Positions 1 through 64,000 are shown, counted from the stretch's first letter. The stretch: DNA of 64,000 nt from Auanema rhodensis (GCA_964057225.1 OZ059894.1:3534001-3598000), one strand, 5' to 3'. Notes: generated by a model from the sequence alone, not told the origin. Translations and numbers: made by a program.

Positions 1-3000
1 AGTGCACATCATGTGTACACTCAATTAGCATAAATTAAAGTTCACGTAAATTTCAAAGTCATGGTTACCATGCACCAATATTAATAAAAATTTGTTTTTA
101 GACTAATATGGACATGGGGAATCTAATTTTGAAAACCGCATCTCTTTATCTTTGACGTAAAGCGAGTTACATACCAAGTGCACATCATGTGTACACTTAA
201 TTAGCATAAATTAAAGTTCACGTAAATTTTAAAGTCATGGTTGCCATGCACCAATATCAATAAAAATTTGTTTTTAGACTAACATGGAAATGGGGAATCT
301 AATTTTGAAAACCGCATCTCTTTATCTTTCACGTGAAGCGAGTTACATACCAAGCGCACATCATGTGTACACTTAATTAGCATAAATTAAAGTTCACGTA
401 AATTTCAAAGTCATGGTTACCATGCACCAATATCAATAAAAATTTGTTTTTAGACTAATATGGAAATGGGGAATCTAATTTTGAAAACCGCATCTCTTCA
501 TCTTTCACGTGAAGCGAGTTACATACCAAGTGCACATCATGTGTACACTTAATTAGCATAAATTAAAGTTCACGTAAATTTCAAAGTCATGGTTACCATG
601 CACCAATATTAATAAAAATTTGTTTTTAGACTAATATGGACATGGGGAATCTAATTTTGAAAACCGCATCTCTTTATCTTTGACGTGAAGCGAGTTACAT
701 ACCAAGAGCACATCACGTGTACACTTAATAAGCATAAATTAAAGTTCACGTAAATTTCAAAGTCATGGTTACCATGCACCAATATCAATAAAAATTTGTT
801 TTTAGACTAATTTGGAAATGGGGAATCTATTTTGAAAACCGCATCTCTTCATCTTTCACGTGAAGCGAGTTACATACCAAGTGCACATCACGTGTACACT
901 TAATTAGCATAAATTGAAGTTCACGTAAATTTCAAAGTCATTGTTACCATGCACCAATATCAATAAAAATTTGTTTTTAGACTAATATGGAAATGGGGAA
1001 TCTAATTTTGAAAACCGCATCTCTTCATCTTTCACGTGAAGCGAGTTACATACCAAGTGCACATCATGTGTACACTTAATTAGCATAAATTGAAGTTCAC
1101 GTAAATTTCAAAGTCATGGTTACCATGCACCAATATCAATAAAAATTTTTTTTTAGACTAATATGGAAATGGGGAATCTAATTTTGAAAACCGCATCTCT
1201 TCATCTTTCACGTGAAGCAAGTTACATACCAAGTGCACATCATGTGTACACTCAATTAGCATAAATTAAAGTTCACGTAAATTTCAAAGTCATGGTTACC
1301 ATGCACCAATATTAATAAAAATTTGTTTTTAGACTAATATGGACATGGGGAATCTAATTTTGAAAACCGCATCTCTTTATCTTTGACGTAAAGCGAGTTA
1401 CATACCAAGTGCACATCATGTGTACACTTAATTAGCATAAATTAAAGTTCACGTAAATTTTAAAGTCATGGTTGCCATGCACCAATATCAATAAAAATTT
1501 GTTTTTAGACTAACATGGAAATGGGGAATCTAATTTTGAAAACCGCATCTCTTTATCTTTCACGTGAAGCGAGTTACATACCAAGCGCACATCATGTGTA
1601 CACTTAATTAGCATAAATTAAAGTTCACGTAAATTTCAAAGTCATGGTTACCATGCACCAATATCAATAAAAATTTGTTTTTAGACTAATATGGAAATGG
1701 GGAATCTAATTTTGAAAACCGCATCTCTTCATCTTTCACGTGAAGCGAGTTACATACCAAGTGCACATCATGTGTACACTTAATTAGCATAAATTAAAGT
1801 TCACGTAAATTTCAAAGTCATGGTTACCATGCACCAATATCAATAAAAATTTGTTTTTAGACTAATATGGACATGGGGAATCTAATTTTGAAAACCGCAT
1901 CTCTTTATCTTTCACGTGAAGCGAGTTACATACCAAGTGCACATCATGTGTACACTTAATTAGCATAAATTAAAGTTCACGTAAATTTCAAAGTCATGGT
2001 TACCATGCACCAATATCAATAAAAATTTGTTTTTAGACTAATATGGACATGGGGAATCTAATTTTGAAAACCGCATCTCTTTATCTTTCACGTGAAGCGA
2101 GTTACATACCAAGTGCACATCATGTGTACACTTAATTAGCATAAATTAAAGTTCACGTAAATTTTAAAGTCATGGTTGCCATGCACCAATATCAATAAAA
2201 ATTTGTTTTTAGACTAATTTGGAAATGGGGAATCTATTTTGAAAACCGCATCTCTTCATCTTTCACGTGAAGCGAGTTACATACCAAGTGCACATCACGT
2301 GTACACTTAATTAGCATAAATTGAAGTTCACGTAAATTTCAAAGTCATGGTTACCATGCACCAATATCAATAAAAATTTGTTTTTAGACTAATATGGAAA
2401 TGGGGAATCTAATTTTGAAAACCGCATCTCTTTATCTTTGACGTAAAGCGAGTTACATACCAAGTGCACATCATGTGTACACTTAATTAGCATAAATTAA
2501 AGTTCACGTAAATTTCAAAGTCATGGTTACCATTCACCAATATTAATAAAAATTTGTTTTTAGACTAATATGGAAATGGGGAATCTAATTTTGAAAACCG
2601 CATCTCTTCATCTTTCACGTGAAGCGAGTTACATACCAAGTGCACATCATGTGTACACTTAATTAGCATAAATTAAAGTTCACGTGAATTTCAAAGTCAT
2701 GGTTACCATGCACCAATATCAATAAAAATTCGTTTTTAGACTAATATGGACATGAGGAATCTAATTTTGAAAACCGCATCTCTTCATCTTTCACGTGAAG
2801 CGAGTTACATACCAAGTGCACATCATGTGTACACTTAATTAGCATAAATTAAAGTTCACGTAAATTTCAAAGTCATGGTTACCATGCACCAATATTGATA
2901 AAAATTTGTTTTTAGACTAATATGGACATGGGGAATCTAATTTTGAAAACCGCATCTCTTTATCTTTGACGTGAAGCGAGTTATATACCAAGTGCACATC

Positions 3001-6000
3001 ATGTGTACACTTAATTAGCATAAACTAAAGTTCACGTAAATTTCAAAGTCATGGTTACCATGCACCAATATCAATAAAAATTTGTTTTTAGACTAACATG
3101 GACATGGGGAATCTAATTTTGAAAACCGCATCTCTTTATCTTTCACGTGAAGCGAGTTACATACCAAGCGCACATCATGTGTACACTTAATTAGCATAAA
3201 TTAAAGTTCACGTAAATTTCAAAGTCATGGTTACCATGCACCAATATTAACAAAAATGTGTTTTTAGACTAATATGGACATAGGGAATCTAATTTTGAAA
3301 ACCGCATCTCTTCATCTTTCACGTGAAGCGAGTTACATACCAAGTGCACATCATGTGTACACTTAATTAGCATAAATTAAAGTTCACGTAAATTTTAAAG
3401 TCATGGTTACCATGCATCAATATCAATAAAAATTTGTTTTTAGACTAATATGAACATGGGGAATCTAATTTTGAAAACCGCATCTCTTCATCTTTCACGT
3501 GAAGCGAGTTACATACCAAGTGCACATCATGTGTACACTTAATTAGCATAAATTAAAGTTCACGTAAATTTCAAAGTCATGGTTACCATGCACCAATATT
3601 AATAAAAATTTGTTTTTAGACTAATATGGACATGGGGAATCTAATTTTGAAAACCGCATCTCTTTATCTTTGACGTAAAGCGAGTTACATACCAAGTGCA
3701 CATCATGTGTACACTTAATTAGCATAAATTAAAGTTCACGTAAATTTTAAAGTCATGGTTGCCATGCACCAATATCAATAAAAATTTGTTTTTAGACTAA
3801 CATGGAAATGGGGAATCTAATTTTGAAAACCGCATCTCTTTATCTTTCACGTGAAGCGAGTTACATACCAAGCGCACATCATGTGTACACTTAATTAGCA
3901 TAAATTAAAGTTCACGTAAATTTCAAAGTCATGGTTACCATGCACCAATATCAATAAAAATTTGTTTTTAGACTAATATGGACATGGGGAATCTAATTTT
4001 GAAAACCGCATCTCTTTATCTTTCACGTGAAGCGAGTTACATACCAAGTGCACATCATGTGTACACTTAATTAGCATAAATTAAAGTTCACGTAAATTTC
4101 AAAGTCATGGTTACCATGCACCAATATCAATAAAAATTTGTTTTTAGACTAATATGGACATGGGGAATCTAATTTTGAAAACCGCATCTCTTTATCTTTC
4201 ACGTGAAGCGAGTTACATACCAAGTGCACATCATGTGTACACTTAATTAGCATAAATTAAAGTTCACGTAAATTTTAAAGTCATGGTTGCCATGCACCAA
4301 TATCAATAAAAATTTGTTTTTAGACTAATTTGGAAATGGGGAATCTATTTTGAAAACCGCATCTCTTCATCTTTCACGTGAAGCGAGTTACATACCAAGT
4401 GCACATCACGTGTACACTTAATTAGCATAAATTGAAGTTCACGTAAATTTCAAAGTCATGGTTACCATGCACCAATATCAATAAAAATTTGTTTTTAGAC
4501 TAATATGGAAATGGGGAATCTAATTTTGAAAACCGCATCTCTTTATCTTTGACGTAAAGCGAGTTACATACCAAGTGCACATCATGTGTACACTTAATTA
4601 GCATAAATTAAAGTTCACGTAAATTTCAAAGTCATGGTTACCATTCACCAATATTAATAAAAATTTGTTTTTAGACTAATATGGAAATGGGGAATCTAAT
4701 TTTGAAAACCGCATCTCTTCATCTTTCACGTGAAGCGAGTTACATACCAAGTGCACATCATGTGTACACTTAATTAGCATAAATTAAAGTTCACGTGAAT
4801 TTCAAAGTCATGGTTACCATGCACCAATATCAATAAAAATTCGTTTTTAGACTAATATGGACATGAGGAATCTAATTTTGAAAACCGCATCTCTTCATCT
4901 TTCACGTGAAGCGAGTTACATACCAAGTGCACATCATGTGTACACTTAATTAGCATAAATTAAAGTTCACGTAAATTTCAAAGTCATGGTTACCATGCAC
5001 CAATATTGATAAAAATTTGTTTTTAGACTAATATGGACATGGGGAATCTAATTTTGAAAACCGCATCTCTTTATCTTTGACGTGAAGCGAGTTATATACC
5101 AAGTGCACATCATGTGTACACTTAATTAGCATAAACTAAAGTTCACGTAAATTTCAAAGTCATGGTTACCATGCACCAATATCAATAAAAATTTGTTTTT
5201 AGACTAACATGGACATGGGGAATCTAATTTTGAAAACCGCATCTCTTTATCTTTCACGTGAAGCGAGTTACATACCAAGCGCACATCATGTGTACACTTA
5301 ATTAGCATAAATTAAAGTTCACGTAAATTTCAAAGTCATGGTTACCATGCACCAATATTAACAAAAATGTGTTTTTAGACTAATATGGACATAGGGAATC
5401 TAATTTTGAAAACCGCATCTCTTCATCTTTCACGTGAAGCGAGTTACATACCAAGTGCACATCATGTGTACACTTAATTAGCATAAATTAAAGTTCACGT
5501 AAATTTCAAAGTCATGGTTACCATGCACCAATATCAATAAAAATTTGTTTTTAGACTAATATGGACATGGGGAATCTAATTTTGAAAACCGCATCCCTTT
5601 ATCTTTCACGTGAAGCGAGTTACATACCAAGTGAACATCACGTGTACACTTAATAAGCATAAATTAAAGTTCACGTAAATTTCAAAGTCATGGTTACCAT
5701 GCACCAATATCAATAAAAATTCGTTTTTAGACTAATATGGACATGGGGAATCTAATTTTGAAAACCGCATCTCTTCATCTTTCACGTGAAGCGAGTTACA
5801 TACCAAGTGCACATCACGTGTACACTTAATTAGCATAAATTGAAGTTCACGTAAATTTCAAAGTCATGGTTACCATGCACCAATATCAATAAAAATTTGT
5901 TTTTAGACTAATATGGAAATGGGGAATCTAATTTTAAAAACCGCATCTCTTCATCTTTCACGTGAAGCGAGTTACATACCAAGTGCACATCATGTGTACA

Positions 6001-9000
6001 CTTAATTAGCATAAATTAAAGTTCACGTAAATTTTAAAGTCATGGTTACCATGCACCAATATCAATAAAAATTTGTTTTTAGACTAATATGGACATGGGG
6101 AATCTAATTTTGAAAACCGCATCTCTTTATCTTTGACGTGAAGCGAGTTACATACCAAGTGCACATCATGTGTACACTTAATTAGCATAAATTAAAGTTC
6201 ACGTAATTTTCAAAGTCATGGTTACCATGCATCAATATCAATAAAAATTTGTTTTTAGACTAATATGGACATGGGGAATCTAATTTTGAAAACCGCATCT
6301 CTTTATCTTTCACGTGAAGCGAGTTACATACCAAGCGCACATCATGTGTACACTTAATTAGCATAAATTAAAGTTCACGTAAATTTCAAAGTCATGGTTA
6401 CCATGCACCAATATCAATAAAAATTTGTTTTTAGACTAATATGGACATGGGGAATCTATTTTTGAAAACCGCATCTCTTTATCTTTGACGTGAAGCGAGT
6501 TACATACCAAGTGCACATCATGTGTACACTTAATTAGCATAAATTAAAGTTCACGTAAATTTTAAAGTCATGGTTACCATGCATCAATATCAATAAAAAT
6601 TTGTTTTTAGACTAATATGAACATGGGGAATCTAATTTTGAAAACCGCATCTCTTCATCTTTCACGTGAAGCGAGTTACATACCAAGTGCACATCATGTG
6701 TACACTTAATTAGCATAAATTAAAGTTCACGTAAATTTCAAAGTCATGGTTACCATGCACCAATATTAATAAAAATTTGTTTTTAGACTAATATGGACAT
6801 GGGGAATCTAATTTTGAAAACCGCATCTCTTTATCTTTGACTTGAAGCGAGTTACATACCAAGTGCACATCATGTGTACACTTAATTAGCATAAATTAAA
6901 GTTCACGTAAATTTCAAAGTCATGGTTACCATCCACCAATATCAACAAAAATTTGTTTTTAGACTAATATGGACATGGGGAATCTATTTTTGAAAACCGC
7001 ATCTCTTTATCTTTGACGTGAAGCGAGTTACATACCAAGTGCACATCATGTGTACACTTAATTAGCATAAATTAAAGTTCACGTAAATTTTAAAGTCATG
7101 GTTACCACGCACCAATATCAATAAAAATTTGTTTTTAGACTAATATGGACATGGGGAATCTAATTTTGAAAACCGCATCTCTTTATCTTTGACGTGAAGC
7201 GAGTTACATACCAAGTGCACATCATGTGTACACTTAATTAGCATAAATTAAAGTTCACGTAATTTTCAAAGTCATGGTTACCATGCATCAATATCAATAA
7301 AAATTTGTTTTTAGACTAATATGGACATGGGGAATCTAATTTTGAAAACCGCATCTCTTTATCTTTCACGTGAAGCGAGTTACATACCAAGCGCACATCA
7401 TGTGTACACTTAATTAGCATAAATTAAAGTTCACGTAAATTTCAAAGTCATGGTTACCATGCACCAATATCAATAAAAATTTGTTTTTAGACTAATATGG
7501 ACATGGGGAATCTATTTTTGAAAACCGCATCTCTTTATCTTTGACGTGAAGCGAGTTACATACCAAGTGCACATCATGTGTACACTTAATTAGCATAAAT
7601 TAAAGTTCACGTAAATTTTAAAGTCATGGTTACCATGCATCAATATCAATAAAAATTTGTTTTTAGACTAATATGGACATGGGGAATCTAATTTTGAAAA
7701 CCGCATCTCTTCATCTTTCACGTGAAGCGAGTTACATACCAAGTGCACATCACGTGTACACTTAATTAGCATAAACTAAAGTTCACGTAAATTTCAAAGT
7801 CATGGTTACCATGCACCAATATCAATAAAAATTTGTTTTTAGACTAATATGGACATGGGGAATCTATTTTTGAAAACCGCATCTCTTTATCTTTGACGTG
7901 AAGCGAGTTACATACCAAGTGCACATCATGTGTACACTTAATTAGCATAAATTAAAGTTCACGTAAATTTCAAAGTCATGGTTACCATGCACCAATATTA
8001 ACAAAAATGTGTTTTTAGACTAATATGGACATGGGGAATCTAATTTTGAAAACCGCATCTCTTCATCTTTCACGTGAAGCGAGTTACATACCAAGTGCAC
8101 ATCATGTGTACACTTAATTAGCATAAATTAAAGTTCACGTAAATTTCAAAGTCATGGTTACCATGCACCAATATTAATAAAAATTTGTTTTTAGACTAAT
8201 ATGGACATAGGGAATCTAATTTTGAAAACCGCATCTCTTTATCTTTGACTTGAAGCGAGTTACATACCAAGTGCACATCATGTGTACACTTAATTAGCAT
8301 AAATTGAAGATCACGTAAATTTCAAAGTCATGGTTACCATGCACCAATATTAATAAAAATTTGTTTTTGGACTAATATGGACATAGGGAATCTAATTTTG
8401 AAAACCGCATCCCTTTATCTTTCACGTGAAGCGAGTTACATACCAAGTGCACATCACGTGTACACTTAATAAGCATAAATTAAAGTTCACGTAAATTTCA
8501 AAGTCATGGTTACCATGCACCAATATCAATAAAAATTCGTTTTTAGACTAATATGGACATGGGGAATCTAATTTTGAAAACCGCATCTCTTCATCTTTCA
8601 CGTGAAGCGAGTTACATACCAAGTGCACATCATGTGTACACTTAATTAGCATAAATTAAAGTTCACGTAAATTTCAAAGTCATGGTTACCATGCACCAAT
8701 ATCAATAAAAATTTGTTTTTAGACTAATATGGACATGGGGAATCTAATTTTGAAAACCGCATCCCTTTATCTTTCACGTGAAGCGAGTTACATACCAAGT
8801 GCACATCATGTGTACACTTAATTAGCATAAATTAAAGTTCACGTAAACTTCAAAGTCATGGTTACCATGCACCAATATTAATAAAAATTTGTTTTTAGAC
8901 TAATATGGACATAGGGAATCTAATTTTGAAAACTGCATATCTTTATCTTTGACTTGAAGCGAGTTACATACCAAGCGCACATCATGTGTACACTTAATTA

Positions 9001-12000
9001 GCATAAATTAAAGTTCACGTAAATTTCAAAGTCATGGTTACCATCCACCAATATCAACAAAAATTTGTTTTTAGACTAATATGGACATGGGGAATCTATT
9101 TTTGAAAACCGCATCTCTTTATCTTTGACGTGAAGCGAGTTACATACCAAGTGCACATCATGTGTACACTTAATTAGCATAAATTAAAGTTCACGTAAAT
9201 TTTAAAGTCATGGTTACCACGCACCAATATCAATAAAAATTTGTTTTTAGACTAATATGGACATGGGGAATCTAATTTTGAAAACCGCATCTCTTTATCT
9301 TTGACGTGAAGCGAGTTACATACCAAGTGCACATCATGTGTACACTTAATTAGCATAAATTAAAGTTCCCGTAATTTTCAAAGTCATGGTTACCATGCAT
9401 CAATATCAATAAAAATTTGTTTTTAGACTAATATGGACATGGGGAATCTAATTTTGAAAACCGCATCTCTTTATCTTTCACGTGAAGCGAGTTACATACC
9501 AAGCGCACATCATGTGTACACTTAATTAGCATAAATTAAAGTTCACGTAAATTTCAAAGTCATGGTTACCATGCACCAATATCAATAAAAATTTGTTTTT
9601 AGACTAATATGGACATGGGGAATCTATTTTTGAAAACCGCATCTCTTTATCTTTGACGTGAAGCGAGTTACATACCAAGTGCACATCATGTGTACACTTA
9701 ATTAGCATAAATTAAAGTTCACGTAAATTTTAAAGTCATGGTTACCATGCATCAATATCAATAAAAATTTGTTTTTAGACTAATATGGACATGGGGAATC
9801 TAATTTTGAAAACCGCATCTCTTCATCTTTCACGTGAAGCGAGTTACATACCAAGTGCACATCACGTGTACACTTAATTAGCATAAACTAAAGTTCACGT
9901 AAATTTCAAAGTCATGGTTACCATGCACCAATATCAATAAAAATTTGTTTTTAGACTAATATCGACATGGGGAATCTATTTTTGAAAACCGCATCTCTTT
10001 ATCTTTGACGTGAAGCGAGTTACATACCAAGTGCACATCATGTGTACACTTAATTAGCATAAATTAAAGTTCACGTAAATTTCAAAGTCATGGTTACCAT
10101 GCACCAATATTAACAAAAATGTGTTTTTAGACTAATATGGACATGGGGAATCTAATTTTGAAAACCGCATCTCTTCATCTTTCACGTGAAGCGAGTTACA
10201 TACCAAGTGCACATCATGTGTACACTTAATTAGCATAAATTAAAGTTCACGTAAATTTCAAAGTCATGGTTACCATGCACCAATATTAATAAAAATTTGT
10301 TTTTAGACTAATATGGACATAGGGAATCTAATTTTGAAAACCGCATCTCTTTATCTTTGACTTGAAGCGAGTTACATACCAAGTGCACATCATGTGTACA
10401 CTTAATTAGCATAAATTGAAGATCACGTAAATTTCAAAGTCATGGTTACCATGCACCAATATTAATAAAAATTTGTTTTTAGACTAATATGGACATAGGG
10501 AATCTAATTTTGAAAACCGCATCCCTTTATCTTTCACGTGAAGCGAGTTACATACCAAGTGCACATCACGTGTACACTTAATAAGCATAAATTAAAGTTC
10601 ACGTAAATTTCAAAGTCATGGTTACCATGCACCAATATCAATAAAAATTCGTTTTTAGACTAATATGGACATGGGGAATCTAATTTTGAAAACCGCATCT
10701 CTTCATCTTTCACGTGAAGCGAGTTACATACCAAGTGCACATCATGTGTACACTTAATTAGCATAAATTAAAGTTCACGTAAATTTCAAAGTCATGGTTA
10801 CCATGCACCAATATCAATAAAAATTTGTTTTTAGACTAATATGGACATGGGGAATCTAATTTTGAAAACCGCATCCCTTTATCTTTCACGTGAAGCGAGT
10901 TACATACCAAGTGCACATCATGTGTACACTTAATTAGCATAGATTAAAGTTCACGTAAACTTCAAAGTCATGGTTACCATGCACCAATATTAATAAAAAT
11001 TTGTTTTTAGACTAATATGGACATAGGGAATCTAATTTTGAAAACTGCATATCTTTATCTTTGACTTGAAGCGAGTTACATACCAAGTGCACATCATGTG
11101 TACACTTAATTAGCATAAATTAAAGTTCACGTAGATTTCAAAGTCATGGTTACCATGCACCAATATTAATAAAAATTTGTTTTTAGACTAATATGGACAT
11201 AGGGAATCTAATTTTGAAAACCGCATCTCTTTATCTTTGACGTAAAGCGTGTTACATACCAAGTGCACATCATGTGTACACTTAATTAGCATAAATTAAA
11301 GTTCACGTAAATTTCAAAGTCATGGTTACCATGCACCAATATCAATAAAAATTTGTTTTTAGACTAATATGGAAATGGGGAATCTAATTTTGAAAACCGC
11401 ATCTCTTCATCTTTCACGTGAAGCGAGTTACATACCAAGTGCACATCATGAGTACACTTAATTAGCATAAATTAAAGTTCACGTAAATTTCAAAGTCATG
11501 GTTACCATGCACCAATATCAATAAAAATTTGTTTTTAGACTAATATGGACATGGGGAATCTAATTTTGAAAACCGCATCCCTTTATCTTTCACGTGAAGC
11601 GAGTTACATACCAAGTGCACATCACGTGTACACTTAATAAGCATAAATTAAAGTTCACGTAAATTTCAAAGTCATGGTTACCATGCACCAATATCAATAA
11701 AAATTCGTTTTTAGACTAATATGGACATGAGGAATCTAATTTTGAAAACCGCATCTCTTTATCTTTGACGTGAAGCGAGTTACATACCAAGTGCACATCA
11801 TGTGTACACTTAATTAGCATAAATTAAAGTTCACGTAAATTTCAAAGTCATGGTTACCATGCACCAATAATAATAAAAATTTGTTTTTAGACTAATATGG
11901 ACATGGGGAATCTAATTTTGAAAACCGCATCCCTTTATCTTTCACGTGAAGCGAGTTACATACCAAGTGCACATCATGTGTACACTTAATTAGCATAAAT

Positions 12001-15000
12001 TAAAGTTCACGTAAATTTCAAAGTCATGGTTACCATGCACCAATAATAATACAAATTTGTTTTTAGACTAATATGGACATAGGGAATCTAATTTTGAAAA
12101 CCGCATCTCTTTATCTTTGACTTGAAGCGAGTTACATACCAAGTGCACATCATGTGTACACTTAATTAGCATAAATTGAAGTTCACGTAAATTTCAAAGT
12201 CATGGTTACCATCCACCAATATCAACAAAAATGTGTTTTTAGACTAATATGGACATGGGGAATCTAATTTCGAAAAGCGCATCTCTTCATCTTTCACGTG
12301 AAGCGAGTTACATACCAAGTGCACATCACGTGTACACTTAATAAGCATAAATTAAAGTTCACGTAAATTTCAAAGTCATGGTTACCATGCACCAATATCA
12401 ATAAAAATTTGTTTTTAGACTAATATAGAAATGGGGAATCTAATTTTGAAAACCGCATCTCTTCATCTTTCACGTGAAGCGAGTTACATACCAAGTGCAC
12501 ATCATGTGTACACTTAATTAGCATAAATTAAAGTTCACGTAAATTTCAAAGTCATGGTTACCATGCACCAATATCAATAAAAATTTGTTTTTAGACTAAT
12601 ATGGACATGGGGAATCTAATTTTGAAAACCGCATCCCTTTATCTTTCACGTGAAGCGAGTTACATACCAAGTGCACATCACGTGTACACTTAATAAGCAT
12701 AAATTAAAGTTCACGTAAATTTCAAAGTCATGATTACCATGCACCAATATCAATAAAAATTCGTTTTTAGACTAATATGAACATGAGGAATCTAATTTTG
12801 AAAACCGCATCTCTTCATCTTTCACGTGAAGCGAGTTACATACCAAGTGCACATCATGTGTACACTTAATTAGCATAAATTAAAGTTCACGTAAATTTCA
12901 AAGTCATGGTTACCATGCACCAATATTAATAAAAATTCGTTTTTAGACTAATATGGACATGGGGAATCTAATTTTGAAAACCGCATCTTTTTATCTTTGA
13001 CGTGAAGCGAGTTACATACCAAGTGCACATCATGTGTACACTTAATTAGCATAAATTAAAGTTCACGTAAATTTCAAAGTCATGGTTACCATGCACCAAT
13101 ATCAATAAAAATTTGTTTTTAGACTAACATGGACATGGGGAATCTAATTTTGAAAACCGCATCTTTTTATCTTTCACGTGAAGCGAGTTACATACCAAGT
13201 GCACATCACGTGTACATTTAATTAGCATAAATTAAAGTTCACGTAAATTTCAAAGTCATGGTTACCATCCACCAATATCAACAAAAATGTGTTTTTAGAC
13301 TAATATGGACATGGGGAATCTAATTTCGAAAAGCGCATCTCTTCATCTTTCACGTGAAGCGAGTTACATACCAAGTGCACATCACGTGTACACTTAATAA
13401 GCATAAATTAAAGTTCACGTAAATTTCAAAGTCATGGTTACCATGCACCAATATCAATAAAAATTTGTTTTTAGACTAATTGGGAAATGGGGAATCTATT
13501 TTGAAAACCGCATCTCTTCATCTTTCACGTGAAGCGAGTTACATACCAAGTGCACATCACGTGTACACTTAATTAGCATAAATTGAAGTTCACGTAAATT
13601 TCAAAGTCATGGTTACCATGCACCAATATCAATAAAAATTTTTTTTTAGACTAATATGGACATGGGGAATCTAATTTTGAAAACCGCATCCCTTTATCTT
13701 TCACGTGAAGCGAGTTACATACCAAGTGCACATCACGTGTACACTTAATAAGCATAAATTAAAGTTCACGTAAATTTCAAAGTCATGGTTACCAAGCACC
13801 AATATCAATAAAAATTCGTTTTTAGACTAATATGGACATGAGGAATCTAATTTTTTTGAAAACCGCATCTCTTCATCTTTCACGTGAAGCGAGTTACATA
13901 CCAAGTGCACATCATGTGTACACTCAATTAGCATAAATTAAAGTTCACGTAAATTTCAAAGTCATGGTTACCATGCACCAATATTAATAAAAATTTGTTT
14001 TTAGACTAATATGGACATGGGGAATCTAATTTTGAAAACCGCATCTCTTTATCTTTGACGTAAAGCGAGTTACATACCAAGTGCACATCATGTGTACACT
14101 TAATTAGCATAAATTAAAGTTCACGTAAATTTTAAAGTCATGGTTGCCATGCACCAATATCAATAAAAATTTGTTTTTAGACTAACATGGAAATGGGGAA
14201 TCTAATTTTGAAAACCGCATCTCTTTATCTTTCACGTGAAGCGAGTTACATACCAAGCGCACATCATGTGTACACTTAATTAGCATAAATTAAAGTTCAC
14301 GTAAATTTCAAAGTCATGGTTACCATGCACCAATATCAATAAAAATTTGTTTTTAGACTAATATGGACATGGGGAATCTAATTTTAAAAACCGCATCTCT
14401 TTATCTTTGACGTAAAGCGAGTTACATACCAAGTGCACATCATGTGTACACTTAATTAGCATAAATTAAAGTTCACGTAAATTTTAAAGTCATGGTTGCC
14501 ATGCACCAATATCAATAAAAATTTGTTTTTAGACTAATATGGAAATGGGGAATCTATTTTGAAAACCGCATCTCTTAATCTTTCACGTGAAGCGAGTTAC
14601 ATACCAAGTGCACATCATGTGTACACTTAATTAGCATAAATTAAAGTTCACGTAAATTTCAAAGTCATGGTTACCATTCACCAATATTAATAAAAATTTG
14701 TTTTTAGACTAATATGGACATAGGGAATCTAATTTTGAAAACCGCATCTCTTTATCTTTGACTTGAAGCGAGTTACATACCAAGTGCACATCATGTGTAC
14801 ACTTAATTAACATAAATTGAAGTTCACGTAAATTTCAAAGTCATGGTTACCATGCACCAATATCAATAAAAATTTGTTTTTAGACTAATATGGAAATGGG
14901 GAATCTAATTTTGAAAACCGCATCTCTTCATCTTTCACGTGAAGCGAGTTACATACCAAGTGCACATCATGTGTACACTTAATTAGCATAAATTAAAGTT

Positions 15001-18000
15001 CACGTAAATTTCAAAGTCATGGTTACCATGCACCAATATCAATAAAAATTTGTTTTTAGACTAATATGGACATGGGGAATCTAATTTTGAAAACCGCATC
15101 CCTTTATCTTTCACGTGAAGCGAGTTACATACCAAGTGCACATCACGTGTACAGTTAATAAGCATAAATTAAAGTTCACGTAAATTTCAAAGTCATGGTT
15201 ACCATGCACCAATATCAATAAAAATTCGTTTTTAGACTAATATGGACATGAGGAATCTAATTTTGAAAACCGCATCTCTTCATCTTTCACGTGAAGCGAG
15301 TTACATACCAAGTGCACATCATGTGTACACTTAATTAGCATAAATTAAAGTTCACGTAAATTTCAAAGTCATGGTTACCATGCACCAATATTAATAAAAA
15401 TTTGTTTTTGGACTAATATGGACATGGGGAATCTAATTTTGAAAACCGCATCTCTTTATCTTTGACGTGAAGCGAGTTACATACCAAGTGCACATCATGT
15501 GTACACTTAATTAGCATAAATTAAAGTTCACGTAAATTTCAAAGTCATGGTTACCATCCACCAATATCAACAAAAATGTGTTTTTAGACTAATATGGACA
15601 TGGGGAATCTAATTTCGAAAAGCGCATCTCTTCATCTTTCACGTGAAGCGAGTTACATACCAAGTGCACATCATGTGTACACTTAATTAGCATAAATTAA
15701 AGTTCACGTAAATTTCAAAGTCATGGTTACCATGCACCAATATCAATAAAAATTCGTTTTTAGACTAATATGGACATGAGGAATCTAATTTTTTTGAAAA
15801 CCGCATCTCTTCATCTTTCACGTGAAGCAAGTTACATACCAAGTGCACATCATGTGTACACTCAATTAGCATAAATTAAAGTTCACGTAAATTTCAAAGT
15901 CATGGTTACCATGCACCAATATTAATAAAAATTTGTTTTTAGACTAATATGGACATGGGGAATCTAATTTTGAAAACCGCATCTCTTTATCTTTGACGTA
16001 AAGCGAGTTACATACCAAGTGCACATCATGTGTACACTTAATTAGCATAAATTAAAGTTCACGTAAATTTTAAAGTCATGGTTGCCATGCACCAATATCA
16101 ATAAAAATTTGTTTTTAGACTAACATGGAAATGGGGAATCTAATTTTGAAAACCGCATCTCTTCATCTTTCACGTGAAGCGAGTTACATACCAAGTGCAC
16201 ATCATGTGTACACTTAATTAGCATAAATTAAAGTTCACGTAAATTTCAAAGTCATGGTTACCATGCACCAATATCAATAAAAATTTGTTTTTAGACTAAT
16301 ATGGACATGGGGAATCTAATTTTGAAAACCGCATCCCTTTATCTTTCACGTGAAGCGAGTTACATACCAAGTGCACATCATGTGTACACTTAATTAGCAT
16401 AAATTAAAGTTCACGTAAATTTCAAAGTCATGGTTACCATGCACCAATATCAATAAAAATTTGTTTTTAGACTAATATGGACATGGGGAATCTAATTTTG
16501 AAAACCGCATCTCTTTATCTTTGACGTAAAGCGAGTTACATACCAAGTGCACATCATGTGTACACTTAATTAGCATAAATTAAAGTTCACGTAAATTTCA
16601 AAGTCATGGTTACCATGCACCAATATTAATAAAAATTTGTTTTTAGACTAATATGGACATGGGGAATCTAATTTTGAAAACCGCATCCCTTTATCTTTCA
16701 CGTGAAGCGAGTTACATACCAAGTGCACATCACGTGTACATTTAATTAGCATAAATTAAAGTTCACGTAAATTTCAAAGTCATGGTTACCATCCACCAAT
16801 ATCAACAAAAATGTGTTTTTAGACTAATATGGACATGGGGAATCTAATTTCGAAAAGCGCATCTCTTCATCTTTCAAGTGAAGCGAGTTACATACCAAGT
16901 GCACATCATGTGTACACTTAATTAGCATAAATTAAAGTTCACGTAAATTTCAAAGTCATGGTTACCATCCACCAATATCAACAAAAATGTGTTTTTAGAC
17001 TAATATGGACATGGGGAATCTAATTTCGAAAAGCGCATCTCTTCATCTTTCACGTGAAGCGAGTTACATACCAAGTGCACATCATGTGTACACTTAATTA
17101 GCATAAATTAAAGTTCACGTAAATTTCAAAGTCATGGTTACCATGCACCAATATCAATAAAAATTTTTTTTTAGACTAATATGGACATGGGGAATCTAAT
17201 TTTGAAAACCGCATCCCTTTATCTTTCACGTGAAGCGAGTTACATACCAAGTGCACATCACGTGTACACTTAATAAGCATAAATTAAAGTTCACGTAAAT
17301 TTCAAAGTCATGGTTACCATGCACCAATATCAATAAAAATTCGTTTTTAGACTAATATGGACATGAGGAATCTAATTTTTTTGAAAACCGCATCTCTTCA
17401 TCTTTCACGTGAAGCGAGTTACATACCAAGTGCACATCATGTGTACACTCAATTAGCATAAATTAAAGTTCACGTAAATTTCAAAGTCATGGTTACCATG
17501 CACCAATATTAATAAAAATTTGTTTTTAGACTAATATGGACATGGGGAATCTAATTTTGAAAACCGCATCTCTTTATCTTTGACGTAAAGCGAGTTACAT
17601 ACCAAGTGCACATCATGTGTACACTTAATTAGCATAAATTAAAGTTCACGTAAATTTCAAAGTCATGGTTACCATGCACCAATATTAATAAAAATTTGTT
17701 TTTAGACTAATATGGACATGAGGAATCTAATTTTTTTGAAAACCGCATCTCTTAATCTTTCACGTGAAGCGAGTTACATACCAAGTGCACATCATGTGTA
17801 CACTTAATTAGCATAAATTAAAGTTCACGTAAATTTTAAAGTCATGGTTGCCATGCACCAATATCAATAAAAATTTGTTTTTAGACTAATATGGAAATGG
17901 GGAATCTATTTTGAAAACCGCATCTCTTAATCTTTCACGTGAAGCGAGTTACATACCAAGTGCACATCACGTGTACACTTAATAAGCATAAATTAAAGTT

Positions 18001-21000
18001 CACGTAAATTTCAAAGTCATGGTTACCATGCACCAATATCAATAAAAATTCGTTTTTAGACTAATATGGACATGAGGAATCTAATTTTGAAAACCGCATC
18101 TCTTCATCTTTCACGTGAAGCGAGTTACATACCAAGTGCACATCATGTGTACACTTAATTAGCATAAATTAAAGTTCACGTAAATTTCAAAGTCATGGTT
18201 ACCATGCACCAATATTAATAAAAATTTGTTTTTAGACTAATATGGACATGGGGAATCTAATTTTGAAAACCGCATCTCTTTATCTTTGACGTGAAGCGAG
18301 TTACATACCAAGTGCACATCATGTGTACACTTAATTAGCATAAATTAAAGTTCACGTAAATTTCAAAGTCATGGTTACCATCCACCAATATCAACAAAAA
18401 TGTGTTTTTAGACTAATATGGACATGGGGAATCTAATTTCGAAAAGCGCATCTCTTCATCTTTCACGTGAAGCGAGTTACATACCAAGTGCACATCATGT
18501 GTACACTTAATTAGCATAAATTAAAGTTCACGTAAATTTCAAAGTCATGGTTACCATGCACCAATATCAATAAAAATTTTTTTTTAGACTAATATGGACA
18601 TGGGGAATCTAATTTTGAAAACCGCATCCCTTTATCTTTCACGTGAAGCGAGTTACATACCAAGTGCACATCACGTGTACACTTAATAAGCATAAATTAA
18701 AGTTCACGTAAATTTCAAAGTCATGGTTACCATGCACCAATATCAATAAAAATTCGTTTTTAGACTAATATGGACATGAGGAATCTAATTTTTTTGAAAA
18801 CCGCATCTCTTCAACTTTCACGTGAAGCAAGTTACATACCAAGTGCACATCATGTGTACACTCAATTAGCATAAATTAAAGTTCACGTAAATTTCAAAGT
18901 CATGGTTACCATGCACCAATATTAATAAAAATTTGTTTTTAGACTAATATGGACATGGGGAATCTAATTTTGAAAACCGCATCTCTTTATCTTTGACGTA
19001 AAGCGAGTTACATACCAAGTGCACATCATGTGTACACTTAATTAGCATAAATTAAAGTTCACGTAAATTTTAAAGTCATGGTTGCCATGCACCAATATCA
19101 ATAAAAATTTGTTTTTAGACTAACATGGAAATGGGGAATCTAATTTTGAAAACCGCATCTCTTCATCTTTCACGTGAAGCGAGTTACATACCAAGTGCAC
19201 ATCATGTGTACACTTAATTAGCATAAATTAAAGTTCAAGTAAATTTCAAAGTCATGGTTACCATGCACCAATATCAATAAAAATTTGTTTTTAGACTAAT
19301 ATGGACATGGGGAATCTAATTTTGAAAACCGCATCCCTTTATCTTTCACGTGAAGCGAGTTACATACCAAGTGCACATCATGTGTACACTTAATTAGCAT
19401 AAATTAAAGTTCACGTAAATTTCAAAGTCATGGTTACCATGCACCAATATCAATAAAAACTTGTTTTTAGACTAATATGGACATGGGGAATCTAATTTTA
19501 AAAACCGCATCTCTTTATCTTTGACGTAAAGCGAGTTACATACCAAGTGCACATCATGTGTACACTTAATTAGCATAAATTAAAGTTCACGTAAATTTCA
19601 AAGTCATGGTTACCATGCACCAATATCAATAAAACTTTTTTTTTAGACTAATATGGACATGGGGAATCTAATTTTGAAAACCGCATCCCTTTATCTTTCA
19701 CGTGAAGCGAGTTACATACCAAGTGCACATCATGTGTACACTTAATTAGCATAAATTAAAGTTCACGTAAATTTCAAAGTCATGGTTACCATGCACCAAT
19801 ATCAATAAAAACTTGTTTTTAGACTAATATGGACATGGGGAATCTAATTTTAAAAACCGCATCTCTTTATCTTTGACGTAAAGCGAGTTACATACCAAGT
19901 GCACATCATGTGTACACTTAATTAGCATAAATTAAAGTTCACGTAAATTTCAAATTCATGGTTACCATGCACCAATATCAATAAAAATTTTTTTTTAGAC
20001 TAATATGGACATGGGGAATCTAATTTTGAAAACCGCATCCCTTTATCTTTCACGTGAAGCGAGTTACATACCAAGTGCACATCACGTGTACACTTAATAA
20101 GCATAAATTAAAGTTCACGTAAATTTCAAAGTCATGGTTACCATGCACCAATATCAATAAAAATTCGTTTTTAGACTAATATGGACATGAGGAATCTAAT
20201 TTTTTTGAAAACCGCATCTCTTCATCTTTCACGTGAAGCAAGTTACATACCAAGTGCACATCATGTGTACACTCAATTAGCATAAATTAAAGTTCACGTA
20301 AATTTCAAAGTCATGGTTACCATGCACCAATATTAATAAAAATTTGTTTTTAGACTAATATGGACATGGGGAATCTAATTTTGAAAACCGCATCTCTTTA
20401 TCTTTGACGTAAAGCGAGTTACATACCAAGTGCACATCATGTGTACACTTAATTAGCATAAATTAAAGTTCACGTAAATTTTAAAGTCATGGTTGCCATG
20501 CACCAATATCAATAAAAATTTGTTTTTAGACTAACATGGAAATGGGGAATCTAATTTTGAAAACCGCATCTCTTCATCTTTCACGTGAAGCGAGTTACAT
20601 ACCAAGTGCACATCATGTGTACACTTAATTAGCATAAATTAAAGTTCACGTAAATTTCAAAGTCATGGTTACCATGCACCAATATCAATAAAAATTTGTT
20701 TTTAGACTAATATGGACATGGGGAATCTAATTTTGAAAACCGCATCCCTTTATCTTTCACGTGAAGCGAGTTACATACCAAGTGCACATCATGTGTACAC
20801 TTAATTAGCATAAATTAAAGTTCACGTAAATTTCAAAGTCATGGTTACCATGCACCAATATTAATAAAAATTTGTTTTTAGACTAATATGGACATGGGGA
20901 ATCTAATTTTGAAAACCGCATCTCTTTATCTTTGACGTGAATCGAGTTACATACCAAGTGCACATCATGTGTACACTTAATTAGCATAAATTAAAGTTCA

Positions 21001-24000
21001 CGTAAATTTCAAAGTCATGGTTACCATGCACCAATATCAATAAAAATTTGTTTTTAGACTAATATGGACATGGGGAATCTAATTTTGAAAACCGCATCTC
21101 TTTATCTTTCACGTGAAGCGAGTTACATACCAAGTGCACATCATGTGTACACTTAATTAGCATAAATTAAAGTTCACGTAAATTTTAAAGTCATGGTTGC
21201 CATGCACCAATATCAATAAAAATTTGTTTTTAGACTAATTTGGAAATGGGGAATCTATTTTGAAAACCGCATCTCTTCATCTTTCACGTGAAGCGAGTTA
21301 CATACCAAGTGCACATCACGTGTACACTTAATTAGCATAAATTGAAGTTCACGTAAATTTCAAAGTCATGGTTACCATTCACCAATATTAATAAAAATTT
21401 GTTTTTAGACTAATATAGAAATGGGGAATCTAATTTTGAAAACCGCATCTCTTCATCTTTCACGTGAAGCGAGTTACATACCAAGTGCACATCATGTGTA
21501 CACTTAATTAGCATAAATTAAAGTTCACGTAAATTTCAAAGTCATGGTTACCATGCACCAATATCAATAAAAATTTGTTTTTAGACTAATATGGACATGA
21601 GGAATCTAATTTTGAAAACCGCATCTCTTCATCTTTCACGTGAAGCGAGTTACATACCAAGTGCACATCATGTGTACACTTAATTAGCATAAATTAAAGT
21701 TCACGTAAATTTCAAAGTCATGGTTACCATGCACCAATATTAATAAAAATTTGTTTTTAGACTAATATGGACATGGGGAATCTAATTTTGAAAACCGCAT
21801 CTCTTTATCTTTGACGTGAATCGAGTTACATACCAAGTGCACATCATGTGTACACTTAATTAGCATAAATTAAAGTTCACGTAAATTTCAAAGTCATGGT
21901 TACCATGCACCAATATCAATAAAAATTTGTTTTTAGACTAACATGGACATGGGGAATCTAATTTTGAAAACCGCATCTCTTTATCTTTCACGTGAAGCGA
22001 GTTACATACCAAGTGCACATCACGTGTACATTTAATTAGCATAAATTAAAGTTCACGTAAATTTCAAAGTCATGGTTACCATCCACCAATATCAACAAAA
22101 ATGTGTTTTTAGACTAATATGGACATGGGGAATCTAATTTCGAAAAGCGCATCTCTTCATCTTTCACGTGAAGCGAGTTACATACCAAGTGCACATCACG
22201 TGTACACTTAATAAGCATAAATTAAAGTTCACGTAAGTTTCAAAGTCATGGTTACCATGCACCAATATCAATAAAAATTCGTTTTTAGACTAATATGGAC
22301 ATGAGGAATCTAATTTTTTTGAAAACCGCATCTCTTCATCTTTCACGTGAAGCGAGTTACATACCAAGTGCACATCATGTGTACACTCAATTAGCATAAA
22401 TTAAAGTTCACGTAAATTTCAAAGTCATGGTTACCATGCACCAATATTAATAAAAATTTGTTTTTAGACTAATATGGACATGGGGAATCTAATTTTGAAA
22501 ACCGCATCTCTTTATCTTTGACGTGAAGCGAGTTACATACCAAGTGCACATCACGTGTACACTTAATAAGCATAAATTAAAGTTCACGTAAATTTCAAAG
22601 TCATGGTTACCATGCACCAATATCAATAAAAATTTGTTTTTAGACTAACATGGACATGGGGAATCTAATTTTGAAAACCGCATCTCTTTATCTTTCACGT
22701 GAAGCGAGTTACATACCAAGTGCACATCACGTGTACACTTAATAAGCATAAATTAAAGTTCACGTAAATTTCAAAGTCATGGTTACCATGCACCAATATC
22801 AATAAAAATTTGTTTTTAGACTAATTTGGAAATGAAGAATCTATTTTGAAAACCGCATCTCTTCATCTTTCACGTGAAGCGAGTTACATACCAAGTGCAC
22901 ATCACGTGTACACTTAATAAGCATAAATTAAAGTTCACGTAAATTTCAAAGTCATGGTTACCATGCACCAATATCAATAAAAATTTGTTTTTAGACTAAT
23001 TTGGAAATGGGGAATCTATTTTGAAAACCGCATCTCTTCATCTTTCACGTGAAGCGAGTTACATACCAAGTGCACATCACGTGTACACTTAATTAGCATA
23101 AATTGAAGTTCACGTAAATTTCAAAGTCATGGTTACCATGCACCAATATCAATAAAAATTTTTTTTTAGACTAATATGGACATGGGGAATCTAATTTTGA
23201 AAACCGCATCCCTTTATCTTTCACGTGAAGCGAGTTACATACCAAGTGCACATCACGTGTACACTTAATAAGCATAAATTAAAGTTCACGTAAGTTTCAA
23301 AGTCATGGTTACCATGCACCAATATCAATAAAAATTCGTTTTTAGACTAATATGGACATGAGGAATCTAATTTTTTTGAAAACCGCATCTCTTCATCTTT
23401 CACGTGAAGCGAGTTACATACCAAGTGCACATCATGTGTACACTCAATTAGCATAAATTAAAGTTCACGTAAATTTCAAAGTCATGGTTACCATGCACCA
23501 ATATCAATAAAAATTTGTTTTTAGACTAATATGGACATGGGGAATCTAATTTTGAAAACCGCATCTCTTTATCTTTGACGTGAAGCGAGTTACATACCAA
23601 GTGCACATCACGTGTACACTTAATAAGCATAAATTAAAGTTCACGTAAATTTCAAAGTCATGGTTACCATGCACCAATATCAATAAAAATTTGTTTTTAG
23701 ACTAATTTGGAAATAGGGAATCTATTTTGAAAACCGCATCTCTTCATCTTTCACGTGAAGCGAGTTACATACCAAGTGCACATCACGTGTACACTTAATT
23801 AGCATAAATTAAAGTTCACGTAAATTTCAAAGTCATGGTTACCATGCACCAATATCAATAAAAATTTGTTTTTAGACTAATTTGGAAATGGGGAATCTAT
23901 TTTGAAAACCGCATCTCTTCATCTTTCACGTGAAGCGAGTTACATACCAAGTGCACATCACGTGTACACTTAATTAGCATAAATTGAAGTTCACGTAAAT

Positions 24001-27000
24001 TTCAAAGTCATGGTTACCATGCACCAATATCAATAAAAATTTTTTTTTAGACTAATATGGACATGGGGAATCTAATTTTGAAAACCGCATCCCTTTATCT
24101 TTCACGTGAAGCGAGTTACATACCAAGTGCACATCACGTGTACACTTAATAAGCATAAATTAAAGTTCACGTAAGTTTCAAAGTCATGGTTACCATGCAC
24201 CAATATCAATAAAAATTTTTTTTTAGACTAATATGGACATGGGGAATCTAATTTTGAAAACCGCATCCCTTTATCTTTCACGTGAAGCGAGTTACATACC
24301 AAGTGCACATCACGTGTACACTTAATAAGCATAAATTAAAGTTCACGTAAGTTTCAAAGTCATGGTTACCATGCACCAATATCAATAAAAATTCGTTTTT
24401 AGACTAATATGGACATGAGGAATCTAATTTTTTTGAAAACCGCATCTCTTCATCTTTCACGTGAAGCGAGTTACATACCAAGTGCACATCATGTGTACAC
24501 TCAATTAGCATAAATTAAAGTTCACGTAAATTTCAAAGTCATGGTTACCATGCACCAATATCAATAAAAATTTGTTTTTAGACTAATATGGACATGGGGA
24601 ATCTAATTTTGAAAACCGCATCTCTTTATCTTTGACGTGAAGCGAGTTACATACCAAGTGCACATCACGTGTACACTTAATAAGCATAAATTAAAGTTCA
24701 CGTAAATTTCAAAGTCATGGTTACCATGCACCAATATCAATAAAAATTTGTTTTTAGACTAATTTGGAAATGGGGAATCTATTTTGAAAACCGCATCTCT
24801 TCATCTTTCACGTGAAGCGAGTTACATACCAAGTGCACATCACGTGTACACTTAATTAGCATAAATTGAAGTTCACGTAAATTTCAAAGTCATGGTTACC
24901 ATGCACCAATATCAATAAAAATTTGTTTTTAGACTAATATGGAAATGGGGAATCTAATTTTGAAAACCGCATCTCTTCATCTTTCACGTGAAGCGAGTTA
25001 CATACCAAGTGCACATCATGTGTACACTTAATTAGCATAAATTGAAGTTCACGTAAATTTCAAAGTCATGGTTACCATGCACCAATATCAATAAAAATTT
25101 TTTTTTAGACTAATATGGAAATGGGGAATCTAATTTTGAAAACCGCATCTCTTCATCTTTCACGTGAAGCAAGTTACATACCAAGTGCACATCATGTGTA
25201 CACTCAATTAGCATAAATTAAAGTTCACGTAAATTTCAAAGTCATGGTTACCATGCACCAATATTAATAAAAATTTGTTTTTAGACTAATATGGACATGG
25301 GGAATCTAATTTTGAAAACCGCATCTCTTCATCTTTTACGTGAAGCAAGTTACATACCAAGTGCACATCATGTGTACACTTAATTAGCATAAATTAAAGT
25401 TCACGTAAATTTCAAAGTCATGGTTACCATCCACCAATATCAACAAAAATTTGTTTTTAGACTAATATGGACATGGGGAATCTAATTTTGAAAACCGCAT
25501 CTCTTCATCTTTTACGTGAAGCGAGTTACATACCAAGTGCACATCATGTGTACACTTAATTAGCATAAATTAAAGTTCACGTAAATTTTAAAGTCATGGT
25601 TACCATGCACCAATATCAATAAAAATTTGTTTTTAGAGTAATATGGACATGGGGAATCTAATTTTGAAAACCGCATCCCTTTATCTTTCACGTGAAGCAA
25701 GTTACATACCGAGTGCACATCACGTGTACACTTAATTAGCATAAATTAAAGTTCACTTAAATTTCAAAGTCATGGTTACCATCCACCAATATCAACAAAA
25801 ATTTGTTTTTAGACTAATATGGACATGGGGAATCTAATTTTGAAAACCGCATCTCTTCATCTTTTACGTGAAGCGAGTTACATACCAAGTGCACATCACG
25901 TGTACACTTAATTAGCATAAATTAAAGTTCACGTAAATTTCAAAGTCATGGTTACCATGCACCAATATCAATAAAAATTTTTTTTTAGACTAATATGGTC
26001 ATGGGGAATCTAATTTTGAAAACCGCATCCCTTTATCTTTCACGTGAAGCGAGTTACATACCAAGTGCACATCACGTGTACACTTAATAAGCATAAATTA
26101 AAGTTCACGTAAGTTTCAAAGTCATGGTTACCATGCACCAATATCAATAAAAATTCGTTTTTAGACTAATTTGGAAATGGGGAATCTATTTTGAAAACCG
26201 CATCTCTTCATCTTTCACGTGAAGCGAGTTACATACCAAGTGCACATCATGTGTACACTCAATTAGCATAAATTAAAGTTCACGTAAATTTCAAAGTCAT
26301 GGTTACCATGCACCAATATCAATAAAAATTTGTTTTTAGACTAATATGGACATGGGGAATCTAATTTTGAAAACCGCATCTCTTTATCTTTGACGTGAAG
26401 CGAGTTACATACCAAGTGCACATCACGTGTACACTTAATAAGCATAAATTAAAGTTCACGTAAATTTCAAAGTCATGGTTACCATGCACCAATATCAATA
26501 AAAATTTGTTTTTAGACTAATTTGGAAATGGGGAATCTATTTTGAAAACCGCATCTCTTCATCTTTCACGTGAAGCGAGTTACATACCAAGTGCACATCA
26601 CGTGTACACTTAATTAGCATAAATTAAAGTTCACGTAAATTTCAAAGTCATGGTTACCATGCACCAATATCAATAAAAATTTGTTTTTAGACTAATTTGG
26701 AAATGGGGAATCTATTTTGAAAACCGCATCTCTTCATCTTTCACGTGAAGCGAGTTACATACCAAGTGCACATCACGTGTACACTTAATTAGCATAAATT
26801 GAAGTTCACGTAAATTTCAAAGTCATGGTTACCATGCACCAATATCAATAAAAATTTTTTTTTAGACTAATATGGACATGGGGAATCTAATTTTGAAAAC
26901 CGCATCCCTTTATCTTTCACGTGAAGCGAGTTACATACCAAGTGCACATCACGTGTACACTTAATAAGCATAAATTAAAGTTCACGTAAGTTTCAAAGTC

Positions 27001-30000
27001 ATGGTTACCATGCACCAATATCAATAAAAATTCGTTTTTAGACTAATATGGACATGAGGAATCTAATTTTTTTGAAAACCGCATCTCTTCATCTTTCACG
27101 TGAAGCGAGTTACATACCAAGTGCACATCATGTGTACACTCAATTAGCATAAATTAAAGTTCACGTAAATTTCAAAGTCATGGTTACCATGCACCAATAT
27201 CAATAAAAATTTGTTTTTAGACTAATATGGACATGGGGAATCTAATTTTGAAAACCGCATCTCTTTATCTTTGACGTGAAGCGAGTTACATACCAAGTGC
27301 ACATCACGTGTACACTTAATAAGCATAAATTAAAGTTCACGTAAATTTCAAAGTCATGGTTACCATGCACCAATATCAATAAAAATTTGTTTTTAGACTA
27401 ATTTGGAAATGGGGAATCTATTTTGAAAACCGCATCTCTTCATCTTTCACGTGAAGCGAGTTACATACCAAGTGCACATCACGTGTACACTTAATTAGCA
27501 TAAATTGAAGTTCACGTAAATTTCAAAGTCATGGTTACCATGCACCAATATCAATAAAAATTTGTTTTTAGACTAATATGGAAATGGGGAATCTAATTTT
27601 GAAAACCGCATCTCTTCATCTTTCACGTGAAGCGAGTTACATACCAAGTGCACATCATGTGTATACTTAATTAGCATAAATTGAAGTTCACGTAAATTTC
27701 AAAGTCATGGTTACCATGCACCAATATCAATAAAAATTTTTTTTTAGACTAATATGGAAATGGGGAATCTAATTTTGAAAACCGCATCTCTTCATCTTTC
27801 ACGTGAAGCAAGTTACATACCAAGTGCACATCATGTGTACACTCAATTAGCATAAATTAAAGTTCACGTAAATTTCAAAGTCATGGTTACCATGCACCAA
27901 TATTAATAAAAATTTGTTTTTAGACTAATATGGACATGGGGAATCTAATTTTGAAAACCGCATCTCTTCATCTTTTACGTGAAGCAAGTTACATACCAAG
28001 TGCACATCATGTGTACACTTAATTAGCATAAATTAAAGTTCACGTAAATTTCAAAGTCATGGTTACCATCCACCAATATCAACAAAAATTTGTTTTTAGA
28101 CTAATATGGACATGGGGAATCTAATTTTGAAAACCGCATCTCTTCATCTTTTACGTGAAGCGAGTTACATACCAAGTGCACATCATGTGTACACTTAATT
28201 AGCATAAATTAAAGTTCACGTAAATTTTAAAGTCATGGTTACCATGTACCAATATCAATAAAAATTTGTTTTTAGAGTAATATGGACATGGGGAATCTAA
28301 TTTTGAAAACCGCATCCCTTTATCTTTCACGTGAAGCAAGTTACATACCGAGTGCACATCACGTGTACACTTAATTAGCATAAATTAAAGTTCACTTAAA
28401 TTTCAAAGTCATGGTTACCATCCACCAATATCAACAAAAATTTGTTTTTAGACTAATATGGACATGGGGAATCTAATTTTGAAAACCGCATCTCTTCATC
28501 TTTTACGTGAAGCGAGTTACATACCAAGTGCACATCACGTGTACACTTAATTAGCATAAATTAAAGTTCACGTAAATTTCAAAGTCATGGTTACCATGCA
28601 CCAATATCAATAAAAATTTTTTTTTAGACTAATATGGTCATGGGGAATCTAATTTTGAAAACCGCATCCCTTTATCTTTCACGTGAAGCGAGTTACATAC
28701 CAAGTGCACATCACGTGTACACTTAATTAGCATAAATTAAAGTTCACGTAAGTTTCAAAGTCATGGTTACCATGCACCAATATCAATAAAAATTCGTTTT
28801 TAGACTAATATGGACATGAGGAATCTAATTTTTTTGAAAACCGCATCTCTTCATCTTTCACGTGAAGCGAGTTACATACCAAGTGCACATCATGTGTACA
28901 CTCAATTAGCATAAATTAAAGTTCACGTAAATTTCAAAGTCATGGTTACCATGCACCAATATTAATAAAAATTTGTTTTTAGACTAATATGGACATGGGG
29001 AATCTAATTTTGAAAACCGCATCTCTTTATCTTTGACGTGAAGCGAGTTACATACCAAGTGCACATCACGTGTACACTTAATAAGCATAAATTAAAGTTC
29101 ACGTAAATTTCAAAGTCATGGTTACCATGCACCAATATCAATAAAAATTCGTTTTTAGACTAATTTGGAAATGGGGAATCTATTTTGAAAACCGCATCTC
29201 TTCATCTTTCACGTGAAGCGAGTTACATACCAAGTGCACATCACGTGTACACTTAATTAGCATAAATTGAAGTTCACGTAAATTTCAAAGTCATGGTTAC
29301 CATGCACCAATATCAATAAAAATTTGTTTTCAGACTAATATGGAAATGGGGAATCTAATTTTGAAAACCGCATCTCTTCATCTTTTACGTGAAGCGAGTT
29401 ACATACCAAGTGCACATCACGTGTACACTTAATTAGCATAAATTAAAGTTCACGTAAATTTCAAAGTCATGGTTACCATCCACCAATATCAATAAAAATT
29501 TGTTTTTAGACTAATATGGACATGGGGAATCTAATTTTGAAAACCGCATCCCTTTATCTTTCACGTGAAGCAAGTTACATACCAAGTGCACATCATGTGT
29601 ACACTTAATTAGCATAAATTAAAGTTCACGTAAATTTTAAAGTCATGGTTACCATGCACCAATATCAATAAAAATTTGTTTTTAGAGTAATATGGACATG
29701 GGGAATCTAATTTTGAAAACCGCATCCCTTTATCTTTCACGTGAAGCAAGTTACATACCAAGTGCACATCATGTGTACACTTAATTAGCATAAATTAAAG
29801 TTCACGTAAATTTCAAAGTCATGGTTACCATCCACCAATATCAATAAAAATTTGTTTTTAGACTAATATGGACATGGGGAATCTAATTTTGAAAACCGCA
29901 TCCCTTTATCTTTCACGTGAAGCAAGTTAAATACCAAGTGCACATCATGTGTACACTTAATTAGCATAAATTAAAGTTCACGTAAATTTCAAAGTCATGG

Positions 30001-33000
30001 TTACCATCCACCAATATCAATAAAAATTTGTTTTTAGACTAATATGGACATGGGGAATCTAATTTTGAAAACCGCATCCCTTTATCTTTCACGTGAAGCA
30101 AGTTACATACCAAGTGCACATCATGTGTACACTTAATTAGCATAAATTAAAGTTCACGTAAATTTTAAAGTCATGGTTACCATGCACCAATATCAATAAA
30201 AATTTGTTTTTAGAGTAATATGGACATGGGGAATCTAATTTTGAAAACCGCATCCCTTTATCTTTCACGTGAAGCAAGTTACATACCAAGTGCACATCAT
30301 GTGTACACTTAATTAGCATAAATTAAAGTTCACGTAAATTTCAAAGTCATGGTTACCATCCACCAATATCAATAAAAATTTGTTTTTAGACTAATATGGA
30401 CATGGGGAATCTAATTTTGAAAACCGCATCCCTTTATCTTTCACGTGAAGCAAGTTAAATACCAAGTGCACATCATGTGTACACTTAATTAGCATAAATT
30501 AAAGTCCACGTAAATTTCAAAGTCATGGTTACCATCCACCAATATCAATAAAAATTTGTTTTTAGACTAAAATGGACATGGGGAATCTAATTTTGAAAAC
30601 CGCATCTCTTCATCTTTCACGTGAAGCGAGTTACATACCAAGTGCACATCACGTGTACACTTAATAAGCATAAATTAAAGTTCACGTAAATTTCAAAGTC
30701 ATGGTTACCATGCACCAATATCAATAAAAATTTGTTTTTAGACTAATTTGGAAATGGGGAATCTATTTTGAAAACCGCATCTCTTCATCTTTCACGTGAA
30801 GCGAGTTACATACCAAGTGCACATCACGTGTACACTTAATTAGCATAAATTAAAGTTCACGTAAATTTCAAAGTCATGGTTACCATCCACCAATATCAAT
30901 AAAAATTTGTTTTTAGACTAATATGGACATGGGGAATCTAATTTTGAAAACCGCATCCCTTTATCTTTCACGTGAAGCAAGTTAAATACCAAGTGCACAT
31001 CATGTGTACACTTAATTAGCATAAATTAAAGTTCACGTAAATTTCAAAGTCATGGTTACCATCCACCAATATCAACAAAAATGTGTTTTTAGACTAATAT
31101 GGACATGGGGAATCTAATTTCGAAAAGCGCATCTCTTCATCTTTCACGTGAAGCGAGTTACATACCAAGTGCACATCACGTGTACACTTAATAAGCATAA
31201 ATTAAAGTTCACGTAAATTTCAAAGTCATGGTTACCATGCACCAATATCAATAAAAATTTGTTTTTAGACTAATTTGGAAATGGGGAATCTATTTTGAAA
31301 ACCGCATCTCTTCATCTTTCACGTGAAGCGAGTTACATACCAAGTGCACATCACGTGTACACTTAATTAGCATAAATTGAAGTTCACGTAAATTTCAAAG
31401 TCATGGTTACCATGCACCAATATCAATAAAAATTTTTTTTTAGACTAATATGGACATGGGGAATCTAATTTTGAAAACCGCATCCCTTTATCTTTCACGT
31501 GAAGCGAGTTACATACCAAGTGCACATCACGTGTACACTTAATTAGCATAAATTAAAGTTCACGTAAGTTTCAAAGTCATGGTTACCATGCACCAATATC
31601 AATAAAAATTCGTTTTTAGACTAATATGGACATGAGGAATCTAATTTTTTCGAAAACCGCATCTCTTCATCTTTCACGTGAAGCGAGTTACATACCAAGT
31701 GCACATCATGTGTACACTCAATTAGCATAAATTAAAGTTCACGTAAATTTCAAAGTCATGGTTACCATGCACCAATATTAATAAAAATTTGTTTTTAGAC
31801 TAATATGGACATGGGGAATCTAATTTTGAAAACCGCATCTCTTTATCTTTGACGTGAAGCGAGTTACATACCAAGTGCACATCACGTGTACACTTAATAA
31901 GCATAAATTAAAGTTCACGTAAATTTCAAAGTCATGGTTACCATGCACCAATATCAATAAAAATTTGTTTTTAGACTAACATGGACATGGGGAATCTAAT
32001 TTTGAAAACCGCATCTCTTTATCTTTCACGTGAAGCGAGTTACATACCAAGTGCACATCACGTGTACATTTAATTAGCATAAATTAAAGTTCACGTAAAT
32101 TTTAAAGTCATGGTTACCATGCACCAATATCAATAAAAATTTGTTTTTAGACTAATATGGACATGGGGAATCTAATTTTGAAAACCGCATCTCTTTATCT
32201 TTGACGTGAAGCGAGTTATATACCAAGTGCACATCATGTGTACACTTAATTAGCATAAATTAAAGTTCACGTAAATTTCAAAGTCATGGTTACCATCCAC
32301 CAATATCAACAAAAATTTGTTTTTAGACTAATATGGACATGGGGAATCTAATTTTGAAAACCGCATCTCTTCATCTTTCACGTGAAGCGAGTTACATACC
32401 AAGTGCACATCACGTGTACACTTAATTAGCATAAATTAAAGTTCACGTAAATTTTAAAGTCATGGTTACCATGCACCAATATCAATAAAAATTTGTTTTT
32501 AGACTAATATGGACATGGGGAATCTAATTTTGAAAACCGCATCTCTTTATCTTTGACGTGAAGCGAGTTACATACCGAGTGCACATCACGTGTACACTTA
32601 ATTAGCATAAATTAAAGTTCACTTAAATTTCAAAGTCATGGTTACCATCCACCAATATCAACAAAAATTTGTTTTTAGACTAATATGGACATGGGGAATC
32701 TAATTTTGAAAACCGCATCTCTTCATCTTTTACGTGAAGCGAGTTACATACCAAGTGCACATCACGTGTACACTTAATTAGCATAAATTAAAGTTCACGT
32801 AAATTTCAAAGTCATGGTTACCATCCACCAATATCAATAAAAATTTGTTTTTAGACTAATATGGACATGGGGAATCTAATTTTGAAAACCGCATCCCTTT
32901 ATCTTTCACGTGAAGCAAGTTACATACCAAGTGCACATCACGTGTACACTTAATAAGCATAAATTAAAGTTCACGTAAATTTCAAAGTCATGGTTACCAT

Positions 33001-36000
33001 GCACCAATATCAATAAAAATTTGTTTATAGACTAATATGGACATGAGGAATCTAATTTTTTTGAAAACCGCATCTCTTCATCTTTCACGTGAAGCGAGTT
33101 ACATACCGAGTGCACATCACGTGTACACTTAATTAGCATAAATTAAAGTTCACTTAAATTTCAAAGTCATGGTTACCATCCACCAATATCAACAAAAATT
33201 TGTTTTTAGACTAATATGGACATGGGGAATCTAATTTTGAAAACCGCATCTCTTCATCTTTTACGTGAAGCGAGTTACATACCAAGTGCACATCACGTGT
33301 ACACTTAATTAGCATAAATTAAAGTTCACGTAAATTTCAAAGTCATGGTTACCATCCACCAATATCAATAAAAATTTGTTTTTAGACTAATATGGACATG
33401 GGGAATCTAATTTTGAAAACCGCATCCCTTTATCTTTCACGTGAAGCAAGTTACATACCAAGTGCACATCATGTGTACACTTAATTAGCATAAATTAAAG
33501 TTCACGTAAATTTTAAAGTCATGGTTACCATGCACCAATATCAATAAAAATTTGTTTTTAGAGTAATATGGACATGGGGAATCTAATTTTGAAAACCGCA
33601 TCCCTTTATCTTTCACGTGAAGCAAGTTACATACCAAGTGCACATCACGTGTACACTTAATTAGCATAAATTAAAGTTCACGTAAGTTTCAAAGTCATGG
33701 TTACCATGCACCAATATCAATAAAAATTCGTTTTTAGACTAATATGGACATGAGGAATCTAATTTTTTCGAAAACCGCATCTCTTCATCTTTCACGTGAA
33801 GCGAGTTACATACCAAGTGCACATCATGTGTACACTCAATCAGCATAAATTAAAGTTCACGTAAATTTCAAAGTCATGGTTACCATGCACCAATATTAAT
33901 AAAAATTTGTTTTTAGACTAATATGGACATGGGGAATCTAATTTTGAAAACCGCATCTCTTTATCTTTGACGTGAAGCGAGTTATATACCAAGTGCACAT
34001 CATGTGTACACTTAATTAGCATAAATTAAAGTTCACGTAAATTTCAAAGTCATGGTTACCATCCACCAATATCAACAAAAATTTGTTTTTAGACTAATAT
34101 GGACATGGGGAATCTAATTTTGAAAACCGCATCTCTTCATCTTTCACGTGAAGCGAGTTACATACCAAGTGCACATCACGTGTACACTTAATTAGCATAA
34201 ATTAAAGTTCACGTAAATTTTAAAGTCATGGTTACCATGCACCAATATCAATAAAAATTTGTTTTTAGACTAATATGGACATGGGGAATCTAATTTTGAA
34301 AACCGCATCTCTTTATCTTTGACGTGAAGCGAGTTACATACCGAGTGCACATCACGTGTACACTTAATTAGCATAAATTAAAGTTCACTTAAATTTCAAA
34401 GTCATGGTTACCATCCACCAATATCAACAAAAATTTGTTTTTAGACTAATATGGACATGGGGAATCTAATTTTGAAAACCGCATCTCTTCATCTTTTACG
34501 TGAAGCGAGTTACATACCAAGTGCACATCACGTGTACACTTAATTAGCATAAATTAAAGTTCACGTAAATTTCAAAGTCATGGTTACCATCCACCAATAT
34601 CAATAAAAATTTGTTTTTAGACTAATATGGACATGGGGAATCTAATTTTGAAAACCGCATCCCTTTATCTTTCACGTGAAGCAAGTTACATACCAAGTGC
34701 ACATCACGTGTACACTTAATAAGCATAAATTAAAGTTCACGTAAATTTCAAAGTCATGGTTACCATGCACCAATATCAATAAAAATTTGTTTATAGACTA
34801 ATATGGACATGAGGAATCTAATTTTTTTGAAAACCGCATCTCTTCATCTTTCACGTGAAGCGAGTTACATACCGAGTGCACATCACGTGTACACTTAATT
34901 AGCATAAATTAAAGTTCACTTAAATTTCAAAGTCATGGTTACCATCCACCAATATCAACAAAAATTTGTTTTTAGACTAATATGGACATGGGGAATCTAA
35001 TTTTGAAAACCGCATCTCTTCATCTTTTACGTGAAGCGAGTTACATACCAAGTGCACATCACGTGTACACTTAATTAGCATAAATTAAAGTTCACGTAAA
35101 TTTCAAAGTCATGGTTACCATCCACCAATATCAATAAAAATTTGTTTTTAGACTAATATGGACATGGGGAATCTAATTTTGAAAACCGCATCCCTTTATC
35201 TTTCACGTGAAGCAAGTTACATACCAAGTGCACATCATGTGTACACTTAATTAGCATAAATTAAAGTTCACGTAAATTTTAAAGTCATGGTTACCATGCA
35301 CCAATATCAATAAAAATTTGTTTTTAGAGTAATATGGACATGGGGAATCTAATTTTGAAAACCGCATCCCTTTATCTTTCACGTGAAGCAAGTTACATAC
35401 CAAGTGCACATCATGTGTACACTTAATTAGCATAAATTAAAGTTCACGTAAATTTCAAAGTCATGGTTACCATCCACCAATATCAATAAAAATTTGTTTT
35501 TAGACTAATATGGACATGGGGAATCTAATTTTGAAAACCGCATCCCTTTATCTTTCACGTGAAGCAAGTTAAATACCAAGTGCACATCATGTGTACACTT
35601 AATTAGCATAAATTAAAGTCCACGTAAATTTCAAAGTCATGGTTACCATCCACCAATATCAATAAAAATTTGTTTTTAGACTAATATGGACATGGGGAAT
35701 CTAATTTTGAAAACCGCATCTCTTTATCTTTGACTTGAAGCGAGTTACATACCAAGTGCACATCATGTGTACACTTAATTAGCATAAATTAAAGTTCACG
35801 TAAATTTCAAAGTCATGGTTACCATCCACCAATATCAACAAAAATTTGTTTTTAGACTAATATGGACATGGGGAATCTAATTTTGAAAACCGCATCTCTT
35901 CATCTTTCACGTGAAGCGAGTTACATACCAAGTGCACATCACGTGTACACTTAATTAGCATAAATTAAAGTTCACGTAAATTTTAAAGTCATGGTTACCA

Positions 36001-39000
36001 TGCACCAATATCAATAAAAATTTGTTTTTAGACTAATATGGACATGGGGAATCTAATTTTGAAAACCGCATCTCTTTATCTTTGACGTGAAGCGAGTTAC
36101 ATACCGAGTGCACATCATGTGTACACTTAATTAGCATAAATTAAAGTTCACTTAAATTTCAAAGTCATGGTTACCATCCACCAATATCAACAAAAATTTG
36201 TTTTTAGACTAATATGGACATGGGGAATCTAATTTTGAAAACCGCATCTCTTCATCTTTTACGTGAAGCGAGTTACATACCAAGTGCACATCACGTGTAC
36301 ACTTAATTAGCATAAATTAAAGTTCACGTAAATTTCAAAGTCATGGTTACCATCCACCAATATCAATAAAAATTTGTTTTTAGACTAATATGGACATGGG
36401 GAATCTAATTTTGAAAACCGCATCCCTTTATCTTTCACGTGAAGCAAGTTACATACCAAGTGCACATCATGTGTACACTTAATTAGCATAAATTAAAGTT
36501 CACGTAAATTTTAAAGTCATGGTTACCATGCACCAATATCAATAAAAATTTGTTTTTAGACTAATATGGACATGGGGAATCTAATTTTGAAAACCGCATC
36601 TCTTCATCTTTCACGTGAAGCGAGTTACATACCAAGTGCACATCACGTGTACACTTAATAAGCATAAATTAAAGTTCACGTAAATTTCAAAGTCATGGTT
36701 ACCATGCACCAATATCAATAAAAATTCGTTTTTAGACTAATATGGACATGAGGAATCTAATTTTGAAAACCGCATCTCTTCATCTTTCACGTGAAGCGAG
36801 TTACATACCAAGTGCACATCATGTGTACACTTAATTAGCATAAATTAAAGTTCACGTAAATTTCAAAGTCATGGTTACCATGCACCAATATTAATAAAAA
36901 TTTGTTTTTAGACTAATATGGACATGGGGAATCTAATTTTGAAAACCGCATCTCTTTATCTTTGACGTGAAGCGAGTTACATACCAAGTGCACATCATGT
37001 GTACACTTAATTAGCATAAATTAAAGTTCACGTAAATTTCAAAGTCATGGTTACCATCCACCAATATCAACAAAAATGTGTTTTTAGACTAATATGGACA
37101 TGGGGAATCTAATTTCGAAAAGCGCATCTCTTCATCTTTCACGTGAAGCGAGTTACATACCAAGTGCACATCATGTGTACACTTAATTAGCATAAATTAA
37201 AGTTCACGTAAATTTCAAAGTCATGGTTACCATGCACCAATATCAATAAAAATTTTTTTTTAGACTAATATGGACATGGGGAATCTAATTTTGAAAACCG
37301 CATCCCTTTATCTTTCACGTGAAGCGAGTTACATACCAAGTGCACATCACGTGTACACTTAATAAGCATAAATTAAAGTTCACGTAAATTTCAAAGTCAT
37401 GGTTACCATGCACCAATATCAATAAAAATTCGTTTTTAGACTAATATGGACATGAGGAATCTAATTTTTTTGAAAACCGCATCTCTTCATCTTTCACGTG
37501 AAGCAAGTTACATACCAAGTGCACATCATGTGTACACTCAATTAGCATAAATTAAAGTTCACGTAAATTTCAAAGTCATGGTTACCATGCACCAATATTA
37601 ATAAAAATTTGTTTTTAGACTAATATGGACATGGGGAATCTAATTTTGAAAACCGCAACTCTTTATCTTTGACGTAAAGCGAGTTACATACCAAGTGCAC
37701 ATCATGTGTACACTTAATTAGCATAAATTAAAGTTCACGTAAATTTTAAAGTCATGGTTGCCATGCACCAATATCAATAAAAATTTGTTTTTAGACTAAC
37801 ATGGAAATGGGGAATCTAATTTTGAAAACCGCATCTCTTTATCTTTCACGTGAAGCGAGTTACATACCAAGCGCACATCATGTGTACACTTAATTAGCAT
37901 AAATTAAAGTTCACGTAAATTTCAAAGTCATGGTTACCATGCACCAATATCAATAAAAATTTGTTTTTAGACTAATATGGACATGGGGAATCTAATTTTT
38001 TTGAAAACCGCATCTCTTCATCTTTCACGTGAAGCAAGTTACATACCAAGTGCACATCATGTGTACACTTAATTAGCATAAATTAAAGTTCACGTAAATT
38101 TCAAAGTCATGGTTACCATGCACCAATATCAATAAAAATTTTTTTTTAGACTAATATGGACATGGGGAATCTAATTTTGAAAACCGCATCCCTTTATCTT
38201 TCACGTGAAGCGAGTTACATACCAAGTGCACATCACGTGTACACTTAATAAGCATAAATTAAAGTTCACGTAAATTTCAAAGTCATGGTTACCATGCACC
38301 AATATCAATAAAAATTCGTTTTTAGACTAATATGGACATGAGGAATCTAATTTTTTTGAAAACCGCATCTCTTCATCTTTCACGTGAAGCAAGTTACATA
38401 CCAAGTGCACATCATGTGTACACTCAATTAGCATAAATTAAAGTTCACGTAAATTTCAAAGTCATGGTTACCATGCACCAATATTAATAAAAATTTGTTT
38501 TTAGACTAATATGGACATGGGGAATCTAATTTTGAAAACCGCAACTCTTTATCTTTGACGTAAAGCGAGTTACATACCAAGTGCACATCATGTGTACACT
38601 TAATTAGCATAAATTAAAGTTCACGTAAATTTTAAAGTCATGGTTGCCATGCACCAATATCAATAAAAATTTGTTTTTAGACTAACATGGAAATGGGGAA
38701 TCTAATTTTGAAAACCGCATCTCTTTATCTTTCACGTGAAGCGAGTTACATACCAAGCGCACATCATGTGTACACTTAATTAGCATAAATTAAAGTTCAC
38801 GTAAATTTCAAAGTCATGGTTACCATGCACCAATATCAATAAAAATTTGTTTTTAGACTAATATGGACATGGGGAATCTAATTTTGAAAACCGCATCTCT
38901 TTATCTTTGACGTAAAGCGAGTTACATACCAAGTGCACATCATGTGTACACTTAATTAGCATAAATTAAAGTTCACGTAAATTTCAAAGTCATGGTTACC

Positions 39001-42000
39001 ATTCACCAATATTAATAAAAATTTGTTTTTAGACTAATATGGAAATGGGGAATCTAATTTTGAAAACCGCATCTCTTCATCTTTCACGTGAAGCGAGTTA
39101 CATACCAAGTGCACATCATGTGTACACTTAATTAGCATAAATTAAAGTTCACGTAAATTTCAAAGTCATGGTTACCATGCACCAATATCAATAAAAATTT
39201 GTTTTTAGACTAATATGGACATGGGGAATCTAATTTTGAAAACCGCATCTCTTTATCTTTCACGTGAAGCGAGTTACATACCAAGTGCACATCATGTGTA
39301 CACTTAATTAGCATAAATTAAAGTTCACGTAAATTTCAAAGTCATGGTTGCCATGCACCAATATCAATAAATATTTGTTTTTAGACTAATTTGGAAATGG
39401 GGAATCTATTTTGAAAACCGCATCTCTTCATCTTTCACGTGAAGCGAGTTACATACCAAGTGCACATCACGTGTACACTTAATTAGCATAAATTGAAGTT
39501 CACGTAAATTTCAAAGTCATGGTTACCATGCACCAATATCAATAAAAATTTGTTTTTAGACTAATATGGAAATGGGGAATCTAATTTTGAAAACCGCATC
39601 TCTTTATCTTTGACGTAAAGCGAGTTACATACCAAGTGCACATCATGTGTACACTTAATTAGCATAAATTAAAGTTCACGTAAATTTCAAAGTCATGGTT
39701 ACCATTCACCAATATTAATAAAAATTTGTTTTTAGACTAATATGGAAATGGGGAATCTAATTTTGAAAACCGCATCTCTTCATCTTTCACGTGAAGCGAG
39801 TTACATACCAAGTGCACATCATGTGTACACTTAATTAGCATAAATTAAAGTTCACGTAAATTTCAAAGTCATGGTTACCATGCACCAATATCAATAAAAA
39901 TTTGTTTTTAGACTAATATGGACATGGGGAATCTAATTTTGAAAACCGCATCCCTTTATCTTTCACGTGAAGCGAGTTACATACCAAGTGCACATCACGT
40001 GTACACTTAATAAGCATAAATTAAAGTTCACGTAAATTTCAAAGTCATGGTTACCATGCACCAATATCAATAAAAATCCGTTTTTAGACTAATATGGACA
40101 TGGGGAATCTAATTTTGAAAACCGCATCTCTTTATCTTTGACGTAAAGCGAGTTACATACCAAGTGCACATCATGTGTACACTTAATTAGCATAAATTAA
40201 AGTTCACGTAAATTTCAAAGTCATGGTTACCATTCACCAATATTAATAAAAATTTGTTTTTAGACTAATATGGAAATGGGGAATCTAATTTTGAAAACCG
40301 CATCTCTTCATCTTTCACGTGAAGCGAGTTACATACCAAGTGCACATCATGTGTACACTTAATTAGCATAAATTAAAGTTCACGTAAATTTCAAAGTCAT
40401 GGTTACCATGCACCAATATCAATAAAAATTTGTTTTTAGACTAATATGGACATGGGGAATCTAATTTTGAAAACCGCATCTCTTTATCTTTCACGTGAAG
40501 CGAGTTACATACCAAGTGCACATCATGTGTACACTTAATTAGCATAAATTAAAGTTCACGTAAATTTCAAAGTCATGGTTGCCATGCACCAATATCAATA
40601 AAAATTTGTTTTTAGACTAATTTGGAAATGGGGAATCTATTTTGAAAACCGCATCTCTTCATCTTTCACGTGAAGCGAGTTACATACCAAGTGCACATCA
40701 CGTGTACACTTAATTAGCATAAATTGAAGTTCACGTAAATTTCAAAGTCATGGTTACCATGCACCAATATCAATAAAAATTTGTTTTTAGACTAATATGG
40801 AAATGGGGAATCTAATTTTGAAAACCGCATCTCTTTATCTTTGACGTAAAGCGAGTTACATACCAAGTGCACATCATGTGTACACTTAATTAGCATAAAT
40901 TAAAGTTCACGTAAATTTCAAAGTCATGGTTACCATTCACCAATATTAATAAAAATTTGTTTTTAGACTAATATGGAAATGGGGAATCTAATTTTGAAAA
41001 CCGCATCTCTTCATCTTTCACGTGAAGCGAGTTACATACCAAGTGCACATCATGTGTACACTTAATTAGCATAAATTAAAGTTCACGTAAATTTCAAAGT
41101 CATGGTTACCATGCACCAATATCAATAAAAATTTGTTTTTAGACTAATATGGACATGGGGAATCTAATTTTGAAAACCGCATCCCTTTATCTTTCACGTG
41201 AAGCGAGTTACATACCAAGTGCACATCACGTGTACACTTAATAAGCATAAATTAAAGTTCACGTAAATTTCAAAGTCATGGTTACCATGCACCAATATCA
41301 ATAAAAATCCGTTTTTAGACTAATATGGACATGGGGAATCTAATTTTGAAAACCGCATCCCTTTATCTTTCACGTGAAGCGAGTTACATACCAAGTGCAC
41401 ATCACGTGTACACTTAATTAGCATAAATTAAAGTTCACGTAAATTTCAAAGTCATGGTTACCATGCACCAATATCAATAAAAATTTTTTTTTAGACTAAT
41501 ATGGACATGGGGAATCTAATTTTGAAAACCGCATCCCTTTATCTTTCACCTGAAGCGAGTTACATACCAAGTGCACATCACGTGTACACTTAATAAGCAT
41601 AAATTAAAGTTCACGTAAATTTCAAAGTCATGGTTACCATCCACCAATATCAACAAAAATTTGTTTTTAGACTAATATGGACATGGGGAATCTAATTTTG
41701 AAAACCGCATCTCTTCATCTTTTACGTGAAGCGAGTTACATACCAAGTGCACATCACGTGTACACTTAATTAGCATAAATTAAAGTTCACGTAAATTTCA
41801 AAGTCATGGTTACCATCCACCAATATCAATAAAAATTTGTTTTTAGACTAATATGGACATGGGGAATCTAATTTTGAAAACCGCATCCCTTTATCTTTCA
41901 CGTGAAGCAAGTTACATACCAAGTGCACATCATGTGTACACTTAATTAGCATAAATTAAAGTTCACGTAAATTTTAAAGTCATGGTTACCATGCACCAAT

Positions 42001-42310
42001 ATCAATAAAAATTTGTTTTTAGACTAATATGGACATGGGGAATCTAATTTTGAAAACCGCATCCCTTTATCTTTCACGTGAAGCAAGTTACATACCAAGT
42101 GCACATCATGTGTACACTTAATTAACATAAATTAAAGTTCACGTAAATTTCAAAGTCATGGTTACCATCCACCAATATCAATAAAAATTTGTTTTTAGAC
42201 TAATATGGACATGGGGAATCTAATTTTGAAAACCGCATCCCTTTATCTTTCACGTGAAGCAAGTTAAATACCAAGTGCACATCATGTGTACACTTAATTA
42301 GCATAAATTA
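1..42310. repeat. 176-bp tandem satellite DNA array, left arm (~240 monomers; continues beyond the window start)
   Basis: Monomer AGTGCACATCATGTGTACACTTAATTAGCATAAATTAAAGTTCACGTAAATTTCAAAGTCATGGTTACCATGCACCAATATCAATAAAAATTTGTTTTTAGACTAATATGGACATGGGGAATCTAATTTTGAAAACCGCATCTCTTTATCTTTCACGTGAAGCGAGTTACATACCA recurs at 1, 177, 353 and so on. Copies differ by a few recurrent SNPs and 1-3 bp indels in the AATTTT tract. Confidence 0.99.
42306..42310 (+). repeat. Target-site duplication, left copy (AATTA)
   Basis: The empty site is GCATAAATTAAAGTTC. The left flank ends GCATAAATTA and the right flank begins AATTAAAGTTC. Confidence 0.85.
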
Positions 42311-42850
42311 GTCAAGGTTTATTGTTCTTTATCACAGGTTGTAACATTAGTGGTTTTTAAGAGAAGAAGTATGAAAAAAGATCCTTACAATACGAACATA
42401 ATTATAAAAATTAAAAAATGAATAAGCAATAAATGTGCAAAGTTGAAAAGAGTTATTGAATCAATTTTGTCTTTTAAGATACATACTTTTAGCTAGTCTC
42501 TCTATGTATTATGAAATGTTAACCCATTCTCAAAAAAACAGGGGAGTTGTTCAAATCAGATAAGTGATCTGACCTCTTTTTTTACGTTTACCAGGTGCGG
42601 TGGAACTTATAATAAAGTCGAGCCCGTTCTGGTAAGAAGAGGTAACTGTCACCTGGTTCGTATGGCCAATGCCTATAGAAACTATGGTGAAGTAACAGTG
42701 TAGCAAAGACGGAAGCGAGGATGTGGTTGGAACAAAACAGTGACACATAAAGTAACTTAGCTTTAAAAAGTTATAAAAAAACATATTGAGACAATAATTC
42801 AAAAAAATAGGACGCTAGACAAATATAGTACAAAAATGAGAAAAATAAAT
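42311..42850 (-). other. 540-bp 3' UTR of the LINE
   Basis: Lies between the ORF2 stop (42851-42853) and the satellite junction. T-rich on the sense strand with a more GC-rich core near 42550-42740. Confidence 0.85.
42318..42323 (-). promoter_or_regulatory. AATAAA polyadenylation-signal-like hexamer 7 nt from the element's 3' end
   Basis: Plus strand TTTATT. The sense strand ends ...GAACAATAAACCTTGAC followed by target TAATT. Confidence 0.6.
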
Positions 42851-45712
42851 TTAATGATTCTTAAGAAAAACTTGAAGATGTTTACGGAAGTTGACAGCTT
42901 TTTCAAGATTGACAATGTTCTCTGGTATTGAGTTCCAAGTGTCTATGCCTCTGTATTCAATACCTCTTCTGGTCTGAGTTTTCCGGAGGTTGGGATGCTC
43001 AACACTCCATTCATGTCGCCTCATGAAGTGTGTGTACTTTTTGAGCTTGAGAATATCCAAGCTATTATCTGAAGTAGGCGACTTTATTTGGTTAAAATAA
43101 AAAATCAAATCAAAAACGAGTCTTCTGAAAAATAACTTTTGACCTCCTAATAAAGAAAGTTGATTTTCATAGTTTATTTTAGATCCAGAGCGCATGAAAA
43201 CTGCGCGCAAAAACTTTTTCTGGACGTATTCGATCTGGTCCTTGTCTTTAGAATCCTGTGGTGACCAAATAATGGTAGCATATTCTAGAATCGGTCGTAT
43301 ATAAGTGCAAAAAAGATTATACATTAGAAAAGGTGATTTGGAGTAAAAACAACGTAAAATTATTCGACATTTCCGTGCCGCTTCGCTTGTAATTTTGTTT
43401 ATGTGGTTTGAAAAAGAGAGATTAGAGTTTGTTAAAACTCCTAGATCTTTGTAGCAGTCTACTAAAGATAGGTTACTGTCACCGAAGGTGAAGGCAATAT
43501 TTTCAGGATGACGGATCGACTTACTTGATATTACCATTATTTTAGATTTAGAAGTGTTGACGGCCATTCCGTTGGAGTTGCACCATAGTTCTAATTGATC
43601 AAGAGCACGTTGTAGACTGGTAGGGTTAGTACTGTACAGTTTCAAATCGTCTGCATAGAGAATAGAGTTAACATCAGCAGGAAAACTTGATGTAATATCA
43701 TTAATGTAATACAAAAACAACAAAGGACCAAGTACTGTACCTTGTGGTACACCACAAGTGAGTTGTACAGGTGGTGATAAAATATTATTGACCATAACTG
43801 AAAAAGACCTACCAGAAATAAAACTTTGGAGAAAATAATAAAGTGGGCCCTTGATTCCTATAGAGTTGAGCTTTGAAAAAAGAGTAAAGTGGTTTATAAG
43901 ATCGAAAGCTTTTGAAAAATCAATAAAAGCTACGAAAACCGGAATATTGCAGTCCAATGAAGACCTAAAGAAAATGTGGCTACTGAGAATAGCAGAAACA
44001 GTGTTTCTTTTAGGAAGAAAGGCGTGTTGATTTGTTGATATGGCACCATTAGAAATACCGAAATTCAAAAGTGGAGTACGTATGATACGCTCAAAAACTT
44101 TTGAAAGACTGGAAGTGAGTGAAATTGGGCGGTAGTTACCTGGATCGTCAGATTTGCCTGTCTTGAAAATGGGACGAATCCAGGCTAATTTCCAATCGGA
44201 AGGACAAGTAGCGGAAACCAGCAAATTGTGAAAAATAAAAGCTAATGGATTAGCTAAGGAAAAAGCACACTGTTTGAGAAAATAGTATGGAATGCCATCC
44301 GGGGACGTAGAAACTCTGAGTGGTAGATTTTGAAGAGTTTTGTAGAATAAATCAGGTGTTATATCTATAAAATCAATGGTATGATTGTGTGTGAAAGAAG
44401 GAGCGGGTGTGTGAGTTGTTTCTGGATGGACCAGTGGAGAAACAGTGAAAACATTAGCAAATGCTGACACTTTACCGACATCTGAAGAAACTGTCTCATT
44501 ATTGACAGTGAGGTTGGGAACGTCCGATGTATTACCATTTAATCGGGATTTACAAAAACGATAGAAAAGTTTAGGATTTTTTAAAGCAGCGATACGCTCT
44601 TCTTCTGAAGCACATTTGATTTTTATGAGTTTGTCCAATTTGATTGAAAGATTTTTACGATGGATTTCGTCAGATGAGTATAAAGAACAACTTAGCCTGT
44701 TTATATAGTTTCTGAGTTTTATAATGTCACGATCCACTTTTTTATTTTTCCTTGGTTGTTTTTTAGGAACAAAAGTATTAATGATTGAGTGTAAAATAGA
44801 AATGAATCTAGAATAAGATTGGAGTGGACTGAAGCCTGAAAGTTCAGAACAGAAATCAATGTTGGCTAGTTGCCTATTGATGAGCTCATAGTCCGCCAGA
44901 AGAAAATTCCGTTCCGTTGAAGTGGAAAGAAGTGTGGATTGAACACTACGTGAATTTTGGATTTGTAAACTCTGCCCTTTTGAAAGTATCTGGAAGGTTA
45001 TTGAAAAATGGTCAGAAGCTCCTAGAGGAGCAGAACGGTTGATGTTGTTGATACATTCGACGTTGTTTGTAATGATATAGTCAAGAGTATTTTCACCTCT
45101 TGTAGGGAAATGGACCAGCTGGTTGAGACAGTTGTGATTGAGAAATTTAAGTAAAGTTTTACTCGAAGGAGTAGGTTGAGAACACATACCAAGATCCCAG
45201 TTTATTTTAGGAAAATTAAGGTCACCTGTGAGAACAAGAGTACGATTGAATAAATGATTCTGAAGATCACAAAGGTAATTGGAAAAATCTGAATGTGATG
45301 ATGATGGGGAACGATAACAAACAGAGAAAATAGAATTAGAAGAAGTAATGAGGATATTTATAAATTGAATGGTGGATGAGTTAGGGGAACAAGAAAGTAG
45401 AGAAAAAGTAATGTGTTTTTTAACAAAGAGTAAAACACCACCTCCACGTGAGTAACACCTATCAGCCCTAAGGATATTATAGGTGTCACCTAACGGTAGA
45501 AGATTGGTGTTAAACTGAGGGTAAAGCCAAGATTCTGATATAGCAATTATATCAGGAGCTTTAGGAAAAATGATAATTGGAAGAAGATGGAGTTTGTTAA
45601 GGATTGAGCGTGCATTGTAACAGTGAACAGAAATGTGAGTGGAGTGAGAGACGTAGACAGGTGTTGATATGGACGTTGAATTAACGAAAGGACACGTTAT
45701 CGGACAAAACAA
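42851..45712 (-). CDS. LINE ORF2: apurinic-like endonuclease plus reverse transcriptase (no AUG start; probably entered by +1 frameshift near 45688)
   Basis: APE motifs YNARS, ISESWL, RADR..RGGGV, YRSP, GDLN, LDY, SDH. RT motifs PIFKTG..NYRPISL, QHAF, FIDFSKAFD, GVPQGTVLGPLLF, YADD (43646-43657), YKDLGV. No internal stops. The listed start is TTG, and the frame is open from 45736. Confidence 0.96.
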   Translation of the reverse strand: MFCPITCPFVNSTSISTPVYVSHSTHISVHCYNARSILNKLHLLPIIIFPKAPDIIAISESWLYPQFNTNLLPLGDTYNILRADRCYSRGGGVLLFVKKHITFSLLSCSPNSSTIQFINILITSSNSIFSVCYRSPSSSHSDFSNYLCDLQNHLFNRTLVLTGDLNFPKINWDLGMCSQPTPSSKTLLKFLNHNCLNQLVHFPTRGENTLDYIITNNVECINNINRSAPLGASDHFSITFQILSKGQSLQIQNSRSVQSTLLSTSTERNFLLADYELINRQLANIDFCSELSGFSPLQSYSRFISILHSIINTFVPKKQPRKNKKVDRDIIKLRNYINRLSCSLYSSDEIHRKNLSIKLDKLIKIKCASEEERIAALKNPKLFYRFCKSRLNGNTSDVPNLTVNNETVSSDVGKVSAFANVFTVSPLVHPETTHTPAPSFTHNHTIDFIDITPDLFYKTLQNLPLRVSTSPDGIPYYFLKQCAFSLANPLAFIFHNLLVSATCPSDWKLAWIRPIFKTGKSDDPGNYRPISLTSSLSKVFERIIRTPLLNFGISNGAISTNQHAFLPKRNTVSAILSSHIFFRSSLDCNIPVFVAFIDFSKAFDLINHFTLFSKLNSIGIKGPLYYFLQSFISGRSFSVMVNNILSPPVQLTCGVPQGTVLGPLLFLYYINDITSSFPADVNSILYADDLKLYSTNPTSLQRALDQLELWCNSNGMAVNTSKSKIMVISSKSIRHPENIAFTFGDSNLSLVDCYKDLGVLTNSNLSFSNHINKITSEAARKCRIILRCFYSKSPFLMYNLFCTYIRPILEYATIIWSPQDSKDKDQIEYVQKKFLRAVFMRSGSKINYENQLSLLGGQKLFFRRLVFDLIFYFNQIKSPTSDNSLDILKLKKYTHFMRRHEWSVEHPNLRKTQTRRGIEYRGIDTWNSIPENIVNLEKAVNFRKHLQVFLKNH
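45681..45692 (-). other. Candidate +1 programmed ribosomal frameshift site UCC_UUU_CGU_UAA at the ORF1/ORF2 overlap
   Basis: The minus strand reads GTG TCC TTT CGT TAA in the ORF1 frame and TTC GTT AAT TCA (F V N S) in the ORF2 frame. The 9-mer matches the influenza PA-X shift motif. Confidence 0.7.
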
Positions 45713-46742
45713 CGGAAGATGGTGCGGAAGGACTACTCATAGATCTGGTATTTGGTCCAGTTGATTTAGCTGAGCGAGGCGGATTTTTTCTCCTCCTTGG
45801 ACTTATAGAATGATTTTTGTTGGTCGATACAGATACCTCTCTCTCATTAGACCGACTGGATCTACCAGATTTACGAGGGGGGCTAGAAATAATAGAAGAA
45901 ACAGGCTTTGAAGTGGTACTGTGGTCAGAATCAACTCCTGAAGGGGTTTCAAGTTGTTGAGTGTCCGCAGAGACAGAGAGAGTGTTAATGGCATGCAAAG
46001 TAGAATCGGTGGATTTACGAAGAACCTCAATAATTTTGAGATCGCGCACAAGGAAAATGCTTTTGGTGTTGTTATCGTTTTTGATCTTAGCTTCATTTCG
46101 CAATTGTTTTTCCAGTTCAATCTCGAACGGAAGATAATCTCGCCGTAAAAACGTTTTTGAAAGAGAGTCAAAGCATTTTGACTTATTAGACTTTATAACT
46201 TTGATAATTTCATCACGTAAATCAACCGATGGACATGTAATGATAAGAGGACCAGGGAAATTAGATTTAAGAGTGGAACGTGCAATGGTGATTTGGTTAC
46301 TATCGATCAGAGAAGACAAAGTAGTGTTTTGAGACTTTTCAATGATGAGTTTCAATAACAACAGAGGTTCAGTTGGAAAATCTGTTGACGTTATAGGTAC
46401 TCGGAACCAAAGAGCTCTTTTGGCACGGTAAAGGTATTTTGTCTCCTCTGATCGTAGTTTTTGAAAATGGCATGCCACATTTAAATGAGAAGAAGTTGAA
46501 GCAGAAATAGAATTAGGGTTAGTAACGGTTTGAAAAGAAGAGATAGTTTGCTCTAATTTATCTAAACGGGATTTGAAATCCGTTTCAATAAATTTCAAGC
46601 GAGCCTCATGTGACGTGATGTTGCTTTTCATACTATTGAGCTCATTTTTTATATCATTAGACAATTTTGAGAATGAGTTTTCGAGAGATTTTGAAAAATT
46701 TTGAAGAGCATTTGTAAGAAAATCATTAGTCACATAAGACAT
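45681..46742 (-). CDS. LINE ORF1 protein (353 aa from the first ATG, MSYVTNDF...): N-terminal coiled coil, central putative nucleic-acid-binding domain, Ser/Arg/Pro-rich basic tail
   Basis: The ORF track starts it at a TTG (46919) inside the 5' repeats, and the first 59 codons translate a T-rich UTR. The first ATG is at 46742. Heptad-like segment LQNFSKSLENSFSKLSNDIKNELNSMKSNITSHEARLKFIETDFKSRLDKLEQTI. Motif FLRRDYLPFEIELEKQLRNEAK...FLVRDLKI. Position directly upstream of the EN-RT ORF. Confidence 0.88.
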   Translation of the reverse strand: MSYVTNDFLTNALQNFSKSLENSFSKLSNDIKNELNSMKSNITSHEARLKFIETDFKSRLDKLEQTISSFQTVTNPNSISASTSSHLNVACHFQKLRSEETKYLYRAKRALWFRVPITSTDFPTEPLLLLKLIIEKSQNTTLSSLIDSNQITIARSTLKSNFPGPLIITCPSVDLRDEIIKVIKSNKSKCFDSLSKTFLRRDYLPFEIELEKQLRNEAKIKNDNNTKSIFLVRDLKIIEVLRKSTDSTLHAINTLSVSADTQQLETPSGVDSDHSTTSKPVSSIISSPPRKSGRSSRSNEREVSVSTNKNHSISPRRRKNPPRSAKSTGPNTRSMSSPSAPSSVVLSDNVSFR

Positions 46743-46893
46743 GATGAAATGAAATAGAAAAAAAACAGTGAAGTGAAAAAATAAGATAATAAAAGGAAAT
46801 GAAAAGCGAGTAAGAAAAAACAAAAGAAAGAGCGTACCTTGACAAAACCAGTCCGACGAAAAATCCTCGACAGAAACAGATCCAAACAGCCAA

Positions 46894-47009
46894 AGGTCAA
46901 CTGACGAACGGGAGGTCAACTGACGAACGGGAGGTCAACTGTGACGAACGGGAGGTCAACTGACGCACGGGAGGTCAACTGACGAACGGGGATCAACTGA
47001 CGAACGGGG
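46894..47009 (-). repeat. Six ~19-bp tandem repeats forming the element's 5' end (plus-strand unit AGGTCAACTGACGAACGGG); candidate internal promoter
   Basis: Units at 46894-46912, 46913-46931, 46932-46952 (2-bp insertion), 46953-46971 (1 SNP), 46972-46990 and 46991-47008 (diverged, 18 bp). The repeat is directly visible. Promoter function is inference. Confidence 0.9.
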
Positions 47010-47014
47010 AATTA
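47010..47014 (+). repeat. Target-site duplication, right copy (AATTA)
   Basis: Matches 42306-42310. The first A could belong to the element, which would make the TSD 4 bp. Confidence 0.82.
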
Positions 47015-50000
47015 AAGTTCACGTAAATTTCAAAGTCATGGTTACCATCCACCAATATCAATAAAAATTTGTTTTTAGACTAATATGGACATGGGGAATC
47101 TAATTTTGAAAACCGCATCTCTTTATCTTTGACTTGAAGCGAGTTACATACCAAGTGCACATCATGTGTACACTTAATTAGCATAAATTAAAGTTCACGT
47201 AAATTTCAAAGTCATGGTTACCATCCACCAATATCAACAAAAATTTGTTTTTAGACTAATATGGACATGGGGAATCTAATTTTGAAAACCGCATCTCTTC
47301 ATCTTTCACGTGAAGCGAGTTACATACCAAGTGCACATCACGTGTACACTTAATTAGCATAAATTAAAGTTCACGTAAATTTTAAAGTCATGGTTACCAT
47401 GCACCAATATCAATAAAAATTTGTTTTTAGACTAATATGGACATGGGGAATCTAATTTTGAAAACCGCATCTCTTTATCTTTGACGTGAAGCGAGTTACA
47501 TACCGAGTGCACATCACGTGTACACTTAATTAGCATAAATTAAAGTTCACTTAAATTTCAAAGTCATGGTTACCATCCACCAATATCAACAAAAATTTGT
47601 TTTTAGACTAATATGGACATGGGGAATCTAATTTTGAAAACCGCATCTCTTCATCTTTTACGTGAAGCGAGTTACATACCAAGTGCACATCACGTGTACA
47701 CTTAATTAGCATAAATTAAAGTTCACGTAAATTTCAAAGTCATGGTTACCATCCACCAATATCAATAAAAATTTGTTTTTAGACTAATATGGACATGGGG
47801 AATCTAATTTTGAAAACCGCATCCCTTTATCTTTCACGTGAAGCAAGTTACATACCAAGTGCACATCATGTGTACACTTAATTAGCATAAATTAAAGTTC
47901 ACGTAAATTTTAAAGTCATGGTTACCATGCACCAATATCAATAAAAATTTGTTTTTAGACTAATATGGACATGGGGAATCTAATTTTGAAAACCGCATCT
48001 CTTCATCTTTCACGTGAAGCGAGTTACATACCAAGTGCACATCACGTGTACACTTAATAAGCATAAATTAAAGTTCACGTAAATTTCAAAGTCATGGTTA
48101 CCATGCACCAATATCAATAAAAATTCGTTTTTAGACTAATATGGACATGAGGAATCTAATTTTGAAAACCGCATCTCTTCATCTTTCACGTGAAGCGAGT
48201 TACATACCAAGTGCACATCATGTGTACACTTAATTAGCATAAATTAAAGTTCACGTAAATTTCAAAGTCATGGTTACCATGCACCAATATTAATAAAAAT
48301 TTGTTTTTAGACTAATATGGACATGGGGAATCTAATTTTGAAAACCGCATCTCTTTATCTTTGACGTGAAGCGAGTTACATACCAAGTGCACATCATGTG
48401 TACACTTAATTAGCATAAATTAAAGTTCACGTAAATTTCAAAGTCATGGTTACCATCCACCAATATCAACAAAAATTTGTTTTTAGACTAATATGGACAT
48501 GGGGAATCTAATTTTGAAAACCGCATCTCTTCATCTTTCACGTGAAGCGAGTTACATACCAAGTGCACATCACGTGTACACTTAATTAGCATAAATTAAA
48601 GTTCACGTAAATTTTAAAGTCATGGTTACCATGCACCAATATCAATAAAAATTTGTTTTTAGACTAATATGGACATGGGGAATCTAATTTTGAAAACCGC
48701 ATCTCTTTATCTTTGACGTGAAGCGAGTTACATACCGAGTGCACATCACGTGTACACTTAATTAGCATAAATTAAAGTTCACTTAAATTTCAAAGTCATG
48801 GTTACCATCCACCAATATCAACAAAAATTTGTTTTTAGACTAATATGGACATGGGGAATCTAATTTTGAAAACCGCATCTCTTCATCTTTTACGTGAAGC
48901 GAGTTACATACCAAGTGCACATCACGTGTACACTTAATTAGCATAAATTAAAGTTCACGTAAATTTCAAAGTCATGGTTACCATCCACCAATATCAATAA
49001 AAATTTGTTTTTAGACTAATATGGACATGGGGAATCTAATTTTGAAAACCGCATCCCTTTATCTTTCACGTGAAGCAAGTTACATACCAAGTGCACATCA
49101 TGTGTACACTTAATTAGCATAAATTAAAGTTCACGTAAATTTTAAAGTCATGGTTACCATGCACCAATATCAATAAAAATTTGTTTTTAGACTAATATGG
49201 ACATGGGGAATCTAATTTTGAAAACCGCATCTCTTCATCTTTCACGTGAAGCGAGTTACATACCAAGTGCACATCACGTGTACACTTAATAAGCATAAAT
49301 TAAAGTTCACGTAAATTTCAAAGTCATGGTTACCATGCACCAATATCAATAAAAATTCGTTTTTAGACTAATATGGACATGAGGAATCTAATTTTGAAAA
49401 CCGCATCTCTTCATCTTTCACGTGAAGCGAGTTACATACCAAGTGCACATCATGTGTACACTTAATTAGCATAAATTAAAGTTCACGTAAATTTCAAAGT
49501 CATGGTTACCATGCACCAATATTAATAAAAATTTGTTTTTAGACTAATATGGACATGGGGAATCTAATTTTGAAAACCGCATCTCTTTATCTTTGACGTG
49601 AAGCGAGTTACATACCAAGTGCACATCATGTGTACACTTAATTAGCATAAATTAAAGTTCACGTAAATTTCAAAGTCATGGTTACCATCCACCAATATCA
49701 ACAAAAATGTGTTTTTAGACTAATATGGACATGGGGAATCTAATTTCGAAAAGCGCATCTCTTCATCTTTCACGTGAAGCGAGTTACATACCAAGTGCAC
49801 ATCATGTGTACACTTAATTAGCATAAATTAAAGTTCACGTAAATTTCAAACTCATGGTTACCATGCACCAATATCAATAAAAATTTTTTTTTAGACTAAT
49901 ATGGACATGGGGAATCTAATTTTGAAAACCGCATCCCTTTATCTTTCACGTGAAGCGAGTTACATACCAAGTGCACATCACGTGTACACTTAATAAGCAT

Positions 50001-53000
50001 AAATTAAAGTTCACGTAAATTTCAAAGTCATGGTTACCATGCACCAATATCAATAAAAATTCGTTTTTAGACTAATATGGACATGAGGAATCTAATTTTT
50101 TTGAAAACCGCATCTCTTCATCTTTCACGTGAAGCAAGTTACATACCAAGTGCACATCATGTGTACACTCAATTAGCATAAATTAAAGTTCACGTAAATT
50201 TCAAAGTCATGGTTACCATGCACCAATATTAATAAAAATTTGTTTTTAGACTAATATGGACATGGGGAATCTAATTTTGAAAACCGCAACTCTTTATCTT
50301 TGACGTAAAGCGAGTTACATACCAAGTGCACATCATGTGTACACTTAATTAGCATAAATTAAAGTTCACGTAAATTTTAAAGTCATGGTTGCCATGCACC
50401 AATATCAATAAAAATTTGTTTTTAGACTAACATGGAAATGGGGAATCTAATTTTGAAAACCGCATCTCTTTATCTTTCACGTGAAGCGAGTTACATACCA
50501 AGCGCACATCATGTGTACACTTAATTAGCATAAATTAAAGTTCACGTAAATTTCAAAGTCATGGTTACCATGCACCAATATCAATAAAAATTTGTTTTTA
50601 GACTAATATGGACATGGGGAATCTAATTTTTTTGAAAACCGCATCTCTTCATCTTTCACGTGAAGCAAGTTACATACCAAGTGCACATCATGTGTACACT
50701 TAATTAGCATAAATTAAAGTTCACGTAAATTTCAAAGTCATGGTTACCATGCACCAATATCAATAAAAATTTTTTTTTAGACTAATATGGACATGGGGAA
50801 TCTAATTTTGAAAACCGCATCCCTTTATCTTTCACGTGAAGCGAGTTACATACCAAGTGCACATCACGTGTACACTTAATAAGCATAAATTAAAGTTCAC
50901 GTAAATTTCAAAGTCATGGTTACCATGCACCAATATCAATAAAAATTCGTTTTTAGACTAATATGGACATGAGGAATCTAATTTTTTTGAAAACCGCATC
51001 TCTTCATCTTTCACGTGAAGCAAGTTACATACCAAGTGCACATCATGTGTACACTCAATTAGCATAAATTAAAGTTCACGTAAATTTCAAAGTCATGGTT
51101 ACCATGCACCAATATTAATAAAAATTTGTTTTTAGACTAATATGGACATGGGGAATCTAATTTTGAAAACCGCAACTCTTTATCTTTGACGTAAAGCGAG
51201 TTACATACCAAGTGCACATCATGTGTACACTTAATTAGCATAAATTAAAGTTCACGTAAATTTTAAAGTCATGGTTGCCATGCACCAATATCAATAAAAA
51301 TTTGTTTTTAGACTAACATGGAAATGGGGAATCTAATTTTGAAAACCGCATCTCTTTATCTTTCACGTGAAGCGAGTTACATACCAAGCGCACATCATGT
51401 GTACACTTAATTAGCATAAATTAAAGTTCACGTAAATTTCAAAGTCATGGTTACCATGCACCAATATCAATAAAAATTTGTTTTTAGACTAATATGGACA
51501 TGGGGAATCTAATTTTGAAAACCGCATCTCTTTATCTTTGACGTAAAGCGAGTTACATACCAAGTGCACATCATGTGTACACTTAATTAGCATAAATTAA
51601 AGTTCACGTAAATTTCAAAGTCATGGTTACCATTCACCAATATTAATAAAAATTTGTTTTTAGACTAATATGGAAATGGGGAATCTAATTTTGAAAACCG
51701 CATCTCTTCATCTTTCACGTGAAGCGAGTTACATACCAAGTGCACATCATGTGTACACTTAATTAGCATAAATTAAAGTTCACGTAAATTTCAAAGTCAT
51801 GGTTACCATGCACCAATATCAATAAAAATTTGTTTTTAGACTAATATGGACATGGGGAATCTAATTTTGAAAACCGCATCTCTTTATCTTTCACGTGAAG
51901 CGAGTTACATACCAAGTGCACATCATGTGTACACTTAATTAGCATAAATTAAAGTTCACGTAAATTTCAAAGTCATGGTTGCCATGCACCAATATCAATA
52001 AAAATTTGTTTTTAGACTAATTTGGAAATGGGGAATCTATTTTGAAAACCGCATCTCTTCATCTTTCACGTGAAGCGAGTTACATACCAAGTGCACATCA
52101 TGTGTACACTTAATTAGCATAAATTAAAGTTCACGTAAATTTCAAAGTCATGGTTACCATGCACCAATATCAATAAAAATTTGTTTTTAGACTAATATGG
52201 ACATGGGGAATCTAATTTTGAAAACCGCATCTCTTTATCTTTCACGTGAAGCGAGTTACATACCAAGTGCACATCATGTGTACACTTAATTAGCATAAAT
52301 TAAAGTTCACGTAAATTTCAAAGTCATGGTTGCCATGCACCAATATCAATAAATATTTGTTTTTAGACTAATTTGGAAATGGGGAATCTATTTTGAAAAC
52401 CGCATCTCTTCATCTTTCACGTGAAGCGAGTTACATACCAAGTGCACATCACGTGTACACTTAATTAGCATAAATTGAAGTTCACGTAAATTTCAAAGTC
52501 ATGGTTACCATGCACCAATATCAATAAAAATTTGTTTTTAGACTAATATGGAAATGGGGAATCTAATTTTGAAAACCGCATCTCTTTATCTTTGACGTAA
52601 AGCGAGTTACATACCAAGTGCACATCATGTGTACACTTAATTAGCATAAATTAAAGTTCACGTAAATTTCAAAGTCATGGTTACCATTCACCAATATTAA
52701 TAAAAATTTGTTTTTAGACTAATATGGAAATGGGGAATCTAATTTTGAAAACCGCATCTCTTCATCTTTCACGTGAAGCGAGTTACATACCAAGTGCACA
52801 TCATGTGTACACTTAATTAGCATAAATTAAAGTTCACGTAAATTTCAAAGTCATGGTTACCATGCACCAATATCAATAAAAATTTGTTTTTAGACTAATA
52901 TGGACATGGGGAATCTAATTTTGAAAACCGCATCCCTTTATCTTTCACGTGAAGCGAGTTACATACCAAGTGCACATCACGTGTACACTTAATAAGCATA

Positions 53001-56000
53001 AATTAAAGTTCACGTAAATTTCAAAGTCATGGTTACCATGCACCAATATCAATAAAAATCCGTTTTTAGACTAATATGGACATGGGGAATCTAATTTTGA
53101 AAACCGCATCTCTTTATCTTTGACGTAAAGCGAGTTACATACCAAGTGCACATCATGTGTACACTTAATTAGCATAAATTAAAGTTCACGTAAATTTCAA
53201 AGTCATGGTTACCATTCACCAATATTAATAAAAATTTGTTTTTAGACTAATATGGAAATGGGGAATCTAATTTTGAAAACCGCATCTCTTCATCTTTCAC
53301 GTGAAGCGAGTTACATACCAAGTGCACATCATGTGTACACTTAATTAGCATAAATTAAAGTTCACGTAAATTTCAAAGTCATGGTTACCATGCACCAATA
53401 TCAATAAAAATTTGTTTTTAGACTAATATGGACATGGGGAATCTAATTTTGAAAACCGCATCTCTTTATCTTTGACGTAAAGCGAGTTACATACCAAGTG
53501 CACATCATGTGTACACTTAATTAGCATAAATTAAAGTTCACGTAAATTTCAAAGTCATGGTTACCATTCACCAATATTAATAAAAATTTGTTTTTAGACT
53601 AATATGGAAATGGGGAATCTAATTTTGAAAACCGCATCTCTTCATCTTTCACGTGAAGCGAGTTACATACCAAGTGCACATCATGTGTACACTTAATTAG
53701 CATAAATTAAAGTTCACGTAAATTTCAAAGTCATGGTTACCATGCACCAATATCAATAAAAATTTGTTTTTAGACTAATATGGACATGGGGAATCTAATT
53801 TTGAAAACCGCATCTCTTTATCTTTCACGTGAAGCGAGTTACATACCAAGTGCACATCATGTGTACACTTAATTAGCATAAATTAAAGTTCACGTAAATT
53901 TCAAAGTAATGGTTGCCATGCACCAATATCAATAAAAATTTGTTTTTAGACTAATTTGGAAATGGGGAATCTATTTTGAAAACCGCATCTCTTCATCTTT
54001 CACGTGAAGCGAGTTACATACCAAGTGCACATCACGTGTACACTTAATTAGCATAAATTGAAGTTCACGTAAATTTCAAAGTCATGGTTACCATGCACCA
54101 ATATCAATAAAAATTTGTTTTTAGACTAATATGGAAATGGGGAATCTAATTTTGAAAACCGCATCTCTTTATCTTTGACGTAAAGCGAGTTACATACCAA
54201 GTGCACATCATGTGTACACTTAATTAGCATAAATTAAAGTTCACGTAAATTTCAAAGTCATGGTTACCATTCACCAATATTAATAAAAATTTGTTTTTAG
54301 ACTAATATGGAAATGGGGAATCTAATTTTGAAAACCGCATCTCTTCATCTTTCACGTGAAGCGAGTTACATACCAAGTGCACATCATGTGTACACTTAAT
54401 TAGCATAAATTAAAGTTCACGTAAATTTCAAAGTCATGGTTACCATGCACCAATATCAATAAAAATTTGTTTTTAGACTAATATGGACATGGGGAATCTA
54501 ATTTTGAAAACCGCATCCCTTTATCTTTCACGTGAAGCGAGTTACATACCAAGTGCACATCACGTGTACACTTAATAAGCATAAATTAAAGTTCACGTAA
54601 ATTTCAAAGTCATGGTTACCATGCACCAATATCAATAAAAATCCGTTTTTGGACTAATATGGACATGGGGAATCTAATTTTGAAAACCGCATCCCTTTAT
54701 CTTTCACGTGAAGCGAGTTACATACCAAGTGCACATCACGTGTACACTTAATTAGCATAAATTAAAGTTCACGTAAATTTCAAAGTCATGGTTACCATGC
54801 ACCAATATCAATAAAAATTTTTTTTTAGACTAATATGGACATGGGGAATCTAATTTTGAAAACCGCATCCCTTTATCTTTCACCTGAAGCGAGTTACATA
54901 CCAAGTGCACATCACGTGTACACTTAATAAGCATAAATTAAAGTTCACGTAAATTTCAAAGTCATGGTTACCATGCACCAATATCAATAAAAATTTTTTT
55001 TTAGACTAATATGGACATGGGGAATCTAATTTTGAAAACCGCATCCCTTTATCTTTCACCTGAAGCGAGTTACATACCAAGTGCACATCACGTGTACACT
55101 TAATAAGCATAAATTAAAGTTCACGTAAATTTCAAAGTCATGGTTACCATCCACCAATATCAACAAAAATTTGTTTTTAGACTAATATGGACATGGGGAA
55201 TCTAATTTTGAAAACCGCATCTCTTCATCTTTTACGTGAAGCGAGTTACATACCAAGTGCACATCACGTGTACACTTAATTAGCATAAATTAAAGTTCAC
55301 GTAAATTTCAAAGTCATGGTTACCATCCACCAATATCAATAAAAATTTGTTTTTAGACTAATATGGACATGGGGAATCTAATTTTGAAAACCGCATCCCT
55401 TTATCTTTCACGTGAAGCAAGTTACATACCAAGTGCACATCATGTGTACACTTAATTAGCATAAATTAAAGTTCACGTAAATTTTAAAGTCATGGTTACC
55501 ATGCACCAATATCAATAAAAATTTGTTTTTAGACTAATATGGACATGGGGAATCTAATTTTGAAAACCGCATCCCTTTATCTTTCACGTGAAGCAAGTTA
55601 CATACCAAGTGCACATCATGTGTACACTTAATTAGCATAAATTAAAGTTCACGTAAATTTCAAAGTCATGGTTACCATCCACCAATATCAATAAAAATTT
55701 GTTTTTAGACTAATATGGACATGGGGAATCTAATTTTGAAAACCGCATCCCTTTATCTTTCACGTGAAGCAAGTTAAATACCAAGTGCACATCATGTGTA
55801 CACTTAATTAGCATAAATTAAAGTTCACGTAAATTTCAAAGTCATGGTTACCATCCACCAATATCAATAAAAATTTGTTTTTAGACTAATATGGACATGG
55901 GGAATCTAATTTTGAAAACCGCATCTCTTTATCTTTGACTTGAAGCGAGTTACATACCAAGTGCACATCATGTGTACACTTAATTAGCATAAATTAAAGT

Positions 56001-59000
56001 TCACGTAAATTTCAAAGTCATGGTTACCATCCACCAATATCAACAAAAATTTGTTTTTAGACTAATATGGACATGGGGAATCTAATTTTGAAAACCGCAT
56101 CTCTTCATCTTTCACGTGAAGCGAGTTACATACCAAGTGCACATCACGTGTACACTTAATTAGCATAAATTAAAGTTCACGTAAATTTTAAAGTCATGGT
56201 TACCATGCACCAATATCAATAAAAATTTGTTTTTAGACTAATATGGACATGGGGAATCTAATTTTGAAAACCGCATCTCTTTATCTTTGACTTGAAGCGA
56301 GTTACATACCAAGTGCACATCATGTGTACACTTAATTAGCATAAATTAAAGTTCACGTAAATTTTAAAGTCATGGTTACCATGCACCAATATCAATAAAA
56401 ATTTGTTTTTAGACTAATATGGACATGGGGAATCTAATTTTGAAAACCGCATCCCTTTATCTTTCACGTGAAGCAAGTTACATACCAAGTGCACATCATG
56501 TGTACACTTAATTAGCATAAATTAAAGTTCACGTAAATTTCAAAGTCATGGTTACCATCCACCAATATCAATAAAAATTTGTTTTTAGACTAATATGGAC
56601 ATGGGGAATCTAATTTTGAAAACCGCATCCCTTTATCTTTCACGTGAAGCAAGTTAAATACCAAGTGCACATCATGTGTACACTTAATTAGCATAAATTA
56701 AAGTTCACGTAAATTTCAAAGTCATGGTTACCATCCACCAATATCAATAAAAATTTGTTTTTAGACTAATATGGACATGGGGAATCTAATTTTGAAAACC
56801 GCATCTCTTTATCTTTGACTTGAAGCGAGTTACATACCAAGTGCACATCATGTGTACACTTAATTAGCATAAATTGAAGTTCACGTAAATTTCAAAGTCA
56901 TGGTTACCATCCACCAATATCAACAAAAATTTGTTTTTAGACTAATATGGACATGGGGAATCTAATTTTGAAAACCGCATCTCTTCATCTTTCACGTGAA
57001 GCGAGTTACATACCAAGTGCACATCACGTGTACACTTAATTAGCATAAATTAAAGTTCACGTAAATTTTAAAGTCATGGTTACCATGCACCAATATCAAT
57101 AAAAATTTGTTTTTAGACTAATATGGACATGGGGAATCTAATTTTGAAAACCGCATCTCTTTATCTTTGACTTGAAGCGAGTTACATACCAAGTGCACAT
57201 CATGTGTACACTTAATTAGCATAAATTAAAGTTCACGTAAATTTCAAAGTCATGGTTACCATCCACCAATATCAACAAAAATTTGTTTTTAGACTAATAT
57301 GGACATGGGGAATCTAATTTTGAAAACCGCATCTCTTCATCTTTCACGTGAAGCGAGTTACATACCAAGTGCACATCACGTGTACACTTAATTAGCATAA
57401 ATTAAAGTTCACGTAAATTTTAAAGTCATGGTTACCATGCACCAATATCAATAAAAATTTGTTTTTAGACTAATATGGACATGGGGAATCTAATTTTGAA
57501 AACCGCATCTCTTTATCTTTGACGTGAAGCGAGTTACATACCGAGTGCACATCACGTGTACACTTAATTAGCATAAATTAAAGTTCACTTAAATTTCAAA
57601 GTCATGGTTACCATCCACCAATATCAACAAAAATTTGTTTTTAGACTAATATGGACATGGGGAATCTAATTTTGAAAACCGCATCTCTTCATCTTTTACG
57701 TGAAGCGAGTTACATACCAAGTGCACATCACGTGTACACTTAATTAGCATAAATTAAAGTTCACGTAAATTTCAAAGTCATGGTTACCATCCACCAATAT
57801 CAATAAAAATTTGTTTTTAGACTAATATGGACATGGGGAATCTAATTTTGAAAACCGCATCCCTTTATCTTTCACGTGAAGCAAGTTACATACCAAGTGC
57901 ACATCATGTGTACACTTAATTAGCATAAATTAAAGTTCACGTAAATTTTAAAGTCATGGTTACCATGCACCAATATCAATAAAAATTTGTTTTTAGACTA
58001 ATATGGACATGGGGAATCTAATTTTGAAAACCGCATCTCTTCATCTTTCACGTGAAGCGAGTTACATACCAAGTGCACATCACGTGTACACTTAATAAGC
58101 ATAAATTAAAGTTCACGTAAATTTCAAAGTCATGGTTACCATGCACCAATATCAATAAAAATTCGTTTTTAGACTAATATGGACATGAGGAATCTAATTT
58201 TGAAAACCGCATCTCTTCATCTTTCACGTGAAGCGAGTTACATACCAAGTGCACATCATGTGTACACTTAATTAGCATAAATTAAAGTTCACGTAAATTT
58301 CAAAGTCATGGTTACCATGCACCAATATTAATAAAAATTTGTTTTTAGACTAATATGGACATGGGGAATCTAATTTTGAAAACCGCATCTCTTTATCTTT
58401 GACGTGAAGCGAGTTACATACCAAGTGCACATCATGTGTACACTTAATTAGCATAAATTAAAGTTCACGTAAATTTCAAAGTCATGGTTACCATCCACCA
58501 ATATCAACAAAAATGTGTTTTTAGACTAATATGGACATGGGGAATCTAATTTCGAAAAGCGCATCTCTTCATCTTTCACGTGAAGCGAGTTACATACCAA
58601 GTGCACATCATGTGTACACTTAATTAGCATAAATTAAAGTTCACGTAAATTTCAAAGTCATGGTTACCATGCACCAATATCAATAAAAATTTTTTTTTAG
58701 ACTAATATGGACATGGGGAATCTAATTTTGAAAACCGCATCCCTTTATCTTTCACGTGAAGCGAGTTACATACCAAGTGCACATCACGTGTACACTTAAT
58801 AAGCATAAATTAAAGTTCACGTAAATTTCAAAGTCATGGTTACCATGCACCAATATCAATAAAAATTCGTTTTTAGACTAATATGGACATGAGGAATCTA
58901 ATTTTTTTGAAAACCGCATCTCTTCATCTTTCACGTGAAGCAAGTTACATACCAAGTGCACATCATGTGTACACTCAATTAGCATAAATTAAAGTTCACG

Positions 59001-62000
59001 TAAATTTCAAAGTCATGGTTACCATGCACCAATATTAATAAAAATTTGTTTTTAGACTAATATGGACATGGGGAATCTAATTTTGAAAACCGCAACTCTT
59101 TATCTTTGACGTAAAGCGAGTTACATACCAAGTGCACATCATGTGTACACTTAATTAGCATAAATTAAAGTTCACGTAAATTTTAAAGTCATGGTTGCCA
59201 TGCACCAATATCAATAAAAATTTGTTTTTAGACTAACATGGAAATGGGGAATCTAATTTTGAAAACCGCATCTCTTTATCTTTCACGTGAAGCGAGTTAC
59301 ATACCAAGCGCACATCATGTGTACACTTAATTAGCATAAATTAAAGTTCACGTAAATTTCAAAGTCATGGTTACCATGCACCAATATCAATAAAAATTTG
59401 TTTTTAGACTAATATGGACATGGGGAATCTAATTTTTTTGAAAACCGCATCTCTTCATCTTTCACGTGAAGCAAGTTACATACCAAGTGCACATCATGTG
59501 TACACTTAATTAGCATAAATTAAAGTTCACGTAAATTTCAAAGTCATGGTTACCATGCACCAATATCAATAAAAATTTTTTTTTAGACTAATATGGACAT
59601 GGGGAATCTAATTTTGAAAACCGCATCCCTTTATCTTTCACGTGAAGCGAGTTACATACCAAGTGCACATCACGTGTACACTTAATAAGCATAAATTAAA
59701 GTTCACGTAAATTTCAAAGTCATGGTTACCATGCACCAATATCAATAAAAATTCGTTTTTAGACTAATATGGACATGAGGAATCTAATTTTTTTGAAAAC
59801 CGCATCTCTTCATCTTTCACGTGAAGCAAGTTACATACCAAGTGCACATCATGTGTACACTCAATTAGCATAAATTAAAGTTCACGTAAATTTCAAAGTC
59901 ATGGTTACCATGCACCAATATTAATAAAAATTTGTTTTTAGACTAATATGGACATGGGGAATCTAATTTTGAAAACCGCAACTCTTTATCTTTGACGTAA
60001 AGCGAGTTACATACCAAGTGCACATCATGTGTACACTTAATTAGCATAAATTAAAGTTCACGTAAATTTTAAAGTCATGGTTGCCATGCACCAATATCAA
60101 TAAAAATTTGTTTTTAGACTAACATGGAAATGGGGAATCTAATTTTGAAAACCGCATCTCTTTATCTTTCACGTGAAGCGAGTTACATACCAAGCGCACA
60201 TCATGTGTACACTTAATAAGCATAAATTAAAGTTCACGTAAATTTCAAAGTCATGGTTACCATGCACCAATATCAATAAAAATTTGTTTTTAGACTAATA
60301 TGGACATGGGGAATCTAATTTTGAAAACCGCATCTCTTTATCTTTGACTTGAAGCGAGTTACATACCAAGTGCACATCATGTGTACACTTAATTAGCATA
60401 AATTAAAGTTCACGTAAATTTTAAAGTCATGGTTACCATGCACCAATATCAATAAAAATTTGTTTTTAGACTAATATGGACATGGGGAATCTAATTTTGA
60501 AAACCGCATCCCTTTATCTTTCACGTGAAGCAAGTTACATACCAAGTGCACATCATGTGTACACTTAATTAGCATAAATTAAAGTTCACGTAAATTTCAA
60601 AGTCATGGTTACCATCCACCAATATCAATAAAAATTTGTTTTTAGACTAATATGGACATGGGGAATCTAATTTTGAAAACCGCATCCCTTTATCTTTCAC
60701 GTGAAGCAAGTTAAATACCAAGTGCACATCATGTGTACACTTAATTAGCATAAATTAAAGTTCACGTAAATTTCAAAGTCATGGTTACCATCCACCAATA
60801 TCAATAAAAATTTGTTTTTAGACTAATATGGACATGGGGAATCTAATTTTGAAAACCGCATCTCTTTATCTTTGACTTGAAGCGAGTTACATACCAAGTG
60901 CACATCATGTGTACACTTAATTAGCATAAATTGAAGTTCACGTAAATTTCAAAGTCATGGTTACCATCCACCAATATCAACAAAAATTTGTTTTTAGACT
61001 AATATGGACATGGGGAATCTAATTTTGAAAACCGCATCTCTTCATCTTTCACGTGAAGCGAGTTACATACCAAGTGCACATCACGTGTACACTTAATTAG
61101 CATAAATTAAAGTTCACGTAAATTTTAAAGTCATGGTTACCATGCACCAATATCAATAAAAATTTGTTTTTAGACTAATATGGACATGGGGAATCTAATT
61201 TTGAAAACCGCATCTCTTTATCTTTGACTTGAAGCGAGTTACATACCAAGTGCACATCATGTGTACACTTAATTAGCATAAATTAAAGTTCACGTAAATT
61301 TCAAAGTCATGGTTACCATCCACCAATATCAACAAAAATTTGTTTTTAGACTAATATGGACATGGGGAATCTAATTTTGAAAACCGCATCTCTTCATCTT
61401 TCACGTGAAGCGAGTTACATACCAAGTGCACATCACGTGTACACTTAATTAGCATAAATTAAAGTTCACGTAAATTTTAAAGTCATGGTTACCATGCACC
61501 AATATCAATAAAAATTTGTTTTTAGACTAATATGGACATGGGGAATCTAATTTTGAAAACCGCATCTCTTTATCTTTGACGTGAAGCGAGTTACATACCG
61601 AGTGCACATCACGTGTACACTTAATTAGCATAAATTAAAGTTCACTTAAATTTCAAAGTCATGGTTACCATCCACCAATATCAACAAAAATTTGTTTTTA
61701 GACTAATATGGACATGGGGAATCTAATTTTGAAAACCGCATCTCTTCATCTTTTACGTGAAGCGAGTTACATACCAAGTGCACATCACGTGTACACTTAA
61801 TTAGCATAAATTAAAGTTCACGTAAATTTCAAAGTCATGGTTACCATCCACCAATATCAATAAAAATTTGTTTTTAGACTAATATGGACATGGGGAATCT
61901 AATTTTGAAAACCGCATCCCTTTATCTTTCACGTGAAGCAAGTTACATACCAAGTGCACATCATGTGTACACTTAATTAGCATAAATTAAAGTTCACGTA

Positions 62001-64000
62001 AATTTTAAAGTCATGGTTACCATGCACCAATATCAATAAAAATTTGTTTTTAGACTAATATGGACATGGGGAATCTAATTTTGAAAACCGCATCTCTTCA
62101 TCTTTCACGTGAAGCGAGTTACATACCAAGTGCACATCACGTGTACACTTAATAAGCATAAATTAAAGTTCACGTAAATTTCAAAGTCATGGTTACCATG
62201 CACCAATATCAATAAAAATTCGTTTTTAGACTAATATGGACATGAGGAATCTAATTTTGAAAACCGCATCTCTTCATCTTTCACGTGAAGCGAGTTACAT
62301 ACCAAGTGCACATCATGTGTACACTTAATTAGCATAAATTAAAGTTCACGTAAATTTCAAAGTCATGGTTACCATGCACCAATATTAATAAAAATTTGTT
62401 TTTAGACTAATATGGACATGGGGAATCTAATTTTGAAAACCGCATCTCTTTATCTTTGACGTGAAGCGAGTTACATACCAAGTGCACATCATGTGTACAC
62501 TTAATTAGCATAAATTAAAGTTCACGTAAATTTCAAAGTCATGGTTACCATCCACCAATATCAACAAAAATGTGTTTTTAGACTAATATGGACATGGGGA
62601 ATCTAATTTCGAAAAGCGCATCTCTTCATCTTTCACGTGAAGCGAGTTACATACCAAGTGCACATCATGTGTACACTTAATTAGCATAAATTAAAGTTCA
62701 CGTAAATTTCAAAGTCATGGTTACCATGCACCAATATCAATAAAAATTTTTTTTTAGACTAATATGGACATGGGGAATCTAATTTTGAAAACCGCATCCC
62801 TTTATCTTTCACGTGAAGCGAGTTACATACCAAGTGCACATCACGTGTACACTTAATAAGCATAAATTAAAGTTCACGTAAATTTCAAAGTCATGGTTAC
62901 CATGCACCAATATCAATAAAAATTCGTTTTTAGACTAATATGGACATGAGGAATCTAATTTTTTTGAAAACCGCATCTCTTCATCTTTCACGTGAAGCAA
63001 GTTACATACCAAGTGCACATCATGTGTACACTCAATTAGCATAAATTAAAGTTCACGTAAATTTCAAAGTCATGGTTACCATGCACCAATATTAATAAAA
63101 ATTTGTTTTTAGACTAATATGGACATGGGGAATCTAATTTTGAAAACCGCAACTCTTTATCTTTGACGTAAAGCGAGTTACATACCAAGTGCACATCATG
63201 TGTACACTTAATTAGCATAAATTAAAGTTCACGTAAATTTTAAAGTCATGGTTGCCATGCACCAATATCAATAAAAATTTGTTTTTAGACTAACATGGAA
63301 ATGGGGAATCTAATTTTGAAAACCGCATCTCTTTATCTTTCACGTGAAGCGAGTTACATACCAAGCGCACATCATGTGTACACTTAATTAGCATAAATTA
63401 AAGTTCACGTAAATTTCAAAGTCATGGTTACCATGCACCAATATCAATAAAAATTTGTTTTTAGACTAATATGGACATGGGGAATCTAATTTTTTTGAAA
63501 ACCGCATCTCTTCATCTTTCACGTGAAGCAAGTTACATACCAAGTGCACATCATGTGTACACTTAATTAGCATAAATTAAAGTTCACGTAAATTTCAAAG
63601 TCATGGTTACCATGCACCAATATCAATAAAAATTTTTTTTTAGACTAATATGGACATGGGGAATCTAATTTTGAAAACCGCATCCCTTTATCTTTCACGT
63701 GAAGCGAGTTACATACCAAGTGCACATCACGTGTACACTTAATAAGCATAAATTAAAGTTCACGTAAATTTCAAAGTCATGGTTACCATGCACCAATATC
63801 AATAAAAATTCGTTTTTAGACTAATATGGACATGAGGAATCTAATTTTTTTGAAAACCGCATCTCTTCATCTTTCACGTGAAGCAAGTTACATACCAAGT
63901 GCACATCATGTGTACACTCAATTAGCATAAATTAAAGTTCACGTAAATTTCAAAGTCATGGTTACCATGCACCAATATTAATAAAAATTTGTTTTTAGAC
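47010..64000. repeat. 176-bp tandem satellite DNA array, right arm (~96 monomers; continues beyond the window end)
   Basis: Same monomer in the same orientation. It resumes in register (AATTAAAGTTCACG) where the left arm stopped (GCATAAATTA). Confidence 0.99.

Follow-up and report, generated by a model that had tools for sequence, protein, structure and literature searches.

According to the available text of PMC3498833, the sequence UCC_UUU_CGU supports +1 slippage in influenza A PA-X at 0.7–1.3%, as detected by MS, and the role of the rare A-site codon as a stimulator is called uncertain there. Related +1 sites are predicted in amalgaviruses, fijiviruses, and CBPV/LSV in the accessible portions of that paper and of PMC5052127. 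The antizyme +1 site of C. elegans-related nematodes is UUU-UGA (PMC1874602, in excerpt). For retrotransposons, a −1 frameshift is stated or suggested for Dictyostelium TRE5-A/TRE3-A (PMC5911963), a +1 shift or reinitiation is suggested for Paramecium LINE groups 1 and 2, with readthrough included across groups 1–3 (PMC5405496), and a gag frameshift is given for HeT-A (PMC5009743), in the parts available of each source. ORF2 translation in LINEs is described as an open question in the excerpted text of PMC3894237. No description of a UUU_Y or PA-X-type +1 motif in LINEs was found in the literature searched, and the available portions of PMC13343379, PMC11203168, PMC4700185, PMC7175516, and PMC4120745 contain nothing on one. 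The author of an earlier note on this DNA knew of no description of the motif in a LINE; this agrees with the literature found, but frameshifting in LINEs as such had already been proposed (TRE5-A/TRE3-A, Paramecium).

The window analysed here is a 64,000-nt stretch from Auanema rhodensis (GCA_964057225.1 OZ059894.1:3534001-3598000). A 176-bp satellite array (1..42310, 240 copies) halts at 42310 and resumes at 47010 (47010-64000, 96 copies), and between the two lies a full-length 4.7-kb non-LTR retrotransposon with two intact ORFs (42311..47009), entirely on the minus strand. By likeness we place the element provisionally in the CR1 group (candidate clades CR1, L2, Crack, and Daphne); the tree used below was built from EN-linker sequences of unnamed LINE loci only. 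The element is flanked by a 5-bp target-site duplication, AATTA (left 42306..42310, right 47010-47014), and its two ends are dissimilar, with no LTRs. ORF1 encodes 353 aa (45681..46742, stop included; ATG at 46742, TAA at 45683-45681), and ORF2 has 961 codons from stop to stop (42851..45736). An APE-type endonuclease (EN) domain (44999..45619; Pfam PF14529, E 2.9e-9; PF03372, E 1.3e-6) is followed in ORF2 by a reverse transcriptase (RT) domain (43526..44155; PF00078, E 9.1e-33). The 3' UTR is 540 nt long (42311..42850), with AATAAA close to its end and no poly(A) tail. Nematode CR1-group APE-type LINEs of the Jockey superfamily likewise combine an ORF1, an EN-RT ORF2, and a short target-site duplication. 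No match to ORF2 exceeds 35% identity.

A structure model of ORF1 (mean pLDDT 67) predicts a coiled coil, an RRM-like domain, and a C-terminal domain, the layout of human L1 ORF1p, and the best 11 rows of a Foldseek search of this model against the PDB were all human LINE-1 ORF1p chains (top E 1.2e-4). The modelled protein of the upstream ORF thus has a predicted RNA-binding fold. Named relatives among nematode CR1-group LINEs with an L1-like ORF1 (coiled coil, RRM, CTD) come from Auanema and Pristionchus. No Pfam family matched ORF1 above the cut-off, word-indexed protein searches with ORF1 returned nothing and with the ORF1 alignment returned P0109 only, and a search of the Atlas gave only unnamed clusters, all below 0.9. 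The Ser-rich ORF1 tail (aa 246-353; 45684..46007, minus strand) has pLDDT <50 throughout and is predicted to be disordered.

ORF1 ends in GTG TCC TTT CGT TAA, with TCC at 45692-90, TTT at 45689-87, and CGT at 45686-84. The ORF2 frame, +1 relative to ORF1, is stop-free from 45736 to 42851; its nearest upstream stop is a TGA at 45739-45737, and it shares 56 nt with ORF1 (45681..45736). This arrangement (V S F R stop at the end of ORF1) and the predicted fusion length of 352 + 944 = 1296 aa had been reported in the earlier note; the first was reconfirmed from the sequence and the second by computation. The first Met of ORF2 is codon 184 (45187), already within the endonuclease, and EN has no AUG ahead of it; the NARS motif at the EN N-terminus is reached 73 nt past the UUU codon. 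Sequence and conservation mark 45681..45693 (minus strand) as a predicted +1 shift site, in which G_UCC_UUU_CGU runs directly into the ORF1 stop UAA. It has UUU_C in phase with the open +1 frame, and both the E-site UCC and the A-site CGN of PA-X. The sequence TCCTTTCG occurs once in the element, and YCY_UUU_Y is found in frame once elsewhere in ORF1, at codon 70. At the base composition of the element, an in-phase UCC_UUU_CG would arise by chance somewhere in the 18 codons of the overlap with a probability of ~4e-4; the same calculation gives 0.02 for UUU_CG and 0.37 for UUU_Y, all three values being uncorrected for the number of motifs that could have counted as a find. No RNA structure flanks the site on either side (folding z-scores 0.07, −0.84, and 0.02), and no −1 slippery heptamer (X_XXY_YYZ) is present at this junction. 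A −2 slip was rejected as tRNA-Phe would presumably need to re-pair on CCU.

The junction is bridged by a contig in each of the four sequencing runs compared (X1 rec 4, X2 rec 13, X4 rec 23, and X7 rec 27), with 0–1 substitutions and no gap; three studies produced these runs, and the window itself may derive from one of them. No RNA data set was listed among the matching runs, which is not informative on expression. A sister subfamily, ~83% identical (X2 rec 12, X4 rec 22), has only paired and compensating gaps and therefore keeps the +1 offset. The earlier note had named a 1-bp indel in this copy or assembly as a possible source of the frame change, and all these copies retain the offset.

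The three closest ORF1 relatives, compared as protein only, are labelled by NCBI as Auanema sp. JU1783 (E 3e-24 to 4e-19, 29–32% identity). Their C-termini read SFRK, SFR, and TFRK, and FR stands at the stop despite varied spacing from a shared upstream peptide. FR occurs at 4 of 1,467 other positions and S/T-FR at none. Three weaker matches (P0107, P0108, and P0109) end otherwise. Six Pristionchus gene models (P0020, P0025, P0046, P0089, P0094, and P0095) join an ORF1-like region and EN in one protein; a gene finder may have produced them by repairing a change of frame. All nematode relatives were compared at the protein level, and nucleotide-level support for the site comes from distant LINEs.

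A set of 102 related LINE loci from metagenomes, all distant (at most 35% identity to the ORF2 of the window), was surveyed and gave 61 usable junctions: 28 with ORF2 at +1, 24 at −1, and 9 in the same frame. The other 41 lacked an upstream stop-free frame of at least 100 codons ending near EN, or had an ORF2 frame that did not stay open back to the ORF1 stop; one of these, L060, proved on inspection to be same-frame with UGA_C. L005 and L050 were counted as +1 misses, though they resemble broken copies of readthrough families, and L001, which has no EN, was left out. Scans of viral contigs yielded no usable relative. Across the 61 junctions, the signal matches the frame offset of ORF2 in all three classes. 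An in-frame UUU_Y no more than 12 codons from the ORF1 stop was found in 18 of 28 +1 loci vs 4 of 33 others, and YCY_UUU_Y in 16 of 28 vs 0 of 33. The X_XXY_YYZ heptamer was found in 21 of 24 −1 loci and in none of the 28 +1 loci, and UGA_C in eight of the nine same-frame loci.

Grouped into 60% families, YCY_UUU_Y remains enriched (9/20 vs 0/28; Fisher p = 1e-4), as it does among intact-looking loci only (15/20 vs 0/28; 50% families 7/11 vs 0/18, p = 2e-4), but these and the p-values below overstate independence because most motif-bearing loci fall within one clade of the EN-linker tree, and the data had been seen before the rules on YCY, 12 codons, and G(−4) were set. The background frequency of YCY_UUU_Y was 2 in 471 windows of the same ORF1s. 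Plain UUU_Y is absent from 10 of the 28 +1 loci and is not significant with 20 codons and 50% families (p = 0.11). A held-out set of 22 loci held one usable +1 junction, L093 (UGU_UUU_UAG), which fits UUU_Y and fails YCY. All 12 families use UUU for the last Phe codon of the tail (usage 0.71, p = 0.015), and 11 of 12 have C or U directly after it (p = 6e-5). Third codon positions are biased as well: −4 is G in 9 of 11 (expected 4.3, p = 1e-3), and −1 is Y in all 11 (p = 0.009). Both letters are present in the window, where G(−4) is supplied by GTG, the rarest Val codon of the element (6/62). These biases suggest that the junction signal acts at the nucleotide level.

The motif-bearing loci have YCY in the E site in 16 of 18 and CGN in the A site in 4 of 18. 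CGU itself follows UUU in only 4 of 18 loci (2/11 families), and the PA-X-type UUU_CGU of the earlier note is not supported as a general feature of the relatives. Their sequences point instead to (G)YCY_UUU_Y as the common core, with a variable A-site codon and a variable distance to the stop. That note had cautioned that CGU may not be slow in this host, and the codon is indeed the commonest Arg codon of the element (23/68). Its other thought, that the adjacent UAA supplies the pause, fits poorly with relatives whose stop follows UUU by 1 to 12 codons. On these two observations, slippage appears to need no rare CGU and no UAA next to it, and A-site rarity and an adjacent stop were both rejected as requirements.

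Junction geometry, the offset retained in other copies, and the offset-matched signals in related loci make it likely that +1 P-site slippage at UUU_C produces a 1296-aa ORF1-EN-RT fusion. For the programmed slip proposed in the earlier note, the S/T-F-R(K) ends and the enrichment of YCY_UUU_Y in +1 LINEs add comparative support. Most ribosomes would halt at UAA and release the 353-aa ORF1p. In a minority, the P-site tRNA-Phe would re-pair from UUU (45689-87) to UUC and the ribosome would continue in the ORF2 frame; the share would be low, around 1% if the site behaves like that of PA-X. Such a rare slip would set a high ORF1p:RT ratio, the disordered tail would serve as a linker, and the fusion could tether RT to an ORF1p multimer on its own RNA. 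No protease was found in the element, so the fusion would stay whole unless cut by the host.

The likeness to PA-X covers the 9-nt motif in phase, the +1 overlap, the predicted tRNA-Phe slip and S-F-V junction, and the lack of 3' structure. The predicted S-F-V product agrees with the PA-X peptide given in the available text of PMC3498833, but the residue after Phe varies among relatives. The element differs in that CGU is common, its LINE relatives hold (G)YCY_UUU_Y with varied A-site codons, and its site is a prediction. Nematode antizyme shares the P-site UUU slip to +1 in the likely host group, and L006/L066 (CCC_UUU_UAA) and L093 (UUU_UAG) have its UUU-stop layout; the window has a sense codon rather than a stop in the A site, and no polyamine regulation is implied. 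The predicted shift would work like the gag-pol +1 frameshift of yeast Ty1/Ty3 (PMC5911963, available text), fixing the ratio of structural protein to RT close to the end of the structural gene; Ty1 and Ty3, however, are LTR elements that use other shift sites and encode a protease. TRE5-A/TRE3-A, the Paramecium LINEs, and HeT-A are likewise proposed to need a frame change or readthrough for ORF2 or the full protein; they belong to other clades and hosts, and the accessible text on them includes neither a UUU_Y site nor an offset-matched survey. SART1 (UAAUG coupling) and mammalian L1 (unconventional initiation) also have a bicistronic RNA with low ORF2 output (PMC10275272, PMC3894237, and PMC5009743, in excerpt), but they yield free ORF2p; in the element the two ORFs overlap, and neither an AUG nor a downstream structure is present.

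Termination at the ORF1 UAA could instead be followed by AUG-less reinitiation at a near-cognate codon, as proposed for mammalian L1, giving free ORF2p and leaving UUU_C a bystander. Near-cognate codons are available in the ORF2 frame (ACG 45676, 4 nt past the stop; ATA 45670; ACG 45697; ATA 45700), reinitiation is the mechanism of SART1 (PMC10275272 and PMC3894237, available parts), and the available text of PMC5009743 regards initiation without an AUG as likely for ORF2 of mammalian LINEs. Some +1 relatives have a Met shortly ahead of EN; among the 18 loci that carry the motif, 11 encode a Met before EN within the open stretch of the ORF2 frame, and in L037 one falls at the NARS position. 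We consider this reading rather unlikely, as it predicts neither offset-matched signals in three classes nor the UUU, next-base, and third-position biases, and the junction has neither a UAAUG stop-start nor SART1-like downstream RNA structure.

Those same biases bear on a second reading, in which the conserved feature is a C-terminal peptide of ORF1p (Pro/Ser-Phe-Arg or a PAM2-like PABP-binding motif), not an RNA signal, with ORF2 made otherwise. Peptides resembling the PAM2 consensus, LNxxAxPFxP, lie near the ORF1 end in L021, L060, L062, L086, L035, and L037; such a peptide could fix Pro-Phe at the protein level, which is also the only level of the Auanema evidence. We regard this as improbable, since same-frame loci with the peptide have a purine after the Phe codon (UUU_G in L021, L060, and L086; UUC_A in L062) where +1 families have C or U, synonymous positions are biased, and the ORF1 ends of the window and of Auanema do not fit the pattern.

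Nematodes trans-splice, and the joined Pristionchus models speak for a splice between ORF1 and ORF2; ORF2 might also come from an RNA of its own, made by trans-splicing or from an internal start. This is very improbable here: there is no AG from 45733 to the EN start, the AGs at 45737 and 45734 lack a TTTCAG-like nematode context and are followed by no AUG before EN, and a spliced form would itself be copied into genomic copies. A 1-bp indel in a single ORF, or a dead copy, is hardly credible, for although several relatives are broken with a wrong apparent offset (L050, L060, and probably L005), ORF1 here has a stop in its own frame, ORF2 has one 56 nt upstream in its own, both are intact, and the copies described above keep the offset.

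With slippage as the preferred reading, we lean toward a broader rule for CR1-group LINEs: ORF2 would be made as a Gag-Pol-like ORF1-ORF2 fusion, switching over evolution among three offset-matched signals (+1 (G)YCY_UUU_Y, −1 X_XXY_YYZ, and readthrough UGA_C), with this element as a nematode +1 case and (G)YCY_UUU_Y as a broader eukaryotic +1 class that includes PA-X. The worked-out cases, L1 and SART1, yield free ORF2p; if the rule is true, a large animal LINE group makes an ORF1-EN-RT fusion by programmed recoding, and models of RNP formation and of RT preference for its own RNA would change. It would also explain many Met-less ORF2s, make annotation that repairs such junctions as indels or introns wrong, bring genomic elements into the PA-X motif class, now one of RNA viruses, and provide many natural variants for finding stimulators of +1 slippage without RNA structure.

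At the 5' end of the element are six 19-bp tandem repeats (46894..47008, minus strand), a possible internal promoter.

The 4.7-kb LINE lies on the minus strand at 42311–47009 and is the only interruption of a homogeneous 176-bp satellite array (1–42310 and 47010–64000; >336 copies, 95% matches). An AATTA 5-bp duplication is present on both flanks. The satellite carries this single intact LINE, which is apparently young. We provisionally assign the element to the CR1 group on general likeness. Six 19-bp tandem repeats at its 5' end (46894–47008), possibly a repeated internal promoter, are followed by ORF1 (353 aa; 46742–45681, minus strand), ORF2 (961 codons; 45736–42851, minus strand), which encodes an APE endonuclease (EN) and RT, and a 540-nt 3' UTR.

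The 3' end of ORF1 reads GTG TCC TTT CGT TAA. ORF2 is in the +1 frame. A TGA precedes its opening at 45736, its overlap with ORF1 is 56 nt long, and codon 184, within the endonuclease, is its first Met. Re-reading of the sequence bore out the earlier note's description of this junction in every detail, and a slip at UUU_C was computed to give a 1296-aa product, the length predicted there. EN starts 73 nt downstream of the UUU. The chance of the in-phase 8-mer UCC_UUU_CG within the overlap is ~4e-4, uncorrected for the choice of motif. Contigs from 4/4 sequencing runs (three studies, one possibly the source of the window itself) span the junction gap-free. In a sister subfamily with ~83% identity there are four gaps, but these form two compensating pairs and the +1 offset is retained. 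No RNA structure was found on either flank of the shift site. On comparative grounds, described below, the site is probably a functional +1 frameshift site.

Distant LINE loci were collected from a metagenome scan (21 of 64 parts; best 80 of 402 confirmed stretches) and from a genome-collection scan that added 22 loci, for a total of 102. The EN frame, the long upstream frame, and the stop of that frame were located for each locus. Usable junctions were recovered from 61 of the 102, with ORF2 at +1 in 28, at −1 in 24, and in the same frame in nine. The 22 loci fetched later contributed five of these: one +1 (UUU_UAG, without YCY), three with UGA_C, and one with a −1 heptamer. Animal-type LINE EN matches in 22 loci (L082–L103) come from genome records of prokaryotes, for the most part short contigs of MAGs, and are likely host contamination.

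In these junctions the signal tracks the frame offset. Under motif rules that were fixed after inspection of the loci, UUU_Y occurs in frame, no more than 12 codons from the ORF1 stop and within the overlap, in 18/28 +1 loci versus 4/33 others, and YCY_UUU_Y in 16/28 versus 0/33 (background, 2/471 windows). The latter difference persists when counted by families (9/20 versus 0/28, P = 1e-4) and becomes sharper among intact-looking loci only (15/20 versus 0/28). Plain UUU_Y is not significant with a 20-codon limit and 50% families. Exact UUU_CGU is found in four loci from two families (L019, L036, L031, and L032), and the distance from UUU to the EN start is 28–85 nt across the 14 relatives listed. 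The motif is common to elements with PHD-type ORF1s (L006, L008, L017, and L037; two above the Pfam cut-off) and to the window's element, whose ORF1 is L1-like. In eleven of the loci that bear the motif, a Met lies in frame upstream of EN. The motif is absent from ten +1 loci, of which four were placed in the −1 branch of the tree and may be miscalled. L024 and L026, two +1 loci without UUU_Y, have ORF1s ending in CCC_UAA, possibly a second +1 signal by likeness to the CCC-stop shift sites of some fungal antizymes (PMC1874602).

Loci with ORF2 at −1 (within L004–L090; e.g., L028, L046, L049, and L090) carry, within the overlap, an X_XXY_YYZ heptamer in phase in 21/24 cases, compared to 0/28 +1 loci and a background of 0.0024 per codon. 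Most are A_AAA_AAC and most lie close to the overlap's 5' end, within ~20 nt of the opening of the ORF2 frame, in overlaps of up to 625 nt. One element with an esterase-type ORF1 (L007) has U_UUA_AAC. Eight of nine same-frame loci (L021, L041, L062, L077, L081, L082, L083, and L086) have a UGA_C stop, which is a readthrough context and is also found in L060; the stop is UGA_CU in 6/9 and UGA_CA in two. In a FastTree phylogeny (midpoint root, 457 columns; L066 and L074 omitted as short, later-fetched loci not included), UGA_C loci were placed among the +1 families. One clade holds most motif-bearing loci, with L037 and L056 outside, and the motif may have few independent origins. The window and nematode-like proteins form the sister of the +1/readthrough branch (support 0.97).

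Re-pairing of P-site tRNA-Phe from UUU to UUC is the most likely route into the +1 frame. P-site slippage at ~1% was demonstrated by mass spectrometry for PA-X, the influenza A protein made by a +1 shift at UCC_UUU_CGU (PMC3498833), and UUU-UGA is used by the antizyme of C. elegans-related nematodes (PMC1874602). The earlier note had proposed a pause at CGU or at the adjacent UAA. Neither is general, because CGU is the commonest Arg codon of the element and the stop lies 1–12 codons from UUU in relatives. The best lead for a stimulus of the slip is the conserved upstream G_YCY, which agrees with an E-site effect that has been reported in PA-X. As the principal alternative, ribosomes could reinitiate without an AUG close to the ORF1 stop, where near-cognate codons are present, but this leaves the offset-matched signals unexplained.

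Several ORF1s carry a C-terminal LN/DPxAxxFxP-like peptide (L021, L060, L062, L086, L082, L035, L037, and L019) that resembles the PAM2 motif, suggesting that such ORF1 proteins may bind poly(A)-binding protein. A similar peptide is in the ORF2 frame of L050, and the +1 products of L035 and L036 would complete F-x-P. PAM2 was absent among the matches listed in a literature search. Selection on this peptide, not on an RNA signal, could fix Pro-Phe. However, all four same-frame loci with the PAM2-like Phe have a purine next, whereas in the +1 families the Phe codon is UUU in 12/12 and the next base is C/U in 11/12. Third codon positions are also biased: 9/11 families have G at −4, where 4.3 would be expected, and 11/11 have Y at −1. 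The window has both, the G through its rarest Val codon. Splicing that joins the ORFs is disfavored by the lack of an acceptor at the junction.

A full HMMER scan with ORF1 yielded seven matches. Three are strong (29%–32% identity) and end in SFRK, SFR, and TFRK, compared to SFR in the window. Their tail lengths vary, and the position of FR is fixed relative to the stop and not to an upstream common peptide. Elsewhere in these four proteins, FR occurs at 4/1,467 positions and S/T-FR at none. At the protein level, a terminal S/T-FR is the trace to be expected if UCN/ACN_UUU_CGN were conserved. Three of the four weak matches have no terminal FR, and one is a gene model with ORF1 fused to EN. An ORF1-like part is joined to EN in Pristionchus gene models P0020, P0025, P0046, P0089, P0094, and P0095, which are either true single-ORF elements or contain predicted introns that mask a frame change.

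The literature searched, which covered few subscription papers or Repbase notes, contained no account of a LINE with a UUU_C or PA-X-type site. Recoding is stated or suggested for TRE5-A/TRE3-A (PMC5911963), Paramecium LINEs (PMC5405496), and HeT-A (PMC5009743); reinitiation is described for SART1 (PMC10275272 and PMC3894237). The site would bring a known class of motif to a new type of element, and it points to a broader rule for the junctions of CR1-group LINEs.

In an AlphaFold2 model of ORF1 (6-sequence alignment, mean pLDDT 67), a long helix is accompanied by an RRM-like and a small C-terminal domain, and the tail is disordered from residue 246 onward. Human L1 ORF1p accounts for all 11 best PDB matches listed. 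The three best ORF1 matches, CAI4220742.1, CAI4221027.1, and CAI4220829.1, are from Auanema sp. JU1783, and the named relatives of ORF2 are Pristionchus gene models. These nematode relatives point to a likely nematode host. Over 44300–46900, several subfamilies of the element occur in the sequencing runs, ~17% apart over ORF1 and the EN start. These merge into one near-identical contig at 44300–44621, which may reflect swapped 5' halves on a common 3' part.
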